From a virus (lineage: Duplodnaviria > Caudoviricetes): DNA of 64,000 bases. The stretch is from IMG/VR virus record IMGVR_UViG_3300033121_001571; one strand, written 5' to 3'. The translations under genes were made by a program, and so were the position numbers. Positions 1 through 64,000 of this stretch are shown in pieces (positions within the stretch are counted from its first letter, which is position 1; the number at the start of each line of letters is the position of its first letter). The notes beneath the pieces were generated by a model. The model was given only the letters and a program-made list of their open reading frames with translations, was not told where the DNA came from and searched no databases.

Positions 1-139
1 ACCCGCTCCAGCCAATTGGAGCGTGACGACCCGGCGCAGAAGCGTCATTAACTTGATCATCTAACCAAAGTTTCATCTTTGAACTCCCAATTCAATCTTA
101 CAACACAGTGCAAAGTATTGCACTGTCAACACGAGCAGA

Positions 140-331
140 TCAAGTGTATTTTTTCACAAATACTAACTCTTTAGAAGAGATTCTATAGATGATTTTTGTT
201 TCGAAGTTGAAATATCTTGCAAAGTGTTCATTCAGTGACAACAACATACAATTTGGTCTTGTGCTAAAGATGTGTGATATCAGATCACCTTTTGAAAATC
301 GTTTTTTTATTTCCATTTCCGCTAAGAACAA
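140..331 (-). CDS. xGD-family small protein
   Basis: FSKGDLI motif. Confidence 0.6.
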   Translation of the reverse strand: MFLAEMEIKKRFSKGDLISHIFSTRPNCMLLSLNEHFARYFNFETKIIYRISSKELVFVKKYT

Positions 332-512
332 TCGTCGTTAGTTCTAAATTTGATAGATCAAAATAACTCAAATGGTAGTGAGGTTCACTGCTAAAGAATA
401 TTTTTTCGCAGCTTTCTTCACACATATCACAATAAACAACTAAACAACGAACTTCATTTGGTAGGAATAAAATGTCACCAACTTTAGTTGTGTGAATATC
501 AAAGTTTTTCAT
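285..512 (-). CDS. xGD-family small protein
   Basis: KVGDILF motif. Confidence 0.7.
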   Translation of the reverse strand: MKNFDIHTTKVGDILFLPNEVRCLVVYCDMCEESCEKIFFSSEPHYHLSYFDLSNLELTTIVLSGNGNKKTIFKR

Positions 513-747
513 TAACGTTTTCAGGGTTATCTTCTTGAATTCGAGCAGCTCGAGTTCTAGACATAGTGAAATAACGTTTCTTGTTTTTCAACACTTTTCT
601 CAAGTCTTCATACGGTTGACAAACAAAACATTCGATTTCGCACTTTTCACAGTATTGTACGTAGCTGTGCTCTTTACAAAAGACAACAGTGTCGCCGTGC
701 ACTGGGCAAGTTTTAAGTTTTGTGTTTTTTTGACACTTTAACTTCAT
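499..747 (-). CDS. Cys-rich hypothetical protein, possible Zn-binding
   Basis: CPVH, CKEH, CEKC, CFVC; coupled to neighbours. Confidence 0.6.
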   Translation of the reverse strand: MKLKCQKNTKLKTCPVHGDTVVFCKEHSYVQYCEKCEIECFVCQPYEDLRKVLKNKKRYFTMSRTRAARIQEDNPENVNEKL

Positions 748-753
748 TGATTT

Positions 754-1290
754 TTAAGTCAAAGACTCAATTGTTCTAACAAATTTTCTCTCTAAACATA
801 TATCATTGCCCACAAATTTTTCTCCCCAAGTGCGCGTGTCAATATCATAAGGACGCACTTTGAGGTTAACGTGTGGAATAACTAGTACTCTAACTGCATC
901 TCTGGTGGAGAAACAATTTTTGTACTCTAGAAAAAGAAAAACCATGTTTTCAAGGTCATACTCGCCTTTGATCAAATCATCATCAGGGACATCTCTTGGA
1001 AATGGATTTTCTTTACCACCACAGAGAATCTCTGGAAATTCGATATCAATATCTTCTTCTTTGGGTCTATAATTTTTAGTTAGAGGCAATTGACTGTTGT
1101 AACAAGTCACCATCTTCATAAGAGTGCCTGGGATTAAGATCTCATTAGTTAATTTACTTTCACACTTCAAACAGTGACAACAACAGTGAACTGCACCCTC
1201 AATTTTTACTGTTTTGTGTAATTTGTAGTTGTTTTCGATCATCTCACAGATACTATCATAAAAATCTATTTGATTTTGGAACTTACTCAT
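754..1290 (-). CDS. xGD-family protein with CxCxxC N-terminal extension
   Basis: CHCLKC followed by IPGTLM. Confidence 0.7.
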   Translation of the reverse strand: MSKFQNQIDFYDSICEMIENNYKLHKTVKIEGAVHCCCHCLKCESKLTNEILIPGTLMKMVTCYNSQLPLTKNYRPKEEDIDIEFPEILCGGKENPFPRDVPDDDLIKGEYDLENMVFLFLEYKNCFSTRDAVRVLVIPHVNLKVRPYDIDTRTWGEKFVGNDICLERKFVRTIESLT

Positions 1291-1380
1291 CTGGAGCTCC
1301 TGTGAACAGGTGATCGTCTATGACAAACGAGTATCAAGCTAATATTACTGTCTGTGTAGAAGTCTTACACTCTAAGCACT

Positions 1381-1605
1381 CTATGTTAGTATCTTTTTGA
1401 ACCCCCTGTCAAAGCACCCAAAGTACTTTGGTTTAATCATGTCATTGTTTAGTGGTCCAAATACCATACAAATATGACCAACTCTTCTAGCTTTAACGTA
1501 CTTGATAAAAACGTAGATGTCACTGTTTCCGCGAAAACATAGTTCGCCAGAAGAAAGAAAACAGTTATTCTTGTTCATAATCAACTCCTCTATAGAAGAA
1601 CGCAC
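1381..1605 (-). CDS. xGD-family small protein (GPL subfamily)
   Basis: SGELCF, VFGPL. Confidence 0.6.
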   Translation of the reverse strand: MRSSIEELIMNKNNCFLSSGELCFRGNSDIYVFIKYVKARRVGHICMVFGPLNNDMIKPKYFGCFDRGFKKILT

Positions 1606-1795
1606 AGTATCTAGTTATCACTGTTGGTTTTGATTGGTTACAATCAGAAAACATAGTCACTTTAGATTGTAAGACACTTATGGGTCCGTATATTTGTAAA
1701 TCTTCTTTAACGTCATCAACATTTAAAACAAAGAAAACTTCTTTTGTGTAAAAATTAACAACAACATCTCCACGATTAAACTCGTGTTTCATCAA
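1565..1795 (-). CDS. xGD-family small protein (GPL subfamily)
   Basis: NRGDVVV, IYGPI. Confidence 0.7.
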   Translation of the reverse strand: MMKHEFNRGDVVVNFYTKEVFFVLNVDDVKEDLQIYGPISVLQSKVTMFSDCNQSKPTVITRYCAFFYRGVDYEQE

Positions 1796-2111
1796 CCTTT
1801 AATTTTCTTAACTTTAATGTGTAATAAGTTTTTATTTTCGCTGTGGGTGTTTCAGAAGACGACCACGATAATGGTCCAAAAACTCTAGAATTTTTAAAGA
1901 CTGTGTTACTTGTGTTTATTGAAAGAACAATATACACGTTGTCTTTTTCGGGCTCCTTTACGGTAGAAATTATACCCGATTTATCACGACGGTATATAGA
2001 AATTGGCTTAACTAGGCTGCCAATGAGTGGCAAATCTTGTAGAAGTTCATTTTGACACTTTAGACAAATACAATAATATGTTTCACCACCTTCAACGATT
2101 GGTTCATGCAT
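1776..2111 (-). CDS. xGD-family protein with CxCxxC (GPL subfamily)
   Basis: YCICLKC, IGSLVK, VFGPL. Confidence 0.7.
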   Translation of the reverse strand: MHEPIVEGGETYYCICLKCQNELLQDLPLIGSLVKPISIYRRDKSGIISTVKEPEKDNVYIVLSINTSNTVFKNSRVFGPLSWSSSETPTAKIKTYYTLKLRKLKVDETRV

Positions 2112-2487
2112 CTAGTTTAGAAATTTCTCTCGTGCGCCACATTTCTACACGACATATGTTTATTTTGCGAAAATTGTTGTTTAATGGTCCATATGCTAAA
2201 CACCATCCCTTTTCTACGCCTTCTAACTCGTTAAACACGACAGTGTTGCTTAACACCATGTACATTAATCCATCGCTGCTAGACGGGATCAAAAGTGGTT
2301 CGTGAGAACCGTAAGACCGTGATAATGGAGAATAAAAAGAAATACACTGGATAAGTGTACCTGGAATGTATTTCTTGCTATTTGCTACACTGTAACAAAT
2401 AGAACACATACAATAAAAAGTACTACAATAAAAAGATTTATCATTTGCTGTGATTACTTTGTTACAGCAACTTGCAGTGACCGTCAT
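2104..2487 (-). CDS. xGD-family protein with CxCxxC (GPL subfamily)
   Basis: YCMCSIC, PGTLIQ, AYGPL. Confidence 0.7.
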   Translation of the reverse strand: MTVTASCCNKVITANDKSFYCSTFYCMCSICYSVANSKKYIPGTLIQCISFYSPLSRSYGSHEPLLIPSSSDGLMYMVLSNTVVFNELEGVEKGWCLAYGPLNNNFRKINICRVEMWRTREISKLDA

Positions 2488-2705
2488 TACACAACACCAA
2501 TTTTTTTGAGTTGGTTGACGTGAAGTTTAACTAAGTGCATTTTATGCCCATCACCAAGGGGTCCATAAATAGACGCTATGTTGCGAGAGTTGATTTCTAT
2601 TATTATTCCAAGTTTTCCAAGTTGAAAATTAGAACAATCTTTGTAGTATAAGACATCATAATATGCTGTAGTGACTAAGTCACCGATTGCTATGCACTTT
2701 TTCAC
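2487..2705 (-). CDS. xGD-family small protein (GPL subfamily)
   Basis: IGDLVT, LGIII, IYGPL. Confidence 0.7.
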   Translation of the reverse strand: MKKCIAIGDLVTTAYYDVLYYKDCSNFQLGKLGIIIEINSRNIASIYGPLGDGHKMHLVKLHVNQLKKIGVV

Positions 2706-2944
2706 TTTGAATCTTTTATGACTCTTGCAACGTTGTCACTATTTAAGCTCTCTAAGTGTCCAAGAGAAACAAAACGATGCTTGTTGACAGTATTTTTGAC
2801 ACACACTAAAATATAAATTTCTGCGTACTCATCGTCAGGTTCTGAACTAGGTGATAAAAAAATACACAACTTAGAAAGACCGACGAAGTTACGAAGCTTC
2901 GGCGTGAAGACAACCAGTTGACCTGGTTTATATCGACTTTTCAC
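2702..2944 (-). CDS. xGD-family small protein
   Basis: KPGQLVV. Confidence 0.7.
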   Translation of the reverse strand: MKSRYKPGQLVVFTPKLRNFVGLSKLCIFLSPSSEPDDEYAEIYILVCVKNTVNKHRFVSLGHLESLNSDNVARVIKDSK

Positions 2945-3282
2945 TTTAACTTAGAAGAAACTTCTTTTAACTTCAAGACTTTGTCTCTCATCTCATCCAA
3001 GAGATCTAGGACAATCTGAAGACGGTTATCGCTCAGATCCTTAATTGAGTTAATTAACTCAATAAGTCTTCTTAGATCTGACGGAAGCGAATCTAATCTG
3101 ACATATCTTTCAACCTTGTCTTTTCCTCCCGGCGTCTCTGGGGGTGTGATGAACAAAATTCTATTGGGAAGTTCTGCATCGTTCATATACTCATCAACAG
3201 TCATAATAGTCGTAAGTCTAGATATTTTGTTTTCTGTGATTGGTTTGACACCTTCAAGAATTTTGCTTACATCAATACTCAT
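2941..3282 (-). CDS. hypothetical protein
   Basis: Coupled ORF with helical C-terminus. Confidence 0.7.
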   Translation of the reverse strand: MSIDVSKILEGVKPITENKISRLTTIMTVDEYMNDAELPNRILFITPPETPGGKDKVERYVRLDSLPSDLRRLIELINSIKDLSDNRLQIVLDLLDEMRDKVLKLKEVSSKLK

Positions 3283-3698
3283 TATTTTTTCCTTGTGTAA
3301 TCATTTAAGTGTGTTTGCAACATCTTGTTTAGCGTCTCGCACTCTTTTATGCAGTCTTCAACAGTTCCTTCAAATATTTCATATGTTTCAAATCCTGGCG
3401 CATCAAGCACGACGAGAGCACACGGTGATTCATCATCAGCTACGCTAGTCTTCATATCATGAGGACATACTTTAAAGGGCCTAAAAAGCTTTTTGGGTTC
3501 ATATAGACGAAGTTCTCCTAGTTCAGGTAACTTACCAAAACCGATCCAATCACCGATCATCATGACTCTATAACCGCTAGCTTCGTTAGCGAAATTTTGA
3601 GCTTCACCCTCAAGTTCAAGCGGAAAAACGCCTTTAGGAATTGAACGACCACTTGGGGTGTGAGAAAAAACAAAAATGTACTTCTTCGATTTAAACAT
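3282..3698 (-). CDS. hypothetical protein
   Basis: Coupled ORF. Confidence 0.7.
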   Translation of the reverse strand: MFKSKKYIFVFSHTPSGRSIPKGVFPLELEGEAQNFANEASGYRVMMIGDWIGFGKLPELGELRLYEPKKLFRPFKVCPHDMKTSVADDESPCALVVLDAPGFETYEIFEGTVEDCIKECETLNKMLQTHLNDYTRKK

Positions 3699-4056
3699 GT
3701 GGGTATCCTTTCTGTTCCCAAGTGTTAAATTGTTTCAAAGCTTTTTTGTAAAGCGGAAAGATAACGTCTATCTGTTTTACTAATCTTGAATGGCTTTTGG
3801 AGCTTTTTCCTGCGTTTCTGATTGTGCAAAGATCTCTGTGGAGAAAACTTAAACCAACGGTGATCTCTGAGATACCGTACTTAGCTCTGTTACTAAGTTT
3901 AGCATGAGTCTCTGAAGTCAGACGTTCTTCAGGAAGATGTTTCATTGCTTTTTGGAACTCCGTTGGATCGATTCCAACTGAAGGAAGTTTATCACACAGA
4001 TCAGTCAAATAATCTTTCCAAGTCTTCTTCACTTTCCCACCAAACCTTTCAACCAA
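3691..4056 (-). CDS. hypothetical protein
   Basis: Coupled ORF. Confidence 0.7.
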   Translation of the reverse strand: MVERFGGKVKKTWKDYLTDLCDKLPSVGIDPTEFQKAMKHLPEERLTSETHAKLSNRAKYGISEITVGLSFLHRDLCTIRNAGKSSKSHSRLVKQIDVIFPLYKKALKQFNTWEQKGYPHV

Positions 4057-4547
4057 GTTTCGTTGTCATCTGGAACAAAATTTTGTTCGGAGTCCCAAAT
4101 AACTGTAAAATTCTCTGATTCAATCATTTCAAATAGATCTGTCTCACTCCAGTCTTCACTTACCCAACCCTTGCTAGGATCATGGTGATCAAGTTTGTAG
4201 TTATCACCGTAAAACTGTGGAACATTGGTGATGATGTGTAGAGTGTTGCCCACTCCAGTGAAAACAGTGTTGTGTGAGAAAGTGTGCTCTGGTTTGTCGT
4301 TCAGATTAACGAGTTCTGATGCAATCTTTTCACCCTTGAGAAGATTCAACATGATCTTGTCAGCACCAACTGAATCATAACGAGTTGCACTTTCAACATC
4401 ACTCACCCAACCTTGGCCAGATTCACTGTAGAACATGGGTGAATCATAGTAGTGATCTGAATTAACAATGTTGGAGTGAAAACGAACCACAAATTGGTAA
4501 GATGAATCTTTTGGAGAGTTTTTTTTACTATTTTTCTTAGTTTTCAT
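4029..4547 (-). CDS. hypothetical protein
   Basis: 172 aa ORF in operon. Confidence 0.7.
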   Translation of the reverse strand: MKTKKNSKKNSPKDSSYQFVVRFHSNIVNSDHYYDSPMFYSESGQGWVSDVESATRYDSVGADKIMLNLLKGEKIASELVNLNDKPEHTFSHNTVFTGVGNTLHIITNVPQFYGDNYKLDHHDPSKGWVSEDWSETDLFEMIESENFTVIWDSEQNFVPDDNETWLKGLVGK

Positions 4548-4602
4548 GTTTTTCTAAATGTGATTTATCTTGTAACAGAGATGAAGATAGTGTGCATGCA
4601 TT

Positions 4603-4676
4603 GTTCTAACTGTGTTAGAATTTACTGCTAACACTACACGTTCTAACTGTGTTAGAATTTACTGCTAACACTACAC
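4603..4676. repeat. Perfect 37-bp tandem duplication
   Basis: gttctaactgtgttagaatttactgctaacactacac at 4603-4639 and 4640-4676. Confidence 0.9.
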
Positions 4677-4851
4677 AAGTTTCACTTTTAGTATCAACAC
4701 GTACTACTAGCACAAATTCTACAACGATCTTATCTGTTATGACATCATAACTTGTGATCTCCACAAGATTACCGACTTTGAGTTTGCTGATATCACTTCT
4801 TAATTTCATGTCTAACAGACAACTCATTAGACAATTCATCAAGCTTGACAA
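4615..4851 (-). CDS. xGD-family protein, C-terminus frameshifted by the 37-bp duplication
   Basis: KVGNLVE; duplication length is not a multiple of 3. Confidence 0.55.
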   Translation of the reverse strand: MSSLMNCLMSCLLDMKLRSDISKLKVGNLVEITSYDVITDKIVVEFVLVVRVDTKSETCVVLAVNSNTVRTCSVSSKF

Positions 4852-5044
4852 GATATTCTACAGCGACAGGGTAAACTCTTTTGGAGAATATTCCTAAAAC
4901 TGTGTAGTATAGCACACCAAATTCACTTACACACATATCACTTAAGACTAACTCTAAACGAAGTCCAATAGTTTCATCATCAATATATTCACTCTCTGAC
5001 GGTCTAACCCAAGCAACTAAATCACCTATTCTAAACTTAGACAA
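4793..5044 (-). CDS. xGD-family small protein
   Basis: FRIGDLVAW. Confidence 0.75.
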   Translation of the reverse strand: MSKFRIGDLVAWVRPSESEYIDDETIGLRLELVLSDMCVSEFGVLYYTVLGIFSKRVYPVAVEYLVKLDELSNELSVRHEIKK

Positions 5045-5234
5045 CTCGAATACGCCTTTCCTTGATAAGATCTAAGCCAAAAGAACGATCTAAGGTTGTG
5101 ACTTCATGATTTGTCAAGTTTAAAAGCAATATCGTATCAGTTGTTCTCAAGACGAGATAATATGAAAATTCGTCCAAGAATGTATGATCCAAGAAAATAA
5201 AGTGCCAGGGTTTAGCTGTGTGTTCACAAAACAC
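5037..5234 (-). CDS. small protein, probable diverged array member
   Basis: Coupled ORF. Confidence 0.55.
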   Translation of the reverse strand: MFCEHTAKPWHFIFLDHTFLDEFSYYLVLRTTDTILLLNLTNHEVTTLDRSFGLDLIKERRIRVV

Positions 5235-5502
5235 CTCTTTGTTTCATGTCATCTAACGGTGTAAGTTCATAATGTGTGATGATAACTTTTCCTTTCATAG
5301 TCAACACAACGTTGTAAAGAGTGTACGCAGGATTAATTCTTAAGTGCAAAAACATAACAAGACATTCAAAAAAATATTTTTGCTTTGCTTCTTTGTTAGG
5401 AATTCTTGAAAAATAAGCGTAATTAAAGTTATAGAGAAACAACTCTCCACGTTTAGATAGTCTCATTGTTGAGAGTACTTCATCTTCAATCGTTAAGATC
5501 AC
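5224..5502 (-). CDS. xGD-family small protein
   Basis: KRGELF. Confidence 0.6.
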   Translation of the reverse strand: MILTIEDEVLSTMRLSKRGELFLYNFNYAYFSRIPNKEAKQKYFFECLVMFLHLRINPAYTLYNVVLTMKGKVIITHYELTPLDDMKQRGVL

Positions 5503-5752
5503 GATCTAGTTCAGTTAGTTTATACAAGTAATCATATTTGAACTGTGTAACACCATTTCTGGTATACCGTCTCGTTTTGAAATTCTCTTTCAGGCCCTTA
5601 CTGAGGGGTAGCACGTACGGGTACCATCCGCTAAAACCAAGTTTCACAATAATTCCTATATGATTTTTGAGAAAATCTTTTGTAAACGGGGGAGATACAT
5701 CAGAAATAACAACAAGATCACCAGGTTTAAAGGATTTAGGCGTTTTCTTCAT
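5486..5752 (-). CDS. xGD-family small protein
   Basis: FKPGDLVVI, IGIIV. Confidence 0.75.
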   Translation of the reverse strand: MKKTPKSFKPGDLVVISDVSPPFTKDFLKNHIGIIVKLGFSGWYPYVLPLSKGLKENFKTRRYTRNGVTQFKYDYLYKLTELDRDLND

Positions 5753-5958
5753 CTGGCAAGAAGCTCATTAGGTCTGTAGAGACTGAACGCAGTGTAAATT
5801 TGACAACTTTCGATGTCAAACACAACATTTATATCTCCTTTCTTGTAAAGAAACAAACAGAAAAAACGTATATCAAAAGAATAACGTAACAGCTCTCCAG
5901 GTACAAAGTTAAAATTTCTCATAAACGATAAACATCTAAAGTATCGGAAACAATCCAA
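5749..5958 (-). CDS. xGD-family small protein
   Basis: FVPGELLR. Confidence 0.6.
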   Translation of the reverse strand: MDCFRYFRCLSFMRNFNFVPGELLRYSFDIRFFCLFLYKKGDINVVFDIESCQIYTAFSLYRPNELLAR

Positions 5959-6130
5959 AAGTTATATCGATAATTACACAACTGTCAATAACTAACACAT
6001 CGTAACATAGGACTCTATGTTCTATTCTAGACTCTGCCAGTTCTCTGCTCGGAAGTATTATTTTTAATATCATGCAAACATGTCCCCAAGCATACACTAG
6101 ATCACCAACATTAAATTTCTGATTTTTCAT
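5936..6130 (-). CDS. xGD-family small protein
   Basis: FNVGDLVY. Confidence 0.7.
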   Translation of the reverse strand: MKNQKFNVGDLVYAWGHVCMILKIILPSRELAESRIEHRVLCYDVLVIDSCVIIDITFGLFPIL

Positions 6131-6326
6131 GCTTACTCAAGGTGCTTAAGATAAGCAGAGTTTATGGGATAAGCGATTAAGTAATTTGTATCAAAAACGT
6201 AGTATGTGTTAACACAACTATCTTTTCTCAAGACAAGAACTATACGTTCTTCCCAACCTCGAGACACCATTAGACTTCCAACGTAGATTGTTTTTTGCAC
6301 TTGTGTTTAAAACTAAAAAATCTCGA

Positions 6327-6524
6327 TTAGATTATTGTTTTCAGAAGAGATCCAATACACATTGTTAGCCTAAACGATTCGAAATCTTTTATCTGAAGAA
6401 CATCGTATATGTCAAGATTTTTAGCAATTTTATCCTCTCCTAAGACAACATACAAGTACTTCTTTGGATAAGAACAATCATAAGGTATCACTAAATCTCC
6501 AGTATTAAATTTTTTCATTTCCAT
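6327..6524 (-). CDS. xGD-family small protein
   Basis: FNTGDLVI. Confidence 0.7.
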   Translation of the reverse strand: MEMKKFNTGDLVIPYDCSYPKKYLYVVLGEDKIAKNLDIYDVLQIKDFESFRLTMCIGSLLKTII

Positions 6525-6580
6525 TCTGAATATCTCAGCGTTGACGCTTCAATGCACTTGTCACGCTGGACTTTATGTTC

Positions 6581-6826
6581 TTATTTTACTATGGTTGTAA
6601 CAATAGTAGATTTCTGTTCAGTGACAAAACGACGAGCTTCTAACAATAATTGTTCAGTAATCAGATTAGTTGCATGTATTTCATTTAGAAACTCAATATC
6701 TTCAAACTCAAATTCGCCCAAAAAAATTTCTGCTAACTTCCACTCAACAGATTCATTGTTGTATTTGACGCACAATAAATCTGTTCCTCGAATTTCAAAC
6801 TTTATTCCCATTTTATTCTGATTCAA
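6581..6826 (-). CDS. hypothetical protein
   Basis: Coupled to upstream ORF. Confidence 0.6.
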   Translation of the reverse strand: MNQNKMGIKFEIRGTDLLCVKYNNESVEWKLAEIFLGEFEFEDIEFLNEIHATNLITEQLLLEARRFVTEQKSTIVTTIVK

Positions 6827-7097
6827 TCCTGATTGAAATGATCATTTCACCGTCATCTAACACAACCGCTCGCAGCTGATCATCATACGGCAAACAATCA
6901 AATTCACGGACAAAACGAGCTCCAGAATTTTGTTCGTGCAAACTTGCTCGCCGTTTATTGATTCTTTTCCAATTTGAAATATTCAAGGAAGGTTTCTCGT
7001 CTTCTGGCGGAAAGAATTGACTTGCGACACAACCTGGATTTTTCTGAATAAATTTCACTATTTCTTCTTTGCACAACTCAGTTGTGATTTTTTTCAT
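6813..7097 (-). CDS. phage hypothetical protein, leaderless
   Basis: Promoter GTGCAA-17-TAAAAT-6-ATG at 7132..7095. Confidence 0.75.
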   Translation of the reverse strand: MKKITTELCKEEIVKFIQKNPGCVASQFFPPEDEKPSLNISNWKRINKRRASLHEQNSGARFVREFDCLPYDDQLRAVVLDDGEMIISIRIESE

Positions 7098-7197
7098 GTT
7101 CTCATTTTACCATTCAACAGCACATCTTGCACTCAGCAACAACGGCACTCGTTGCTCCCAGATTTCCCTCAGAATAATCTTCTTGACTTTTATTGAG

Positions 7198-7454
7198 TCA
7201 CCCCAACACAAACATGATGAATTTTCTAAACCAGCTTAGAACCTCACTGTCAGAAGTCACTCTAAGAAATGAAGCGTCCCACTCGCTGCTGCGCCATCTC
7301 CAAAATCGATCGCTTCAGATTCACTGATAGTGACTCCGTACTCTCTTTGTATCAGCTCTCGAATCTTGTGGATGTCACCGTTGTCATAGTACGTGCTAGA
7401 CACGTCATTTCTAATCTGAAATGCTTTTGACACAAGTTTTTGATCAATCTTCAC
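7198..7454 (-). pseudogene. Frameshifted hypothetical gene, or sequencing indel
   Basis: One extra base in the T4 run (7302-7305) continues ...AIDF into WRWRSSEWDASFLRV... to a stop at 7198. Confidence 0.55.
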
Positions 7455-7466
7455 AAGAGCTCCTTT

Positions 7467-7694
7467 TTAATGATGAAGTGTTATTTCGTAGGATATGTTC
7501 AATTTTTTCATGAACACATAACTTATTATAACAACTTTATTTCGATCAAGATCAAAAACGCAACAGGAGTCCCACTGACACTCTGACAAGACTAAAACTA
7601 TCCGTTCAGCCAGTGACGTCTTGCCAGCGTAGTGAAGAACTAACTCTCCAGTTTTGTAACTATTTCTAAGTGTTGTCATGTGATTAAAAACCAA
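7467..7694 (-). CDS. xGD-family small protein
   Basis: YKTGELVL. Confidence 0.65.
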   Translation of the reverse strand: MVFNHMTTLRNSYKTGELVLHYAGKTSLAERIVLVLSECQWDSCCVFDLDRNKVVIISYVFMKKLNISYEITLHH

Positions 7695-7870
7695 AGATCC
7701 ATATCACGTTGGAATACTGCGGAAATTGTGTTGTAACTAAGTGAATAGGTGTGATACAAGTCACCGTACAGTGAATTTGTAGACGTGATCTTCAAGATCA
7801 AGAAAATTTCACTGTAAATTTCTAAAAATATCAGTTGACCAACTTTGAGTTTTGTGTGTTTAAGTTTCAA
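7676..7870 (-). CDS. xGD-family small protein
   Basis: LKVGQLIF. Confidence 0.65.
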   Translation of the reverse strand: MKLKHTKLKVGQLIFLEIYSEIFLILKITSTNSLYGDLYHTYSLSYNTISAVFQRDMDLWFLIT

Positions 7871-7976
7871 CTGTCTTTAATAGATCGTCTCGAACAACGA
7901 GAATGATATTTGTGGTGTAAGTGATAAACAACACAGTTATAAGACACACAAACACCAATATTCTAGGGAGAAATCT

Positions 7977-8288
7977 TCAGTCATAATCACAACCAGGTGG
8001 CAATGGCGGAAACAAGCAGTCAGATCTAACACGCATATATCTTTTCTTAGACAGACAAAAGATCACAGAGTTACCACTCAAAGTGTCTGGTCCCAAATAG
8101 ATTGATGGTTGATCAAAGTGTAGCTGACACGACGCTTGAATGTTTGCCGGGATGTACTCCAGGTACACGATATCACCAAGAGAAAACTTGTGTCTACTCA
8201 AAGAACACTTTGTCGAGCGGGTAGAGACACGTAAGTGGAAAAGAACACACTGTGTTATCTGATACACAAAACACTTTGTAAAACTCAT
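7977..8288 (-). CDS. xGD-family small protein (true start probably near 8200)
   Basis: FSLGDIVY. Confidence 0.55.
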   Translation of the reverse strand: MSFTKCFVYQITQCVLFHLRVSTRSTKCSLSRHKFSLGDIVYLEYIPANIQASCQLHFDQPSIYLGPDTLSGNSVIFCLSKKRYMRVRSDCLFPPLPPGCDYD

Positions 8289-8451
8289 TCCTATATACTT
8301 TTATGTCCTTGTTGTTATCGATCTGCATTATGATGACTAGATAATGTGAAAACTCACTTTGCTCTGAACGTAAAAATGTTATCCATGGATGAGAAGTACT
8401 TGAGCAGGCTGCTCCGATAACACGGAACTCACCACAGGTTGGTTTTATCAT
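8194..8451 (-). CDS. xGD-family small protein
   Basis: PTCGEFRV; coupled. Confidence 0.6.
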   Translation of the reverse strand: MIKPTCGEFRVIGAACSSTSHPWITFLRSEQSEFSHYLVIIMQIDNNKDIKVYRNEFYKVFCVSDNTVCSFPLTCLYPLDKVFFE

Positions 8452-8642
8452 GATCGCAACTTGTGTAGATGACAGTTTGAAACAAAAAAAGTTTGATTTT
8501 TACCATAGAAATCAAAGACTAACGAACCCGGCCAACGCGTGTTAGTGTTCAATATCAACACTATATTTGGACAACGTCGTCCGTTAAATACAACATCTGT
8601 ATTAACATCTGATCCCCAAACAACTATGTCTCCAACTTTCAC
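8448..8642 (-). CDS. xGD-family small protein
   Basis: MKVGDIVVW...LHKL. Confidence 0.75.
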   Translation of the reverse strand: MKVGDIVVWGSDVNTDVVFNGRRCPNIVLILNTNTRWPGSLVFDFYGKNQTFFVSNCHLHKLRS

Positions 8643-8643
8643 T

Positions 8644-8868
8644 CTATACGCCTTTGTAAACTGTCAACTTGTGCAGATAACTGGAAAAAGCGTAGTGGAA
8701 CGTGTTGTCGTATATCGCTAACACTAAACATATGTTGTTGACAATCTCTAAGATTAGCACTAGATCAGAAATGTTAAATTTTTCAAGATCACTCTCAGAG
8801 AAGAACTCAGAGTCAACAGAAATAAAGTTCCAAACAACTATGTCTCCAACTTTCAACTTAGGCATCAC
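8644..8868 (-). CDS. xGD-family small protein
   Basis: LKVGDIVVW...LHKL. Confidence 0.75.
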   Translation of the reverse strand: MMPKLKVGDIVVWNFISVDSEFFSESDLEKFNISDLVLILEIVNNICLVLAIYDNTFHYAFSSYLHKLTVYKGV

Positions 8869-9071
8869 TGCACAACAGCAACTGTCACTTTACACAAGTG
8901 ATGAAATGAATAGTAACGAACAGTGTAGGTCGGCAGGTGAATAGCTGCAACAACACTCTCAAGTATTTCTAATACTAACACCATGCCAGCGTTTTCTTCA
9001 CGTATACGTGAAGGTAAATCTCCATGCGAATAGTGGATGTATGCCAAATCTCCGGCTCTTATGTTTTTCAC
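8865..9071 (-). CDS. xGD-family small protein
   Basis: IRAGDLAY. Confidence 0.7.
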   Translation of the reverse strand: MKNIRAGDLAYIHYSHGDLPSRIREENAGMVLVLEILESVVAAIHLPTYTVRYYSFHHLCKVTVAVVQ

Positions 9072-9194
9072 ATTTCATTCTATCACTTAGAGAAAAACTT
9101 TTCACCCAAAGCGGTTTATGCTTTTTGCACTATCTCATTATCAAAATTAGAATTAGTCTGAATAGCGAACAATCACCAACTTGAAATTCATAGA

Positions 9195-9611
9195 TCAGAT
9201 CAAGGATCTTTCAATAAAGGCATTCAACGAAGGTACAAAGTGTAATTCTTGGATCTTCAAAAATTGAATAGACGGTATGTTACTTTTAACATATAGACTT
9301 CCATCCACAATACAAAGAATGTTAACATATTGCTTGTTCTCTGAAAGAATAAGCACGAGGTTTCTGACAAAGTAATCTTTTACAAAAGGTGGAATTAGTG
9401 TTGTCCACAAAACAATCTCGCCGGGTTCAATGATCCTAGAGTGTCTGTCTTTCACTTGTTCTTCAACTCTGCGTACGTTGTTGTCATGCCACTTTTCAGT
9501 GCAACTTGAAAATATAACTCTTCTATTCTCGTTATCACCATTTTCACTCTTCAAGTCTTTCAGTGTGCGAATCGATCTTAACCAGGCAGCTCCCATTTTG
9601 AATAAGCTCAA
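9195..9611 (-). CDS. xGD-family protein with N-terminal extension (start uncertain)
   Basis: IEPGEIVLWTTL, paralog of 9803..10027. Confidence 0.6.
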   Translation of the reverse strand: MSLFKMGAAWLRSIRTLKDLKSENGDNENRRVIFSSCTEKWHDNNVRRVEEQVKDRHSRIIEPGEIVLWTTLIPPFVKDYFVRNLVLILSENKQYVNILCIVDGSLYVKSNIPSIQFLKIQELHFVPSLNAFIERSLI

Positions 9612-9774
9612 AAACTTTTTTGTGTTCCAAACCCATAAGAAGCCAGTTGTTTAGTTTGTAGCCAAAAAACATAAAGACAAAATAGTGTTTAAACCAGTCT
9701 TTGTCTTCGAAGACATAGTTGCTTACTGGTTTTAGAGCTACAACACACAAGTCTCCGACTTTTATGTTTTTCAT
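9544..9774 (-). CDS. xGD-family small protein (GDLC subfamily)
   Basis: IKVGDLCVV. Confidence 0.75.
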   Translation of the reverse strand: MKNIKVGDLCVVALKPVSNYVFEDKDWFKHYFVFMFFGYKLNNWLLMGLEHKKVFELIQNGSCLVKIDSHTERLEE

Positions 9775-9802
9775 TTCGCTTAAATCGAAATGTCTTTGAT
9801 CT

Positions 9803-10027
9803 TTAACAGGTGATTTTAGTTATTTGATGCTTAACAACTGGACATCTGCCACCCGGAGGAAACAAGTATAAGACTTCACAATAAAGATCATTGACAATTT
9901 TAAGAATCATGACAACGTTCCTGCTAAAGTAACCTCTTGGAAAAGGTGAATCTAACGTTGTCCACAAGACTATCTCTCCAACTTCTATGTTCTGTTGTTT
10001 TTTGTCTCTCATTTCTTGAATAACCAA
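9803..10027 (-). CDS. xGD-family small protein
   Basis: IEVGEIVLWTTL. Confidence 0.7.
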   Translation of the reverse strand: MVIQEMRDKKQQNIEVGEIVLWTTLDSPFPRGYFSRNVVMILKIVNDLYCEVLYLFPPGGRCPVVKHQITKITC

Positions 10028-10284
10028 TTTGTGCTTGACGTTACACCTTTGATGTTATTGCTTAAATAGCAAGTGTCATAACACTCTTCTCTACGCAGTT
10101 TGTGAAGATGACACAAAAAAACTTCTTTTACACGTGCTTTGCGTTTAGCGATGAGATTATTCAGAGATAAGACTTTACACTTGAGATCACCAACTTCAAT
10201 GACAAACACAAGTGCGTCAACAGCGTCCTTTACAGTTAGAGGAGAAAGATAGTGCAATGAAACTAGATCACCAGCTTTTATCAT
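10009..10284 (-). CDS. xGD-family small protein
   Basis: IKAGDLVS. Confidence 0.7.
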   Translation of the reverse strand: MIKAGDLVSLHYLSPLTVKDAVDALVFVIEVGDLKCKVLSLNNLIAKRKARVKEVFLCHLHKLRREECYDTCYLSNNIKGVTSSTNWLFKK

Positions 10285-10346
10285 CTTACTTTGTTCTTAA
10301 GAGCAATAATGCACAATGAACTGATTAAATCGTCTGTCTTGAAACA

Positions 10347-10580
10347 TCACTTAACGAAGATCACACTGTCAATAGAGTGCAACACTCTGTTGTACACAGA
10401 AAAAGTTTCGTTCCTCATGTCTAACACGAAGAAAAAAACGTCCGAAAGAGCATCCGGATCTTTACACAAGACCACAACTAGTCTACCGTGGAGATCTTCT
10501 GAGCAATTTGTCACGGGCGCTCCAGATGACAGCAAACACAAGTCTCCGACTTTGATCTCGTTATCTTTCATCTTTTGCAC
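10347..10580 (-). CDS. xGD-family small protein (GDLC subfamily)
   Basis: MKDNEIKVGDLCL. Confidence 0.75.
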   Translation of the reverse strand: MQKMKDNEIKVGDLCLLSSGAPVTNCSEDLHGRLVVVLCKDPDALSDVFFFVLDMRNETFSVYNRVLHSIDSVIFVK

Positions 10581-10788
10581 TTTTAATGGCTATCTCTTCA
10601 AGAGGGCGTAAATAACTTACGTACTCATTAAAAACCCTCCCGTGCATGTCTACTAAGACGCACCGACCGTTCTTCTTTTTACGCAAAAACATGACCAAAT
10701 ATTCAAAAACGAAATCTACTGTGATGAGGAACTTCCCGTAAGGAAACAACGCTACAACACACAAGTCTCCTGGTTTAAAGTGTTTCAC
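10561..10788 (-). CDS. xGD-family small protein (GDLC subfamily)
   Basis: FKPGDLCVV. Confidence 0.75.
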   Translation of the reverse strand: MKHFKPGDLCVVALFPYGKFLITVDFVFEYLVMFLRKKKNGRCVLVDMHGRVFNEYVSYLRPLEEIAIKSAKDER

Positions 10789-11081
10789 AGCTCGTCAAAG
10801 TCAAACAAAGAGCGTGAAGCGACATACACAACTGAAGGTCTAAAATCATCTCTAAAATCATAGACTGGTCTACAACCGTCTCTAGGAACGTTCTCAAGCG
10901 CAGGACTCAACACGAGTATGCCTATTAGGCTGTCACGTACGTAGCGTAGCGAAGCGAGGACGGGACAGACGTCCAACACAAGAACTATCTTCCAGTCGCC
11001 AGTCGAACTGTTGATCCAACACATGAGTTTTCCAACGTCACTCTCTTTAACGATTGCTATGGGGAACATCTTTAAACTCAT
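10785..11081 (-). CDS. xGD-family small protein (GKL subfamily)
   Basis: DVGKLMCW, IVLVLD. Confidence 0.7.
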   Translation of the reverse strand: MSLKMFPIAIVKESDVGKLMCWINSSTGDWKIVLVLDVCPVLASLRYVRDSLIGILVLSPALENVPRDGCRPVYDFRDDFRPSVVYVASRSLFDFDEL

Positions 11082-11332
11082 GACAAGGCAATCTTAACCA
11101 ACTTGTGACTCTTACGTCGTGGTTGCCACGATTTCACTCTGATCTTTGCCTCTGCACCCAGTTCTAAAAGAGAACACTGTTTTCTGTTGTTCTTGTAACC
11201 CAAGAAGACGTAGACGCAGTAGTAAAGGTGCCAAAATTCATCAAGTGAATCTCCGTGAGAGATGATGCACAAGTCTCCGATCTTGATCTCTTCACCGTTC
11301 ATCTCTTGAATTTCAGCCCAAACAAGCTCCAC
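11078..11332 (-). CDS. xGD-family small protein (GDLC subfamily)
   Basis: IKIGDLCII, YVFLG. Confidence 0.75.
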   Translation of the reverse strand: MELVWAEIQEMNGEEIKIGDLCIISHGDSLDEFWHLYYCVYVFLGYKNNRKQCSLLELGAEAKIRVKSWQPRRKSHKLVKIALS

Positions 11333-11523
11333 ATCGATACAGTGTGTACTGTTCTATCATCAATCTTAAAGACTTTGTAATAAACACCGTATCCTGTGGT
11401 AACACTGATAATCATCACAATATCAGACATCTGAGGCCTTGCGAACTGCTGAGGTGTAAAGTAACACAAGTTACCCACCTTCAGACCCGAGCTGTCACTC
11501 ATATTGCACTTCACCAAACTCAA
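11299..11523 (-). CDS. xGD-family small protein
   Basis: LKVGNLCY. Confidence 0.7.
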   Translation of the reverse strand: MSLVKCNMSDSSGLKVGNLCYFTPQQFARPQMSDIVMIISVTTGYGVYYKVFKIDDRTVHTVSMWSLFGLKFKR

Positions 11524-11734
11524 GCAAGAAATCTTTGTGCACTACTCTCACTTTGAGAGTGGCAGTGCACAGCACGATAGCACAACTGGTATCACTGTAA
11601 AAAGGGGGGAAAGTATAAGCTCTCAAAAAGACCACAACTCTCAACGTTGGGTTAGCCCAGAGCATCAAGCTTCCCGGGTCTATCTCTCTAGTTCTCGTGG
11701 TCTCGTTTTGAGAGTGTCGTCTTATCACAATCAC
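11495..11734 (-). CDS. xGD-family small protein
   Basis: IDPGSLML. Confidence 0.65.
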   Translation of the reverse strand: MIVIRRHSQNETTRTREIDPGSLMLWANPTLRVVVFLRAYTFPPFYSDTSCAIVLCTATLKVRVVHKDFLLEFGEVQYE

Positions 11735-11743
11735 AAGACTGTC

Positions 11744-11935
11744 CTAGATCAGATCAAACAAGTAAATCATGCTGACTCTGTACACAATGCGCTTGTTAAA
11801 AGAATACACAGTGTACAAGTCACTCTGATGGGACACACGTCCCAAGACAAACACAATGTTCCAATTTTGTCTATGGTCATGTGGAATCTCCTCGTCCATC
11901 AATTTTCCCGGGATTATCAGCATTTTCTTGTCCAA
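11744..11935 (-). CDS. xGD-family small protein
   Basis: IPGKLM, IVFVLG. Confidence 0.65.
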   Translation of the reverse strand: MDKKMLIIPGKLMDEEIPHDHRQNWNIVFVLGRVSHQSDLYTVYSFNKRIVYRVSMIYLFDLI

Positions 11936-12207
11936 TTTACAGGAACATTGTCAAGCGAGACAACGTAATTACGTACATAGACACCGACGTGGAGATTATT
12001 CAAATTTAACACGTAACAGAGTTCATAGTGATTTTTTTTGTGTTTCAACATGCCAAGATAAACACTGAGTGTCTTAGAGAGTTCATCGTTGCTAAAAGGC
12101 GGAACTTTGGTCCCTACGGAGACCACGCACAAATCTCCTACTTTGATCTCGTTATCTTTCATCTTTTGCACTTTTCTTAGTGTCTCCCAACGAACAACGT
12201 CACTCAC
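11917..12207 (-). CDS. xGD-family small protein (GDLC subfamily)
   Basis: MKDNEIKVGDLCVV. Confidence 0.75.
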   Translation of the reverse strand: MSDVVRWETLRKVQKMKDNEIKVGDLCVVSVGTKVPPFSNDELSKTLSVYLGMLKHKKNHYELCYVLNLNNLHVGVYVRNYVVSLDNVPVNWTRKC

Positions 12208-12472
12208 TCTCGGCTGTCAACTGAAATTCAGTGTCAGACAGAGGGAAGTACTTGTGATAAATCTTCATAGTTGTGTCATGAAAAGTTTTCGTCAAGCGTT
12301 CAGAGAGCAAGAAAACTATGATGGAAACGTAGTCAGTGCTCTGTTTGCAAACACACAGAACAATCGCTAAGTTATCTTTGACGTACTCTCGAGAGATCCT
12401 CTGTTGAGGATCAACACGCTCGTCTTTATATCCAAACACCACAAGATCTCCCGGCTTGACCATGACTTTCAC
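12200..12472 (-). CDS. xGD-family small protein
   Basis: VKPGDLVVF. Confidence 0.75.
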   Translation of the reverse strand: MKVMVKPGDLVVFGYKDERVDPQQRISREYVKDNLAIVLCVCKQSTDYVSIIVFLLSERLTKTFHDTTMKIYHKYFPLSDTEFQLTAESE

Positions 12473-12708
12473 TCTTTGCTTTGAAGTGGGAGCTTAACAA
12501 ACTTCCAGTAAAAACGATCCAAGACTCTACGCACTTTAAAAATATTGTCTTCTATGTTAAGAAAACAGTAGTGTTTGTCAGAACCCTGTCGACCCAAGAA
12601 CACGTACACGTACCACAGCGATCGCCAATCTGGATCAGCGTTTGGATCATAGTCACGGTCAACAATCAAACACAAGTCTCCGACTTTGATGTTCTTGTTA
12701 AATTTCAT
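12469..12708 (-). CDS. xGD-family small protein (GDLC subfamily)
   Basis: IKVGDLCLI, YVFLG. Confidence 0.75.
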   Translation of the reverse strand: MKFNKNIKVGDLCLIVDRDYDPNADPDWRSLWYVYVFLGRQGSDKHYCFLNIEDNIFKVRRVLDRFYWKFVKLPLQSKE

Positions 12709-12718
12709 CTTTTGCGAT

Positions 12719-12979
12719 CTAGTTGATGATCACTCTGTGAATAGAGTGAACAACGCGGCGAAAGTGAATCACGACTCTTAATGTTGTCAAATCATATACA
12801 TAACACTTTTGCCAAGCACTCGACTGGGAGACTACAGTGCACAGATAGATCACAAGGCTATTATAAAGATCACCTCTCTGGATGTGTACTTTGTAATAGC
12901 CGTCGACGAGGTCTCTGCGTGCTACAACGCACAAGTCTCCTGGTTTGTGCTGATCGTAGTTCATGTCAGGATCTGACAC
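12719..12979 (-). CDS. xGD-family small protein (GDLC subfamily)
   Basis: HKPGDLCVV. Confidence 0.75.
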   Translation of the reverse strand: MSDPDMNYDQHKPGDLCVVARRDLVDGYYKVHIQRGDLYNSLVIYLCTVVSQSSAWQKCYVYDLTTLRVVIHFRRVVHSIHRVIIN

Positions 12980-12980
12980 A

Positions 12981-13208
12981 CTAGCGTGGGAGCTTAACTA
13001 TCTGAAAGATCTTAGGGTTATAAATCGTACGCACCCACGCACCCTCTGTTTCCAAGATCAAAAGATTGAACTCACTCTTGTTGCTGTTCCAGCCCAAGAA
13101 GACACAGATCGGGTAACGCAAGTGCCAATCTCTTTGAAAAGCAGGACGTTCTCTTGCTCCGGTGCACAAGTCTCCCACTTTGATCTCTTGATCTTTCATC
13201 TTTTGCAC
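12981..13208 (-). CDS. xGD-family small protein (GDLC subfamily)
   Basis: MKDQEIKVGDLC, CVFLG. Confidence 0.75.
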   Translation of the reverse strand: MQKMKDQEIKVGDLCTGARERPAFQRDWHLRYPICVFLGWNSNKSEFNLLILETEGAWVRTIYNPKIFQIVKLPR

Positions 13209-13250
13209 TTTTCTTGGTAGTTTCCCACGCGTTACCCGATCTCGCTCAGT

Positions 13251-13514
13251 CTACAGTTCATCAAGCTCAAACAAGAGATCTACGTTTGCATAGAACACTT
13301 TGTGAGTCGACAGACAGAACACACGACAAGATTCAGACGAATAGATGTCATTAACTCTTGGATCGCTCAAGACAATCACAGTGCTCATGCTCAGTTCTGG
13401 TGTTCGAGGCGCGAGCATCAGCTTCCCTTTGGTGATCGCACTGACTCTGTCTGATCTTGAGACTCCGCTCTGAGAACGTCTGTTAACTAAGTCAAAAACA
13501 ATCTTTGAAAACAC
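13251..13514 (-). CDS. xGD-family small protein (GKL subfamily)
   Basis: ITKGKLML, RVFC. Confidence 0.65.
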   Translation of the reverse strand: MFSKIVFDLVNRRSQSGVSRSDRVSAITKGKLMLAPRTPELSMSTVIVLSDPRVNDIYSSESCRVFCLSTHKVFYANVDLLFELDEL

Positions 13515-13520
13515 GGTGAT

Positions 13521-13718
13521 TTACTCCAAGTCAGACAACTGAGCTGCTTTTGTTGTGAGCACTCTGCGAGTTTCAGTGCAGAACACTCTGTACAGACTGT
13601 CGTCAATAAAATCCAACACAAGAACAGTCGTTCGTGCGTGATCATAGTAAGACACGGTGCCTGGCTGACTAAACCAGCGCATACTCACCAGCTTTCCTCT
13701 AGCTATCGTTGTGATCAA
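13521..13718 (-). CDS. xGD-family small protein (GKL subfamily)
   Basis: IARGKLVS, RVFC. Confidence 0.65.
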   Translation of the reverse strand: MITTIARGKLVSMRWFSQPGTVSYYDHARTTVLVLDFIDDSLYRVFCTETRRVLTTKAAQLSDLE

Positions 13719-14045
13719 ACTTTGACCAGATTTCTGCTCGGGATTTTTTCTGCTCGGGATTTTTTGAGTGCTGCAGATCTGCGTACAACTTGACTTTGCT
13801 CGGGATTTTTTGAGTACAGCGTGTGAAAGCTACTTCTGACTTAACTTTGACCAGATTTCTGCTCGGGATTTTTCTGCTCGGGATTTTTTCTGCTCGGGAT
13901 TTTTTGAGTGCGATGAGCCCTGGCGTCCTCTGCTCTCTAGTTCCCTAGAAAGGTTGCCAGACCCCACCCAGCCCCGGGGCCAAATATGGCCAAATATAAG
14001 GGGCCCCCTGTGGCTGTACACTGACACTAAAACAGGGGGCCTTTT
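13718..14045. repeat. Iteron-like repeat cluster with G/C-tract block
   Basis: TGCTCGGGATTTT at about 13735, 13751, 13797, 13860, 13875 and 13891; ggccaaatat x2; ggggccccc...gggggcc. Confidence 0.85.
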
Positions 14046-14050
14046 GAGGG

Positions 14051-14380
14051 CTAATCTTCGTCCACTGCGTCCATGAAAGCATCGAAGTCTGGACCTTGAA
14101 CGCTGTACCAGCACGCGCCGTACACGAAGTCGAAGATCTCGAGACCCGTCTTCTTGCTCGTGTAAGAGACGCCCTTGACTGTCTCTCCAGCGCTCAAGTT
14201 GATCGTGACAGGGTTGTTCCTTCCGAACATCTTGGTCACTGGACGACCGTCTTCCCAGGTGTCGCGGGTGTACTGAGCTTCGACCTCGACGTCCTCTCCC
14301 AGCGTGCACTCGACGATCGCAGCACCAGAGTTCTTGAGATCTTCGAAGTGCTTCACGAACGCTAACTCTTTGTTCTTCAC
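14051..14380 (-). CDS. phage hypothetical protein, leaderless
   Basis: GTGCAC-17-TACGTT-6-GTG promoter at 14415..14378; high-GC codons. Confidence 0.8.
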   Translation of the reverse strand: MKNKELAFVKHFEDLKNSGAAIVECTLGEDVEVEAQYTRDTWEDGRPVTKMFGRNNPVTINLSAGETVKGVSYTSKKTGLEIFDFVYGACWYSVQGPDFDAFMDAVDED

Positions 14381-14560
14381 GATCTCAACGTACCACGTTG
14401 TTGCACGCCGTGCACTGTAGTTCTCTGTGCAGAGAGTGCATATTGTTTCTCGACGTAGTATGTGTTAAAAATGCTCAAAGACCGATCTCATAACACTATT
14501 GGTGACGGAGTGTGGGCAGCAAGATCTCATCAAATCTCACTAAATAAACTTAGTGAATGT

Positions 14561-14592
14561 TCAAAAAGGGATCTTTGAAAGATCCCTTTTTG
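14561..14592. terminator. Bidirectional terminator-like hairpin
   Basis: caaaaagggatcttt-g-aaagatccctttttg. Confidence 0.6.
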
Positions 14593-14632
14593 CGTTAGTG
14601 CATAATTTGTCTCAAGGTGATACAGTAACTCT

Positions 14633-15265
14633 ATGCCGATCATCAAGTCTCTCAGCGACAACGGTCCCCAAGTCGTGTTGTTCGTCGGGCGGGTCGTCCG
14701 GATCGAGACGGGCACCGAGACGCGGAACTGTTCGGACACTCTGGACTTCACCGACTTCCAGTCGGTGAACGTCACCTACGCTCTCGTCTACATCGACGAG
14801 ACGCTCGTTCCTCTCTCGAGCGCCGAGAGAGAGTACACCAAGTACGCTCGTCACGAACACGGTGACAAGTTCGTGCGGGTCGACTGCACGAACATGTTCG
14901 TCTGGCGTGGTTCTCCCAGCATGACGCCCGTCGTCGACGAAATGGAGTGTACGGTCTTCGCCTCTACGTGGAAGAAGGATCTCGAGACTCGAGACGCTCT
15001 GAAACTCGAGGCCGAAGTGAAGGCGCAGCAGCTCCAGGAAGAGCGGCGCCGACTCGCTATCGAGGAACACGCTCGAAAGCTCGCTAACGTTCCGGTCCTG
15101 GGCAAGCAGATGCGAGTCGCTCGCGGGCGCAAGGTCAAGGTCGGGACGGAGGGCACCGTAGCGTTCATCCGGGGTGACAGCGTCCTCCTGAAGGAGGACA
15201 CGGTCTGGCGTGACCGCAAGGCACAGGGCGTCTGGGTGCCCGCTTCGTACCTCGAAGCTCGCTAA
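14633..15265 (+). CDS. phage hypothetical protein with C-terminal SH3-like domain, leaderless
   Basis: GTGCAT-17-TACAGT-6-ATG from 14598; C-terminal RVARGRKVKVGTEGTVAFI. Confidence 0.85.
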   Translation: MPIIKSLSDNGPQVVLFVGRVVRIETGTETRNCSDTLDFTDFQSVNVTYALVYIDETLVPLSSAEREYTKYARHEHGDKFVRVDCTNMFVWRGSPSMTPVVDEMECTVFASTWKKDLETRDALKLEAEVKAQQLQEERRRLAIEEHARKLANVPVLGKQMRVARGRKVKVGTEGTVAFIRGDSVLLKEDTVWRDRKAQGVWVPASYLEAR

Positions 15266-15281
15266 GTCATTCACTGTTGTT

Positions 15282-15317
15282 GTTCAAGAGTTGGTGGTTC
15301 CCCACCAACTCTTGAAC
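15282..15317 (+). terminator. Terminator-like hairpin
   Basis: gttcaagagttggtgg-ttcc-ccaccaactcttgaac. Confidence 0.65.
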
Positions 15318-15421
15318 TCATTTTGACACTAGAGAACCCGTGTCAACGCTCTGGAACTCCTCGCAAGTTAACGTTTTTCTCAAACATAGTAGATTCAGTC
15401 AGAGAGGAGGACTAACGAGCT

Positions 15422-15592
15422 GTGAAGAGATGGGAACATCCCAATCCGAAGTGGGACTGCGTCTGGAACGCATGGTTCATGTTCCGCGCTTCTCAGACTC
15501 TTCGCGAGGCTTCTTACTGGCTCAGCGAGTTCCAGGCCAGGCGGCGTAGGGTCAAGGGAGTGAACATCGCTGAACAAGTAGTTAGGATCTAA
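15422..15592 (+). CDS. small Trp-rich hypothetical protein (not in ORF track)
   Basis: GTTAAC-17-TAGATT promoter at 15367, SD GAGGAGG, reads MKRWEHPNPKWDCVWNAWF... Confidence 0.55.
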   Translation: MKRWEHPNPKWDCVWNAWFMFRASQTLREASYWLSEFQARRRRVKGVNIAEQVVRI

Positions 15593-16024
15593 AACAGAGG
15601 AAACAGATCATGTCGCAACCCTTTTACCCCCTGCGAAACTGCAGAGGGAAGATCGACGACGCTGAGGGGGAAATCCGACGTGCCGTGTACCCGTTGGAGA
15701 TGTGGTTGGTCTACGACAAGGTCGAGCCCCCGTACTGGGAGATGGTGGAGATGTCGTCCACCCCCACCCTCACAGACGATCGTCGTGCAAGCGTGTACCT
15801 AACTCAGCGCGAGGGCGTCTGGCGAAGTGTGGCGTACGGGACGGGTCTTGTGGGTACCCACAAGACCTTACGGGAGGCCATGTTCTACGCCGAAGAAAAC
15901 GCGCGCGTTTTCTTCGACTGAAGAGTAGAAACAGGAGACATGGTTGAGGCGGCGTAGGGTCAAGGAGTGAACATCGCTGATCCGATAGTTAGAATCTAGA
16001 ACGGAGGAAACAGATCATGTCGCA
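15538..16024 (+). repeat. ~80-bp direct repeats (gene end + promoter + SD + start) flanking ORF 15610..15921
   Basis: aggcggcgtagggtcaagg(g)agtgaacatcgctga...gaggaaacagatcatgtcgca at ~15538-15617 and ~15946-16024. Confidence 0.85.
15610..15921 (+). CDS. phage hypothetical protein
   Basis: Own promoter (15560) and SD GAGG. Confidence 0.8.
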   Translation: MSQPFYPLRNCRGKIDDAEGEIRRAVYPLEMWLVYDKVEPPYWEMVEMSSTPTLTDDRRASVYLTQREGVWRSVAYGTGLVGTHKTLREAMFYAEENARVFFD

Positions 16025-16241
16025 CCGTGCTCGAGTCTACCACAACATCGAGAGTCTGGCTCGTATCACCCACGCTCGCCGGGCTCGTCGTCGGTGGAAG
16101 CTCCACGTGGAGAAGCACGGGAACGTCCCTCTGGTCGACAAGTGTTCGATCTGTCGCGAGCACGACGCGAAGAGCACTCCGAGGCGCTACCTGGAAGGCG
16201 AGGCGCGCATTCCCAAGCGCGTCCGCGATCTCACGGAGTGA
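16017..16241 (+). CDS. small basic hypothetical protein with CxxC
   Basis: Own promoter (15967), SD GGAGG; stop TGA lies in the next -35 box. Confidence 0.75.
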   Translation: MSHRARVYHNIESLARITHARRARRRWKLHVEKHGNVPLVDKCSICREHDAKSTPRRYLEGEARIPKRVRDLTE

Positions 16242-16272
16242 ATAGACGACCCAATTGGGATAGATTGGGTTC

Positions 16273-16632
16273 ATGAAGACCACCACCAAGAAGCGTCTCA
16301 CCAAGAAGCGTCTCGCCGAGTCCAGCATGGAAGAACTCGTGTGGGACCTGTGGAGTTCCTACTCGGAGTCGGACGTCGACGGCGTCTGTGGAGTTCTTCC
16401 CTGTTGGGGTCCCTACTCCGACGAGAACGGCGAAGATATCGATCAGGACAAGGCGCGTGAAACGTTGAAGGAGACGATCAGGAACAAGTCTCACCTCAGC
16501 GAAAGTGCACTCGACGATGTCCTGTTCTCGATCGAGGCGCTCCGGGAACGCACTTCCTACGACGAGCGATGGGTTGCGAAGAACGTGAAGAACTGGACGA
16601 TCATCCTTTTGGATGACCAGAAGTCCCAGTAA
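16273..16632 (+). CDS. phage hypothetical protein, leaderless
   Basis: GTGAAT-17-TAGATT-6-ATG from 16238. Confidence 0.8.
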   Translation: MKTTTKKRLTKKRLAESSMEELVWDLWSSYSESDVDGVCGVLPCWGPYSDENGEDIDQDKARETLKETIRNKSHLSESALDDVLFSIEALRERTSYDERWVAKNVKNWTIILLDDQKSQ

Positions 16633-16703
16633 AGTCCAAGTCCTAAACTCGACCTGAGTTAACATTCTCTCTGGTTGGGATATAGTTGTCTCAACCAGAG
16701 AAA

Positions 16704-16757
16704 AGGTCGAAACCCCCGCAAGGGGGTCGCACCGTCACGCGGTGCCTGACGAGACCT
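16704..16757 (+). ncRNA. Type II hammerhead ribozyme
   Basis: AGGUC-GAAA-CCCCC(GCAA)GGGGG-UC^-GCACCG(UCACG)CGGUGC-CUGACGA-GACCU: all core nucleotides and three perfect stems. Confidence 0.93.
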
Positions 16758-16767
16758 GAAGGTGAAC

Positions 16768-17010
16768 ATGAACCAGATTCTCAACGAGATCTTGTTTGGT
16801 CTGTTGCGCCGTCACGCTCCCGATCGTAAGCGATACCTCTTCTTGCGGATCGAAGATCCCTCTGGCGCGGTGACGTTCTCTGTCGTCCCCGTGGATGACC
16901 GCAGCGTTCACCCGATGCACATGATGGAGTCGATGATCGGGTGGCAGAACGATGACTGGGACGCTCAGGTGGCGCTCTCTCGTCGAGTCACCGTAGAGCG
17001 TCGTTCCTGA
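16768..17010 (+). CDS. hypothetical protein downstream of the hammerhead
   Basis: SD-like GAAGGTG before the ATG; promoter GTTAAC-17-TATAGT at 16658. Confidence 0.7.
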   Translation: MNQILNEILFGLLRRHAPDRKRYLFLRIEDPSGAVTFSVVPVDDRSVHPMHMMESMIGWQNDDWDAQVALSRRVTVERRS

Positions 17011-17248
17011 CAGTCACTCTGCGAGATTTCTCGCGAAGAGCTTTCTCTGCAGTTTTTCTCTTCGCGTGCAAGAGGTACACGATGTAAGCGCGTGACCGTA
17101 TGAGCGCCGGGGCGAGCGACATGTCTGTGATTATCTGTTCGATCGCTCGAAGACGTGCCACGTAGCTCTGCCTCAGAGCGACTTCTATGTCCAAGAGATC
17201 TTGGAGATCTTGCTTGATGAAGCGCGAGACGTGGTACCAAAACTTCAC
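16988..17248 (-). CDS. hypothetical protein
   Basis: SD AGGAG upstream. Confidence 0.65.
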   Translation of the reverse strand: MKFWYHVSRFIKQDLQDLLDIEVALRQSYVARLRAIEQIITDMSLAPALIRSRAYIVYLLHAKRKTAEKALREKSRRVTVRNDALR

Positions 17249-17457
17249 TTTGTCTCCTTTGGTGTCACGTTTAGATCACTCCCACATCAGAGCACGCCAG
17301 ACTACGTCTGCGTACATGTACGCGATGAAGAATAGCACGAGGAACGCTACGAACCCACCGGGTTCATAACCTCCACGGAAGAATCTGTTTCTTGTGTCAA
17401 GAGGCTCCGCCAGCGGAGGTCCTGATCGAGATCCAGTTCCTGAGCCTCGAGCGAGAA

Positions 17458-17760
17458 TCACTGCTTCCACCCAAACGCGGCCGCGACTGCAACCACTGCT
17501 GTGAGCAAGAAGATCCACGTCAGGACCACTCTGCGATAGCGAGCGTCTGCTCGCTCGTTCGCAGCAATGACTTCATCGAGTCCCATCAAAGGGCACGGTT
17601 CATAGGGAGCGATAATGGGCGGGGGTGGCGGAGCTCGTCTCCCGTAACGTCTCTTGTGCTCTGGCACTTTGTGGACTACGTACTCACAGTCTTCACAGCA
17701 CACGTGATCGCTAGAGCGAGACGTTGCCTCGCCACAGTGTCGACAACGTGCTTCAGTCAT
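17458..17760 (-). CDS. Zn-finger-like protein with C-terminal TM helix
   Basis: CRHC...CEDC, Pro-rich linker, hydrophobic C-terminus. Confidence 0.6.
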   Translation of the reverse strand: MTEARCRHCGEATSRSSDHVCCEDCEYVVHKVPEHKRRYGRRAPPPPPIIAPYEPCPLMGLDEVIAANERADARYRRVVLTWIFLLTAVVAVAAAFGWKQ

Positions 17761-18220
17761 GATCCCATTCTTCGACTTTAAAGCCCTCCGCAGTCGCGAC
17801 GACGAGCACGTGGTCACCGAACACGTCAAGCAGGACTTCGTCACACCTGTAGCACGCGGCTTCGAGGGCCTCGAACTCCTTCACCAGCTTCTTCTCGGCG
17901 GGCGTACCCTTCTTGTGATCGAAGAACCCAGACGCGCACCCGTCACCGTGACAGTACTCTTCAGTGTTGTCTTTGAGATTGATGTCTGACCTGACCTGAC
18001 TGGGATCGATCTTCAACTCAAATGTGTTGACAGAGAACGTGCAGGCTTCTCCGTCGTTCCAGTACGGCGTGTACTGAGTCCACATGACCGCTTTGGCCAT
18101 AGGGTTCTCAGAGAAGAACTCCTTGAATGCGTTCTTAAGTACAGACTCCCCCTCGCGTATATACTTCTTGCGAGCCTCTTCGATTTCCTCCGCAAGCTTC
18201 TCCATCTTATTCGTTAACAA
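17753..18220 (-). CDS. conserved phage protein (TQYTPYWNDG motif), neighbour of the DUF6915-like gene
   Basis: WTQYTPYWNDGEACTF; SD AGGAG. Confidence 0.75.
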   Translation of the reverse strand: MLTNKMEKLAEEIEEARKKYIREGESVLKNAFKEFFSENPMAKAVMWTQYTPYWNDGEACTFSVNTFELKIDPSQVRSDINLKDNTEEYCHGDGCASGFFDHKKGTPAEKKLVKEFEALEAACYRCDEVLLDVFGDHVLVVATAEGFKVEEWDHD

Positions 18221-18245
18221 GCTCTTTGTCTCCTTTGTCTAGTGT

Positions 18246-18599
18246 CTAATCAATCTTAATGAACTTTGTGGGTGACTTCCGGCGTACGCCACCCATCCAG
18301 TCTTCCACTTTCATGTTCCTGAGCCACTTCTCAGGCGTGGGAATGAAGCCAAGATCTTCAATCACGTGGTCTTCACCCAAGTCTCTGACGCAGACTTTTC
18401 GTCCGTCACTGTTCGTGATCGTCGGACCAAACACGCGCTCGAGCACGAAGATGCCGAACGTGGAGTGAAGCAGAGCTCTGTGACGAGTGTCAGCGAGAGT
18501 CGCTTTCGACGAGTCGAAGAAATCGTGAACGGCTTGGTAGTCTTCCGGAACTCCACCGTACTTCTTGGCAGAGTTCTTCGCGTGTTGGTACGGTTTCAT
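18246..18599 (-). CDS. DUF6915-like protein
   Basis: MKPYQHA..SAKKYGG, HDFFDSSK, HRALLHS, GEDHVIEDLGFIP. Confidence 0.8.
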   Translation of the reverse strand: MKPYQHAKNSAKKYGGVPEDYQAVHDFFDSSKATLADTRHRALLHSTFGIFVLERVFGPTITNSDGRKVCVRDLGEDHVIEDLGFIPTPEKWLRNMKVEDWMGGVRRKSPTKFIKID

Positions 18600-18606
18600 T
18601 GCCCTC

Positions 18607-18801
18607 TCAGAGGAGACGTTTTCGTATCGCTAGCGCGTCTGCAGCAACGTCTTTGCTCGCTCGCAGCTCGTCGAGAGCAAGACGGTACGCTTCGGAGTAC
18701 TCCGGGTGCTCACAGATCTTGATCAACCTGTGCTTGTGTTCTGGCGCAAACTGCAGAGCGCCAAGCAAGTAGAGCAAAGACGTTTTTTCTTTGTCGTTCA
18801 T
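18607..18801 (-). CDS. hypothetical protein
   Basis: Promoter GTGTAC-17-TAGAGT upstream. Confidence 0.65.
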   Translation of the reverse strand: MNDKEKTSLLYLLGALQFAPEHKHRLIKICEHPEYSEAYRLALDELRASKDVAADALAIRKRLL

Positions 18802-18866
18802 GGCGCACGCGGTTCGGAGCAAGTGCTCCGAACCGTGACTCTACCCTTTCTGAGAGAGACGTACAC

Positions 18867-19148
18867 TCAGTACAGAGGAAAGTCTTCGACCTTGTAGACC
18901 CTCAGGGGTTCGCAGAACCACATGCACTCGTTGAAGTGCTCGAGTGCATCACGCACTTCGTCCTCCTGCAGGAGCTCACCGTCGACCCCTCGCTTTCGAA
19001 GCACTCGAGCGTTGCGCTCCATCACGAGACGCTCTGCGTCGGAGAGCGACGGGAGCACACCGATGAACCTGACCTCACGATCCGAAGTGGGATCGAGATC
19101 TTCCGAAAAGACGATCGTCATTTCCGAGTTGTTGGAGGTGTTGTCCAT
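18867..19148 (-). CDS. hypothetical protein, leaderless
   Basis: GTGAAT-17-TAGAAC-6-ATG (19183..19146). Confidence 0.8.
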   Translation of the reverse strand: MDNTSNNSEMTIVFSEDLDPTSDREVRFIGVLPSLSDAERLVMERNARVLRKRGVDGELLQEDEVRDALEHFNECMWFCEPLRVYKVEDFPLY

Positions 19149-19179
19149 GAACTAGTTCTACCCTCAAGAGGGAAGAGAT

Positions 19180-19395
19180 TCACTCCGCCGCGAGCGCAAA
19201 CGTGTAACAACAGTGCCACCTGACTAACTCAGGATTGGGTGAAAACTTAAGTACGAGCAGGAAGCCATCACTCATGGCGCGCAAGTACATACCAGTGACA
19301 AAATCAAAGTTAATGACGTTATATGCTACGATATCACCCACTCGGGCGTCATCAGGATTAAAGGCTGGTATGTGCTTGCGCGAGCTTATCACCAT
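19180..19395 (-). CDS. xGD-family small protein (central satellite cluster)
   Basis: ARVGDIVAY. Confidence 0.65.
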   Translation of the reverse strand: MVISSRKHIPAFNPDDARVGDIVAYNVINFDFVTGMYLRAMSDGFLLVLKFSPNPELVRWHCCYTFALAAE

Positions 19396-19494
19396 TCACC
19401 TAGAACGGTTCTCTGTCACTTCTCAGTGACCCACGAATATCTTTCAATGACTTAGGGTGGGTACCTATGGCTTAAACCCAAGTGTGTTTGTGGG

Positions 19495-19683
19495 TCACTC
19501 TGTGGGTTTGCACAGGTGTGCACACCACTCGCCCGACCAGTAACTGACTTTCCCAGTTGGGAGTTCTATCACTATGTACTGTGGATATCGAAGAGGTCGA
19601 TAGACAACTCCTGCAACAAGCGCTACGTACTCGCGACTGAGGTTAGTCGCGTGGTAAACCAGGTCGCCGACTGAGATCTTCAC
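19495..19683 (-). CDS. xGD-family small protein
   Basis: ISVGDLVY. Confidence 0.7.
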   Translation of the reverse strand: MKISVGDLVYHATNLSREYVALVAGVVYRPLRYPQYIVIELPTGKVSYWSGEWCAHLCKPTE

Positions 19684-19894
19684 GCTTAGAGATCACTTTC
19701 ACGAAGTCGTTCCTAAAGATCCAGATGACTTTGCATGAAGACGTTAAGACAATGTAGTCAAACACGCTCTTCACGTAAGAAGGTCGCGTTAACACGACTC
19801 CTATGTGATCTGGAGCACCGTAACCGTCATAGTCGGCAAGGTCTTCATCTAGACACCAGACTGCAACCAGATCGCCGACTTTGACCTCTTTCAT
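19643..19894 (-). CDS. xGD-family small protein
   Basis: MKEVKVGDLVAV, IGVVL. Confidence 0.7.
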   Translation of the reverse strand: MKEVKVGDLVAVWCLDEDLADYDGYGAPDHIGVVLTRPSYVKSVFDYIVLTSSCKVIWIFRNDFVKVISKREDLSRRPGLPRD

Positions 19895-20190
19895 TTCACT
19901 GTGCTCTCTTGAGCAGAGAGCTTCACTCTTGAGTTCTTCAAGTGCTTCTGACACTCTTCCAGAGAGTCATTGCAAAGGGCTGCTAATAGCTTCACTCCCA
20001 AGCAATTATCTGCGTGGTACGGAAGCTCCATACGACCGGAGTTCCAAGACATGCAACAGAACGCGCACGTCCGCCACAACGAATGCTCCTGGTAATCGTC
20101 GACTTGCTCGAGCAGACACGGAACAGTGTTCCGAAGTTCCTCGATTGAGGAGGAGTCTGGAAAGAAGAGAATGTTCTTGTGAAGGATCAC
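19891..20190 (-). CDS. hypothetical protein with CxxC/HxxxC
   Basis: CAFC, HADNC; coupled. Confidence 0.6.
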   Translation of the reverse strand: MILHKNILFFPDSSSIEELRNTVPCLLEQVDDYQEHSLWRTCAFCCMSWNSGRMELPYHADNCLGVKLLAALCNDSLEECQKHLKNSRVKLSAQESTVK

Positions 20191-20468
20191 TTCAGTGAGA
20201 TCTTGATCACGTCAGTTGGAATGCCCTTCCACCCGTCTGTTGGGTGAAAGAAGACTGTTGCTACGGTGCCATTCCCAGCGACGAGACGTGGGCCCTTCGA
20301 GGTGAGAATCTTTCCGAACCGGATCTTCCCACCCAAGTACTTTTTGATCTTTGGGATCTCTATGTCCGGGAGACCCAACGCGCCAGATGAGGCGTACGTT
20401 GCAGCGGAAGCATCCAAGAACGCCTCTGCTGCTTTCTCTGAAATGATATTTGCTGTCTTGATCTTCAT
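20187..20468 (-). CDS. hypothetical protein
   Basis: Clean ORF. Confidence 0.65.
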   Translation of the reverse strand: MKIKTANIISEKAAEAFLDASAATYASSGALGLPDIEIPKIKKYLGGKIRFGKILTSKGPRLVAGNGTVATVFFHPTDGWKGIPTDVIKISLK

Positions 20469-20563
20469 TGCTCTCGGGTCTACGTATACGAGAGCAAGAG
20501 ATCGTTAACTGATGAAGCGTTTCTTGTCTTTCTTGTTAACTCTATCTTTCTTGAGAGAAGAGT

Positions 20564-20908
20564 TCACTCTGGCAAGAGACAACCGTTGTCAGACAACCAC
20601 TTCATATTCTTCTCGTACGTGGCAGCGTCTGCTTTGACGAAAGGAACACTCCCTGACCAGACCCACTCGTCTCCCATCCAGACGTATACGTCCATCACGT
20701 CTGTGAAAGCAGGTACGTTGCGCTTAGGAAGCACGCAGAACTCCCAAGCGTAGATGGGATTCTCCGACTTGTGCTTCTCACAGTGATCCACGAGATAAGC
20801 GTGGAAAGACTCGTACGCTCCGGGCCATTGCTTCCACATCTTCTCGATGTCGTCGAGACTGAGTCCTCTGTGGTTTAACATCTTTTTTCCTTGGGACTTG
20901 GTCTCCAT
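20564..20908 (-). CDS. hypothetical protein, leaderless
   Basis: GTGAAC-17-TAGATT-6-ATG (20943..20906). Confidence 0.8.
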   Translation of the reverse strand: METKSQGKKMLNHRGLSLDDIEKMWKQWPGAYESFHAYLVDHCEKHKSENPIYAWEFCVLPKRNVPAFTDVMDVYVWMGDEWVWSGSVPFVKADAATYEKNMKWLSDNGCLLPE

Positions 20909-21049
20909 GAACCCAATCTACCATTTCAAGGACGAAAGTTCACTCGTCCTCTTCGTCTTCTTTGCCGTAGTGAAACTCTGCGGCTTCGTCACCGTACATG
21001 CTGGCTAGCAGGGCAAATTAAGCGTTAAGGAAGGAGAGAAGAATCAAGC

Positions 21050-21273
21050 GCGGGCGCAACCCGCGTGAATAAATCCAGAGTCTGCATGACCTTGTCCCTT
21101 CTTCTCAGCACAGTTCGTCGTGGTGAGTGCTTTCTCTAGACGCTGGAAGCGAACAACTAGAGACAAGCGAGTTTCACTACATCTCACCTAAGAATTGCTC
21201 TAGGTGAGGAACAATGTCATGCGGGCGCAACCCGCGTGAATAAATCCAGAGTCTGCATGACCTTGTCCCTTCT
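21050..21273. repeat. Two identical 53-bp direct repeats with a hairpin, 118-bp spacer
   Basis: gcgggcgcaacccgcgtgaataaatccagagtctgcatgaccttgtcccttct at 21050-21102 and 21221-21273. Confidence 0.9.
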
Positions 21274-21356
21274 CCGTTTAGGAATAGACCAGGCCTTTGG
21301 CAACTGGTCCTTGTTGCATCACCACCTGACCAGAGTATACTCTGGTCAAGAGAACC

Positions 21357-21608
21357 TTACACCGAGGAGAAAACCTTCGCCAGGATCTCGTCGTGATCCT
21401 TCGTGGTCATCTTGAGCCACTTGTGGTACAACCCGCGGTGCTCGCGAGGGAAGTCGCTCAGCGAGAGCTGATCAGCAACGATTTCGCTCACCTCTTCGCT
21501 TCCGAAGCTCCCGTCGGAATCACCCGCATCGGAAGCGATTCCGCTCCAGACAGAGAGAAGAACTCGTTCGAGAACGTTGAACTCTTCCTTCGTCAGATTG
21601 ATTCCCAT
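21357..21608 (-). CDS. hypothetical protein, leaderless
   Basis: GTGTAT-17-TAGAAC-6-ATG. Confidence 0.8.
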   Translation of the reverse strand: MGINLTKEEFNVLERVLLSVWSGIASDAGDSDGSFGSEEVSEIVADQLSLSDFPREHRGLYHKWLKMTTKDHDEILAKVFSSV

Positions 21609-21684
21609 GAACTAGTTCTACCTCTTCTAGACCTGCGATACACTGCGAGTGCAGGGACCTTCGCGCGCTACGCGCGCGGGAGTT

Positions 21685-22002
21685 TCACTTCCACTCGCAA
21701 TCCCGGACCTTCTTGTCCACGGGACCCATGTTCATGGAGTGAGGCTCGCCACAGACGTACACCTTCTTGTGAAGAGGGACGTACGTCTTCTTCTTGTTGA
21801 CGCTCACGATGAGCTCGGGAAGCACGACGCTCGTCATCGGCGCAGCTTTCACTGCGGGAGGATCCTCGCGGTGATTCGTGGTCTTCTTGTTCTCCGAACG
21901 CAGAGCAGCGCTCTTCCTCTCCCAGCGAAGCTCGTCCTGAGCCTGCGACACTGCGGCGTACGAGAGAACCAGAGCGATGATGGAGAGTGCGGTGGTCTTC
22001 AT
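21685..22002 (-). CDS. exported/signal-peptide hypothetical protein, leaderless
   Basis: N-terminal signal peptide; GTGAAC-17-TAAAAC-6-ATG. Confidence 0.8.
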   Translation of the reverse strand: MKTTALSIIALVLSYAAVSQAQDELRWERKSAALRSENKKTTNHREDPPAVKAAPMTSVVLPELIVSVNKKKTYVPLHKKVYVCGEPHSMNMGPVDKKVRDCEWK

Positions 22003-22099
22003 GAACTAGTTTTACCCTTTAGGTGACGAAGGTTCACTCACTTTCTCGTCTTCTAGAACTAGAGTGTAACGTTTACGTAAACCAGAATAACATCTGTCC

Positions 22100-22312
22100 A
22101 TGCCCAGAAAAATGTCGGATGATTGTGGTGGTGATTTCGATGCAACGATCGAAAACATCTCCCGTCATCTTCAGGACGCAAGTTCCCTCCTGGATTTTCT
22201 GCACCTCCTCGAGGAAGAGAAGTGTGCAGGTTCACCGTTGTCTCAACGCCTCAGTGAACTTGCGTCCAAAACCGATCAAATCCTTTCTCACGTGAGCTTG
22301 CTTCGCAAGTAA
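22100..22312 (+). CDS. hypothetical protein
   Basis: GTGTAA-18-TAACAT-6-ATG from 22064. Confidence 0.6.
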   Translation: MPRKMSDDCGGDFDATIENISRHLQDASSLLDFLHLLEEEKCAGSPLSQRLSELASKTDQILSHVSLLRK

Positions 22313-22380
22313 CTCTGCTCAACTGAGCAGTGCAAGTCGCTGCTCAACGTTGTATAGTCTCTATACACAGGAGGTACCAG

Positions 22381-22899
22381 ATGTCAGTTGCGAAGTCTCC
22401 AGAACGTCAAGCGGCGATCGCTCGCCTCAACCAGAGAATCACAGAAGTGAATGCGCTCGCGGAGCAGCGATACGCAGAGGCTCTTCTCGAGTACCAGAAG
22501 AAGCCAATCTTCAGCTGCGACGAGAAAATCGCTCACGTAGTGAACGTCGACGTGGTCATGGACTATCTGCGACGATCTCCTTACAAGTACGTGACGTACG
22601 TCTTGAAGTGCACCACGTCGCCACATATCTGGAAGACGGATATTTGGCTGGAACCTCAGCCCATCCACAAGATCAAGAGCATCTCTGATCACGACTCTGT
22701 CATCGAAGAGTCGGTGGAAAACGAGATCCAGTGCTTGGTGCTTCAGCTGGAAAAAGAGACGTTTCTCCCACGCTTCAACACGGTGAACGCCTACCTCAAA
22801 GGCGTGTTCGAAGTCTATATCCGACAGGTAGACTACGAAGATCTCCGACGGCGTAATGCCACGCTGATGGAAATCGTCTCGTATCTCGAGAAAAAGTGA
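22381..22899 (+). CDS. hypothetical protein
   Basis: GTGCAA-17-TATAGT promoter, SD AGGAGG, ATG at 22381. Confidence 0.8.
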   Translation: MSVAKSPERQAAIARLNQRITEVNALAEQRYAEALLEYQKKPIFSCDEKIAHVVNVDVVMDYLRRSPYKYVTYVLKCTTSPHIWKTDIWLEPQPIHKIKSISDHDSVIEESVENEIQCLVLQLEKETFLPRFNTVNAYLKGVFEVYIRQVDYEDLRRRNATLMEIVSYLEKK

Positions 22900-23029
22900 G
22901 CGACTGGCTGGGGTGGATGGGGATGTGAAAGTCTCGTCCACCTGTTGTAGATCTAGGTCATGGACAACACCAGTGTAGAAAAGTTTCTTTCTTTTTGGAG
23001 GTCAAGATAGTTATAGTGCGAGGCGCTCA

Positions 23030-23521
23030 GTGAAAATCACCAAGAAACAGCTAGTCTCTCTCATCAGAGAGTCGATGTACAACACCAACACTCTCCAACG
23101 AATCAAAAATCTGGTCAAGGCGGAACGGGGCAGTGACTACGATGACGATTTCGATGACGAAGAAGAGATCGAAGTCTTCAAGCACCCGGTCATTCCAAAC
23201 GTCTACGGTGCAGTTGCAGGTAATAGCGGGTGGGTCATCTTCGATGGGAAAGATCCCACAGTTCTTCCTACCGAAGATGTCTCTTATGGCAAAGAGAACT
23301 TCTTCTTGGAAGTCACTATCGCCGCAGACGGTACGTGGTCTTATCCCGGCGAAGACTACAAGTTTCACTGTTTCAAAAAAGACAAAAACGGGAACTACGT
23401 TGCCACTCGGTTCCACGTCGGTGAAAAGGTTTACCCGGTGATCTTCCACGAGAACACCGCTGGTGGTTGGACTGTGTTCGATTCCACGGGAGAATACTCA
23501 GAATATTGGCAGTGTGAGTAA
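23030..23521 (+). CDS. possible virion/internal head protein (MKITKxQLxxLIxE N-terminus)
   Basis: N-terminal motif recalled from large-phage late proteins; followed by a terminator. Confidence 0.6.
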   Translation: MKITKKQLVSLIRESMYNTNTLQRIKNLVKAERGSDYDDDFDDEEEIEVFKHPVIPNVYGAVAGNSGWVIFDGKDPTVLPTEDVSYGKENFFLEVTIAADGTWSYPGEDYKFHCFKKDKNGNYVATRFHVGEKVYPVIFHENTAGGWTVFDSTGEYSEYWQCE

Positions 23522-23524
23522 GCG

Positions 23525-23552
23525 AAAAGGGCACTTTAGAGTGCCCTTTTTT
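23525..23552 (+). terminator. Intrinsic terminator
   Basis: aaaagggcact-ttag-agtgccc followed by a T tract. Confidence 0.8.
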
Positions 23553-23620
23553 TGTTTTCTAAACACAGAAAACTGTGAGAGTACACTCTCACAGTTTTCA
23601 TTTGTCTCTCAGCGTTGAGT

Positions 23621-24013
23621 CTATTTCTTGTTGACGATCAGGTCGTACCTGGGTACCATCAGCCCCATGAGCTCCCGCTTCTTCTTCCGCGTGGCAGCTG
23701 CTTTCTTGCCAGCTTCTCGGCGACGACGAGTGATCATTGCTTTCTCCGCTGCCTGGAGACGCTTCAGCTGATCACCAGGGATGGCGCGGAACTCGGCGAT
23801 CTTGATCGAAGATTTCTTCGAAGAAACAGCCTTAGCGTACGACTTCATGACACGGTTCGTGATGTACTCGTTCGCCCAGTACCATACCGCTTCCATCACC
23901 GGGCCCTCGAACCAATCCTCGATCTTGATCGAGAATCCTCGACGACCAGTCTTCGGCGACCTCGGGCGGTGAACAGAGACTACGTAAACCCTGTTGGATA
24001 CTGTGTTTTCCAT
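23621..24013 (-). CDS. basic hypothetical protein, leaderless
   Basis: GTGAAC-17-TAGATC-6-ATG; KKAAATRKKK. Confidence 0.8.
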   Translation of the reverse strand: MENTVSNRVYVVSVHRPRSPKTGRRGFSIKIEDWFEGPVMEAVWYWANEYITNRVMKSYAKAVSSKKSSIKIAEFRAIPGDQLKRLQAAEKAMITRRRREAGKKAAATRKKKRELMGLMVPRYDLIVNKK

Positions 24014-24044
24014 GAACTAGATCTACCCTTTCAAGAGAGAAGGT

Positions 24045-24389
24045 TCACGCGAAGTCTTCGTCGCCGACACTTTCCTCGAACACGTACGGAACACCAGGGA
24101 AGTACACGATCGTACCCAAGCCCATTGCGTCTTGGCACATGGAAGACAGGGCTTCTGCGATCTCTTCTGCGATGTCGGAACGATCGAACTCTTCGTTCTC
24201 TGAGAAATTGGCTGCACGAACACTACCATTGAAGAGCGCACGGAGAATCTCCGCGCAGAACACTCCGACGGTGTTGTAGATCACGATTCCGAGACACTCT
24301 TTCCCGTACATCCCTCGCCCAGAGTACGAGCGCGTGGTTCCGATTTCAGGGTCGAGTTCACAGATAATCTGCATCGGGTGCTTCTTCAT
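24045..24389 (-). CDS. conserved phage protein (YSGRGMYG motif), leaderless
   Basis: RSYSGRGMYGKECLG...DAMGLGTIVYFP. Confidence 0.8.
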   Translation of the reverse strand: MKKHPMQIICELDPEIGTTRSYSGRGMYGKECLGIVIYNTVGVFCAEILRALFNGSVRAANFSENEEFDRSDIAEEIAEALSSMCQDAMGLGTIVYFPGVPYVFEESVGDEDFA

Positions 24390-24706
24390 GGTCTAGTTCT
24401 ACCTCCTGTTGAGCAAAGGTTCACTCATGTGGCGCAGTGATCAAAGTCTTGAGTGATCTAACGCACAGCGTCGTACGAATCCAGATCCAGCGCGAGCGTC
24501 CGACCGCGAAGATCCTTCACTTCCTTGGCAGAAATGCCATACTTGTTGGTGATATCCTTCCCGATCATATCGTTGAGCTCTTCGACACTCATCTTCGTCA
24601 CGGGAACGAGAATCGAACCCTTGTAGGGACCGATTCGGTACGAGAACAGATGCAGCTTCTCGGTCATGGTCTAGTTTTACCTCCTGTTGAGCAAAGGTTC
24701 ACTCAA
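24387..24706 (-). repeat. Near-identical ~41-bp promoter repeats flanking ORF 24458..24667
   Basis: catggtctagtt(c/t)tacctcctgttgagcaaaggttcactca at 24387 and 24665. Confidence 0.9.
24458..24667 (-). CDS. hypothetical protein, leaderless
   Basis: GTGAAC-17-TAAAAC-6-ATG. Confidence 0.8.
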   Translation of the reverse strand: MTEKLHLFSYRIGPYKGSILVPVTKMSVEELNDMIGKDITNKYGISAKEVKDLRGRTLALDLDSYDAVR

Positions 24707-24902
24707 CACTCGTGCTAGCACGGAGATCCAGACCCGCACACACCAAGTGTTTCACACTCGTAGAATCAACGTCTACGACTGCTTCTTCTCTCACGAGAGT
24801 ACACGCCTTCTTAAACGACACTCCGACGTGCTGTTGCACTGCCTTGATCAAGGCAAACTTTGACATGAATGGCGCAAGAACCAACTTGACACGTTGAGTC
24901 AT
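24699..24902 (-). CDS. degenerate ribosomal L7/L12 C-terminal-like domain protein
   Basis: KFALIKAVQQHVGVSFKKACTLVRE resembles KIxxIKAVRxxTGxGLKEAKxLVE. Confidence 0.45.
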   Translation of the reverse strand: MTQRVKLVLAPFMSKFALIKAVQQHVGVSFKKACTLVREEAVVDVDSTSVKHLVCAGLDLRASTSVE

Positions 24903-24925
24903 GACTTTTCTTACTCCGAAGAGTT

Positions 24926-25051
24926 TCACAACGCGAAGAAGATCTTTCCCACGGAATACGCCATCATCCCCCACAGAAAGCAGAGGACGAGATCGATGCT
25001 CGTGTCACGACCAGAAGGTTCCTTCAACCACTCGATGACCTTGCTCTTCAT
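24926..25051 (-). CDS. 41-aa membrane peptide, leaderless (not in track)
   Basis: GTGAAG-17-TATATT-6-ATG; MKSKVIEWLKE...LVLCFLWGMMAYSVGKIFFAL. Confidence 0.6.
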   Translation of the reverse strand: MKSKVIEWLKEPSGRDTSIDLVLCFLWGMMAYSVGKIFFAL

Positions 25052-25206
25052 GGATCCAATATATCCTCCCCGCTCGAGGGCTTCACGTTGACTCAAGAAT
25101 ATTCTTCAGCGGGAAGATTATGGTTACTGCACAGAAAAAACAAAACTCCCTAGAGTGAATTCTAGGGAGTTTGTCGACTTGACGCTGACTTACGCTTGGG
25201 GCTTCA

Positions 25207-25581
25207 CTAGCGCTGCGGCGAAAGAATCCGCGCAGTGCGACACCCGTTGTTGAGAGTGAACGCTCCCGCACACTCGATGGGAATGATCTCAATCGACTTG
25301 TCACTCTTCTCGACGCTGACATTGCAGCTGACGTAACCGTCGCCGTCGCTGTCAGAGTTTGCACAAGTCACTCTGTTGGGACTCACACCCATCTCTGCGG
25401 ACCATGCTCGTGCAGCAGTGAGGGCTTGAGCGTGACTCCTGCCGCTTGCGGCTCCGATAGCGTTGCACCCCGCGGCGAGAACGATCAACGCAACCGTGGC
25501 TCCTCCGAGGAGCATGATCAAAAAAACCATCAAGCCGAAGACACGCTCGATGAGTTTGTCCATGTGACTGTCTGTCATCAC
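25207..25581 (-). CDS. membrane-anchored phage protein (DSDGDGYVSC motif)
   Basis: N-terminal TM helix, CANSDSDGDGYVSC. Confidence 0.75.
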   Translation of the reverse strand: MMTDSHMDKLIERVFGLMVFLIMLLGGATVALIVLAAGCNAIGAASGRSHAQALTAARAWSAEMGVSPNRVTCANSDSDGDGYVSCNVSVEKSDKSIEIIPIECAGAFTLNNGCRTARILSPQR

Positions 25582-25591
25582 TTGATTCTAC

Positions 25592-25861
25592 TCACTTAGC
25601 GGTGGAGTTGCACTGTCGGCTCTCGATCGCTGCTGCGACGAGGGCGTAGAGAGCACCCGCGGTGTAGCGGATGTACACTGCTTCTTCGGCCCTGTTATCG
25701 AGAGAAAATCTTGCGCCAGCATGCATGGCGTCATACACTGCGTCGAAAACCCTCCCTGAATTGACGACCCGCACCATTTCGACTGTGCGATACCAGTGCT
25801 CAGGGCGTCGGGAGGCGAAAATCCTCTTTGCTTCCTCGTGAGCCTCTTGCAAAACGTCCAT
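25592..25861 (-). CDS. hypothetical protein
   Basis: SD GGAGG. Confidence 0.7.
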   Translation of the reverse strand: MDVLQEAHEEAKRIFASRRPEHWYRTVEMVRVVNSGRVFDAVYDAMHAGARFSLDNRAEEAVYIRYTAGALYALVAAAIESRQCNSTAK

Positions 25862-25910
25862 CTCAGCCTCCGTAGAGAGACTCTACACCCCCAACGGTGA
25901 AGTTACACTC

Positions 25911-26234
25911 TCACAGACACTGTTTGTTAACGAAGTCTCTGAAAGCGTTTTTCGACGCGAGGTTATGAACCTCGACAGCCTTGAAGAAGTACTGTTTCTT
26001 ATAGCTATCGTCGGTAAAAACGAGCTCCAACGGAGCACCGTCTTCCACCCAGTAGGGCCACGAAGAGATCTGATCTCTTGCTTCACGTATGAGAGAACTG
26101 TGACCCAAAACAAGAAACTCCTCGGCGAGCTCTTTGGCTTTCGCAAAAGAATCCACCACGATGAAATCTTGGTAGTGAGTTTCGTCCGAACCACAGTATG
26201 GACGAAACCCGTACGTGATCAAAGTGAGTTGCAT
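25911..26234 (-). CDS. hypothetical protein
   Basis: Clean ORF in minus-strand run. Confidence 0.7.
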   Translation of the reverse strand: MQLTLITYGFRPYCGSDETHYQDFIVVDSFAKAKELAEEFLVLGHSSLIREARDQISSWPYWVEDGAPLELVFTDDSYKKQYFFKAVEVHNLASKNAFRDFVNKQCL

Positions 26235-26457
26235 GTTTTCTTTTCACTCACAGAAGTGAGAGTCCACTCCAAAAAAGTAACGAGAGAACATGAGCAACGG
26301 CGGCCGACGGCCACTCACGGCATGATCAATGCAATTGCAGTGTACCGAGAGCAGGGTTCTGGTCCTGATCGATGACTACAACCATCCTCTCGTCACTTTT
26401 TTGGAGTGAACTGTTGTCTCTTGATAAGAGAGATACTACCTCAAGCAGAGAGACAGT

Positions 26458-26688
26458 TCACTGCGGGTCAACACTAACGTAGAAAACGTGACCCTTTTCA
26501 CAGACATACGGAATCACGTTGTCATCCCAGGAGTACGAACCCGTGAGCTCTTCTCCGTAAACGACACCGATGTCTGTACCGAGCACGTAGCCCTCCAGAT
26601 CGGGATCGTTGAACTTGATCTTGTCTGTCCCGCACTCGGGGCAGCACTTCACTCCAAAGTCACTTGGAGTTTTCTTTTTCTTTCCCAC
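26458..26688 (-). CDS. Zn-ribbon hypothetical protein
   Basis: CPECG...CEKGH. Confidence 0.7.
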   Translation of the reverse strand: MGKKKKTPSDFGVKCCPECGTDKIKFNDPDLEGYVLGTDIGVVYGEELTGSYSWDDNVIPYVCEKGHVFYVSVDPQ

Positions 26689-26692
26689 GTGA

Positions 26693-26860
26693 TCAGTCGT
26701 CCTTCTGAGAGAGGAGCTTGTTCAAGCGCCTCTGAGCCCGAGCCGAACGGTTCTTCGCGTACATCTTCGCGGAGCTCTTGCCAGAGCACCCTCCCATGTC
26801 CTTCCCCAGAGTGATGTACTGAGCCACGCGAGCCTCGACCCGACGGATCTGCTTGACCAT
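26693..26860 (-). CDS. 55-aa basic peptide, leaderless (different frame from the track ORF)
   Basis: GTGAAA-17-TAGATT-6-ATG; MVKQIRRVEARV...ARAQRRLNKLL. Confidence 0.7.
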   Translation of the reverse strand: MVKQIRRVEARVAQYITLGKDMGGCSGKSSAKMYAKNRSARAQRRLNKLLSQKDD

Positions 26861-26920
26861 GAACCCAATCTACCACTCTACGCTCACAGTTTCACAGTTG
26901 CCTGTATAATAGGCTGTTGA

Positions 26921-27507
26921 AAACAGAGATGCCCACGGTGAAGTCACCGTGGGCATTCCTTATTTGCCTTCACGTAGTTTGAATTCTTTGGGCTCTGTGT
27001 AAGTTGCAGGAGAACCTTGTATGATAGTATCATGATCAGCCGCCGCGACGAAGTCCTCACTCTCCTCACCGCATTCCGCCATGGCTACCACACGAACGTG
27101 GCCAAGAGCGTGATGAACAACCGCGATGCTTGTGCCCTCATCCTTTGGAAGATGGGTCCTCAGACGAAGTCCCAACTCACCTCAATCCTCAATGCCTGGC
27201 GCGGAAAGCCTCGCGCGCAAACGTACCTCTTCAACTCGTCTCACTCTGGCGGGTATGGGTGCGTCGCTGTCGATCCCATGCAGCGTGGATGGACCATGTC
27301 AAACGACGGTTGGTCGGGCATCGTGCGTCAGCCCTCTCCGGGTTTCAAGACGTTCTTCCGTAGAACTTACTGGTATCGCATCTCCAAGGGAACCTACGCC
27401 CCCACCGCCGAGTGCACTAAGCGGATGGCCGAACTTGGTTTCATCTGAGTGAATTATCAAGAAACAAAGATGCCCACGGTGACTTCACCGTGGGCATTTC
27501 TTATTTG
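26921..27507. repeat. 46-bp terminator-hairpin direct repeats flanking gene 27032..27448
   Basis: aaaca(g/a)agatgcccacggtga..tcaccgtgggcatt.cttatttg at 26921-26966 and 27462-27507. Confidence 0.9.
27032..27448 (+). CDS. hypothetical protein (possible winged helix), paralog of 33771..34205, leaderless
   Basis: GTGTAA-17-TATGAT-6-ATG from 26997; LNAWRG and YWYRISKGTY. Confidence 0.8.
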   Translation: MISRRDEVLTLLTAFRHGYHTNVAKSVMNNRDACALILWKMGPQTKSQLTSILNAWRGKPRAQTYLFNSSHSGGYGCVAVDPMQRGWTMSNDGWSGIVRQPSPGFKTFFRRTYWYRISKGTYAPTAECTKRMAELGFI

Positions 27508-27516
27508 AGAGATTGT

Positions 27517-28134
27517 CTAAAACACGTGCCGCCGGAACGTAAGAGAAACTCGAGTTCCAGTGCGTTCGGGTTGTTCCGGAATGCCGTGCTTGAACAGTGA
27601 ATCACACTGCCCATACATGATGAGCAAGTCACCATGGCCCAACTCTAGATCAATGGTTGGTTTGCTACGATCATACTTGTTCGTCACTGGATTATGAGGG
27701 TGAAGCTGAAAAGTTCTTGTGGCACCGAATGAAACAGCGACGATAGTGGGATCACTGCCCAATTGGGGAATGTATGTAGAGTCTCTGTGTGGATAGAGAC
27801 CAGAGCTTGGTTCGTATGAGTTGACAACAACGCAGTTTGGCGCCCAGCCCAGTTCTTCACTCACTAGTTGCTGTAGCGTAGTGAGTGTGGGGGTCATTGG
27901 ATGCATAGGCTTAGACTTACCCTTGTAAGTGTAAGTGATGCCGCGGTCACCAAAACGCGCCATAGCGTGACCACGATCGAAGCCCCGCCCAAATTTGAAG
28001 TGGCTGGCCCAACGCTGGTGTGTTTCTTGAACAACAGCGTAACCGTATTGGTCAGCTTCGACCTGAGTCAACCACGCAGGTACGTGAACAACTGCGTTCT
28101 GTACGATAACCTGTCCGCGCGGAGGAGTGTTCAT
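27517..28134 (-). CDS. alkB: AlkB-family 2OG-Fe(II) dioxygenase
   Basis: NCVVVNSY, HRD, VSFGATRTF, GDLLIM, KHGIP, RVSLTFR; leaderless promoter puts the start at 28134. Confidence 0.92.
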   Translation of the reverse strand: MNTPPRGQVIVQNAVVHVPAWLTQVEADQYGYAVVQETHQRWASHFKFGRGFDRGHAMARFGDRGITYTYKGKSKPMHPMTPTLTTLQQLVSEELGWAPNCVVVNSYEPSSGLYPHRDSTYIPQLGSDPTIVAVSFGATRTFQLHPHNPVTNKYDRSKPTIDLELGHGDLLIMYGQCDSLFKHGIPEQPERTGTRVSLTFRRHVF

Positions 28135-28207
28135 GAACAGAATGTAAGCTTTGCCTAAGAGCTGTTCACTACGACAGGACAAATCTTACGAGTAACCGAA
28201 AGATGAG

Positions 28208-28548
28208 GTTTTCCACAAAAGAACAGTGCCGAACTGATCCCTAGCGCTAGGGATTAGGTCTGCATGCAAGACAAAGAGTTACACAGCGTTCCAACTAACA
28301 CAGAGATTGCTACCACTCTGTTAGGGATCGAACCTACCTGTGTACTTCTTTTTCGGCACTGTTCTTTTGTGGAAAACTGTTCATTCCAGAAGAGTGATGA
28401 CAGAACCGTTATCTCTTGGCCGAGAGACAACGAGTGTGTACAAGCACAACTGTGCTTCAGTTTGGGCACCAAGCCGCCACCCGAAAAAGTGGCTCAGGGA
28501 TCGAACCTGATAACCTCAGCGACGATCTTCTGTCATCACTCTTCTGGA
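28208..28548 (-). ncRNA. Tandem pair of long-stem RNAs with permuted tRNA-like modules (YrlA/Y-RNA-like)
   Basis: 21-bp and 26-bp perfect stems, each enclosing a GGUUCGAUCCC T-arm, an acceptor-like hairpin and a GG D-loop-like segment; own promoter at 28600..28572. Confidence 0.7.
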
Positions 28549-28596
28549 GAGAACGTTTCTAACCTTAGTTGACCCTACACCCCTGGAGAGAACTGT

Positions 28597-29037
28597 TCAC
28601 TGCGGTGGGATGAGAAACCCGTCTTGGTTCGTGACCAAGAATCCATTTTTGCTTAAGGTGTTGCACGCATTCACGACTGCATTGGAATCGTGATGAACAA
28701 AAAGAGTCAAGATCACGTCACCCAGGAGTTTGTCGCCCCCAACCGAGGCGTCCATGATCTCTTGAGAGACTTTCACTTCGTCTTGCGAGGTGGGAAAAGG
28801 TCTCGTGCTCCTACCTTCACACAAAGCGCAGTCTAGATCACTGCAAGCGCTATCGTTCCACGTGTTGCACGTGAAACACGCGTATGAATCCCGAGCTGAC
28901 GAATAAATGCACTCTCGGTTGCACCGGGAACAGAACTTACCTCGCTGCCTGTTTTCTCTCTTCTTCTTTGTGCCACCAAAGATCGTGGTGACGTGAGAAG
29001 AGAAAACTTCTTGAAGCCTCTTGAACATTTCTTTCAT
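28597..29037 (-). CDS. Cys-rich (Zn-binding) hypothetical protein
   Basis: CSRC, CFTC, C..LDCALC. Confidence 0.75.
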   Translation of the reverse strand: MKEMFKRLQEVFSSHVTTIFGGTKKKRENRQRGKFCSRCNRECIYSSARDSYACFTCNTWNDSACSDLDCALCEGRSTRPFPTSQDEVKVSQEIMDASVGGDKLLGDVILTLFVHHDSNAVVNACNTLSKNGFLVTNQDGFLIPPQ

Positions 29038-29153
29038 GAACTTGAAGTCTCCAAGAAGATTGGCACCCCGCCTCTGAATCGAACAGAGAGCTCTGAGCTT
29101 AGAAGGCTCTGGCGCGGGTCCACCGCGCGGGGCAAGTACTGGATATGTATACC

Positions 29154-29426
29154 TCAGACGCGAGAGTTGTACTCTGCGTTGCGAGGCTGCTCCACGAAAT
29201 TGCTCGAGCGGAGACGCTCGAGCATGTTAGCAGCGTCCAAGAAAAACTTGAGTGCGTCGGTGAGCACGAGCGCAAACTGCTCAGTGTTCTTGTTGTTGCG
29301 AACAACGTTGAACCACAGTTCGTACTTTTCCACGTCGAAAGACACCGTCAGCGACGACACCCTGCTGTTGATCTCTGCGAGTTTGATCAACGGAAGTCGA
29401 CGACGAAACTCGATCACGTCTCCCAT
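29154..29426 (-). CDS. hypothetical protein
   Basis: SD AGGAG; MGDVIEF start. Confidence 0.7.
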   Translation of the reverse strand: MGDVIEFRRRLPLIKLAEINSRVSSLTVSFDVEKYELWFNVVRNNKNTEQFALVLTDALKFFLDAANMLERLRSSNFVEQPRNAEYNSRV

Positions 29427-29600
29427 GAGGAGATCTCCTTGTTCTCTAGCTCTCGTTCTCGACGAAGCCTTCGATCACGAAACTTCTGCTTTCGCGGGTG
29501 GCGCTTTGCCATAGCAGCTACCACGCTCAAGCGTTTATTGCGTTTCTTCACCGTGTCCTCCAGTTGAGCTAACTATAATCAACTGTAGAACTTTTGACAC

Positions 29601-29846
29601 TCACAGAGAGGAGATCTGACCCTTCACGATCTTCAAAATCGTTCTTGAGTCGACAAGAGTACACTTTGCCGTGATCTCTTCGATCCTCTTCTTGGGAATA
29701 TCGTAGTGCTTGTACACGCTGGATGCATGAAACCAACACCTTTTGATGTTCAGTTCCTGCGCCATTCTGTGGAGATTTTCCACAGTGTACGGGAGGCAAA
29801 CCAAGTGCCTTGCACTGTCACAGACGTACTTGATCTCACTCACCAT
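29601..29846 (-). CDS. DUF4031-like protein, leaderless
   Basis: HLVC...LHRMAQELNIKRCWFH...HYDIP; GTGCAA-17-TATGAT-6-ATG. Confidence 0.75.
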   Translation of the reverse strand: MVSEIKYVCDSARHLVCLPYTVENLHRMAQELNIKRCWFHASSVYKHYDIPKKRIEEITAKCTLVDSRTILKIVKGQISSL

Positions 29847-29910
29847 GATGAGATCATACTCAACTTGACGTTCTCTTGCACTCACGTGCAAGAGAACGTC
29901 AAGGCAACTG

Positions 29911-30279
29911 TCACTTACAGCTTTCCTTGAGCTTGGCGAAATCGTTCTCGAGAAGAGCCTTCTCCAGAGCGCTCTCGTGCTTCCCCAACGCCTCGCGAGC
30001 TTTCTTGATCTCCTCGAGACGAGCCTTGCTGTACATACCCTGTGCGGGCGAGCCGTCGGCGTTGAACAACTCGTTGTCCGGCTTATCGACCTTGCGAAGC
30101 TCGGTCATCAGATGGAAACGCTTCTGGAGTGCCTTATCGAGCAGCGCGACGCGCTCGCTGACCTCTTTCTCGACCATCGCATCGCGTAGTCGATTGTAAA
30201 CTTCCGGGCCTGAGTCCTTGATACGATTCGCCACGTCGGCAAGCAGACCCTGCGTCTTCGTCTCTTTCGTCTCGCTCAT
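29911..30279 (-). CDS. helical hypothetical protein
   Basis: High-GC codon bias. Confidence 0.8.
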   Translation of the reverse strand: MSETKETKTQGLLADVANRIKDSGPEVYNRLRDAMVEKEVSERVALLDKALQKRFHLMTELRKVDKPDNELFNADGSPAQGMYSKARLEEIKKAREALGKHESALEKALLENDFAKLKESCK

Positions 30280-30288
30280 GATCATGTC

Positions 30289-30630
30289 CTATCGGTGTTG
30301 CACCCAGCAGGTGCATGGGGTGGAACGGTACACGCTTCTGACCTTGTCACGTGCCTCTTTGGCACGCTCAACAAGCTTTACCACTGAAAGGTACTCGGTA
30401 TCACTTACCGAAGTGATATAATCTGCGTACGTAAGACGCTGCTTCTGCTTCGTCAAGTGGATTTGTGCCTCTACGTACACTGACAAATATGTGGAATGTC
30501 GTTCACACGACAAGAGACCAAGACGGTCATCTTGAAGAAAATTCTCGAGAAGTCGAGGAAGCAACTCAGACGTAGCTTGATCAGCTCGAGACTTCACCTC
30601 TGCATCGAGTGCATCAAGAAGTTTCATCAA
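30289..30630 (-). CDS. hypothetical protein
   Basis: ORF in minus-strand run. Confidence 0.65.
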   Translation of the reverse strand: MMKLLDALDAEVKSRADQATSELLPRLLENFLQDDRLGLLSCERHSTYLSVYVEAQIHLTKQKQRLTYADYITSVSDTEYLSVVKLVERAKEARDKVRSVYRSTPCTCWVQHR

Positions 30631-30660
30631 GAACCATCCTATCTCACGTAGAGGAGCAGT

Positions 30661-30861
30661 TCACTGTTTGATTGCAGTGAAGACTGCGGGATATCCTTCT
30701 GCGATAGACGCGAAACACTCGTCACTGTCACACACGGGCGTACGCTGCGTGAGCCCGATCTGAGTTTCGACAGTGCCAACTGCTTTCTTCTGGCAGTTGT
30801 ACACTCCCGAAACACCATTTTTCGTCTGGCGGCGTTTACCCTTGCACTTTTCTTTGGACAT
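30661..30861 (-). CDS. small Cys-containing protein, leaderless
   Basis: GTGAAC-17-TAAAGT-6-ATG. Confidence 0.75.
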   Translation of the reverse strand: MSKEKCKGKRRQTKNGVSGVYNCQKKAVGTVETQIGLTQRTPVCDSDECFASIAEGYPAVFTAIKQ

Positions 30862-30879
30862 GAACAGACTTTACTCTGG

Positions 30880-31107
30880 TCACGTTCGTCGTTCACTCTC
30901 CCCCATCGCAGGCATCTCGCGAACGTCGTCACCCATGTCATGGTCCAGATAGGCGATGATCTTCTTTTCCATCTCTTTTAGATAGAGAAGTTCGCACCAT
31001 TCCTCCTCGTCGTTGAGATCCCAATCATTTATCTCGAGACGGTCTCTGATCAGGTTCAAGACGAAGTTAACTTCGTCTTCGTGAAAGATCAACACTTTTT
31101 CTGCCAT
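30880..31107 (-). CDS. acidic hypothetical protein, leaderless
   Basis: GTGCAA-17-TAAGAT-6-ATG. Confidence 0.75.
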   Translation of the reverse strand: MAEKVLIFHEDEVNFVLNLIRDRLEINDWDLNDEEEWCELLYLKEMEKKIIAYLDHDMGDDVREMPAMGESERRT

Positions 31108-31216
31108 GAAAAGATCTTATCTCTCGACGAGATAACTTGCACTCTTGATCTCCTCTTTGCTGCGATTCAAATGACAGCGATGTGAATCGTAGTTCTAGAT
31201 AGATTAAGTTCTGTTC

Positions 31217-31513
31217 ATGAAGAAGTGGAACGCCGAAGCCATCACGCTCCTGTTGGACACCAACGACAAGGCGGTCGAGCGAGCGATCCTCGTCCTCTTT
31301 CAGAGGCAGACGCTCGACGAGCAGGCTTCTCGCACCACTCGCTGGAACAACAAAGTGGGGTTCCGTGCAAACCACGCGAGCAAGGGCACCTACTACGCTA
31401 AGTGGATCAAGAGCGGCCGCCCCTTGACCGGTTACCACTTGGCCAATGCTCGCAAGATCACGAAGCAGTACACTCGCCAGCTCCTCGAAGCGATCGCTGA
31501 GAAACAGAAGTGA
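31217..31513 (+). CDS. conserved phage protein (RQTxDEQ...NxVGF motif), leaderless
   Basis: AVERAILVLFQRQTLDEQ, NNKVGF, KQYTRQL; promoter at 31182. Confidence 0.85.
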   Translation: MKKWNAEAITLLLDTNDKAVERAILVLFQRQTLDEQASRTTRWNNKVGFRANHASKGTYYAKWIKSGRPLTGYHLANARKITKQYTRQLLEAIAEKQK

Positions 31514-31562
31514 ACTCTGCTCCTGAGCGAGATAGTATCACTCAACAGGAAGGAAACGAATC

Positions 31563-31835
31563 ATGAAGAAACTCCGAGATCTCATGCTCCGCACCGAAGG
31601 CGAGGAGGCAGTGGAAAACCTCTGTGCAGTGTGCGAAGCGTTGCACAAGCCAGTTTTCAAGCAGTTGATCAACCGGAACGGCTCGTGCGTCTCGGCGCTC
31701 ACCGAGTTCCTCGCAGACAACCCTGGTGCCGTCGAGGTTCTTTTCGACTGGATCGAGGAGAACTACACGGATGAGCTCGACGACGAAGACATCGAGGACG
31801 ACGAAGACTGTGACGGAGAAGAAGACACCGAGTGA
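31563..31835 (+). CDS. phage hypothetical protein with acidic tail
   Basis: EFLADNPGAVEVLFDWI; promoter at 31510, SD. Confidence 0.8.
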   Translation: MKKLRDLMLRTEGEEAVENLCAVCEALHKPVFKQLINRNGSCVSALTEFLADNPGAVEVLFDWIEENYTDELDDEDIEDDEDCDGEEDTE

Positions 31836-31866
31836 ACCTTAGCTCTGGCTAGGGTACAACTAGACC

Positions 31867-32126
31867 ATGGAAAACACGGTATTCAAGTCCTTCATCGGCA
31901 AGAAGATCGAGCTCATCCGCACCACCGCCCTGGTGCGCTTGCACAAAATGGAACCCACGGTTCCATTTTGTGCAAGCGCACCGACCCTTTCACCAGTCTC
32001 AAGCCTGGTGATCGGGGAGTCGTCGAGTCTGTCGATGGCATCGGCACGGTCCACGTGAAGTGGGAGAACGGGTCGTGCTTGGGCCTCGTCGCCGACGCGG
32101 GTGATCGCTGGAAGCTGGCAGAGTGA
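31867..32126 (+). pseudogene. DUF4314-like gene disrupted by a 56-bp palindromic insertion
   Basis: Removing the insert restores MENTVFKSFIGKKIELIRTTDPFTSLKPGDRGVVESVDGIGTVHVKWENGSCLGLVADAGDRWKLAE. Confidence 0.85.
31927..31982. mobile_element. Small palindromic insertion element (MITE/REP-like)
   Basis: 24-bp perfect IR ggtgcgcttgcacaaaatggaacc-cac-ggttcc..., flanked by caccg repeats; related copy at 54.6 kb. Confidence 0.8.
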
Positions 32127-32172
32127 ACAGCTGGTGACAAAGAGGTAGACTTGCTAAGTCAGCAAGAGGCAA

Positions 32173-32352
32173 ATGTCTACCAAGGATTCGTACAACACAG
32201 ACTACAGTGAACGAAGCACAGAGGAACTGAGACAAGAGCTCGCACGTGAGCGTACGCGCTCTTACGAGAGTTCGATGTCTGGTGACTCTGTCGACTACAC
32301 CTATAGCAGAAACGCGATCTCGGAGATCGAGAGAGAGCTTGCTCGTCGTAGT
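32173..32352 (+). CDS. small hypothetical protein
   Basis: Promoter GTGAAC-17-TAGACT at 32123, SD GAGG. Confidence 0.7.
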
Positions 32353-32677
32353 TGACGATCGCTAACATAAACCCTAAAAAAAATCATCTACAACGAAGAA
32401 AGGTAGATAATGCTTTTACCCGCAGCGCGGAGCGCGCCTCGCTAAGGAAAAGGAACGTACGTCACCAGCGTCACGTTAAGGGTTGGAATCAAAAAGCAAG
32501 ATCGCGACGATGCTTTTTGACCGAAAGGGTCGTTAAGCGTTCAAAGTCTTGTTGATGGGTTCCCAGTTCTACTCGTTGTAGAACTGAGCTGGTCAAGAGG
32601 AACCTCGCCAGAGGTGGGAGTCAGACAGTTAGTGACTCTTGGGCGGGCCAGCCGTGGTTTGCTGAAATCGTCGAACA
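32351..32677 (+). ncRNA. Candidate structured ncRNA
   Basis: End-closing stem gttgacgat/atcgtcgaac and many internal hairpins, followed by a terminator. Confidence 0.4.
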
Positions 32678-32701
32678 CAAAAAGAAAACGATAACAACAG
32701 C

Positions 32702-32732
32702 GGCACAAGGGACTAAGTCCCTTGTGCCTTTT
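32702..32732 (+). terminator. Intrinsic terminator
   Basis: ggcacaagggact-a-agtcccttgtgcc-tttt. Confidence 0.75.
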
Positions 32733-32919
32733 CTGCGTCTTGCACTCTGTCAGAGCAAAGAGTCTTTAGCTTTGGAGAAAAGATTTCTCCCCCAGAGAGG
32801 TGTAACAAAGTCTCTACCGGGTTATAACTGGATCACGGAATGGCACTGGGGTGAGGAAATAAGCAATGCAGCTTATCTCGCTCGGTGCAAAGAAAATCTC
32901 AAAAAGGTAGGATTCAATC

Positions 32920-33549
32920 ATGGACAACACCAACTCCCCCAACGGTTCTCTCCCCCTCGTCGCCATCACCCCCGCTCGCAAGCGGATCCGCCTCACGGTC
33001 GACGAGAAGATGGCTCGTCTCCGCACGGAGGAGGAGCAGCGCGCCGCGAAGCGCAAGGCGAAGGAGGAAGCTCGCGCGGCGAGAGGCCGCGCGGCTCAGC
33101 CCGCGGCTCCGGCGCACCTCGCCAAGGTCGCCAAGGCGCAGCAGAAGCTCGCCCCTCTCTCGGACAGCGAGAAGATGCTCTTCGAGAGCGTCGTCAGCGA
33201 GCTCAACAACGTGCCCGGTCGACTCGCCCTCTTCGGAGCGTACCTGGGCATCAAGGCCCGAGCGCTCTCGACGGTCGCTTCGCGGCACCGCGACATCCGA
33301 TCCGGTGATCGGGTCCAGGTGATCGCTCCCACCTCCCGGTTCTACGGGTGCACCGGCGTGGTGACGAAGGCCGCCGAGATCCGAGCGTACGTCCGGTTCG
33401 ACGGTGCGGGCCCCGCGACGCCGGACGGGTACTTCTTCCTCGCCGATCTCGCTCACGCTCCGGAGCAGGACGCAGAGCCGGAGTTCTTCGAGGATCACAT
33501 GGAGGAGCCCGAGGTCATCGAGGGCGAGCAGGATCTCGACGGCGAGTGA
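32920..33549 (+). CDS. Basic N-terminal helix + KOW/SH3-like domain + acidic tail; paralog of 39350..40015
   Basis: HLAKVAKA, IRSGDRVQV...YGCTGVVTK; strong high-GC codon bias; promoter at 32800. Confidence 0.85.
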   Translation: MDNTNSPNGSLPLVAITPARKRIRLTVDEKMARLRTEEEQRAAKRKAKEEARAARGRAAQPAAPAHLAKVAKAQQKLAPLSDSEKMLFESVVSELNNVPGRLALFGAYLGIKARALSTVASRHRDIRSGDRVQVIAPTSRFYGCTGVVTKAAEIRAYVRFDGAGPATPDGYFFLADLAHAPEQDAEPEFFEDHMEEPEVIEGEQDLDGE

Positions 33550-33566
33550 TCGCCAAGAAGTGAAGT

Positions 33567-33606
33567 GAAACCTCCGGAGCGATGTCGCTCCGGAGGTTTC
33601 CTTTTT
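33567..33606 (+). terminator. Intrinsic terminator
   Basis: gaaacctccggagcga-tg-tcgctccggaggtttc-cttttt. Confidence 0.8.
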
Positions 33607-33770
33607 CTGTGTAACGTTGTTCCGAGTGTGATAGTGTTTATTCAAGAGGTACAGTTCAGTTTCAGAAAAGAGTCAGAGAGACTGGTCACATGCCAGTGAC
33701 ACTTCGCTGAAGAAGTTTCCGGAACTCTCTGACTCTTTTCTGAAACAGACACTCTGAGGAGCGCTGGCAC

Positions 33771-34205
33771 ATGATAATCATCCAACCCCAGTTCGCAGCG
33801 AGAACCGATCTCGCAAACGGAAAGTGCAACAACCCTGACTTTCTGGTGTTGCTGCTCACCTTTAACGGTGTTCTGACACACAAGCAGATACACGACAGTC
33901 TCGCCGCCTGGCGGGGCATCCCTCTCAACAAAAAGACGAAGACGTCGTATCTGACCGACCATACGTACGGTTACGTCGGTCGCGACAGATATGGCAATGC
34001 ACCCGAAGGGATCATCTTCCACGAGGGCGCACTGTTCAAACACTGGTGGTGGCGTCCTCAGCGAGGTCACTACATGCTCACGTTCAAGGGTGACGCACGA
34101 GGATCGATGTTGATCGCTTCCGTCGACAGTAAGAAGCTCAACACGCTCAAGGGTCCCATCGTACCTGCATTCGATTTCTTCAGATCAGCGCTGGTTTCGC
34201 AATGA
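33771..34205 (+). CDS. hypothetical protein, paralog of 27032..27448
   Basis: LAAWRG, WWWRPQRGHY; SD GAGGAG. Confidence 0.8.
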   Translation: MIIIQPQFAARTDLANGKCNNPDFLVLLLTFNGVLTHKQIHDSLAAWRGIPLNKKTKTSYLTDHTYGYVGRDRYGNAPEGIIFHEGALFKHWWWRPQRGHYMLTFKGDARGSMLIASVDSKKLNTLKGPIVPAFDFFRSALVSQ

Positions 34206-34384
34206 ACAGATCTGATCCGCTCCCGCTGGGCGCGACGTGCCAACACCCTAACATGGAACAAGACGGTTGTCACTTCTTCTGTCCCGATTGTGATTTGTAT
34301 TGGGACGAGAACGAGGGTGGACCTCCTTGGTACGATTACATCTTAGACTACGATGCAGCTCCGCTGCCCAAGCCCACCGAGTGA
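34202..34384 (+). CDS. small Zn-ribbon protein
   Basis: CQH...CPDC; ATGA coupling. Confidence 0.7.
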   Translation: MNRSDPLPLGATCQHPNMEQDGCHFFCPDCDLYWDENEGGPPWYDYILDYDAAPLPKPTE

Positions 34385-34435
34385 CTCAGGAATATTCTTT
34401 GTCACTTTGATTGTGGCAACCCAACAGACAAATCA

Positions 34436-34466
34436 AAAGCCCACGAGTGAGACACTCGTGGGCTTT
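34436..34466. terminator. Terminator hairpin
   Basis: aaagcccacgagtg-aga-cactcgtgggcttt. Confidence 0.7.
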
Positions 34467-34642
34467 CTAGTTCGACCTTGATATTGTTTTGTCAGTTGCT
34501 TTCGAAACCAGTCTGGGGGCGCTGCGCGTTAACGCAGAGCTTCAAATGTCTTGATTCGAATGAGCGTTCTGAGACTTCGGAAAGTGCAATTCACGGGCAG
34601 CGCACGCGCGCGCGCGCGAGAAGCGCACAGCTTCACTCAGAA

Positions 34643-35323
34643 TCAAGAAAACGTCGTAGACAAGAAGGTGCTGCTCGCGTTCTTTTTGTCGAAGACTGCT
34701 TCTTGGTTCGATGCAAGAGCCTTGAACACGTCAACATATCTGTCGAAATCACTTGGCGTGATAGAGGGATCGATGTTCGCCAACGCGCGTTCTTTTTCGT
34801 GCTGACGCTCTTTTGGCAACTTGATCGCAACAAGCGCCGAAGACAGAAGCACGTTGTTTTGATCAAGCAACTGAACGTACTTCAGCGCTTGCTCGAAGTC
34901 AAACGGCAGCTTCTTAGCAAGCCCAGCTTCGATGACGCTTGAAACCAATTTGTCAATGTAAGACTTCAAGTACTTACGCTCATCGAACATAAGGTGCACG
35001 AAGTCTTTCTGATCTTCCTGGAAGAGCGCTGTCGCAGCAAGGATGTGTGGATCAAGCGCGAGTTTGCTCAATTCATTTCGTTTGTTCACAGATACGATCA
35101 TCTGTATCGGTGGATCACCCACCTGAAGATGGATCGACTTTTGAAAAAGAGTCACTCGGCGCTGGGTGGCCAAGCTCATGAGTTCGTTCAAGGAAATCGA
35201 ACCCGGAACTAGAGGGTTCGAGATCACGCCATTCTCTTCTGTGATCGCCGCAGATGCTTTGAGCATCGTCGACGGCGTGAGATGACCCTCAATCGCTACG
35301 ATCTTTCGCATTCCGTCAGACAC
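34643..35323 (-). CDS. hypothetical protein
   Basis: 226-aa ORF. Confidence 0.75.
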   Translation of the reverse strand: MSDGMRKIVAIEGHLTPSTMLKASAAITEENGVISNPLVPGSISLNELMSLATQRRVTLFQKSIHLQVGDPPIQMIVSVNKRNELSKLALDPHILAATALFQEDQKDFVHLMFDERKYLKSYIDKLVSSVIEAGLAKKLPFDFEQALKYVQLLDQNNVLLSSALVAIKLPKERQHEKERALANIDPSITPSDFDRYVDVFKALASNQEAVFDKKNASSTFLSTTFS

Positions 35324-35521
35324 TTGTTGGTTCTACGTTCTGCACGCTTTCGAGCGCGCTTTGATTGTTTCTTGGTTGGACCGGGATTCAGATAGTATTG
35401 GCTTTCCCAGAAATCACTTCTCGCTGCGTTCACACTCTTGACACTCTTGTTGAGCTGCTTCATATCTGTATGTATAGATTACTGTACCAGACCCAACTGT
35501 GCACTATCAGCACACAGTGTG

Positions 35522-35758
35522 TTATGGGATGTACAAGATCTGTTTAGAGCTAACCTCAATGTGCTCTCGAGTCCATAGTTCAAATATAATTTTTTTGACT
35601 TCTTTACGATCAAATCCCTCTGTTGCGAGTTCTGTTCGTAACTGTTCAGAAGTGTAACTCTTGTCTCTGATCTTTCTTAAGATCAGATCTTGAAGATCGT
35701 TGTCAGTACCCACACTTCTCACACGACCCGTTTTTTGACGGAATACTGATGTGAACAA
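35522..35758 (-). CDS. possible winged-helix small protein
   Basis: ILRKIRD...QLRTEL...EVKKIIFELW. Confidence 0.5.
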   Translation of the reverse strand: MFTSVFRQKTGRVRSVGTDNDLQDLILRKIRDKSYTSEQLRTELATEGFDRKEVKKIIFELWTREHIEVSSKQILYIP

Positions 35759-36033
35759 ATCCTAGACTGTACCCGCAGTGTGGACCGTCATATGGATAGT
35801 GCCACTCCTCAACAGCCCACTCTGAGTTGACACAGATCAACCACGGTTCATTCGGACTTGTCTCCCAGATTTTTTCTTCTGTGAGATACTGCCACTCGAG
35901 CCCAACCAAGAAAGTGCGGGTACGGCTCCAGTTAAATTCAATAGAAAAGATCCTTCTCACCTGGGTCTCTTTTCCCGTGAAAAGGTTCTTCTGCGTATGG
36001 GGTTTAGACGACCAGAGGATCAACTGTTTTCTC

Positions 36034-36249
36034 TCACTCTGTTTCGATGTCTTCTTCTGCCATGACGTGTACGAGTCTGTCATCGAAGATATCAGAAAAA
36101 GCATCCCGCAACGTTTCTACGACGTATTGCTTGAACTCAGGGTCGTTCACATCTCCGTGAAACTGGACTTCAGCACTCGAGCCAGGAATGCCGACCGAAG
36201 GATCACCATCACTCCAGATCATGAACTTCATTGTCTGCTCCTTGAGCAC
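36034..36249 (-). CDS. conserved phage protein (GDPSVGI motif)
   Basis: WSDGDPSVGIPG. Confidence 0.7.
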   Translation of the reverse strand: MLKEQTMKFMIWSDGDPSVGIPGSSAEVQFHGDVNDPEFKQYVVETLRDAFSDIFDDRLVHVMAEEDIETE

Positions 36250-36277
36250 ACTCTACTGCTTTCACAGTCTTTTTGCA

Positions 36278-36730
36278 CTAATCCTCTGCATCAGTTTCTT
36301 TAAGAACTGTGCAGGGACCAACGAGTTCGTCGACAACTGCTCGAGCTTCTTGCTCGGTGTCATACCGAGAAGCTTTCTGAAGCTCAACCTCGAAGCCATT
36401 GTAGTTAAACAACTTGTTGTCGTCAAATCTGATAACCCACTTGGGATTTCTCAAACGATTCACTTCTTGATTGCAAAGCTCGACTTCTTCGATTGGAACA
36501 TAAGATAGTCCACAGAAGCCAGAGGCAGAGTAGCCAAGCAGCTTATCGACTTGAATGAGGTCTTCGAGTGAGAACTCCCCAGCACGGTAAAGATCTACGA
36601 TACAGTTAAGATCGAATCCTTTTCGAGCTCGACCTTGTTCCATCATCCAACAGACGATCTTGTTCTCTTTGAACCGAATAACGTTACCGTCACGGTACAC
36701 AACTGGTTGTCGAGGGTGTTTATCACTCAT
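36278..36730 (-). CDS. conserved phage hypothetical protein
   Basis: HPRQP...IRFKENKIV...LGYSASGF. Confidence 0.8.
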   Translation of the reverse strand: MSDKHPRQPVVYRDGNVIRFKENKIVCWMMEQGRARKGFDLNCIVDLYRAGEFSLEDLIQVDKLLGYSASGFCGLSYVPIEEVELCNQEVNRLRNPKWVIRFDDNKLFNYNGFEVELQKASRYDTEQEARAVVDELVGPCTVLKETDAED

Positions 36731-36737
36731 GTTGAGC

Positions 36738-36935
36738 TTAACAAGCGTTTTCTGCGCACGACGTGCAGCAAGAGGGAATCTCTTGTCGATTCGAGTTTGA
36801 CTCGAGCGTGTACTCCTCGATATCCGCAGCCGTGATCACCGCGTAGCAGATCTCACACCGTGGACGCTTGTCCACGTGCTTCATGTACGGAGACTTAGCG
36901 ACGATAGCTTGCCTCAGGAGTCGTTGCTTGTCCAT
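36738..36935 (-). CDS. Zn-finger small protein, leaderless
   Basis: CEIC...CTSC; GTGAAA-17-TAGATT-6-ATG. Confidence 0.75.
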   Translation of the reverse strand: MDKQRLLRQAIVAKSPYMKHVDKRPRCEICYAVITAADIEEYTLESNSNRQEIPSCCTSCAENAC

Positions 36936-37076
36936 AAGCAGAATCTACACCACCAGATACTAAGTTTCACTTCAAGAGTGGTGACTCGTGATTTTGGAGC
37001 CGTCCCAAGTGAGGGTGTATGGGTTGTTCTCGGGCGTTTCGCGCTGGTCGCTGCTCATAGACTAAAAGTACCACCT

Positions 37077-37463
37077 TTATCGCTTAGGTGCACTCCCAAA
37101 CTTCTTCAAGAATTCTTCGACAAATTCAGAAGAACAGTCAAGAGAGACAAAGTCATCACCTTGCATTCCTGCTTCTGAATAGCCAACAGACTTGACAAGT
37201 GCATCTGCAAAGCCCATCTTCTTGAGCTCGGCGTGAAGATCTTTCAACCAACCCTCGTCTGTGTAGATCAGATCGTGCTTGTCAACGTCCCAATCGCTGG
37301 TGTTGAAATACGCGCGGAGATCTCCAATCTTCTCCTTCGTCTTTTTATCGACGAAATATCTCATCTCGAGCGCATAGATCTCCACTGACTTCTTCTGACG
37401 CGTCCAGAAGCCGTTTCCAGTCGTTGTGGCTTTAAAAGCCACTTTCGTTTCCACGGAGGGCAT
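37077..37463 (-). CDS. conserved phage protein (IYTD...YSEAGMQG motif)
   Basis: GNGFWT, LIYTDEGW, YSEAGMQGDDFVSLD. Confidence 0.8.
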   Translation of the reverse strand: MPSVETKVAFKATTTGNGFWTRQKKSVEIYALEMRYFVDKKTKEKIGDLRAYFNTSDWDVDKHDLIYTDEGWLKDLHAELKKMGFADALVKSVGYSEAGMQGDDFVSLDCSSEFVEEFLKKFGSAPKR

Positions 37464-37483
37464 TTGTGATTTCCAGTGCTTGT

Positions 37484-37774
37484 TTAACGTTTCCAGTCGT
37501 TGTGGCTTTTGATGTACGGCTTCTTGAGCGGCTCCGAGGGGGCGTCCTTGTAGTCGTCCAACGACTCCTGGAGGTCCGCGATGATCTCCCGCTGCTCGTC
37601 AACGTCCCCCTTCGCCGCGAGCCACATGGCCATCAGGTCGTAGACCCCCTGATCGGTGCGGGCCAGTTCGGAAGCCTGCACGATGAAGTCTTGAGCGAGC
37701 CCCGCGTTCCCCATGGCAACCATGATCGTCGCGAGGTTCATCACCTGCTCGGGGGTCGTGTGGAACGGGATCAT
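37484..37774 (-). CDS. High-GC, probably host-captured gene fragment flanked by 22-bp direct repeats
   Basis: Repeats at 37476-37497 and 37796-37817; C-terminus built from duplicated neighbouring sequence. Confidence 0.7.
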   Translation of the reverse strand: MIPFHTTPEQVMNLATIMVAMGNAGLAQDFIVQASELARTDQGVYDLMAMWLAAKGDVDEQREIIADLQESLDDYKDAPSEPLKKPYIKSHNDWKR

Positions 37775-37803
37775 AGGGTACCTCGGTACTTTCCTGTGCT
37801 TGT

Positions 37804-38295
37804 TTAACGTTTCCAGTTCAACTGGTCTGCTTTGACGATGCTGATCTTGTTGTTCACGACACTGATAAGACCTTGATCTCTATCGCTCTCCCCTTGCCAC
37901 GCGACAGCACCGCTGAGCACTCGACCCCACGGAATAAAGAAAGCAGCGATCAGATACTCGAGCCACTCGATGTAGTCATAAAACTTTTCCGACCCATTCC
38001 AGCCCAACTCGTCTCCCTCGGGAACTGGCGCCCAATCACACCAGAGACCAGGCTGACCTACTGGAGGCTTGTTCATATCTGCGACGGTAGAGTCATCTGC
38101 GCCAGTGTAGAAACATCCCTCTTCTCCGACGGGAAGAAGAACAGCTTCTCGGACGGGATCAGAGAGAGCCGCTGTCTTCTCGGTGTGACGCTTCATTCGT
38201 CGTGAATCAGAAAACGCATTGAGATACAGAGTCTGTTCACGTGAAAGACAAGGAGTGATCTTGAACACTCCCTTGAACTCAGTCGTGTATCCCAT
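37804..38295 (-). CDS. conserved phage protein (MGYTTxF...EKFYxYxEWL family)
   Basis: MGYTTEFKG, QPGLWCDW, SEKFYDYIEWLEYLI, WQGE; SD AGGAG. Confidence 0.85.
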   Translation of the reverse strand: MGYTTEFKGVFKITPCLSREQTLYLNAFSDSRRMKRHTEKTAALSDPVREAVLLPVGEEGCFYTGADDSTVADMNKPPVGQPGLWCDWAPVPEGDELGWNGSEKFYDYIEWLEYLIAAFFIPWGRVLSGAVAWQGESDRDQGLISVVNNKISIVKADQLNWKR

Positions 38296-38342
38296 TTTGC
38301 TCTCCTTTTAACACAGACGTAAATTTGTTGTCTGTTCTACGG

Positions 38343-38415
38343 TGGGAGCCGTGGGGCTCGAACCCACGACCTACGGGTTAAAAGCCCGCAGCTCTACCGA
38401 CTGAGCTAGACTCCC
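38343..38415 (-). tRNA. tRNA-Lys(UUU), CCA not encoded
   Basis: GGGAGTCTAGCTCAGTCGGTAGAGCTGCGGGCTTTTAACCCGTAGGTCGTGGGTTCGAGCCCCACGGCTCCCA. Confidence 0.95.
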
Positions 38416-38478
38416 AGGTGCAGGATTTTGCTCTGGAGCGGAATCACAGAGCGGGCTCCTGCGGACCCAAGTCAAGCC

Positions 38479-38946
38479 TCAGTCGTCGAACTCGGGCACT
38501 TCCTGGAAGGCAGAGTCACAGAACGTTCGAACGGTTCGAAGATCGTTCTTCTGACCGGGGAAGAGCTCCCGAGCGGTATCGAAGAACATCGTTCTGATCT
38601 GCCCCTCGCGGACCCCGCCCTCCTCGGAGCGATCGAAGTACCAGTCCGCCGCGGCGATCAGATCGTCCTCGCTCCCAGCGGCCTTGATCATCGCGTCGAG
38701 CGCACTCGACACGGGTTTGTTCGAGACCGCGAGCGGGAAGAGGACCATCAGCACTCTCTTCACTGTGTCCTTCTCGGGACTGTTCTCCGAGAGAGAAGAA
38801 CAGATCTGCTCCACCATCTCGAGCGCCGCCTTGCGCGCCTCGTCCTTGTCGCCGAAAGCAGCGACGAAGTGGGTGAGCGCTCGTCGAAGGACCGATCCCT
38901 GCTTCGCCGGAACACGCCGGCGATCGTTGTTGTTGTTCTGCTTCAT
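38479..38946 (-). CDS. hypothetical protein
   Basis: Promoter GTGTAC-17-TAGATT, SD GGAG; high-GC codons. Confidence 0.8.
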   Translation of the reverse strand: MKQNNNNDRRRVPAKQGSVLRRALTHFVAAFGDKDEARKAALEMVEQICSSLSENSPEKDTVKRVLMVLFPLAVSNKPVSSALDAMIKAAGSEDDLIAAADWYFDRSEEGGVREGQIRTMFFDTARELFPGQKNDLRTVRTFCDSAFQEVPEFDD

Positions 38947-39027
38947 GAGTTGATCTCCAAAGCGGCTATAGCCGCACTCCTTACTCTCTTAATCTAACCT
39001 TTGAGAAGCAACCGTACACTCTTGCTC

Positions 39028-39141
39028 TTTCCCTCTTTCTCCCTCAGTGACACACAGATTAATCGTTGTGCTGAGACTTAAGTAGCTATGGTCAGCCGCT
39101 CAAAAGTTTTTCTGTGTGTCACTGAGGGAGAAAGAGGGAAA
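39028..39141. repeat. 31-bp perfect inverted repeat, 52-nt loop
   Basis: tttccctctttctccctcagtgacacacaga / tctgtgtgtcactgagggagaaagagggaaa. Confidence 0.9.
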
Positions 39142-39349
39142 GGCCCGGGACCTTCGCGCGCGTGTACGCGCGAGAGGTTCACCGAGCCTGTTTCTTCACC
39201 AGTGCTTGAGAACGAAGTGGATGATCACACCAGCGGCGAGGATGAACACCAGGAATCCCGCGATCAACTGAGCGATCGCGATGAACTTCAGGAGTTTCAA
39301 GTTTCCTCAAAGAAGCAGAGGGCGGGAACTCCCGCCCTCTGCGACCCTT

Positions 39350-40015
39350 TCAGCCGTTCGCCGCGGAATCGAGCTCCTCGTCGCTCTCCTCGACCTCCGC
39401 GTCCTCGAAGTCGAGCTCCTCGGCGTCGGCCTCGACCACGTCCTTGGAGGGATCGAAGAGCTCGACGTCGCTCTTGAAGAGGTAGACCTGGCGACCGATG
39501 GGCTGGCCCGTCGCGCCGTCGACGATGTCGACGTAGCACCGGATCCGGTTGACCGCGGTCACGACCGCGCGGTGGCCGATGTAGCGAGGATCCGCGCTCG
39601 AGCGGATCTTCACCTGCTGACCCGGAGCGAGCTCGATGTCCTTCGAAGCCACCGTCGCCGAGAGGCGCAGGGAGTGACCCAGGTGAGCGCTGAAGATCTC
39701 GAGCTCGGCGGGGGTGTACTTGGCCTTGATGTCCTTGAGGACCTCGGCCAGCGGCGCGGAGAGAGGCAGGAGGTTCGCGGCCGCCTTGGTGACCTTGGCG
39801 AGGTGCGGCACCTTCGCGCCGGGAGCACCGGACTGCTTCGCGGCCTTCTTCGCCTCGCGAGCAGCCTTCCGCTCGGCGCGCTCTCGCTCGAGCTGCTTCT
39901 TCTTCGCCTCGCGCTCCTCCGGCGTGAGCTTCACGCGGGGAGCGACGGGAGCGAGCTTGGTGATCTGGACCTGGGCGAGGGCGTTGTTGAGGATCTCGGT
40001 CGTGGGATTGCTCAT
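39350..40015 (-). CDS. Basic N-terminal helix + KOW/SH3-like domain + acidic tail; paralog of 32920..33549
   Basis: HLAKVTKA, LAPGQQVKI...YIGHRAVVTAVNRIRCYV; very high GC3. Confidence 0.85.
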   Translation of the reverse strand: MSNPTTEILNNALAQVQITKLAPVAPRVKLTPEEREAKKKQLERERAERKAAREAKKAAKQSGAPGAKVPHLAKVTKAAANLLPLSAPLAEVLKDIKAKYTPAELEIFSAHLGHSLRLSATVASKDIELAPGQQVKIRSSADPRYIGHRAVVTAVNRIRCYVDIVDGATGQPIGRQVYLFKSDVELFDPSKDVVEADAEELDFEDAEVEESDEELDSAANG

Positions 40016-40137
40016 GGAAAACCTTCTTTCTGATTTTGGTGTGAAACTTGTGACTTGCAGCTGGCTGCTTTCCGCAACATTGCATCAGCAGCATCAACCT
40101 GAACCAGTTGTACCCTTTTTGGGTGAGTGTTGCACCC

Positions 40138-40566
40138 TCAATTGAGGTGCCGAAAGTCGGAGGACGCCGCGGCGCTGATGGGCAGAGTGATAGTGTCACT
40201 CGAGGGCACCAGCTGGGGAACCGCAGGGTCAGACACGGTCAGCTTGACCGTGATCTTATCACGAGCGATCTCGGTGACCTCGGCCTGGCCATTGCCGATA
40301 CCAAACGTGACGCGCTCACCCACGCGCAGGCGGCGCGTAGAAGAAAGTACACTCTCGTGCACGTCGACCGCGCTAGAGAAGATGTGAAACGTACCCCCGG
40401 CGATCGCCGAGGTGATGATCTCGTCGAGACCAGCGCGGAGAGCAGCGTGGTACTTGTTACGCATCGCTTCCGTGTATGCGGTAGACCCGCTGTGCATCTC
40501 GTCTGCGGTTTTGCACAGCGAGTTGTAGTGGAAATTGAGCAGAGCGATGAAATGAATGCCGTTCAT
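40138..40566 (-). CDS. hypothetical protein with C-terminal SH3-like segment, leaderless
   Basis: LRVGERVTF; GTGAAC-17-TAGAGT-6-ATG. Confidence 0.75.
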   Translation of the reverse strand: MNGIHFIALLNFHYNSLCKTADEMHSGSTAYTEAMRNKYHAALRAGLDEIITSAIAGGTFHIFSSAVDVHESVLSSTRRLRVGERVTFGIGNGQAEVTEIARDKITVKLTVSDPAVPQLVPSSDTITLPISAAASSDFRHLN

Positions 40567-40935
40567 GTCTCCACTCTAACACTCAAAGGTGCAGAGTTCA
40601 CTGAGTCAAAACAGCAAGAATATTCGCAGTTGAATTTTGAGTGCAAAGTGTAAAGTACACGCGCAGAAGGTACAATGTGACATGCATAGCAAGACTGAAT
40701 TCATGGCAAAACACAATACAATCTTCCAGAGAACTCTGACCGGTTCTTCGAAAAGAACGGAGAAAACGACCAGATCTACATGACTCTTTCAGGCAAGTTT
40801 TCAAACACTTACAAAGACATCACGCCAGAACTTATCGCTTGGCTCAAACTCACAGCTAAGTTGTTCACTTGAAAGCTAAGTGAACAGCTCTGCGAAACAT
40901 AGTAAACTATTCTCTCTACCCACAGGAGACCAAAC

Positions 40936-41703
40936 ATGAGAGAGATGAGACTGGACACTCAAATCGCTGGGATCACCAGTGAGACAAAGCTCTCAGATCT
41001 GAGTGTTCCCAGCGAAATGCGAAAGCGCGTGAAGACAGGAATCGACTGGTGGGACACAGCACTCGGAGGTGGCGGTCACGTGCCCTCTACAGTGTGTATC
41101 CTCACTGGAACGCCAGGCTCTGGAAAGAGCACGTTGCAACGGCAGCTCGCATCCAGTTTGATTGGTCAGGGACACATTGTTCTCTATAACACTGGCGAAG
41201 AGAATCTCTATCAAGTCAAGATGGCAACGGAGCGGCTCGGCATTGCTGAAGACTTCTACGTGGGCCAGCACATCTTTGTCGATAATCTTCTCGCTCACGC
41301 AGAGAAACTTCGTTCTGCGAATACAGGAAAACGAATGTTTCTGTTTCAAGATTCACTGCAGACTTTGAATGACGGGTACTATAAAGACGGAGGAACGACG
41401 GGAAATACTCCCGTTCGGTGCATCGAGAAGGTGATCGATTGGTGCAAGAGCACCTATTCGATCGGAATCGTGATCAATCAGGTCACGAAGTCTGGAGAGT
41501 TTGCTGGAAAGCAAACAATCATTCACGCTGTCGATGCTCGAGTTCACCTGTACATCGACGAAGATCCTCGCTCACCCACGTACGGATCTCGCGTCTTTGA
41601 AGTCCCCAAGAACCGCTGGGGCTGCTCGGGTATCACGACCGTGCTCAACATGAAAGAATCTGGTTTGGACCACCAGTGTTCTTACGTCAAAGGCGCAGTC
41701 TAA
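40936..41703 (+). CDS. RadA/Sms-like RecA-family ATPase (ATPase core only)
   Basis: KTGIDWWD, Walker A GTPGSGKST, YNTGEE, DSLQT, HAVD, KNRWG (KNRFG-like); promoter at 40880. Confidence 0.9.
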   Translation: MREMRLDTQIAGITSETKLSDLSVPSEMRKRVKTGIDWWDTALGGGGHVPSTVCILTGTPGSGKSTLQRQLASSLIGQGHIVLYNTGEENLYQVKMATERLGIAEDFYVGQHIFVDNLLAHAEKLRSANTGKRMFLFQDSLQTLNDGYYKDGGTTGNTPVRCIEKVIDWCKSTYSIGIVINQVTKSGEFAGKQTIIHAVDARVHLYIDEDPRSPTYGSRVFEVPKNRWGCSGITTVLNMKESGLDHQCSYVKGAV

Positions 41704-41725
41704 CAAGTTCCAACAAAAGAAATTG

Positions 41726-41753
41726 AAAGGGAGTCGAAAGACTCCTTTTTTTT
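41726..41753 (+). terminator. Intrinsic terminator
   Basis: ggagtc-gaaa-gactcc followed by a T tract. Confidence 0.85.
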
Positions 41754-42032
41754 GCTCTCTGCGTCGAGATCTCAAGGCAGATCTGTCCCTGCACGAGTGC
41801 TTTAAAAGAGTGTAGTCAATGTGTTTCGCGCGCGAGCGCGCGAGAGGGCGCAGGGTGTACTGCACTCACGTTGCACAGTATGTACACGGTCACGTTGCTA
41901 TCACTCACCTAGAGTGACTCTACCACGTGGTCATTCAAGGTTCACGGTTTAACAAACACACACTTCAGTGAACGAGAATCGTGTTTCAGCGTTAAGAGTG
42001 CAATACAACTCAAAAAAGAAATCTCAAGCAAC

Positions 42033-42632
42033 GTGATGCGTCTCGCCAACTTAAAAAAAAACTTAAACTCTGTAAACCCTAGGAATTGGTTAAGTTGTGC
42101 TGGCAACTTGTTCAGAATACACAACGCGTCACTTGTGCAGGAACGTTTCACAAATATTCGAGTCGCTTTTGTTACTGCAGATTCAGTCAGAGATCTCGTT
42201 AACAACTGGTGTTATGATTACAGTGAACAAAACAAAGACATCTTCTTTGCAGAGAAGAGTTCTATCTTTGTTAGAAACAACAACTCTTCTAAATTAGAAC
42301 GGTTTCGCAACCACTATAATCAATCAATGACTTTCATATACACGATTAAACCCGTTGCAACTAAAACAAAGTTATTCGAGATATCAACGCCAGTTTCAAA
42401 CAGCAGTTCTTTCACATTTATTGTGCTCAGTTCTGTTATGAAATATGACAACATGAAAAACAAGAACTCTTGCACGTGGAACTCTTTCTCTTCAACGCTC
42501 GAGAGCGTGTGCATATATGTCTTTGAACTTGACGATTATCTCTTGATCAATTCAAAGACCTTTTTCATGTTGTGTTCACTTGCTAAGCACCTCAAAGCTC
42601 CGCGTTTTGAGACGCAGAGCTCAGAAGACTGA
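42033..42632 (+). CDS. AT-rich hypothetical protein
   Basis: 199-aa ORF. Confidence 0.55.
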   Translation: MMRLANLKKNLNSVNPRNWLSCAGNLFRIHNASLVQERFTNIRVAFVTADSVRDLVNNWCYDYSEQNKDIFFAEKSSIFVRNNNSSKLERFRNHYNQSMTFIYTIKPVATKTKLFEISTPVSNSSSFTFIVLSSVMKYDNMKNKNSCTWNSFSSTLESVCIYVFELDDYLLINSKTFFMLCSLAKHLKAPRFETQSSED

Positions 42633-42719
42633 AAGTTTTTTACGTGAGCGGGAGCGATCGCTCGAGGCTGGGGTGGCGGAGCTAGTGCAACACTCTTGTA
42701 ACTGTGTTACTGTTATAAA

Positions 42720-43010
42720 ATGTTTGGTTTTCGAACAAACCCTAAAGTGCTCATCGAACAAGTTGCACACAGCATGTACGATGAGTACGACCGTGCAGGT
42801 TTACATAAACGGGCTCTCGTCAAAGTAGACGGAAAGAAAAATCCAGAATCTAAGTTGTATGAGGTGTCTGTTTCTGTAAATGGGAAAAAGATCTGTCAGA
42901 ACTCTGACAGTGACTGGCGTACTGCATACAAGAAACTTCTTCAGACCCTGAAAGATACCAAGGGAGAGTGCAAGGCTCCCACGGATGGAGTAAAAAACGA
43001 TCATGGCTAA
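42720..43010 (+). CDS. hypothetical protein, leaderless, first gene of the AAA operon
   Basis: GTGCAA-17-TACTGT-6-ATG from 42685. Confidence 0.75.
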   Translation: MFGFRTNPKVLIEQVAHSMYDEYDRAGLHKRALVKVDGKKNPESKLYEVSVSVNGKKICQNSDSDWRTAYKKLLQTLKDTKGECKAPTDGVKNDHG

Positions 43011-44133
43011 AACGCAAATGCACGTTCGAACCGTGCTCTCGGTGGTGCCGCAGCTTCCTGCTGCGATCTCGGTCTTGTTCAGAGGAAATCACGGTATCGG
43101 AAAGAGCCAGGTCGTGGCTCAACTCCGGAACCTGATCAAGGAGAGTGACCCCAATCTTGGGGATTTTCCTCTCATCGACAGGCGTCTCTCTCAGTTGACT
43201 GAGGGTGACATCATCGGTCTTCCTTCGACTGACGGTGAGGTGACTCGATTCAACCCGCCCGACTGGTACAAGCAGGCGTGCAACAAGCCTGCGTGTCTGT
43301 TCCTCGACGAGCTCAACCGTGCAACTCCCGAGGTCATGCAGGCGGCATTTCAGATTGTTCTTGATCGGACCCTGAACGGTCAGAGCCTACACCCGCAGAC
43401 TCGAGTGTTCGCTGCGGTCAACGATTCTGGTGCGTACACCGTCAACGAGATCGACCCCGCTCTGCTGGATCGATTCTGGGTGGTGGATCTGAATCCCGAC
43501 GTGGACGACTGGCTCACTTGGGCTCGGAACGTTGGGATCCATGATCACATCACGGGATTCATCGCAGCGAATCCCAAGTTCTTGGATCCTCACAAGAACG
43601 TTGAGCCGGGTGCTGTGTCTCCGTCCCGTCGCTCGTACGAGCGTCTGGACATGAGCTTGAAATGTGCTGGGATCGAAGAGAAGCCCAATGACGATCGATT
43701 CTACTCGATCGCTGCAGGGTTCCTCGGTGTCGAAGCAGCGCAGGCTTTCTCTGCTCACGCCAAGAACAACGACCTCCGCGTTCTTCCCGAGGAGGTCGTC
43801 AACAGTTACAAGAAGGTGCAGAAGAAGGTGCAGAAGATGTCGATCGAGAGGCAGGTCGACCTCACTGCGAAGCTCTCAGACTACTTCGACGAGAAGCCCG
43901 AGAACCGAAAGTTCAGCGACAAGGTGCTTGGAAATCTCGATCTCTTCATGCAAGACATCACGCCTGAGACTCGCTTGACGTTCTTCACGAATGTCATCCG
44001 AAGCTGCGGCACCGACACCGCCGCGATGGCAGCCTTCAACGCAAAGGTGAACTATCAAGTACTTCAGTTATTCGGTGTGAACGCTGACGGTACTGGCGAA
44101 GTGAAGGTACCTGACTTCCTCGAAAAGAAGTAA
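43003..44133 (+). CDS. MoxR/dynein-related AAA+ ATPase
   Basis: Walker A GNHGIGKS, DIIGLP, Walker B LFLDELNRA, AAVN, DPALLDRF, SPSRRSYE. Confidence 0.93.
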   Translation: MAKTQMHVRTVLSVVPQLPAAISVLFRGNHGIGKSQVVAQLRNLIKESDPNLGDFPLIDRRLSQLTEGDIIGLPSTDGEVTRFNPPDWYKQACNKPACLFLDELNRATPEVMQAAFQIVLDRTLNGQSLHPQTRVFAAVNDSGAYTVNEIDPALLDRFWVVDLNPDVDDWLTWARNVGIHDHITGFIAANPKFLDPHKNVEPGAVSPSRRSYERLDMSLKCAGIEEKPNDDRFYSIAAGFLGVEAAQAFSAHAKNNDLRVLPEEVVNSYKKVQKKVQKMSIERQVDLTAKLSDYFDEKPENRKFSDKVLGNLDLFMQDITPETRLTFFTNVIRSCGTDTAAMAAFNAKVNYQVLQLFGVNADGTGEVKVPDFLEKK

Positions 44134-44137
44134 AGGC

Positions 44138-44605
44138 GTGTCAGCACCAAAGCTGATATCTAGCAGCACCATGCAACTAGCAAAACTAGTTGCATGGTGC
44201 TCTTGTCACAGTCTGAATGTTACCATCAGAGAAGGTAATTTTCAGGGCGAAAATATGGCTTTTTTTTGTGACGATTCTATCACTGTCACAAAACAGAAAA
44301 AAGCGCAAGAGACAGTGTGGCTTCTTCTCCACGAGATTGGACACTATCTTGTAACAAAAAAACATCCCAATAGGTACAAAAACGGATATCCTCACAGAGA
44401 AAAACCAAAGAAAAATTTGTTAAAGGCTGTACACTATGTCTCTATTCTTGAAGAAGAGATAGAGGCGTGGAATCTTGGAAGAGAACTGAGCAAAGACTTG
44501 AAATTCAAGTTCTCAGTCTCAGAATTTGAAAAGTACAAAACAAGTATGCTTAAATCTCACATCACGTGGGCGTACCTGAAACTTTCAAAAGATAGTAGTC
44601 TCTAA
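44138..44605 (+). CDS. HExxH zincin-like metallopeptidase
   Basis: LLHEIGH...EEEIEAW. Confidence 0.75.
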   Translation: MSAPKLISSSTMQLAKLVAWCSCHSLNVTIREGNFQGENMAFFCDDSITVTKQKKAQETVWLLLHEIGHYLVTKKHPNRYKNGYPHREKPKKNLLKAVHYVSILEEEIEAWNLGRELSKDLKFKFSVSEFEKYKTSMLKSHITWAYLKLSKDSSL

Positions 44606-45372
44606 TGAGAAGAAAAAACTTCCTTAAAAGAGGGTTATCAACAGTTCTTCCACACAACTTTTCAGATAGAATACTCAAACAATATCGACAGATACTTAAC
44701 GGCAATGAAGATCTTGCAAAGGCGCTAACGGCTGCTGACAACGCAACGCTACATTCTGTTTCAGGCGTTGTTATCTCTAACGAGAGAGATATAAGAACGG
44801 GAAAGTTACTGCCTTTTAGAGGGACGCGGAAAGAAAAGAGAAAGTTCCGCAAGGTATGGAGAAAGGGTTTCAAGAGTTTTCTAGACGTTGAAACTACGAC
44901 CCTCTACTTCAACGTGATTGATCGATTGAGGTTTTCAAATTCGAAAGCCAATTGTGTAGCGCTCACAAAAAGACACAAAAAGAAGTGTCTAAAACGTTTT
45001 AGCAGACAGGGTCACGCTATCTGGTTGCTTTCTTCTGCTAAGAACAAGGGCTCTTTCACAGACAAACTGCAAAACTATGCTGTTGTTAACAGCAAAAAAC
45101 TCGCTTCAAGACGTGGAAGAACTATGATTGCAAGACTTAAAAATGCAATCAAGATGAAACGTTTTCTCGCGAAGATCGTTGCTCTCAACGAAAATCAGGG
45201 AAGTGCAGTCATCAATATGCTCAAGAGCAAAGAAAGCTGGCTTCAATCAGGATATAGACTCCACAAAGACCTCAAAAGGTCAGATAGTAACCGTAAAGAG
45301 CGCAGTGAACAGTTTAAAAAGATTTTGTCACATAAGCCGTTCAAGCTTCTAGCTAAAGAAACTAAAGATTAA
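44605..45372 (+). CDS. highly basic hypothetical protein
   Basis: K/R-rich 255 aa, TAATG coupling. Confidence 0.7.
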   Translation: MRRKNFLKRGLSTVLPHNFSDRILKQYRQILNGNEDLAKALTAADNATLHSVSGVVISNERDIRTGKLLPFRGTRKEKRKFRKVWRKGFKSFLDVETTTLYFNVIDRLRFSNSKANCVALTKRHKKKCLKRFSRQGHAIWLLSSAKNKGSFTDKLQNYAVVNSKKLASRRGRTMIARLKNAIKMKRFLAKIVALNENQGSAVINMLKSKESWLQSGYRLHKDLKRSDSNRKERSEQFKKILSHKPFKLLAKETKD

Positions 45373-45518
45373 TTCTAGGACTACTCGTAAATAGTCCTTT
45401 GAAGCTAATTAACGTGTGAACAGGGAAGAGCGAGCAACCCCCTAAGTAACTGTCGTCATGTGTCTTCGCACAAGACGCACTACGTTATTCTAGAAATAGA
45501 ATAACATTAAGAAGAGAG

Positions 45519-45552
45519 AAAAAGCTGGAAGAAATTCCAGCTTTTTCTTTTT
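45519..45552 (+). terminator. Intrinsic terminator
   Basis: aaaagctggaa-gaaa-ttccagctttttctttt. Confidence 0.8.
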
Positions 45553-45582
45553 CAAGAAAACTTACGTGAGGATCATATCTAC

Positions 45583-45870
45583 TTGGATCATGTGATTTCT
45601 AACAAAGAAATTCCAAAGCGTGGAGACACAATCATTATTTCTTCAAATTGTGTAGAACACTGGTACAGTTATTTTATCTTGACAAAGAACCCAACTATGG
45701 TAACACCAGAACACGAAATAGAACACACGGTACACTTAGTACACGATATTCTCATACCTGTGATTGAGATAAAAGTGTTCAAGACTCGTGTTGACGTAGA
45801 CAGATATTCTGTCAAGATAGGAATGTCTTGTTTACACAAAATCAGTGATAACTTTTGGAGTAATTTTTGA
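45583..45870 (+). CDS. xGD-family small protein
   Basis: PKRGDTII, HKISDNFW. Confidence 0.7.
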   Translation: MDHVISNKEIPKRGDTIIISSNCVEHWYSYFILTKNPTMVTPEHEIEHTVHLVHDILIPVIEIKVFKTRVDVDRYSVKIGMSCLHKISDNFWSNF

Positions 45871-45906
45871 CGTGTAACGCTCTGTGCGCCGTGGTACAGT
45901 CGTGTC

Positions 45907-46182
45907 ATGGATTTAGCACCTGGCGCTGCGCCTTTGGTTGGTGATATACTGTTGCACTATGGAACAGTAGAAATTCGCGTAGTGACCAAGTCAACTTTTT
46001 TACACATCTCTAGTGAACACTTTGTTTTCAACTTGAAGTGCTTCTCTCTAGACGAAAATAGAGATCACTATCTCAGATTTATTTTCCATCCCGAGTTTAC
46101 CGATCGCCGACCGTCACGCTCAAACGCAATTTGGAGAGTTTATTTTAGTCATGGTGATGCTTTCCCATACAGTAAAACTTAA
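45907..46182 (+). CDS. xGD-family small protein, leaderless
   Basis: LVGDILL; promoter at 45872. Confidence 0.75.
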   Translation: MDLAPGAAPLVGDILLHYGTVEIRVVTKSTFLHISSEHFVFNLKCFSLDENRDHYLRFIFHPEFTDRRPSRSNAIWRVYFSHGDAFPYSKT

Positions 46183-46185
46183 AAC

Positions 46186-46539
46186 ATGAAACAAGTAGAC
46201 ATCGATCTGCTGAAACCCGGGAAGATCATCATTTATTCTAGCGCTTATGAAACATCATGGATGACTGCAATGTACGCTATTGTGGTTGATTGTGTATATG
46301 ATGAATCACTAATATATGACCAATATATCAAGATGAAAAAACTCAAACAAGAACAGTGTATTATTGAGTTCATAGTCATCTGTGCAACTGAACAACGACT
46401 CTCAACAAGAACAATACCCCCTTTTAAACACTTCAAAGTGTCATTCCGTCTGTCTGAATCAGACACCAAAGGCAGGGATATCTTTAAGTTAGACTACACG
46501 AAAATCTCCAGATACATTAACAGAAATCCATTCTTATAA
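46186..46539 (+). CDS. xGD-family protein
   Basis: LKPGKIII. Confidence 0.7.
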   Translation: MKQVDIDLLKPGKIIIYSSAYETSWMTAMYAIVVDCVYDESLIYDQYIKMKKLKQEQCIIEFIVICATEQRLSTRTIPPFKHFKVSFRLSESDTKGRDIFKLDYTKISRYINRNPFL

Positions 46540-46763
46540 TGTACAAAATCGTCAAAACTGGAGATCTGTTTAATCCCGATGGTCCTTTAAAGGGATTAGT
46601 GCTAAACATCAAATTTCTCCACGCCCGGTGGGTCCCACGGGGAATTACTGGTCCTAGTTTTTACGATGAAACAGAGTACACGTATGAACTTCTAATCTTT
46701 TGGTTTCACAACAAAACAACGTGCACGTGCAACTATTACTGCAACACACCACTTAAGTGTTAA
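46539..46763 (+). CDS. xGD-family small protein
   Basis: VKTGDLF, GLVL. Confidence 0.7.
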   Translation: MYKIVKTGDLFNPDGPLKGLVLNIKFLHARWVPRGITGPSFYDETEYTYELLIFWFHNKTTCTCNYYCNTPLKC

Positions 46764-47050
46764 TCAAAGAGACATCTTTGACAACACAAACAAAACAAGG
46801 GGAATCCAACCTCAAGTTAGGTGAAATTATCTATTTTTTGCGTCACGGAAACGTAAAAGAAATCTTATTTGTTCTGTCGATAAAACAGAACAACAACTTC
46901 AACTTTTTAAAAGTGCACGAAGTGATCTGTTACAACGTTTCTAAAAAGAAACAATGCACTTACAACATCACTATCTACTCAAGTTGGGGAAAACCTTTCT
47001 TCACGCTCACAGAAGGTATCAAATTGTTTGATTCTTCAAGCGTATGGTGA
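46757..47050 (+). CDS. xGD-family small protein
   Basis: LKLGEIIY. Confidence 0.65.
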   Translation: MLIKETSLTTQTKQGESNLKLGEIIYFLRHGNVKEILFVLSIKQNNNFNFLKVHEVICYNVSKKKQCTYNITIYSSWGKPFFTLTEGIKLFDSSSVW

Positions 47051-47142
47051 GCTGAGAACAAGAACACTGCATGAAGTGAATTCTGCTCTGCAACTTGGTA
47101 AGATAGCCATATTCTGCTACGAGTGTACAGAAAGAGAGTGCC

Positions 47143-47442
47143 GTGAGAACAGATCTGTTGCCCGGTGATCTTATCATGATAGAAGATTCCGTTGGTACTG
47201 GAACGACGCCGGCAATTGTGTTTAGCATCAGTGGTCTATTGAGATCTTATCATGAATTTTCTTGGCCGCGCCTAAGAAACGCGCCTCTACCAAACGTCTA
47301 CAACGTCAAGTGTTTTCACGTACAAAAACAGAAGTATTTTACCTTAGAAGTGTATCCTGACTATCTTCTTTGTGAAGACAGTCCAGGAGAGTTTCGGCTG
47401 CCCGCGAGTGCGATCCACCACAGAGAGGAGCTAGAACAGTGA
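47143..47442 (+). CDS. xGD-family small protein
   Basis: LLPGDLIM. Confidence 0.7.
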   Translation: MRTDLLPGDLIMIEDSVGTGTTPAIVFSISGLLRSYHEFSWPRLRNAPLPNVYNVKCFHVQKQKYFTLEVYPDYLLCEDSPGEFRLPASAIHHREELEQ

Positions 47443-47726
47443 AAAACGACAAAAACAAGAACGTTGGTCAAATCATCGTTGCAGAAAATGTCAATTCACT
47501 AGTTCTCAAGATCGGTAAAAAGTACATTCCTTTGTGGGGTCGTTACGATCGCTTCAAGCGAACAACTCTTTCAAGACACACGAGGCCAGTAGTCAAACTT
47601 AAGTTGCTGAACCTAGACGCAAATCCTTCAAAAGAATATGTGATTGAAGCGTACCATGATTTTCAGTTTCTGTGGGAAAAGGGAAAATTAGTTCTGCCAG
47701 ATGAATACATTTACAATATTCCCTGA
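47439..47726 (+). CDS. xGD-family small protein
   Basis: NVGQIIV. Confidence 0.7.
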   Translation: MKNDKNKNVGQIIVAENVNSLVLKIGKKYIPLWGRYDRFKRTTLSRHTRPVVKLKLLNLDANPSKEYVIEAYHDFQFLWEKGKLVLPDEYIYNIP

Positions 47727-47740
47727 TCAGAGTTTATGTA

Positions 47741-48091
47741 ATGAATTTCCCTCCCAAAGCACTCGTCCAAGTTGGCGACCTTGCCAAGATAGACTGTTGG
47801 CACCACTACAATTTTCGAACTCACGCAGTTGTTCTTGAGATCTTGTATCGAGGTATCACATACCCACGCGAAATACACGCTTGGAACGTAGTGTCTTGCA
47901 GCGTTGAAGAACGTGACATGTTTGTGATCACAACGCAGCACACTCATTTTCAAAAAGAAATAACTGACAACGTGTGGTTGTTTTCTGACAACAACATGTC
48001 CACGCTGTCGGTCGTTCCGCTGGCACGTTACAAATTTGGTAAAGATCCTTACAGAGACCGAGTGCTACACTACAACGCAGAAATACTCTAA
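47741..48091 (+). CDS. xGD-family protein
   Basis: VQVGDLAK. Confidence 0.7.
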   Translation: MNFPPKALVQVGDLAKIDCWHHYNFRTHAVVLEILYRGITYPREIHAWNVVSCSVEERDMFVITTQHTHFQKEITDNVWLFSDNNMSTLSVVPLARYKFGKDPYRDRVLHYNAEIL

Positions 48092-48409
48092 GTGTATAAA
48101 GAAATACTTGATCTTCAATCTGGTGAATTCTTACTGCTCTTTGACAGTTGGAGCAACACGCTCTACTACACACTAGTGATCGATCTAAACGAACCGACTG
48201 AAGATTACTGGGCACAGGTACGGAGATCTAGGCGCACTCGCCCAATTGAGAGACTACCAGAAGACAATGTCATCGTGTTGCGCTTGTACAGTTTTCTCCA
48301 CAAGAGCGTGGGGACAGTGGGCGTATTTGACAATTGCGGAGTGCTATCAGACGGAAAGTTTGCAAGACTGTTTAGCACAGACATCCACTACAACTCATTT
48401 GGAGTGTAA
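48092..48409 (+). CDS. xGD-family protein
   Basis: LQSGEFLL, IHYNSF. Confidence 0.65.
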   Translation: MYKEILDLQSGEFLLLFDSWSNTLYYTLVIDLNEPTEDYWAQVRRSRRTRPIERLPEDNVIVLRLYSFLHKSVGTVGVFDNCGVLSDGKFARLFSTDIHYNSFGV

Positions 48410-48411
48410 AG

Positions 48412-48744
48412 ATGCTCGATGTCATTGACAAGAAACTCAACCAAGGAGACATCGTTGGTTTCAAACTGTTTGAATATGTCACTCACAGAGGCATCCCAAA
48501 GCGTGAAGTCTTAAGATCTCTAGTGTTGTACATAGAAGAGTGTCCTGTTGGTCTCAAACTAGTCATTGATGGAGAAGAAGATCAAGTGCGAATCCACCTA
48601 TGCAGTCTAGATCCTAGTCGACGTAAGAAATTCTTCCTTGAAGTCAAAAAAGAATACAAGCTCATTCACAAGAACGGTGAACTAACGCTTCCAAACAAGC
48701 ACATCTACTACAACTCTTTCTTTTCAGACAGACGACGTGAATGA
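48412..48744 (+). CDS. xGD-family protein
   Basis: LNQGDIVG, IYYNSF. Confidence 0.7.
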   Translation: MLDVIDKKLNQGDIVGFKLFEYVTHRGIPKREVLRSLVLYIEECPVGLKLVIDGEEDQVRIHLCSLDPSRRKKFFLEVKKEYKLIHKNGELTLPNKHIYYNSFFSDRRRE

Positions 48745-49055
48745 TAAAGAAACTCCTTCCAGGTGATCTGGTCATAATTGACAGCCGCAGCACAGCGTTA
48801 ACTGATTTACGCTGCACTGCTCTTGTTATTCACGTGACAACTGAAGTCTCAAATACTCATTTTATGAGAGACACAATCTACTGCTATGGTCTAGACGGTC
48901 ACAAGGTAGTGTTTTCACAGCACCCTGGAACGTACGTTCCTAGTTCTAAGAATCCTGATCTCAGACCAGTTCGTCCAAACAAGTCAGAGATCTGCAAGTT
49001 CTTTGTTGAAAATTTAGCAACGTTCTATAAAACGACACACTGCGACAATGCGTGA
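48741..49055 (+). CDS. xGD-family protein
   Basis: LLPGDLVI. Confidence 0.7.
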   Translation: MIKKLLPGDLVIIDSRSTALTDLRCTALVIHVTTEVSNTHFMRDTIYCYGLDGHKVVFSQHPGTYVPSSKNPDLRPVRPNKSEICKFFVENLATFYKTTHCDNA

Positions 49056-49350
49056 AGACGTGTTAAACTCTGGAGCTTTGGTCTGGATCGAAACTTATTA
49101 CCCCACACACACAGATGTTCTAGCGGTTGTTCTTAAAGTTGACACCGACGTGCAGTTCAGCGTCGGTCACTTGGGCAAAATCACGCAGTGGCAACACGGA
49201 GCAGGCGCTGCTGCATTGACCGTGCTCTGTGTCAAAGAGAACACAACAAAACAAATGATATGTTACTTAGATGACATCACCGAAGGGCGACGCAATCTTA
49301 TTGCGTATGGTTTGCATGAGAAATCTTCGTCTTTGATTCAGAGAATCTGA
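49048..49350 (+). CDS. xGD-family protein
   Basis: LNSGALVW. Confidence 0.7.
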   Translation: MREDVLNSGALVWIETYYPTHTDVLAVVLKVDTDVQFSVGHLGKITQWQHGAGAAALTVLCVKENTTKQMICYLDDITEGRRNLIAYGLHEKSSSLIQRI

Positions 49351-49655
49351 TGCTGATCCCAGGATCACTGATCATTACAGACGTAGAGTACTATCGCATT
49401 AACAACGAACCCACTCTTGTCTTAGCGCTAGATGATGCACCTGAAGTGCTAAAACCTGGCATGTCGAAATTGGGAGATCATCTCGCTAACAACAAGCGGT
49501 GGCAGTACTCTAATCTCATCACAGTTACGCTGTACTTTCTGTACGACAGAGAGACATTCAAGCTCACAGTACTAAAGTCAATAGAACACAACCGCGTAGA
49601 CAAAATTTCAGCTTATTTGTTTGACGGACGCTACGTTCTTCGATACGAGAGTTAA
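49350..49655 (+). CDS. xGD-family protein
   Basis: LIPGSLII, NLITVTLY. Confidence 0.7.
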   Translation: MLIPGSLIITDVEYYRINNEPTLVLALDDAPEVLKPGMSKLGDHLANNKRWQYSNLITVTLYFLYDRETFKLTVLKSIEHNRVDKISAYLFDGRYVLRYES

Positions 49656-49670
49656 AATCTTGAGTGAGTC

Positions 49671-49955
49671 ATGCTTAAACTCGGTGATTTGGTCAAGATA
49701 GACAATATCGGTCTGAAAGAAGAAGCACTTGTCTTAGCATTGGGCACGGTGCCAGAAAGATTAAAACCATTTGTCTCAAACATCAATTACAGTGAGTGTT
49801 GGCACTTTCCTAACCTCATAACTGCGACACTGTATTGTCTGAACAGCACGAGGACTATCAAGTTGATAGTTAAAAAAACGTTCTTCCCGTACCGTGAAGA
49901 CCCTAACGCGATCGTTCTAGATCACTATAACATTCTGCAGGAGTACGAAGAGTGA
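49671..49955 (+). CDS. xGD-family protein
   Basis: LKLGDLVKI, NLITATLY. Confidence 0.75.
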   Translation: MLKLGDLVKIDNIGLKEEALVLALGTVPERLKPFVSNINYSECWHFPNLITATLYCLNSTRTIKLIVKKTFFPYREDPNAIVLDHYNILQEYEE

Positions 49956-49974
49956 AGAAGGTTGTGGGTGACTC

Positions 49975-50215
49975 ATGCTTAAAACCAGGTGACTTGGTCA
50001 AGATACACAACCTCTTCATAAAAGACACTGCAGTTATCATAGCGTTAAATGACAATGCGCCGAGCGAAACAGTGATATTGAAGTTGTACTGTTTAAATGC
50101 AATGATGAATGCCAGCGTGACAGTAAAACGATCGTCCGCTGCGCGAAGAGACGACAGTGTGATCTTTCTCGCGAGCTCTGACATTCTGACAACAATGTAC
50201 TCATGGTCGCTATAG
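49975..50215 (+). CDS. xGD-family small protein (start uncertain)
   Basis: LKPGDLVKI. Confidence 0.65.
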
Positions 50216-50937
50216 CGCTCTGGGGAAGTACGAAGAGTGAAGATACACATTTCGCGAGCTCGAACGCGAGAAATTTTGACTCTTTGAGACTCAACTCTCT
50301 CTGAGTGCTCTCTGTGCAGTTCTAAGCTAGAAGTATAAGCATTTGCTGCTAGTCGAACACTGTGTTCTGCAGTCTTTCTTGACCCAATTGCACACAGATG
50401 TTCAGGAGTGCAAATCTATGCGGAAGTATACCCTTGCACCGCGGTCGAACGCTGAAAATCGACAGCTCTCGAGACACAATTCAACACAGATGCATCTCGT
50501 TGCAATAATGAGCAGAAGTATTAGCTTTTGCTGCTAGTCGAACACTGTGTTGCGCTGTCTCTAAGCACTCAAAGCAGCACAGACGCTCTTGAGAACAAGT
50601 TGTGTCTAAAGTATAAGCTTTTGCTGCTAGCAGAGTCGCTGTGCACTACGCGCAGCACTCGACACTGAGTCGCGCTGAGTTTGTTGACAAAGTATTTTCA
50701 ATTTATTTTCAGTCAAAAAGTATTTTGAATTTATTTTCAGTTGAGTGCACTTTTTTTGCGAAAAGCAGTCCCCTCATCCATACTTAAATTGTGACACTCT
50801 CTGGTGCGCTCTCTCACAAACATATCAGAGCACACAGACGTTATCTAGACCAAATCAAATCATAAACTCCCCCTCGAGTGCACAGAGAGACTCCCCTTCT
50901 GTGCGCTGAGTCACTAGCTAAGTATCCACTCACTCAA
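50216..50937. repeat. Repeat-rich non-coding locus
   Basis: aagtat(a/t)agc(a/t)tttgctgctag x3 (~50331, 50516, 50609); aaagtattt(t)..aatttattttcagt x2 (~50689, 50718). Confidence 0.8.
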
Positions 50938-50971
50938 GTGAATTGTTCGCTCTTCTGTGGTATGTTGTCTC

Positions 50972-51265
50972 ATGTGGACTTCCGAACTCCTGAGACCGGG
51001 CGACATCATCGTTCACAAGTCAGAAATTGTCATGATCTGGGAGATCGTTGAGACAGATCGTACAAGCAACGTCACCAAACAGACATGCACGATCTGTTCA
51101 CTCACTGGTTACTCCAACCTTCACTGTTTTTTTACCACGAAGTTCATCGATTTTCGGTACACGCCAGACTTTCTCCCGTCTGAAGTGGAACTCCACTCTA
51201 TCAAAGAGGGATCTAGAGTCTTTGTGGTTGGAGTCTATGTTGACGGAGCCATTGTACATGACTGA
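50972..51265 (+). CDS. xGD-family protein (EGSR subfamily), leaderless
   Basis: MWTSELLRPGDII, KEGSRVF; promoter at 50938. Confidence 0.75.
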   Translation: MWTSELLRPGDIIVHKSEIVMIWEIVETDRTSNVTKQTCTICSLTGYSNLHCFFTTKFIDFRYTPDFLPSEVELHSIKEGSRVFVVGVYVDGAIVHD

Positions 51266-51273
51266 GGCGCGAG

Positions 51274-51561
51274 ATGTGGACTTCTGAACCTTTTAGACCG
51301 GGTGACTTGATCTTCAAAGACGGTTTTTTTGTTGTTATGGTCTTGAAGATCGATAGAACAGAGCTCGCAGACAGACTTAACTTGTCGTACGTGCAAGAGT
51401 GCAGGCTACAACTTCTCACCGGAAGACACGTTCCTGAGATCTCCACGCAAAAGTGTGTTTGTTTTTTGTACTCTCCCCGGTTGCTTGATTGTGAAGCTGA
51501 TATCACGATCCTCCAAGAGGGATCTCGGATCTTTAAGTCCAACTGGAACATAGCGTTTTGA
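51274..51561 (+). CDS. xGD-family protein (EGSR subfamily)
   Basis: MWTSEPFRPGDLI, QEGSRIF. Confidence 0.75.
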   Translation: MWTSEPFRPGDLIFKDGFFVVMVLKIDRTELADRLNLSYVQECRLQLLTGRHVPEISTQKCVCFLYSPRLLDCEADITILQEGSRIFKSNWNIAF

Positions 51562-51576
51562 GAAGGAGTTAAAACA

Positions 51577-51921
51577 GTGTGGATCACAGAGCCTGCAAGA
51601 GCAAGAGACATTCTGATCAGTGACCAAGTGGATCACGACAGCTATTTCTTTCTCGCCATAGTCTTGAGTGTTGTCCGCGCGGAACTCATGGATAACATCG
51701 CTCTGTACAGACAAGTCTGCAGAGTGCAGGTGTTTGTTCCTGTCTTGAAAGATCATTTATTTCTCCCCGAAAAACTCACGCTCAACGAGTATGTCTGTCA
51801 CATGTGGTACACAGAAGACCCTTCACAGAGAGACAACGTTCGTCACCTTAAACACTTCTATCCGATCTCTGAGACTAAAGAGGGATCTCGGATCTTTAAG
51901 CTCAAGAAACACGGGTCCTGA
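51577..51921 (+). CDS. xGD-family protein (EGSR subfamily)
   Basis: MWITEP, KEGSRIF. Confidence 0.75.
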   Translation: MWITEPARARDILISDQVDHDSYFFLAIVLSVVRAELMDNIALYRQVCRVQVFVPVLKDHLFLPEKLTLNEYVCHMWYTEDPSQRDNVRHLKHFYPISETKEGSRIFKLKKHGS

Positions 51922-51936
51922 ACGAGAGAGCAGACA

Positions 51937-52329
51937 GTGTTTGCCCTAGATGAACTCAAAGTCGGAGATGTTCTTGTTTTTTCCCAGCGCGAGAGAGAGC
52001 AGGAGACTCTGCGATCATCCGAGATCCCACAGTCCTGTGTGACTGTGATCTTGAAGATCGTCAGCGCAGAGAGAATCTCATTTCACATGGTGAAACAAAA
52101 GTGCATGCTGCAGATGTTATCCTCTGTCGGAGAATCTGGATCGATCATTTACTTGCCAGATCTCTCGAATCGAACTTTGTCGCCCAGGAACGAATTTTAT
52201 GCTAATTTTGTGTATTACCTCCCAGAGTATTTCACCCTCAGCCCAGAGTTGAGATCACAGATCAAACAATATGTTCATCTCCAGCCCGCGGCTGAGGGAT
52301 CTCGGATCTTTGTCGCAACAAAAAGATGA
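51937..52329 (+). CDS. xGD-family protein (EGSR subfamily)
   Basis: LKVGDVLV, AEGSRIF. Confidence 0.75.
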   Translation: MFALDELKVGDVLVFSQREREQETLRSSEIPQSCVTVILKIVSAERISFHMVKQKCMLQMLSSVGESGSIIYLPDLSNRTLSPRNEFYANFVYYLPEYFTLSPELRSQIKQYVHLQPAAEGSRIFVATKR

Positions 52330-52589
52330 AGAAGACCAGATTGACCCCCGGTGATTTGGTTGTTCTCACGCTTCCTGGAGCCTCATTTATGAGCGGAATC
52401 GCTATCGTCTTGTCCGCAGGCGAACTGTGCACCTTCCGAGGACGTTCTATGATGCAGCAGTGCAAGCTGTTTGTCTTTGAGAAGAACTGTTACGAGTTCA
52501 AGGTCTACTCTCTGTCAGACACTGTCTATCTGCGCCCCCGTGAGCTCGCCGTCGTAGACAACAAGATCTTTAAAATCAAGTTCACATGA
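52326..52589 (+). CDS. xGD-family small protein
   Basis: LTPGDLVV. Confidence 0.75.
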   Translation: MKKTRLTPGDLVVLTLPGASFMSGIAIVLSAGELCTFRGRSMMQQCKLFVFEKNCYEFKVYSLSDTVYLRPRELAVVDNKIFKIKFT

Positions 52590-52864
52590 GACCCACAAGA
52601 CAACACAAAGATCTCTGTCTTGGTGACATTCTGATTGCTGCGAACATTTCGTACCTTATCATTGAAGTCAAAAAGACATGGATTCCTTCTCGTCCCGAGT
52701 GGACGGGTGTTAAAGGAATGATCATCGTGTCTTCATCCAACGTTCCAGAGTTATCAGTCCTTGCAACAAGGACCATGACTATCGCACCGCAAGACCTAAC
52801 CTTTGAAGCTAAAGACGGAATGTACAAGATCTGGCTCTTGAGACCAAATTACAAACAGAGATGA
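52586..52864 (+). CDS. xGD-family small protein
   Basis: LCLGDILI. Confidence 0.7.
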   Translation: MRPTRQHKDLCLGDILIAANISYLIIEVKKTWIPSRPEWTGVKGMIIVSSSNVPELSVLATRTMTIAPQDLTFEAKDGMYKIWLLRPNYKQR

Positions 52865-53172
52865 AACACGAACTTGCTCCCGGCGACATCATAATCTATG
52901 TTTACAATCGAACTTACCCAGTTCAGGTTGCAGTTGTCACAAACATCACTGTGCCTGACTTTCCAAATTTGCACAATCACAAAAGTGCTATGGTGCAAGT
53001 TCTGCTTGCGTGCAAGTTAAATGACATGCCCAAAGACAGCGAATGGAATCTAGAAAACAACAGTTATCCAACAGTGAGAAAGTATGTCTTCCCGCTAGAG
53101 TGTCTAGAGTTAAAGTTTATCTTTAAACGCACGAAGATCTTCTTCTATGACCCGGAGTATTACAAAAAGTGA
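52861..53172 (+). CDS. xGD-family protein
   Basis: LAPGDIII, KIFFY. Confidence 0.75.
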   Translation: MKHELAPGDIIIYVYNRTYPVQVAVVTNITVPDFPNLHNHKSAMVQVLLACKLNDMPKDSEWNLENNSYPTVRKYVFPLECLELKFIFKRTKIFFYDPEYYKK

Positions 53173-53447
53173 TCTCTAGACTGATAAACCCAGGTGATTT
53201 AATCGTGGAAAGTTATGATAACGTACATCCAGTGCGCGTACTGTTAGTTCTAAACGTAGAATTCACTTTAGGTGGGTACGTGTACATACAATATTTGTTT
53301 CTCTACTCACTTTTCTCTAGTTCTAAATTCAGTTATTCCACGCCTCGAGGTCCTGTTCAGGATACCTTTGTAGTAAGCAATTTGACGTGTAAGACACTGA
53401 CGAAACAACAAAAGATCTTCTTCTATAGCATAGAGGTACTAAAGTGA
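53169..53447 (+). CDS. xGD-family small protein
   Basis: INPGDLIV, KIFFY. Confidence 0.75.
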   Translation: MISRLINPGDLIVESYDNVHPVRVLLVLNVEFTLGGYVYIQYLFLYSLFSSSKFSYSTPRGPVQDTFVVSNLTCKTLTKQQKIFFYSIEVLK

Positions 53448-53686
53448 TCTCTCCGGGAAACATAGTTCTGTTTCAGTATTCTAATAACTACGATCCAAGA
53501 TCTGTGATAGAGCAAATTGGTGTTGTCATACGTGTATATGGTGATACTACCGCGTGGTATTTTAAGGCTAAATTGTTAGTCGTTGAGTGGAAAAGTGACC
53601 GCAAACACGTTAAAGAGTGTTATTTGTTGTACAACTCGTTAGCCACCACATATCCCAATGTATTCACGTATTACGCAGAAAGATAG
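53444..53686 (+). CDS. xGD-family small protein
   Basis: ISPGNIVL. Confidence 0.7.
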   Translation: MISPGNIVLFQYSNNYDPRSVIEQIGVVIRVYGDTTAWYFKAKLLVVEWKSDRKHVKECYLLYNSLATTYPNVFTYYAER

Positions 53687-53691
53687 TTTAC

Positions 53692-53958
53692 ATGGAACAC
53701 AACACAGTGCGTCCAGGTGACATCATCTTTTTCCACCGACGATATACATACTCGCATCGTCCAAACAGTCACGTGTACACATTATTTATCAATAAAGTCG
53801 TTTTAGCTGAAACCTACGATTATTATCGTATCGTCGCAGTGTGTGTTTGGTCATCTTATCCAAATCTTTTGGATAAAGTCTTTAGTGATCTTTACGTCAA
53901 AATTGCTTGGATCGAGTGCATAAATGCCACAGAAAGAATCTTCAAATACACCACATGA
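53692..53958 (+). CDS. xGD-family small protein
   Basis: MEHNTVRPGDIIF. Confidence 0.7.
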   Translation: MEHNTVRPGDIIFFHRRYTYSHRPNSHVYTLFINKVVLAETYDYYRIVAVCVWSSYPNLLDKVFSDLYVKIAWIECINATERIFKYTT

Positions 53959-54245
53959 TCAAAGTTAACATTGAACCGGGTGACATCATATTGTGTATGA
54001 ATCGTTACAGTCACTTCTCTTTTAAGAGAAAGCTTCTTCTTAAAAACATTGATAGCGTGTATTTCGTTAAAAAAATTCTAAGGAACGAAGAACATAACCG
54101 CGTTGTGGATGTAGAAGTGATGATTCTTTGGGAAAGATTTAACAGTGTTGATCGGTTCAAAAGACCAACGCACAGAGCAAGTTTCTACTTGCCTTGGACT
54201 ATACGTCTTTACAACGACAAAAGAATCTTCGCTTTCAACCCGTGA
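53955..54245 (+). CDS. xGD-family small protein
   Basis: MIKVNIEPGDIIL. Confidence 0.7.
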   Translation: MIKVNIEPGDIILCMNRYSHFSFKRKLLLKNIDSVYFVKKILRNEEHNRVVDVEVMILWERFNSVDRFKRPTHRASFYLPWTIRLYNDKRIFAFNP

Positions 54246-54508
54246 AAGATAACAGCTTAAAACCCAATGATATTATTGTCGATTTCTACATGGGTGAAAT
54301 TGTCTCAATCTTCATTCTCTTGACACTTCGTAACGAATTTCGTACTTCGTCACTGTGGCAGATTCAATCACTGTATGATTCTGATACAGTAGCTTCGCGT
54401 TACTTTTATTTTGAGGAATGTAAACTTGTTTACATGTTTAACAATGAGTTCAAGATAAGTGGTAAAAAAGCTCACAGAAGAATAGTCTTCTACTTTGGAA
54501 CACAGTGA
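54242..54508 (+). CDS. xGD-family small protein
   Basis: LKPNDIIV. Confidence 0.65.
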   Translation: MKDNSLKPNDIIVDFYMGEIVSIFILLTLRNEFRTSSLWQIQSLYDSDTVASRYFYFEECKLVYMFNNEFKISGKKAHRRIVFYFGTQ

Positions 54509-54902
54509 ATAACAAACTCACGATCAGATCTGGCGACATCGTTGTGTTTACAGCGGCTAAAGCTGGTGATGTCGTCGGATGTGGGCTTGTTTTGTGCAAG
54601 CGCACCGGGGCGGTCTTCACCGTTGGGAACTCTGAGTTCCGTTTCGTGTGGACGTCCTGCGTGCGCTTGCACAAAACGGAACCGTGGGTTACGTTTTGTG
54701 CTCTTATAACGTTAGTGTAAAACCCATCAAAATCTTGAGCACTTACCTCCTCTGGCAAACAGAAGCTGAATGTTTGGACAAAGAACGTTGGTTTTACGCA
54801 GCACCGATGGTTGTAATACCAGTATTTTGTTCTCGCCTCAAAGTGATGAGATACCACAAAAATTCTGATCTTTCAAAGATTTTCTTGTACACTTTTCGTT
54901 AA
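54505..54902 (+). pseudogene. xGD-family gene split by a 104-bp insertion
   Basis: Deleting between the gttttgtgc repeats (54589, 54693) joins ...GCGLVLC to SYNVSVKPIK... in frame. Confidence 0.8.
54589..54701. mobile_element. Second, permuted copy of the palindromic insertion element
   Basis: Contains ttttgtgcaagcgcacc(g)gggcggt and gtgcgcttgcacaaaacggaaccgtgggtt, matching the reverse complement of the 31.9 kb element. Confidence 0.8.
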
Positions 54903-54910
54903 ACTTCTCA

Positions 54911-55201
54911 ATGTCTAAACTCAAACCAGGAGATGTTGTCATATACAGCATCGGACTACCAACAGAAACAATCGAGAGTCTGTTAAAAACAGACGCTGTC
55001 AGTGCTGTGGTTATTATCTTGTCAGAGATAAAAGACCATTGTAACAAAATAAGACGCACTAACGATTCACAGTGCGTAAGAACACAGACTTTGTGGGATT
55101 CAACTAAATGGAAGTTTCCTCATTGTACAGGAGAAGCACACTTATTGCTAGATAATCTCATTAGATTAGAAGAAAAGCTGTTCTTGTTGTGCATTTTTTG
55201 A
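54911..55201 (+). CDS. xGD-family small protein
   Basis: LKPGDVVI. Confidence 0.75.
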   Translation: MSKLKPGDVVIYSIGLPTETIESLLKTDAVSAVVIILSEIKDHCNKIRRTNDSQCVRTQTLWDSTKWKFPHCTGEAHLLLDNLIRLEEKLFLLCIF

Positions 55202-55207
55202 AGCAAA

Positions 55208-55585
55208 ATGAAAAATTCTAAAAAATTCAGTCTTACGCAAGGCGATACTTTGTTGTATAGCTGCAACTTACGCCTTAACAAGTTTCTTATTGAAAAACAG
55301 CTCAATACTCAGATACAATCAACGTCAGAGATTAAAGGTTACGAAGTTGTAGCACACACAGTTATTTTACATGCAAGTTCTACACTCAGATCACAATTCG
55401 CGGCGAGCGGTGCGACGGGAGCACTCTATCAAACCATAATGCAGACTCCACCTTTGTCAGTGACCAACAAGCAACTTTTTGATTTTATTTGTTTCTACAA
55501 GTTCAAACTAACAGACCAACTGTACCATTGGAAGCTGGTACCCGTCTCTACGGGTATATTTCTGTTTTCCCCCAACGGTTACTGA
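55208..55585 (+). CDS. xGD-family protein
   Basis: LTQGDTLL. Confidence 0.7.
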   Translation: MKNSKKFSLTQGDTLLYSCNLRLNKFLIEKQLNTQIQSTSEIKGYEVVAHTVILHASSTLRSQFAASGATGALYQTIMQTPPLSVTNKQLFDFICFYKFKLTDQLYHWKLVPVSTGIFLFSPNGY

Positions 55586-55589
55586 CCAA

Positions 55590-55958
55590 ATGATCAAACA
55601 AGGAGACATTGTTCTTGTTGGCTGGCAACGTGATGAGAACAACGATCGTAGTTATGAATTAAGACAACGATCTCAAAGTGAAAATTGGGATGTGGTGCAG
55701 TTAAAAAACATAGTTGTCACAACACAACTCTTTACGTTAAGAAGTCGTACATTTTCTTACAAGCATCAAAGTGACTGTTTATTTCACTCTGAATTCAAAG
55801 TGTTGTGGGCAAGTAAAGATTACTGGAAGCATGCTTGTTTTGACATGCATTTGTTTGTGGCGATTAGTTTATCTAAATTTGTAACATTGCATTTTGAGAT
55901 TGAAGATCTGAAAATTTTGTCTAATGGGTTACTGTTTCTAAATAAAAGCTTCTTCTGA
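55590..55958 (+). CDS. xGD-family protein
   Basis: IKQGDIVL. Confidence 0.7.
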   Translation: MIKQGDIVLVGWQRDENNDRSYELRQRSQSENWDVVQLKNIVVTTQLFTLRSRTFSYKHQSDCLFHSEFKVLWASKDYWKHACFDMHLFVAISLSKFVTLHFEIEDLKILSNGLLFLNKSFF

Positions 55959-55964
55959 ACAAAG

Positions 55965-56252
55965 ATGTTAAATCCCGGTGATCTCATTCTGCTCAAATAC
56001 AAGTATGACACTATGTCTGACATTGCAATCTTGTCTAAGGTACTCGTGCTTTCCGCTGATCGTTGTAGGTATGACCACTTCGGTCGGATCCACTATCAAC
56101 TATGTAAAGTGCGTATTCTTTGGATTCACCACAAAAGTTACTTCCACCGTGGAGATGTCACAAAAACTGGGAGTGCGTCTTGCGTGAGAAATTACCAGAT
56201 CTTTCTCAAAGATCTTGAGCAGGTGTCTAGTTCTTTGTTTTACTTGTCATAA
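55965..56252 (+). CDS. xGD-family small protein
   Basis: LNPGDLIL. Confidence 0.75.
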   Translation: MLNPGDLILLKYKYDTMSDIAILSKVLVLSADRCRYDHFGRIHYQLCKVRILWIHHKSYFHRGDVTKTGSASCVRNYQIFLKDLEQVSSSLFYLS

Positions 56253-56277
56253 ACGTCTTCTTAAGGTCTCAAATCAC

Positions 56278-56616
56278 ATGGAACAATTAAGCCCGGGTGC
56301 CATCTTGCTGTTATCTGCTTTAGAACAAAGTAACATCGGAAGATTATATCCACTTGACAGAAAACTTGTCTTACACGTGAACACACAAAACAGTTCACAC
56401 ATAGTGTTTGCATCTTGTATAGTGTTATCTGTTACGCAAACAGGACATACGATAAAATTTTTCACAGTAAAAATGTGTTGGGTGTCAGAAGATTCAGAGT
56501 TCATAGACTTGATATTTGGCGACAGGCTATATCAAAACTCTGTCAAATTTTGGACAACTAACGATGATATCATAAAGATAGATGAGAGAGTGTTTTTGGT
56601 GGAACACACTCGTTGA
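56278..56616 (+). CDS. xGD-family protein
   Basis: MEQLSPGAILL. Confidence 0.7.
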   Translation: MEQLSPGAILLLSALEQSNIGRLYPLDRKLVLHVNTQNSSHIVFASCIVLSVTQTGHTIKFFTVKMCWVSEDSEFIDLIFGDRLYQNSVKFWTTNDDIIKIDERVFLVEHTR

Positions 56617-56641
56617 ACACTCAATGTTAAGTTATCTTCCT

Positions 56642-56743
56642 TCTGTGCTTCGAGATCTCTTTGAGATTAATCTTAAGAACTCTGTTAGTGTAGCCACATC
56701 ACAGTGAGAAAAGATTAATCTCAAAGAGATCTCGAAGCACAGA
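56642..56743. repeat. 33-bp perfect inverted repeat, 36-nt loop, abutting a promoter
   Basis: tctgtgcttcgagatctctttgagattaatctt / aagattaatctcaaagagatctcgaagcacaga; GTGCAA-17-TACAAT follows at 56744. Confidence 0.9.
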
Positions 56744-56784
56744 GTGCAACGTTTTGCTGAGCGGTGTACAATCTCTCGATAGAG

Positions 56785-57123
56785 ATGCTAAAACCCGGAG
56801 ACATCTTGCTCATTTGTCTTTCCAATGAAGATTACTTCAGGTGGAAGTACAATGAGGTCTGGTGTGATGAGAAGCTATTGATGATTGGTTCTAAGTTCAT
56901 AATTGCACATATGATGGTGTCATCAGATGTGATTCTATCTAAGAAAACTCGAGGTGCTAGATACGAGTGTCGTGATCTTATTCACATTTGGGTTCCAAAG
57001 AATAACAACAAACAAAGCATATATATTTTCCCAAGATTCCCAAGATCTTTTGCAATTTATAGTTCTGATCTCACTAAACTATCTGACGGGGTTTACCTCG
57101 TGAGCGACACATGGTCGCTGTAA
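56785..57123 (+). CDS. xGD-family protein
   Basis: MLKPGDILL. Confidence 0.75.
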   Translation: MLKPGDILLICLSNEDYFRWKYNEVWCDEKLLMIGSKFIIAHMMVSSDVILSKKTRGARYECRDLIHIWVPKNNNKQSIYIFPRFPRSFAIYSSDLTKLSDGVYLVSDTWSL

Positions 57124-57317
57124 GCATGCCCAAACCTGGCAACTTGATCATCTGGACACACAACATAGTTGACTTAGTTTTAAATGTCACTGTTAATAAC
57201 GATGGTCAAATTGATCTGCTTCTTTATAACGTTAACAGTTGCGTAATTGATTTTTATCCTGACCTTGATAACAGTTCAAAACTAGAGAAGAACGGGTGTT
57301 GGATTTTACACGAATAA
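57111..57317 (+). CDS. xGD-family small protein
   Basis: PKPGNLII. Confidence 0.7.
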   Translation: MVAVSMPKPGNLIIWTHNIVDLVLNVTVNNDGQIDLLLYNVNSCVIDFYPDLDNSSKLEKNGCWILHE

Positions 57318-57544
57318 AGCCTGGTGACTTGATTTTCTCTCTGTTTCTTAACGGAGAGATCAATCGTTTGTACGTAGTGATAAAATCAGATTATGATCTC
57401 GTTAGAAATGAATTTCTGGGTGAAGCGTATCTTATTCTTGATAATTCGTATTATCATCCTCGACGCAATGAAGTACTTCACTTGGTAGAACCAATCGGAA
57501 ATTTCTTAAAAATATCAGACAGAACTTGGACTCTTGCTTTCTGA
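57296..57544 (+). CDS. xGD-family small protein
   Basis: IKPGDLIF, LKISDRTW. Confidence 0.75.
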   Translation: MLDFTRIKPGDLIFSLFLNGEINRLYVVIKSDYDLVRNEFLGEAYLILDNSYYHPRRNEVLHLVEPIGNFLKISDRTWTLAF

Positions 57545-57558
57545 AGTGATACAAACTA

Positions 57559-57828
57559 ATGACATCTTTAAGACTTGGCGACATTCTATTTGTGGGTGAT
57601 GCCCTGTACACTCCACACTGGCGCACTCACACAACTGCGTGTTTGATGATGATTAACTCTCCACAAGATACTAACAGCATGTTTGTTTTTGGTCGCAATT
57701 TTACGTTGTTGTGGACAACATTGCCAAGTGAAGATTCTGTGAGAAAGAAAGTCACCAATATGATCTTTCAAGAAAAACTTATTTTCAAAGTGCTTGACAA
57801 CGTGTTTTACGTGAAAAGGACGTTGTGA
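57559..57828 (+). CDS. xGD-family small protein
   Basis: LRLGDILF. Confidence 0.75.
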   Translation: MTSLRLGDILFVGDALYTPHWRTHTTACLMMINSPQDTNSMFVFGRNFTLLWTTLPSEDSVRKKVTNMIFQEKLIFKVLDNVFYVKRTL

Positions 57829-58148
57829 TCAAACCCGGAGACATCATCTTTGTAGGTTTCTATCCGTACGGAATTTCAAATCCAAAAGACGTTATTTACG
57901 TAAAGCATCACGTTGTGATAGCACAATATCTGGTCTTAAAAAGACCTCGATTCATGAAAACTATTTACAAAAATATCGTAAAGATCAACTTTAACGTAAA
58001 AAACAGTGTTTTATTGTGTGAAAGCAAAGAACACAGAACGTGGCTTGAAGGAAATTATGGAAAAAAAGCACGTGGATCGTTCTTCATTGGAAAGCTTGTA
58101 AACATCCATAAAAACGTAAAGATGGCAACGTTACAAATGAGATATTAA
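57825..58148 (+). CDS. xGD-family protein
   Basis: IKPGDIIF. Confidence 0.75.
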   Translation: MIKPGDIIFVGFYPYGISNPKDVIYVKHHVVIAQYLVLKRPRFMKTIYKNIVKINFNVKNSVLLCESKEHRTWLEGNYGKKARGSFFIGKLVNIHKNVKMATLQMRY

Positions 58149-58161
58149 CACTGTCTTTAGA

Positions 58162-58467
58162 GTGAGCACACACATGATCAAACCCGGAGACATTGTACTT
58201 GTTAACCAACAACGCAACTGGATTCAAACCGATCCTGAAGCAATAGTTGTAAATTCTTTCAAAATTTTTGAGATTCTAGTGTGTTTGAGAGTGAGTTCAT
58301 ATCATGCTCACGGATATGACACTAAAGCACTTTGTTTGGTGGCGTGGCGTACTAAACATTATGGTGCAATGTATTATTCAGGTTACACTCATCGGATCAT
58401 TCCAGTCTTTTTAAACTTCTCTAAAGATATGAAGAAAATCTCAAACAACAGTTTCATCTTCACTTAG
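58162..58467 (+). CDS. xGD-family protein
   Basis: IKPGDIVL, KKISNN. Confidence 0.75.
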   Translation: MSTHMIKPGDIVLVNQQRNWIQTDPEAIVVNSFKIFEILVCLRVSSYHAHGYDTKALCLVAWRTKHYGAMYYSGYTHRIIPVFLNFSKDMKKISNNSFIFT

Positions 58468-58494
58468 AATCTCTACAAAAGAGAGTGAAAGATC

Positions 58495-58788
58495 GTGAGA
58501 AACTTAAGAGCTGGCGATATTGTTATCTGTGCTTTCTTTGTGAAAGAGTTTGTACCACGAAAACAACTCTTTACGATCAAAGATAACACTTATGTCAGTG
58601 AAATTTTTCTAATCCTAGAAGAACTTTCTGAGAAAACACAATATACTTCAAAATATGCTTGTGTAGTCTTGTGGAGCAGTTACCTGAATGTCCATGCAGG
58701 ACACACATCAGAGTTAGTTCATACACATGAAGCTAAGACTGAAAAAATTGCAGAAAACGTTTATTTAGAATTAGAGAGCGTATGGTGA
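58495..58788 (+). CDS. xGD-family protein
   Basis: LRAGDIVI, KIAENVY. Confidence 0.75.
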   Translation: MRNLRAGDIVICAFFVKEFVPRKQLFTIKDNTYVSEIFLILEELSEKTQYTSKYACVVLWSSYLNVHAGHTSELVHTHEAKTEKIAENVYLELESVW

Positions 58789-59114
58789 CTAACATGGACG
58801 CAGATACGTTGGATGTGTTGCCAGGAGACATCGTCTTTCACGCTGTTTATCAAAACAGTTTTGCAGCACACAATATTTTAACTGATGTTGAAACACTGCG
58901 TTTGTTTGATTATGTTGTGTATGGCATTGGACTTGTTGTAAAACCGCCTACCGCATACAAAAACTATCAGTGTACAATGCTTTTGTTATACGAAATATGG
59001 TACAGCAAGTACTTGTCAAGAACAAACTCAAGAAGCAAAATACGCACGTGGAATTTTGATACTATGAAGCTCAAAAAGATAAATGATAGACGAGCGTGGA
59101 TTTGCCTTCAATGA
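58782..59114 (+). CDS. xGD-family protein
   Basis: VLPGDIVF. Confidence 0.7.
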   Translation: MVTNMDADTLDVLPGDIVFHAVYQNSFAAHNILTDVETLRLFDYVVYGIGLVVKPPTAYKNYQCTMLLLYEIWYSKYLSRTNSRSKIRTWNFDTMKLKKINDRRAWICLQ

Positions 59115-59443
59115 ACACTCAAAACAATGAATTTATTCTTACTAACCCTGACGTAAGAATTGGAGATATCTTACTTTTTGGACACAGGTCTGACCCCCTT
59201 TATCAAGATGACTATATCGTTTTTGGCGATTACCTCATTTACGAAATCTCAATCGTGATCAAAGTTTCACAAGAACAAATCAGTGTATCAAATTGGTTGA
59301 CTACGTCGTTGTATAAGATATGGGTGCGCAGCCGAGCCGGGAGACTTGCTAATAACACATATGAATTTGAATTTAGCGGTCTAAAGTTGCATAAATTAAC
59401 CAACAAACGAATCTGGTTATACTCGGAAATTTCATGTTCATAA
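59111..59443 (+). CDS. xGD-family protein
   Basis: VRIGDILL. Confidence 0.7.
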   Translation: MNTQNNEFILTNPDVRIGDILLFGHRSDPLYQDDYIVFGDYLIYEISIVIKVSQEQISVSNWLTTSLYKIWVRSRAGRLANNTYEFEFSGLKLHKLTNKRIWLYSEISCS

Positions 59444-59781
59444 AAAAAGGAACTCTCATACTAGACGGAATACGTGACGATAGTCGTCTGTATTTAAGTC
59501 GTATCTCACGCGAGAAAGACTTGTGGGACTGTTTCAGAGTTGGAAACATCCTAGTCATGGTAGTCTCAGTCTTAACAAGTAACGCTAAAAAATCAATTTA
59601 CAACAACAGCCTATTAACGTTTACAACACTGACTATATGGGAATGCCCAAAGTTTCAAAAAACTTTTCACCATCAATCATTTCTTTTTAAAGAAATGAGT
59701 GATATGCTGCTTCCGCGTGAGATCGTGCAATCATCAGAAAACCTTGTAATCAAAACAAGTCTTCCGTGGCTTGACTACTGA
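59434..59781 (+). CDS. xGD-family protein
   Basis: IKKGTLIL. Confidence 0.7.
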   Translation: MFIKKGTLILDGIRDDSRLYLSRISREKDLWDCFRVGNILVMVVSVLTSNAKKSIYNNSLLTFTTLTIWECPKFQKTFHHQSFLFKEMSDMLLPREIVQSSENLVIKTSLPWLDY

Positions 59782-59798
59782 TCGTTCAATCTCAGTGA

Positions 59799-60059
59799 GT
59801 GAGTAAGTACTTGCACTCTTCAAATTTAGATCTAGTTGTCGGTGATCTTCTAGTTATTAAAGACGTTCAATTATCGTTTGTGATTGTATCGTTTATCATC
59901 AGTATAAACCACTACACTCCATTCATTGAGATTATACACGTTCCTATTTGGAAGAAATATGGCAAAGCGTTGCACACGCAATTCTTTTGTTGTCATAAAA
60001 CAGCTCTCTTTAGAGATTTAAGTGGTGTTATAACTTACAATCATACGAAAGATGTTTGA
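59799..60059 (+). CDS. xGD-family small protein
   Basis: LVVGDLLV. Confidence 0.65.
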   Translation: MSKYLHSSNLDLVVGDLLVIKDVQLSFVIVSFIISINHYTPFIEIIHVPIWKKYGKALHTQFFCCHKTALFRDLSGVITYNHTKDV

Positions 60060-60351
60060 AATTGTTTCAGGCTCGATCTTGTTGATCGGTACAGATCGAG
60101 ACAAAATGGCCCTACGCAAAAGTGGTGTGAAGTATATTGTCATTGAACAAAAATTTGTCTACACAATTGCTCTAGTGTTAGAAACTGGTTTGGGAAAATT
60201 TCCAAGCACACTCGTGTTGTGGAGTGGGTATTCTTCTCAAGTTAAAAACTTATGTTTCCAACCTTCACGAACTTTCAGTGATGCAGTCCTTGACAGTTTC
60301 AAAGTATCTCTCTTAAAAGACAACGTATATTTTTGGGAAACTAACTGGTGA
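60052..60351 (+). CDS. xGD-family protein
   Basis: VSGSILLIG, DNVYFW. Confidence 0.7.
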   Translation: MFEIVSGSILLIGTDRDKMALRKSGVKYIVIEQKFVYTIALVLETGLGKFPSTLVLWSGYSSQVKNLCFQPSRTFSDAVLDSFKVSLLKDNVYFWETNW

Positions 60352-60722
60352 CAAGACAACTGACTACGATGAGTTCAAACACTGTCAAGCAGCCAGTAAA
60401 AATTGGTGATATAGCGTTAATTGGTTACAGAAAAGATTCATATCATGCAAAGAAGTTTTTTTCTGAATCGATCTCTGGATCAAAAGGTCTCATTTTTTCT
60501 GATTTTTGTGTTTTTGCGGTGATTTTTATATACGAAGAACCCGTTATGAAACCTGAATATATTGAGTATAAAATCTCATTAAATGGATTTCACTTGTTGT
60601 GGCATTCTGATGATTTTATCGAACAACGATACGAGATTCTTAAAGATCGCGGTTGTCTATTCGCTGGCAATAAAATTGTTCAGGTGTCTGAAAACACTGT
60701 GTTTTTAGACTGGAACTTGTAA
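60348..60722 (+). CDS. xGD-family protein
   Basis: VKIGDIALIGY, VSENTVFLDW. Confidence 0.75.
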   Translation: MTRQLTTMSSNTVKQPVKIGDIALIGYRKDSYHAKKFFSESISGSKGLIFSDFCVFAVIFIYEEPVMKPEYIEYKISLNGFHLLWHSDDFIEQRYEILKDRGCLFAGNKIVQVSENTVFLDWNL

Positions 60723-60740
60723 AACAGTTACTAAACGCTG

Positions 60741-61094
60741 GTGCAGAGTCCAGAACTTCTGCGTACGAAAGAACACAAAACAATGGTCATAAATCCTGGC
60801 ACTGTTTTCTTAACTGGTTACATAGAAAATTCGTTCTTTATGAAGACTCATTTTTTGTCCCATGATTTTATCCCTATAGATAACTACTACATCTTTGCAG
60901 CGTTTTTTTTGTACAAAAAGCACACCTCAAAAGAAAGATTGATATATGTGCAACATAGCATCCCATTGTGGAAAAGTGAATTTTTCACAAGAATATTTCC
61001 AAATGCTCCGTTAACGTTCTTTAAGTTCCACTTATCGCAGTGTAAAAAGATGTCTGAAAACATAATCCTGTTAGATTGGGAAACTCGTCATTAA
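60741..61094 (+). CDS. xGD-family protein
   Basis: INPGTVFLTGY, KKMSENIILLDW. Confidence 0.7.
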   Translation: MQSPELLRTKEHKTMVINPGTVFLTGYIENSFFMKTHFLSHDFIPIDNYYIFAAFFLYKKHTSKERLIYVQHSIPLWKSEFFTRIFPNAPLTFFKFHLSQCKKMSENIILLDWETRH

Positions 61095-61432
61095 TGACAG
61101 TGATAAAGCCAGGAGATCTGTTACACTTTGGTTATCTTACAGATTCTAACACTGTTAGAAACCTTGCTCAATACACTAGTGACACAAAGATTATTGGTGA
61201 TTACACAATTTTTATTACTTGTCTTGTTCTTAACGTAACACATCGCAAATATGGAAACTTGTCACTCAATGACAGATACGTGATCTGGTACAATCAGTTA
61301 ATTTCAACAGGATATAGCATCGTAGATAGATTGAAATCTAAATCTAAGATTCATCTTGAAGTTCGAAATATTCAAAGAATCAGTGCAAGTGTCTGCATTT
61401 ACAATAACATTGTTGTTGTATACGCTTCATAA
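61094..61432 (+). CDS. xGD-family protein
   Basis: IKPGDLLHFGY. Confidence 0.75.
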   Translation: MTVIKPGDLLHFGYLTDSNTVRNLAQYTSDTKIIGDYTIFITCLVLNVTHRKYGNLSLNDRYVIWYNQLISTGYSIVDRLKSKSKIHLEVRNIQRISASVCIYNNIVVVYAS

Positions 61433-61434
61433 GT

Positions 61435-61848
61435 TTGTACAAACTACTTAGAATTAGAGAGCGTATGGTGAAAGAAAGTTCTCTGTGTGGTACACTCTTT
61501 CTAGTGAAGAATCTTCCCAGTACTGGTAGCTTGTTGCTCTTGGGTGTCAGCAGAGCGAGCAACTTTGCAGAAAAAGTTATCAGAAAAATGCACTGGGGTG
61601 TCACAGAAGTTGGAAGTCTCCTCGTGTTCGCAAGTTTTCTTGTGCAAGAAACAAAACTAACTTCTAGTGCGTATGGACATGATATTCAGCTTAAAACGCT
61701 AGCTGCATTATGGGTCAGTCCAAAAGCTAGAGATATCATTGGAATTTTGCGAGAACACTCACCAGTTTTGACTCTACGCAGCCGCCATCTAAAGAAAACT
61801 CAAGATATGGGTAACGAGTGGACGTACAAAGTTCACATCAAATCGTAA
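61435..61848 (+). CDS. xGD-family protein (start uncertain)
   Basis: PSTGSLLLLG, ALW. Confidence 0.6.
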   Translation: MYKLLRIRERMVKESSLCGTLFLVKNLPSTGSLLLLGVSRASNFAEKVIRKMHWGVTEVGSLLVFASFLVQETKLTSSAYGHDIQLKTLAALWVSPKARDIIGILREHSPVLTLRSRHLKKTQDMGNEWTYKVHIKS

Positions 61849-61897
61849 ATTCACAAACTTATGGACAGAAACACCAGCGCAGAAAAGTAAATCCGAA

Positions 61898-62212
61898 ATG
61901 GATAATCTAAATCCAGGTACGATTCTGTTAGTTGGTTTTCGTCCAGACAGTTTCTGGATGACAGAAATTTTTCAAACTAATGACTTTGATTTTATAGGAG
62001 ATCATCACGTATTCATGAAAGTCTATGTCTGTAAAAAACCCTGTTCTAGGAAAAATAGAATATTTGTGCGACACTGTCAGTTAATATGGTTGAGTAAATT
62101 CTTTAAAGTAGAGTACCCAAGAACTCAAATACTCGACGCGAGTTTTGATCTAAAAATCAGTAAAAAGATATCTAAAAATATAATTCTGGTAGATTATGAT
62201 TGTCTTGATTGA
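61898..62212 (+). CDS. xGD-family protein
   Basis: LNPGTILLVGF, KKISKNIIL. Confidence 0.75.
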   Translation: MDNLNPGTILLVGFRPDSFWMTEIFQTNDFDFIGDHHVFMKVYVCKKPCSRKNRIFVRHCQLIWLSKFFKVEYPRTQILDASFDLKISKKISKNIILVDYDCLD

Positions 62213-62439
62213 CTGCTCACGCTGGTGACAGAAAACACACAGTGAAAACAATAAACATTGAAATTGGTTCAAAGTGGAGATGTAGTGACACTCGCGTGCC
62301 TGCTCACGATATCATCGTTACGATCGTTGGGTTTGGAGATTCTCCAGATGGAGAGTTAGTATACTACACTTACCCTGACGGGCAAATATTCCAATGGCTC
62401 AAGAAATACTGGCACTATGACAATGTTCCAGCTGAATAA
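62209..62439 (+). CDS. small SH3-like phage protein
   Basis: IEIGSKWR...LVYYTY. Confidence 0.6.
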   Translation: MTAHAGDRKHTVKTINIEIGSKWRCSDTRVPAHDIIVTIVGFGDSPDGELVYYTYPDGQIFQWLKKYWHYDNVPAE

Positions 62440-62596
62440 AACAAATAGTGTCTTAAGTCGTTCAACAATATTTCAAATTTCCTACACAAATTTTGTAATT
62501 CTACAAGAGTAGAATTTTGCTTTAGCGAGAAAAGAGCAAACACACGCAACAGTGCACGATCCACGTGCTTAAGGTACATTCTCTTGAGGTGGTAAG

Positions 62597-62971
62597 GTGA
62601 AAAACTTCAAATTTTTGTTCTCTGTGGTTCTTTCGTGCATCTCTGGTTGTTGTCCAGATCTAGAGACTGCGTGTGAAGACATCGCTGTCGCAAGGTGTGA
62701 AAGAGTCTGGAACTGCGGACTCTCTGCACCTCCCGGAACTGTGGAAGAGTGCATCGCTGATTCCAAAGAGAAGTGTATGACCAACACGTCTCTACTCGGC
62801 GTAGAGATCACAGCTTGTGAACTGCAAGCGTGTGCTACTGAGATCTCTGGCGCAGCGTGCAACGTTGAACCTTCTTGTGCTTTTTCTGCGGGTTCTCTCT
62901 TGTCTGGCAGTGCGTGTGAACTGAACACTCAGTGCGCCTCGGGTCACTGCAAAGTGGGTTTCTGTGACTGA
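62597..62971 (+). CDS. Cys-rich lipoprotein, myxobacterial type
   Basis: Signal peptide with lipobox ISGC, many Cys, C-terminal GSACxxNxQCASGHCxxGFC; own promoter GTGCAC-17-TACATT at 62552. Confidence 0.75.
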   Translation: MKNFKFLFSVVLSCISGCCPDLETACEDIAVARCERVWNCGLSAPPGTVEECIADSKEKCMTNTSLLGVEITACELQACATEISGAACNVEPSCAFSAGSLLSGSACELNTQCASGHCKVGFCD

Positions 62972-62977
62972 CGCTTT

Positions 62978-63244
62978 GTGTTGAAAGTACTTTCAACAGT
63001 GAAACAAGTGCAACCGGGTGATCTAATCGGTCACAAACTATACACTGAAGATCGATTTCACGTTGATGTAGTTTTCAACGTTTCAGTCAAACAAGTTAAA
63101 GACCAGTTCCCACAAGCATTTATCAAGATCTTGTGCACTCAAGATTTGAAAATTACTACTAAGGCGTGTATGTTACATTATCTGAGATATCACCAAGGAA
63201 TTTGGCTTACTGATTCCCATCACGCCTACTTCAATATCATATGA
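62978..63244 (+). CDS. xGD-family small protein
   Basis: VQPGDLIG. Confidence 0.7.
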   Translation: MLKVLSTVKQVQPGDLIGHKLYTEDRFHVDVVFNVSVKQVKDQFPQAFIKILCTQDLKITTKACMLHYLRYHQGIWLTDSHHAYFNII

Positions 63245-63507
63245 AATATTCAGATGATATTCCAAGTGTTGGAGAGTTATGTCTAATTAGACAAGATGCA
63301 TTTTTTATTGTTATCGATGCTCCCGATGTACGTCAGAACAAAAAGATTACAGACGTTCTTTCAAACGTGTTTCTTGTTGTGTTGTTTTGCGTTAATTCTA
63401 ACAAAACAACGCGCGTAGTCAGTTGTAATTTCTACAAGAATCTCTTCTTAAAGAAGGGATATACGTGGTTCTACCAAACAGACGTAAGAGCTTTCTTACG
63501 AAAATGA
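63241..63507 (+). CDS. xGD-family small protein
   Basis: PSVGELCL. Confidence 0.7.
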   Translation: MKYSDDIPSVGELCLIRQDAFFIVIDAPDVRQNKKITDVLSNVFLVVLFCVNSNKTTRVVSCNFYKNLFLKKGYTWFYQTDVRAFLRK

Positions 63508-63737
63508 ACAAATCAATACCCAAAACTGGCGACATTGTGATTGTGAAATATGCAACAATATCAGCGAATCTCTTGTTGGAGACAGTTGCTAAAACACATT
63601 CATATATTTTGTGTAAAGTTATCACTGTTCATTTAGACGATGAGCATTCGCCTGTGCCTATAAGAAGATATTTCGATCGCAATAATCTAAAGAAAATATC
63701 AGCAAATTTGTGGTTAGAGTGTTACCCAGACAAATAG
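63504..63737 (+). CDS. xGD-family small protein
   Basis: PKTGDIVI, LKKISANLW. Confidence 0.7.
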   Translation: MNKSIPKTGDIVIVKYATISANLLLETVAKTHSYILCKVITVHLDDEHSPVPIRRYFDRNNLKKISANLWLECYPDK

Positions 63738-63976
63738 CTATAGTGAAAAAATTACCCAAAATTGGTGATATATTGATCACAACTTCTAGTTACGGGAAAT
63801 TCTATACACATCTTATAATGTCTTCTGTGCATATGAAGAATTTTTATGACTATACGACAATTTTCCTCTATGAGGAACCAATTTCTTTGATTCACCCAGT
63901 TAGAATATACAAATACTACATTGATTTGCACATAGGAAAAGAAATCGCAAAAGGAGTGTGGATCTTTGTTTTCTGA
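63710..63976 (+). CDS. xGD-family small protein
   Basis: PKIGDILI, KEIAKGVW. Confidence 0.7.
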   Translation: MVRVLPRQIAIVKKLPKIGDILITTSSYGKFYTHLIMSSVHMKNFYDYTTIFLYEEPISLIHPVRIYKYYIDLHIGKEIAKGVWIFVF

Positions 63977-64000
63977 GAAAGACGCTATTGTTTGGAAATA

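Follow-up and report, generated by a model that had tools for sequence, protein, structure and literature searches.

A predicted type II hammerhead ribozyme between a putative phage-type promoter and a single small gene

Introduction

Type II hammerhead ribozymes, their association with phages and their position ahead of genes were established in 2011 (PMC3088659), and in vivo cleavage by members of this class has since been demonstrated in D. vulgaris (PMC8782182). Most of them carry a pseudoknot of at least 4 bp, in which loop I pairs with the bases that directly follow stem II (PMC3088659). One example that heads a phage mRNA is HHphage of the haloviruses HF1 and HF2, found 13 nt ahead of the first ORF in an early transcript; the 5' end of this transcript has been mapped to within 3 nt of where the ribozyme cuts (PMC3088659). 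Clustered prophage hammerheads, known from the A. tumefaciens ardA region, A. caulinodans and C. scindens, occur several to an operon, each just upstream of the next of a varied set of small genes, and cut polycistronic RNA (PMC3088659).

Self-cleavage within a leader is also familiar from two further systems. RiboJ, which was engineered from a natural hammerhead other than the present one and contributes a hairpin of 23 nt, normalises 5' UTRs, and its uncleaved mRNA decays faster than the cleaved form (PMC7536230). Among bacterial cases, only the glmS ribozyme is well understood, while the purpose of phage and bacterial hammerheads was described as 'largely elusive' in the same 2019 review (PMC6765202). 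Most phage hammerheads sit between the genes of long transcripts, where effects on processing, stability and translation are hard to separate. Here, we describe a hammerhead motif that lies between a promoter-like site and a single small gene, in a 64-kb stretch of viral DNA (the window hereafter, meaning the whole stretch that was analysed).

Results

The window contains many small genes and two tRNAs, along with an AAA ATPase gene that shares 45–49% protein identity with genes on viral contigs of 184 kb and 340 kb, and the stretch as a whole resembles a section of a large (jumbo-like) phage genome. Nucleotide searches with positions 15000–19000 and 14000–21900 gave no match to deposited phage genomes, and an exact 30-mer of the ribozyme is absent from IMG/VR. 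Alternative genetic codes were considered for the very short ORFs of the window and rejected, as none yields sensible long frames.

Positions 16704–16757 of the plus strand form a complete type II hammerhead motif, with three perfect stems, an intact core and a GUC cleavage triplet (G16726-U16727-C16728) (Table 1). The topology is that of type II, in which loops cap stems I and III and stem II is open. Stems II, I and III have 5, 6 (+1) and 5 (+1) pairs, respectively, with no mismatches; stem I is formed by 16729–34 with 16740–45 (6 bp plus a U.G pair) around the loop UCACG, and in total 11 of 11 core bases and 17 of 17 stem pairs are intact. No mispair is found next to the core (G16753-C16708, G16729-C16745 and A16712-U16727), so that the site would be accepted under the rules that Perreault et al. 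2011 applied (PMC3088659), namely a core consensus and no mispair adjoining it. The minimum free energy fold of 16693–16775 is exactly the hammerhead fold, at −31.8 kcal/mol, with a stability z of −3.2 and none of 200 shuffles as stable. A preliminary description of this locus had put the GAAA at 16709–12, the end of the GUC at 16728 and the CUGACGA at 16746–52, with perfect stems, and all of these coordinates proved correct.

Table 1. Features of the hammerhead locus and its surroundings, with positions numbered from the first letter of the window.
Feature	Position	Strand	Remarks
Phage promoter-like site	16658–16686	+	−35 GTTAAC 16658–63, N17, −10 TATAGT 16681–86
Inverted repeat TCTCTGGTTG/CAACCAGAGA	16668–16701 (arms 16668–77, 16692–701)	.	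Perfect 10 bp; spans −10 and predicted start
Predicted transcription start	A16693	+	35 nt from −35 G, where ATG stands elsewhere; from promoter grammar
Stem II, 5' strand AGGUC	16704–16708	+	A16704 is the 'A -1' base, invariant in the subclass
Core G12 A13 A14 A15.1 (GAAA)	16709–16712	+	
Stem III hairpin CCCCC-GCAA-GGGGG, GNRA-type loop	16713–16726	+	Plus A15.1-U16.1 pair
U16.1 and C17	16727–16728	+	Predicted cut C16728/G16729, from hammerhead consensus
Stem I hairpin GCACCG-UCACG-CGGUGC	16729–16745	+	Would become the 5' end of the cut mRNA
Core C3–A9 (CUGACGA)	16746–16752	+	
Stem II, 3' strand GACCU	16753–16757	+	U16757-A16704 is the fifth pair
Shine-Dalgarno-like AGGUGA	16760–16765	+	2 nt before ATG; read from sequence
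ORF P0001, 80 aa, orphan	16768–17010	+	ATG 10 nt after stem II

A descriptor scan for type II hammerheads, in which the loose rules allowed stems of I ≥4, II ≥3 and III ≥3, identified this site and no other when both strands of the window were searched. Motifs obeying the loose rules arose in 4 of 300 dinucleotide shuffles of the window, and motifs under strict rules or of equal quality in none of the 300, so that a chance origin is unlikely. No other ribozyme family was detected in the window at E-values up to 10. The comparison with Rfam hammerhead models that had been proposed as a check comes out only in part: RF02276 (Hammerhead_II) does match the site over its full length, with an E-value of 0.0015 when 251 nt are searched and 0.37 for the whole window, but the 26.6 bits obtained are under the gathering score of 37, and Rfam taken alone therefore leaves the matter open. 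R1, our covariance model of the short-loop subclass described below, for which 110 independent viral members were used, gives the site 69.6 bits (E 2.4e-23) as its sole match in the window. Because the pattern with which those members were collected was derived from this site, the letters of core and loop do not count as independent evidence, unlike the stem pairings and the invariant positions that the pattern did not force. When RF02276 was applied to 18 viral loci holding at least 21 subclass members, about one reached 37 bits, several scored 30–33 bits and many gave no report at all. RF02276 under-scores the whole short-loop subclass, and since most of its members in these loci are also below threshold, the failure here stems from the construction of the model and not from a defect of the core. 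The full consensus, the minimum free energy fold and the subclass model agree on the type II identity originally put forward.

The subclass emerged from two pattern searches. Pattern 1, with this stem III and the core fixed and stems I and II free, matched at least 120 viral contigs, for which our rough estimate of the chance expectation is well below one; the matches listed comprise 125–129 distinct ribozymes, depending on the window used for calling duplicates, with at most five copies per locus. Pattern 2, in which the UNACG loop and the core were fixed and all stems were free, again matched at least 120 viral contigs, and 113 of 117 among the matches listed form all three stems. Across 110 listed pattern-2 members, for whose selection stem I alone was used, stems II and III are 99.5% paired with many compensatory changes, and at six of the nine positions both partners of the pair vary. 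Members share a 6-bp stem I capped by a UNACG loop, the closing G-C pair being unforced by the pattern yet invariant (110/110), while the loop base N is free (34 A, 28 G, 26 C and 25 U in 113 listed members). Their stem II is 4 bp long and starts with C11.1-G10.1, and directly 5' of it stands an A, present in 115 of 115 listed viral and 32 of 33 genomic members. Beyond the viral contigs, the pattern is present in 54 genome contigs spread over many phyla, 33 of which pass the stem filters. A short-loop, pseudoknot-less subclass is thus common in phages, and our site, which has the 6-bp stem I, the G-C closing pair, the UNACG loop, C11.1-G10.1 and A16704, is most probably a genuine type II hammerhead of this 'G-UNACG-C loop I' subclass.

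The site departs from the subclass at the foot of stem II, where U16757 pairs with A16704 to give a fifth Watson-Crick pair. The base following the 4-bp stem II is U in 0 of 115 listed viral and 2 of 33 genomic members, and the same 5-bp A-U variant is present in other hammerheads that are intact (L025 and L292). The invariance of the A 5' of stem II suggests that it makes a tertiary contact. A conserved non-Watson-Crick contact at the stem II foot may be lost here, and this ribozyme could therefore be slower than typical subclass copies.

The loop I bases UCAC (16735–38) are complementary to four bases downstream, GUGA (16762–65), from which the preliminary description had proposed a pseudoknot that may couple ribozyme folding to translation initiation. 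A loop I/tail pseudoknot is indeed usual in type II hammerheads and is seen in the pattern-1 viral set (e.g. loop UGGCU with tail AGCCA, at an offset of 0–1). In the short-loop subclass, however, there is no covariation between loop base N and the tail in the 115 listed viral members, and GUGA is found in the tail of just 1 of 26 listed members with a UCACG loop. GUCA does adjoin stem II in some UGACG-loop relatives, but among the listed members it is equally frequent after UCACG (6/26) and UGACG loops (5/28) and tracks the core variant, GUCAG tails occurring in 11 of 56 listed subclass members with core CUGACGA versus 0 of 59 with other cores. This association seems to point to a tail-core pairing, which is absent from our site. 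In addition, the UCAC/GUGA pairing would start 4–5 nt after stem II, not immediately downstream as described for the class (PMC3088659), and is sterically strained, taking four of the five loop bases with no 5' linker. Complementarity of this size is expected by chance at ∼7–30% (our own estimate), and GUGA is more simply explained as part of the Shine-Dalgarno sequence AGGUGA. The proposed pseudoknot is thus not borne out, and the coupling to initiation loses its basis with it.

Upstream of the ribozyme lies a promoter-like site of the phage's own type. The grammar GTGAAN-N17-TAnnnn-N6-ATG, in which the ATG stands 35 nt from the −35 G, is found at 16 sites in the window and would imply that these are leaderless genes. 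In a weight matrix trained on those 16 sites, the site at G16658 ranks 20th of 127,924 positions and is the second-highest without a following ATG. It can also be read as sigma-70-like, with TTAACA (16659–64), a 16-nt spacer and TATAGT giving 10 of 12 consensus matches. Transcription had previously been predicted to start at about 16693, some 11 nt before the ribozyme, and the phage promoter grammar likewise puts the predicted +1 at A16693. The neighbouring plus-strand genes each have such a promoter of their own, those starting at 15610 and 16017 being leadered and that at 16273 leaderless. As RNA, the inverted repeat that overlaps the promoter would form a helix of ∼15 bp with G.U pairs, and no U-run follows it. 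An operator is one possibility, and the half-site is not convincing as a recurrent one, with 11 matches against 6.4 expected in the window.

The placement of the ribozyme differs from that of its family. The upstream stop codon lies 76 nt away, compared with a median of 3–5 nt before G12 in two listed viral sets, and outside the ∼10 nt by which intercistronic phage hammerheads are recognised; 4 of 107 listed subclass members have their upstream stop at least 60 nt distant. From A9 to the start codon there are 15 nt, against ∼20–35 nt, with a Shine-Dalgarno sequence, for the intercistronic class and medians of 28 and 26 nt in the two sets, a distance of 15 nt or less being found in 11 of the 107. 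Sigma-70-like sites (at least 9/12) are present upstream of 2.7% of 226 listed family members and in 2.7% of control DNA 300 nt away, and since promoter-like sites are no commoner than in the control, the promoter-hammerhead-gene layout is rare in the family, as far as sigma-70-like sites are concerned; phage promoters unlike sigma-70 would escape this comparison. What distinguishes the site is its proximity to a promoter, together with the A-U pair at the stem II foot.

Downstream, the spacing of AGGUGA would by our own reading suit this anti-Shine-Dalgarno register, and GAAGGUG-like motifs precede the starts that follow other viral hammerheads. The 80-aa ORF has a GC content of 0.62/0.38/0.72 by codon position and scores +0.55 per codon in frame, versus −0.48 and −0.62 out of frame, against a training set of the promoter-defined genes of this phage from which the ORF itself (16768–17010) was left out. 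It looks coding, with a codon bias like that of the promoter-defined genes. The protein has no Pfam or PHROG match and no relatives in IMG/VR, and the ESM Atlas gave nothing usable; two very large protein collections yielded a single relative, which is metagenomic and 95% identical. In the two metagenome contigs that carry this relative, 16619–16888 is identical to our sequence while the flanks have diverged, although the closeness of the two relatives makes this identity weak evidence. On the 184-kb and 340-kb jumbo-phage contigs the Rfam model finds nothing above threshold (best 14.2 bits, E 0.8), and R1 has no match there.

Discussion

We consider it likely that the hammerhead is part of a 75-nt leader on a transcript with just one gene, and that its predicted self-cutting remodels the 5' end of the mRNA. 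The transcription start, the cleavage and the effects on stability and translation are what we infer from the features above. Transcription would begin at A16693 from the phage-type promoter, and the RNA would fold once 16753–57 have been made and cut itself after C16728. With the predicted start ∼11 nt upstream of the ribozyme, cleavage would remove the 5'-triphosphate as part of a 36-nt fragment, which would also carry the stem III hairpin and a 2',3'-cyclic phosphate terminus. The mRNA would be left with a 5'-hydroxyl at G16729, fully paired in the stem I hairpin, followed by ∼22 unstructured nucleotides that include AGGUGA and the AUG. Because capped stems flank the cut in type II hammerheads, both products would end in a hairpin, and we suggest that this two-hairpin outcome is why the type II topology suits mRNA processing. 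The likely effect would be a fixed, context-independent 5' end similar to that made by RiboJ. The new end chemistry and the terminal hairpin may also alter 5'-end-dependent decay, the direction of any stability effect depending on host nucleases, and release of the weak 5-bp stem II would free the ribosome-binding region.

The role usually proposed for phage hammerheads is the processing of read-through transcripts, and here the ribozyme might mainly split two cistrons in RNA arriving, for example, from the leaderless gene at 16273–16632. The stem III hairpin would then form the 3' end of the upstream piece, and the stem I hairpin the 5' end of the downstream one. Such a role would agree with the stop-proximal placement that is typical of both listed viral sets and with the cleavage of polycistronic prophage RNAs (Perreault et al., PMC3088659), and as no terminator-like site follows the upstream gene between 16632 and 16704, read-through RNA would also carry the ribozyme. 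Against it, a high-ranking phage-type promoter separates the ribozyme from the upstream stop, and the neighbouring genes have promoters of their own. In the equilibrium fold of read-through RNA, moreover, upstream UCGACCU (16649–55) pairs with AGGUCGA (16704–10) and the predicted probability of stem II drops from 0.94 to at most 0.06, which is a weak argument, as shuffled upstream sequence lowers stem II equally in 31–47% of trials; for the same reason we do not take this drop as a sign of a promoter-specific switch, a candidate that we rejected. Cutting of read-through RNA is compatible with the promoter-leader explanation, and we think it unlikely that this is the main function of the ribozyme.

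It is also conceivable that the hammerhead is decaying or very slow, has little present function and was carried along with a gene cassette. U16757 violates a rule held by 115 of 115 listed viral subclass members, the pseudoknot is absent, the gene downstream is an orphan and the two jumbo-phage contigs with a related ATPase have no such hammerhead. On the other side, all 11 core bases and 17 stem pairs are preserved without a mismatch, the A-U variant recurs in the intact L025 and L292, and two relatives with diverged flanks show no change in the region itself; we hold this explanation to be quite improbable. Competition or coupling between folding and initiation, through pairing of loop I with GUGA in the ribosome-binding site, would require the pseudoknot considered above, and the lack of loop/tail covariation together with the offset and geometry of the pairing make it very improbable. 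The explanation that we prefer remains a hammerhead acting within the leader of its own transcript.

This locus can be compared with several known systems. With typical type II hammerheads (RF02276; PMC3088659) it shares the core, the GUC triplet, the topology and the A before stem II, and like them it is phage-borne and located just upstream of a ribosome-binding site (PMC3088659). It differs in having a short G-UNACG-C loop I instead of one of typically ∼10 nt, in scoring below the gathering threshold, in the A-U stem II foot, in having no adjacent loop I/tail pseudoknot, and in being placed after a promoter and not after a stop codon. HHphage is similar as a hammerhead heading a phage mRNA, its 13 nt to the first ORF comparing with 15 nt from A9 to the AUG here. 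HHphage is, however, an archaeal structural variant at the front of a transcript with several genes, and the example of its analogue HHmeta suggests that it may depend on high salt or Mg2+. Our site, by contrast, has a canonical core and precedes just one small gene. With the clustered prophage hammerheads our site has in common the phage context, the small gene and the position just upstream of it, but in place of several ribozymes per operon there is one copy in 64 kb, with its own promoter.

In layout, the locus resembles RiboJ, with promoter, hammerhead, ribosome-binding site and gene in the same order (PMC7536230). When RiboJ cuts, the 5' sequence that stems from the promoter is lost and the mRNA is left with a 5'-OH and a defined leader, and by analogy we propose that the same may happen here; the likeness is one of function, not of family membership. 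The glmS ribozyme is likewise a self-cleaver in a 5' leader, and its 5'-OH product sets mRNA decay (PMC6765202). It has a different fold, uses a metabolite cofactor and belongs to one gene family, while our site has no evident ligand pocket or switch. Collins et al. are said to have found in 2007 that the 5'-OH product of glmS is degraded by RNase J1.

A bolder proposal, to which we give only limited credence, is that the hammerhead is a dedicated 5'-end remodeller of one promoter and so a natural counterpart of RiboJ. If so, this gene alone would have a self-removing leader while the other early mRNAs of the phage start at the AUG, and cleavage would set the lifetime of its mRNA or allow it to evade 5'-end-dependent nucleases or sensors. 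The rare A16704-U16757 pair might then tune the speed of cleavage, and the released 36-nt piece with its cyclic phosphate could have a use of its own.

The site adds to the known phage type II hammerheads one whose promoter-proximal context is rare. The large short-loop, pseudoknot-less subclass to which it belongs is under-called at the Rfam threshold, which matters for the annotation of phage genomes. With one copy placed behind a well-defined promoter and ahead of just one small gene, the site offers a clean test case for what a hammerhead does in a phage mRNA.

The short-loop subclass and its 3' tails

A large subclass of type II hammerheads lacking the pseudoknot, with a G-UNACG-C loop I and a 4-bp stem II, was found among viral loci collected from IMG/VR with the UNACG loop I pattern (L126-L244) and among genome contigs matching the same pattern (L245-L298), the latter extending across many bacterial phyla and one haloarchaeon. 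Scores of this subclass against Rfam RF02276 are mostly sub-threshold. The base directly 5' of stem II is A in 115/115 of the viral matches listed and in 32 of the 33 genomic loci that passed the stem filters, while U directly 3' of stem II occurs in 0/115 of those viral matches and 2/33 of the genomic loci.

Among the matches listed for L126-L244, a 3' tail (the bases 3' of stem II) starting GUCAG is restricted to the core variant CUGACGA, being present in 11 of 56 such hammerheads versus 0 of 59 with CUGAUGA or CUGAAGA, a restriction suggesting that core bases C3-C7 can be masked through pairing with the tail. No such tail follows the hammerhead of the window itself.

Across the matches listed for ~230 viral type II hammerheads, comprising loci collected with the stem III pattern (L005-L124) together with L126-L244, the stop codon of the upstream ORF precedes G12 by a median of 3-5 nt, frequently within the 5' strand of stem II, and the next start codon follows A9 at a median of 26-28 nt.

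Sequence features of the phage window

GC content is 35-40% in the flanks (1-13000 and 45000-64000) and 50-56% in the centre, and the iteron-like block, whose TTTCTGCTCGGGATTTTT repeats form two clusters 140 nt apart, sits at a boundary where GC rises from ~37-44% to ~55%. The long palindrome adjoins the tRNA-Lys gene in the window's most GC-rich part; on both strands it matches several unrelated microRNA-precursor models with scores far under their thresholds. Only tRNA-Lys met Rfam's tRNA threshold in the window scan. Each 53-nt repeat opens with the hairpin GCGGG-CGCAA-CCCGC. No ORF longer than 376 aa was found in the whole 64 kb under any genetic code tested, which fits very small genes arranged in arrays.

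Features located in the window
Feature	Position	Details
Promoter-grammar sites (examples)	24702(-), 22037(-), 31832(+), 16238(+)	
Inverted repeat	16668-16701	perfect 10 bp; ~15 bp as RNA with G.U pairs counted
Phage-borne tRNA-Arg(TCT) and tRNA-Lys(TTT) genes	29061-29138 and 38341-38415 (- strand)	
Near-perfect palindrome or hairpin	39008-39159	~150 nt
Iteron-like direct-repeat block	13709-13927	TTTCTGCTCGGGATTTTT units, 16-nt spacing
Exact direct repeats, two copies	21050-21102, 21221-21273	53 nt; 171 nt apart

Promoters

In the promoter of the hammerhead gene, the inverted repeat covers both the -10 box and the predicted start. It may act as an operator or form an RNA hairpin; it is not followed by a U-run, and its half-site shows no clear reuse elsewhere in the window. 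The phage's own promoter grammar, GTGAAN-N17-TA(G/A)A(T/A)(T/C)-N6-ATG, was recognised between window positions 14000 and 44000, with 16 clean examples in the window; GAGTKAAC was counted 16 times, compared with an expectation of 7. In promoters of the grammar type, the G of the -35 element and the start codon lie exactly 35 nt apart, a layout implying that many single-gene mRNAs would be leaderless.

What the first reader, a model, noticed from the sequence alone, without database searches (positions are those of the whole stretch)
28208..28600. Tandem Y-RNA-like permuted tRNA mimics next to alkB
Seen (minus strand): a promoter at 28600 with no convincing ORF behind it, then two domains. Domain A has a 21-bp stem (28385-405/28528-48) enclosing T-arm UCAGG-UUCGAUC-CCUGA, a directly adjacent hairpin GCCACU..GGUGGC and GGC-UUGGU-GCC. 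Domain B has a 26-bp stem (28208-33/28352-77) enclosing UAGG-UUCGAUC-CCUA, hairpin ACAGAG..CUCUGU and GUUAGUUGGAAC. The order is T, acceptor-like, D, with no anticodon loop. Established: this permuted order on a long stem is the YrlA-class bacterial Y RNA architecture. No Ro60/TROVE gene is seen in the window. Inference: orphan phage tRNA mimics, possibly decoys for Ro60/Rsr or for tRNA-targeting defence enzymes.
Basis: partly seen in the sequence, partly recalled or inferred. Interest (0 to 1): 0.8.

Follow-up and report, generated by a model that had tools for sequence, protein, structure and literature searches.

The report
Tandem long-stem phage tRNA-mimic RNAs
A giant-phage intergenic region encodes two tandem, very stably folded RNA domains that each carry a rearranged, anticodon-less tRNA look-alike inside a perfect 21-26 bp stem; they fit no known RNA family and I found no relative elsewhere, so their role is still a guess.

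Summary
The region has perfect 26-bp and 21-bp closing stems and folds far better than shuffles (z = -11). Each domain holds a canonical T-arm, a directly stacked closed "acceptor" hairpin and a small GG-loop hairpin. A promoter-type motif that is enriched across the window lies upstream.

The T-acceptor-D order is the YrlA-type layout. However, no Rfam family matches (including Y RNA, tRNA and permuted tmRNA models), no Ro60/TROVE gene is in the window, and the YrlA 5' motif is absent.

This scan has repeatedly reported a "double tRNA-mimic RNA beside DUF7873", and earlier notes place one elsewhere in this same genome. I rebuilt that family from 80 viral loci. This RNA is not a member. It lacks the loop-encoded NCCA, U8/A9 and the full D-arm. 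It scores 7-8 bits against a model that gives held-out members 52-68 bits.

The alkB adjacency is not conserved in 24 alkB-relative loci. A third promoter-driven long-stem domain without a tRNA mimic lies 2 kb away. I found no homologue in any collection I could search.

My best guess (about 0.45) is a dimeric precursor cut by RNase III into two stable tRNA-elbow decoy or scaffold RNAs with an unknown partner.

The parts
28572..28599 (-). Promoter-type motif TGAAC-N17-TAGGGT. Its -35 overlaps the TGA stop of the upstream ORF. The expected transcription start is near 28565.
   Evidence: The motif class occurs 19 times in the window against 2.7 expected. The same motif precedes alkB (28168-28141) and domain C (26460-26433).
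28379..28554 (-). Domain A. The closing stem is 21 bp perfect (28528-28548 with 28385-28405) and extends to 27 nt at 93%. It encloses 122 nt.
28465..28510 (-). Domain A tRNA-like module: T-arm 28510-28494, 7-bp closed acceptor-like hairpin 28493-28476 (UUUC loop, two G.U pairs), and mini D-like hairpin GGC-UUGGU-GCC at 28475-28465.
   Evidence: Sequence read and constrained fold. The T-arm has G53-C61, U54, U55, C56, G57 and A58.
28408..28456 (-). Domain A extra hairpins, at 28456-28443 and 28431-28408.
28208..28377 (-). Domain B. The closing stem is 26 bp perfect (28352-28377 with 28208-28233) and encloses 118 nt.
28273..28351 (-). Domain B cloverleaf-like four-way junction. Helix P2 (28351-28338 with 28286-28273) encloses the T-arm (28336-28322), a 6-bp closed acceptor-like hairpin (28321-28300) and the D-like hairpin GUU-AGUUGG-AAC (28299-28288).
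   Evidence: After cutting in the acceptor loop and adding an artificial anticodon loop, ARAGORN calls it a tRNA at 80% of its threshold but not at the default.
28234..28272 (-). Domain B extra hairpins, at 28272-28258 and 28257-28234. The second is a perfect 20-nt palindrome core.
   Evidence: I9
26261..26412 (-). Domain C, a third promoter-driven long-stem domain. Its arms are 26 nt at 92% and its interior is 100 nt, with no T-arm. The 5' arm is about 84% identical to that of domain A over 19 nt.
   Evidence: (z = -6.6)
27517..28134 (-). AlkB-like 2OG-Fe(II) oxygenase gene (205 aa from the ATG) with its own promoter motif at 28168-28141. It is a neighbour, not a conserved partner.
28597..29037 (-). 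Upstream 146-aa Cys-rich ORFan. It matches no family. Its only relative is a 99%-identical protein on a 4.5-kb contig.

Best explanation
The locus is a non-coding transcription unit. One promoter near 28599 drives an RNA of about 360 nt made of two diverged paralogous domains.

Each domain is closed by a perfect duplex of 21-26 bp. That is long enough to be a double-strand cut site for host RNase III, in the way rRNAs are excised from their precursor. The likely products are therefore two stable RNAs of about 140 nt with paired ends.

Each RNA displays a circularly permuted, anticodon-less tRNA mimic. A canonical T-arm is stacked directly on a closed acceptor-like helix, and a small GG-loop hairpin is placed to dock on the T-loop. 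This reproduces the tRNA 'elbow' and the acceptor/T minihelix.

The RNA probably works in trans as a decoy or scaffold for a protein or ribozyme that recognises that part of tRNA. Candidates are RNase P, the CCA-adding enzyme, T-loop modification enzymes, a Ro60-like ring, or a tRNA-targeting defence nuclease.

What is shown: the sequence elements, the fold stability, the promoter-motif enrichment, the paralogy of the two domains, and non-membership in the Rfam families and the DUF7873-linked family. What is inferred: transcription, RNase III excision, elbow formation, and the decoy or scaffold role.
For: The fold has z = -11.2. The perfect arms are confirmed. The promoter motif is enriched 19 against 2.7 expected and sits directly upstream. 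No coding signal was found.

The two domains share one plan (closing stem, T-arm, acceptor hairpin, D-like hairpin, two further hairpins) at only 51% aligned identity. In RNAalifold, 16 of 39 predicted pairs changed on both sides. Domain A is found at exactly its own bounds by a model built from domain B alone (16.5 bits, E = 0.07).

The one long identical block between the two domains is the 13-nt T-arm core (P about 0.007 by shuffling identity flags; D4, 111). The T-loops carry the tRNA-invariant residues, and the G.U pairs in the acceptor hairpin are strand-specific. Un-permuted module B is tRNA-like to ARAGORN at a relaxed threshold.

Precedent: YrlA RNAs have the same T-AS-D order and are substrates of tRNA enzymes. 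The M. smegmatis YrlA, with a 7-bp acceptor stem, is cut by RNase P and receives CCA (PMC4201824). Domain A also has a 7-bp acceptor stem on a 5-bp T-stem.
Against: There are no transcript data. No homologue was found anywhere, so there is no cross-species covariation.

The plus strand folds as well as the minus strand. In domain A the T-arm is not in the MFE. The D-like hairpins are only 3 bp and lack the U8/N9 linker, so elbow formation is unproven. ARAGORN rejects the un-permuted module at its default threshold.

The closing stems contain no G.U pairs at all. Long perfect palindromes are common in this window, which also fits a DNA-level or terminator/processing role. A sibling domain (C) has the same kind of stem without any tRNA mimic. 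No candidate partner gene is adjacent.
Confidence: 0.45

Rival explanations
1. The region is a cis-acting structured leader or processing module rather than a trans-acting RNA. The long stems (RNase III sites) and the tRNA-like minihelices (RNase P sites) punctuate read-through transcripts and control the stability or expression of the downstream alkB message. Domain C would do the same for its downstream gene.
For: Domain C has the same kind of stem and sits between a promoter motif and the next gene, with no second promoter motif between them. No intrinsic terminator follows domain B, so transcription should run into alkB. The genes here appear to be leaderless, with start codons at the expected +1 (alkB motif at 28168-28141 and ATG at 28134).
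Against: alkB has its own promoter motif placed for a leaderless start, so it does not need the upstream unit. alkB relatives have no such leader. The hypothesis does not explain why two complete T-AS-D modules with an identical 13-nt T-arm core are maintained.
Confidence: 0.18
2. They are true Y RNAs of the YrlA kind. They would be bound by a Ro60/Rsr ring encoded elsewhere in the phage or by the host, tethering it to an exonuclease.
For: The layout is the same permuted T-AS-D layout on a stem formed by the RNA's ends. Tandem Y RNAs and phage-borne YrlA are known (PMC4201824). Earlier scan notes report RNA-repair genes in this genome; I did not check that.
Against: No Rfam Y RNA or YrlA hit was found even at E <= 10. 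No TROVE gene is in the window. There is no GNCGAAN0-1G motif. The stems are perfect duplexes without the bulged Ro-binding helix. The D-arm is not of the YrlA/tRNA type.
Confidence: 0.12
3. These are DNA-level elements. They would be palindromic or MITE-like cassettes, or recombination joints, that captured tRNA-gene fragments. The RNA fold would be a by-product.
For: The stems have 47 Watson-Crick pairs and no G.U pair. Both strands fold equally. The window holds 14 long inverted repeats, several of them perfect, and the arm sequences of A, C and the 33656-33749 hairpin resemble one another. Unit sizes of about 150-175 bp are typical of MITEs.
Against: The arm sequences occur nowhere else in the 64-kb window, so they are not a dispersed repeat. 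The interior helices have strand-specific G.U pairs. The T-loops face the promoter's direction. Five interior helices are kept in both copies while their sequences differ, which is the signature of selection on RNA.
Confidence: 0.13
4. It is a decaying, non-functional paralogue of the DUF7873-linked double tRNA-mimic RNA that earlier notes place about 66 kb further along this genome.
For: It has two permuted tRNA-like modules whose T-arms are 173 nt apart. That lies inside the 145-185 nt spacing seen downstream of DUF7873 genes.
Against: It fails every family-specific feature. It keeps perfect stems, its own promoter motif and intact T-loops, which is not what decay looks like.
Confidence: 0.07

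Closest known systems
YrlA-class bacterial and phage Y RNAs bound by Ro60/Rsr (Chen et al. 2014, PMC4201824)
   Same: Both have a circularly permuted tRNA-like domain in the order T-arm, closed acceptor-like stem-loop, D-like stem-loop. In both, the domain is carried on a stem formed by the RNA's two ends, and there is no anticodon loop. Tandem copies occur in both. Both have 7-bp-acceptor versions; M. smegmatis YrlA is an RNase P substrate.
   Different: This RNA has no Rfam match, no adjacent Ro60/TROVE gene and no GNCGAAN0-1G motif. Its closing stems are perfect 21-26 bp duplexes rather than a short bulged Ro-binding helix. Its D hairpin is only 3 bp with no U8/N9. Each domain has two extra hairpins.
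DUF7873 (PF25283)-linked double tRNA-mimic RNA. This is a family repeatedly reported by this scan; I found no paper that names it.
   Same: Both occur in phages and carry two permuted tRNA-like modules. The T-arms are about 150-185 nt apart (173 here). Total size is about 350-450 nt. Earlier notes say the same genome holds one.
   Different: In family module 1, the acceptor-hairpin loop starts with an invariant N-CCA. A spacer follows, then the acceptor 5' strand, then U8-A9 and a full GCUCAGUGGUAGAGC-type D-arm. None of these features is present here. Model R1 gives 7-8 bits here against 52-68 bits for held-out members. No DUF7873 gene is adjacent. In the one family member I folded with both modules (L172), a single outer stem closes the pair; here each domain has its own perfect stem.
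rRNA and phage early-transcript processing stems cut by RNase III
   Same: In both, a perfect or near-perfect duplex of more than 20 bp, formed by the sequences flanking a structured RNA, brackets the piece to be released.
   Different: Cleavage here is only inferred. The enclosed RNA is a tRNA mimic of about 120 nt, not an rRNA or an mRNA.
Circularly permuted (two-piece) tmRNA genes (Rfam RF04321)
   Same: In both, the gene order is a T-arm followed by the acceptor 3' strand, then an intervening loop, then the acceptor 5' strand.
   Different: ARAGORN and Rfam find no match. There is no CCA, no G3:U70, no tag reading frame and no pseudoknots.

Membership tests
YrlA / bacterial Y RNA | Permuted tRNA-like domain: T stem-loop, acceptor-like stem-loop, D stem-loop, in that order | tested here: met
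   Both domains have it. The D element is reduced to a 3-bp stem with a GG loop.
YrlA / bacterial Y RNA | Match to the curated covariance model (near-invariant T and D stem-loops) | tested here: not met
   cmscan of all 4227 Rfam 15 families found nothing at gathering score. At E <= 10 on 27900-29300 it gave only four chance-level matches (three C/D-box snoRNA models and rpfG).
YrlA / bacterial Y RNA | Encoded next to a Ro60/Rsr (TROVE) gene | tested here: not met
   Flanking ORFs and 11 of the window's 13 ORFs of 200 aa or more were scanned against Pfam with no TROVE hit. The rest of the genome could not be searched.
YrlA / bacterial Y RNA | GNCGAAN0-1G motif near the 5' end (Rsr recognition) | tested here: not met
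   Domain A has none. Domain B has GCCGAA at the top of its stem, followed by AAAG, so no G lies within one nucleotide (motif definition).
YrlA / bacterial Y RNA | Bound by Ro60/Rsr; carries tRNA modifications | not testable with these tools
   Needs immunoprecipitation and modification mapping.
DUF7873-linked double tRNA-mimic RNA | Lies directly downstream of a DUF7873 (PF25283) gene | tested here: not met
   The upstream ORF is a 146-aa ORFan with no Pfam hit. None of the large ORFs scanned is DUF7873.
DUF7873-linked double tRNA-mimic RNA | Module 1: acceptor hairpin whose loop begins with N-CCA, then U8-A9 and a canonical 4-bp D-arm | tested here: not met
   Alignment A3 of 44 modules shows an invariant CCA and a UAGCUCAGUGGUAGAGC-type D-arm. 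Here the loops are UUUC and UGGUAGCAAU, and the D hairpins are 3 bp with no linker.
DUF7873-linked double tRNA-mimic RNA | Significant score with a covariance model of the family module | tested here: not met
   Model R1 gives 8.3 and 7.4 bits, T-arm only, E about 1-2. The 12 held-out DUF7873 loci give 52-68 bits.
DUF7873-linked double tRNA-mimic RNA | Two T-arms about 150-185 nt apart in one RNA | tested here: met
   The spacing here is 173 nt (D4). Family spacings are listed.
tRNA / permuted tmRNA | Detected by ARAGORN or by the Rfam tRNA and tmRNA models | tested here: not met
   The un-permuted module B passes ARAGORN only at 80% of its threshold.
MITE-like palindromic element | Several dispersed copies that share terminal inverted repeats | tested here: not met
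   Each arm sequence, allowing 3 mismatches, occurs only at its own domain in the 64-kb window. Related but diverged arms exist at domain C. Target-site duplications and the rest of the genome were not examined.

The most novel reading that the evidence does not exclude
This is a third class of phage tRNA-elbow mimic RNA, independent of both Ro60 and DUF7873. A dimeric precursor would be cut at perfect RNase III stems into two closed-acceptor, anticodon-less mini-tRNAs. These would titrate or redirect a host factor that reads the tRNA elbow, for example a tRNA-targeting anti-phage nuclease or RNase P. The modules would sit on a reusable 'long-stem cassette' chassis that the phage also uses for other structured RNAs (domain C).
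Probability: 0.2. Interest if true: 0.75.

Novelty: new variant of a known kind. Interest (0 to 1): 0.5.

Why it matters
Permuted tRNA mimics are so far understood only as Ro60 partners (YrlA). This scan has separately turned up a widespread DUF7873-linked type.

A third type would be informative. It would have no partner gene beside it, closed acceptor stems, a minimal D element and built-in RNase III stems. It would show that phages build tRNA-elbow mimics repeatedly and in modular form. It would also offer a small, easily synthesised RNA for pulling down whatever host or phage factor reads the tRNA elbow during infection. Such factors may include tRNA-directed defence systems, given the large tRNA set and RNA-repair genes that earlier notes report for this genome.

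If the region turns out to be only a processing leader, it is still a clear example of tRNA-like punctuation in a phage that uses leaderless mRNAs.

Tried and rejected
1. Homologue searches for the RNA all came back empty.
- blastn of the RNA, and megablast of 20 kb around it, against 50,697 phage records gave no match.
- Two-T-arm patterns in IMG/VR returned more than 120 and then 18 stretches. All were tRNA pairs or coding repeats.
- A stricter pattern in JGI metagenomes gave 0 hits.
- A single-sequence model of domain B (R2) found nothing in 43 whole viral records, about 7 Mb.

2. Synteny through neighbouring genes failed.
- AlkB relatives were fetched from IMG/VR, JGI and GTDB. No T-arm module was found beside the alkB relatives from IMG/VR and JGI; the inverted-repeat and ORF checks covered L129, L130 and L139 only. 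The GTDB locus L149 was not examined.
- The upstream 146-aa protein has a single, 99%-identical relative.

I therefore could not read the contigs that carry the identical or near-identical AlkB, or the 4.5-kb contig that holds both neighbours.

4. DUF7873 route.
- No paper names the family.
- I found its accession, PF25283, by stepping through neighbouring Pfam accessions.
- It is absent from 401 small genomes of the phylum of one MAG and present in 1 of 47 viral records.
- From that seed I obtained 373+ proteins and 80 loci. The outcome was rejection of membership.

5. Other checks.
- A look-alike group of T-arm plus tetraloop-hairpin modules in phage tRNA arrays (L089, L047, L067, L104, L091, L030, L012) turned out to be a different conserved RNA with its own flanking consensus.
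- The DUF2828/DUF7788 protein beside tandem modules in L007 showed no sequence link to any solved structure, including Ro60.
- The model-forced alignment of domain A to domain B mis-placed the acceptor hairpin, so I did not use it for pair counts.

Full report
**What is there**

Read on the minus strand, the 414-nt gap between a 146-aa ORFan (28597-29037) and an AlkB-type oxygenase gene (27517-28134; Pfam 2OG-FeII_Oxy_2, E = 5.6e-24) holds two tandem domains.

One arm pair, 28208-28233/28352-28377, is 26 nt and 100% complementary with 118 nt between the arms. The other, 28385-28405/28528-28548, is perfect and extends to 27 nt at 93%, with 122 nt between the arms.

The RNA 28195-28560 folds at -170.9 kcal/mol against -105.7 +/- 5.8 for shuffles (z = -11.2). 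The opposite strand folds as well (z = -12.7), because the stems are pure Watson-Crick. The strand call therefore rests on three things: the orientation of the two UUCGAUC T-loops, the G.U pairs in interior helices, and the promoter.

**Promoter and coding potential**

The motif TGAAC-N17-TAnnnT occurs 19 times in the window against 2.7 expected (0 of 100 shuffles reach 19). One copy sits at 28599-28572, directly upstream of domain A. Another (28168-28141) is placed for a leaderless alkB start. Domain B has no -10 of its own, so A and B are probably one transcript. No terminator-like site follows B. The ORFs that overlap the region hit nothing in Pfam or PHROGs.

**Anatomy**

Domain A:
- a 5-bp T-arm with the tRNA-invariant G53-C61, U54, U55, C56, G57 and A58;
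- a 7-bp hairpin stacked on it with no linker (UUUC loop, two G.U pairs);
- then GGC-UUGGU-GCC and two further hairpins.

Domain B:
- the same order of elements;
- the three hairpins are additionally enclosed by a 7+5-bp helix, which gives a cloverleaf-like four-way junction;
- the D-like loop reads AGUUGG, matching tRNA positions A14 R15 Y16 Y17 G18 G19.

When module B is cut in the acceptor loop and given an artificial anticodon loop, ARAGORN calls it a tRNA at 80% of its threshold but not at the default. In domain A the T-arm fold is 3.4 kcal/mol above the MFE.

**The two domains are diverged paralogues**

They share 51% aligned identity. The single long identical block is the 13-nt T-arm core (P about 0.007). 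RNAalifold finds a common structure in which 16 of 39 pairs differ on both sides. A model built from domain B alone finds domain A at exactly its own bounds, though weakly (16.5 bits, E = 0.07). This within-genome comparison is the only covariation evidence available.

**A wider local family**

A scan for long inverted repeats found a third unit at 26261-26412. It has 26-nt arms at 92% and a 100-nt interior (z = -6.6). It lies behind another copy of the promoter motif. Its 5' arm is about 84% identical to that of domain A over 19 nt. It has no T-arm.

The window holds 14 long inverted repeats in all, several of them perfect. The long stem is therefore a reusable chassis in this phage, and the tRNA mimic is cargo in two of the units.

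**Comparison with known families**

Rfam 15 gives nothing at gathering score. At E <= 10 it gives only four chance-level matches (three C/D-box snoRNA models and rpfG). No Y RNA, tRNA or permuted tmRNA model matches.

Chen et al. 2014 define YrlA by four features: adjacency to Ro60/Rsr, a GNCGAAN0-1G 5' motif, near-invariant T and D stem-loops, and an acceptor-like stem-loop between them. Only the last, architectural feature is met here.

Earlier notes of this scan describe a double tRNA-mimic RNA beside DUF7873 in at least 45 genomes, including this one, about 66 kb past the window. I treated that as a lead and tested it as follows.
- I identified DUF7873 as PF25283 and found a seed in an IMG/VR contig.
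- From the seed I collected 373+ homologues and 80 viral loci.
- Nearly all of these loci have a T-arm 115-250 nt after the stop codon. About a third have two T-arms, though 32 of the T-arms counted lie in ordinary tRNA genes.
- Module 1 of that family is a near-complete permuted tRNA. Its acceptor loop begins with an invariant N-CCA. The 5' strand is followed by U8-A9 and a canonical D-arm.
- A covariance model of 44 such modules (R1) scores 12 held-out loci at 52-68 bits. It scores the two modules here at 8.3 and 7.4 bits, T-arm only.

This RNA is therefore not a member of that family, although the 173-nt spacing of its T-arms is like the family's.

**Context is not conserved**

The alkB relatives fetched from IMG/VR and JGI (41-75% identity) show no T-arm module in the flanks held. 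The three loci checked have no long inverted repeats beside alkB. In the closest-GC relative (L130), an ORF abuts alkB. The upstream ORFan has only one relative, which is 99% identical. No homologue of the RNA was found in INPHARED, IMG/VR, JGI metagenomes or 43 whole viral records.

**Reading**

The most economical explanation (about 0.45) has four steps. One promoter makes a dimeric precursor. RNase III cuts the two perfect duplexes. This leaves two end-paired RNAs of about 140 nt, each presenting a tRNA elbow and acceptor/T minihelix without an anticodon or a free CCA end. These act in trans as a decoy or scaffold for something that reads that part of tRNA. The partner is unknown and is not encoded next door.

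The rivals are a cis-acting processing leader (0.18), a true Ro60-bound Y RNA (0.12), DNA-level palindromic cassettes (0.13) and a decayed DUF7873-type paralogue (0.07).

**Verdict**

This is a new variant of the known permuted tRNA-mimic kind. It is currently an orphan seen in one phage lineage, so I rate its interest as moderate.

Noticed in passing
window 26261-26412 (-), promoter motif 26460-26433: A third promoter-driven structured unit. It has a 26-nt near-perfect closing stem and a 100-nt interior (z = -6.6). Its arm resembles that of domain A, but it has no T-arm. It may be a separate ncRNA or the leader of the gene at 25911-26234.
   Followed up: partly
window 29061-29138 (-): ARAGORN calls a tRNA-Arg(UCU) here, with an encoded GCCA end and a very small D-arm. 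The Rfam tRNA model does not report it, even at E <= 10. It may be an aberrant tRNA or another tRNA-like RNA.
   Followed up: partly
window 1-64000: Base composition is mosaic. It is about 35-37% GC up to 10 kb, rising through 10-14 kb, about 50-60% GC from 14 to 42 kb, and about 36-48% after that. The high-GC block holds the small-gene cassettes and all the long-stem units.
   Followed up: no
window 33656-33749, 31932-31982, 39027-39142, 56642-56743: Further long, mostly perfect inverted repeats (24-45 nt arms). The arms at 33656-33749 resemble the closing stems of domains A, B and C, and a TGAAC box lies just downstream.
   Followed up: partly
L151-L230 (IMG/VR), about 115-250 nt downstream of DUF7873 genes: Module 1 of the DUF7873-linked RNA encodes an invariant N-CCA straight after the acceptor 3' strand, inside the hairpin loop. 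A spacer follows, often ending UAUG, then the acceptor 5' strand. This is the gene layout of a permuted tRNA or two-piece tmRNA. It suggests processing to a free, possibly chargeable CCA end.
   Followed up: partly
L007 2088-3542 (-) with modules at 3736 and 3621; L091 6607-8022 (-): Phage proteins of 471-484 aa with DUF2828 + DUF7788 domains. The L007 protein lies directly beside tandem permuted tRNA-like modules inside a tRNA array; in L091 the nearest module is about 1.1 kb away. They may be another protein-RNA pairing. The protein has no sequence link to any solved structure.
   Followed up: partly
L089 ~1600-1820, L047 ~3250-3465, L067 ~860-1075, L104 ~6200-6420, L091 ~9000-9220, L030 ~1045-1265, L012 ~2810-3030: A conserved RNA of about 200 nt in phage tRNA arrays. 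It contains a T-arm plus a tetraloop-closed hairpin, with shared flanking blocks (...GUCAGCAAG..., ...UUCUUCGAAGG..., ...CUGGAC...). I did not identify it.
   Followed up: no
L096 1105-1159 (-): A provirus tRNA array holds a permuted module that scores 56.6 bits with the DUF7873-family model. No DUF7873 gene was found in that 108-kb record.
   Followed up: no
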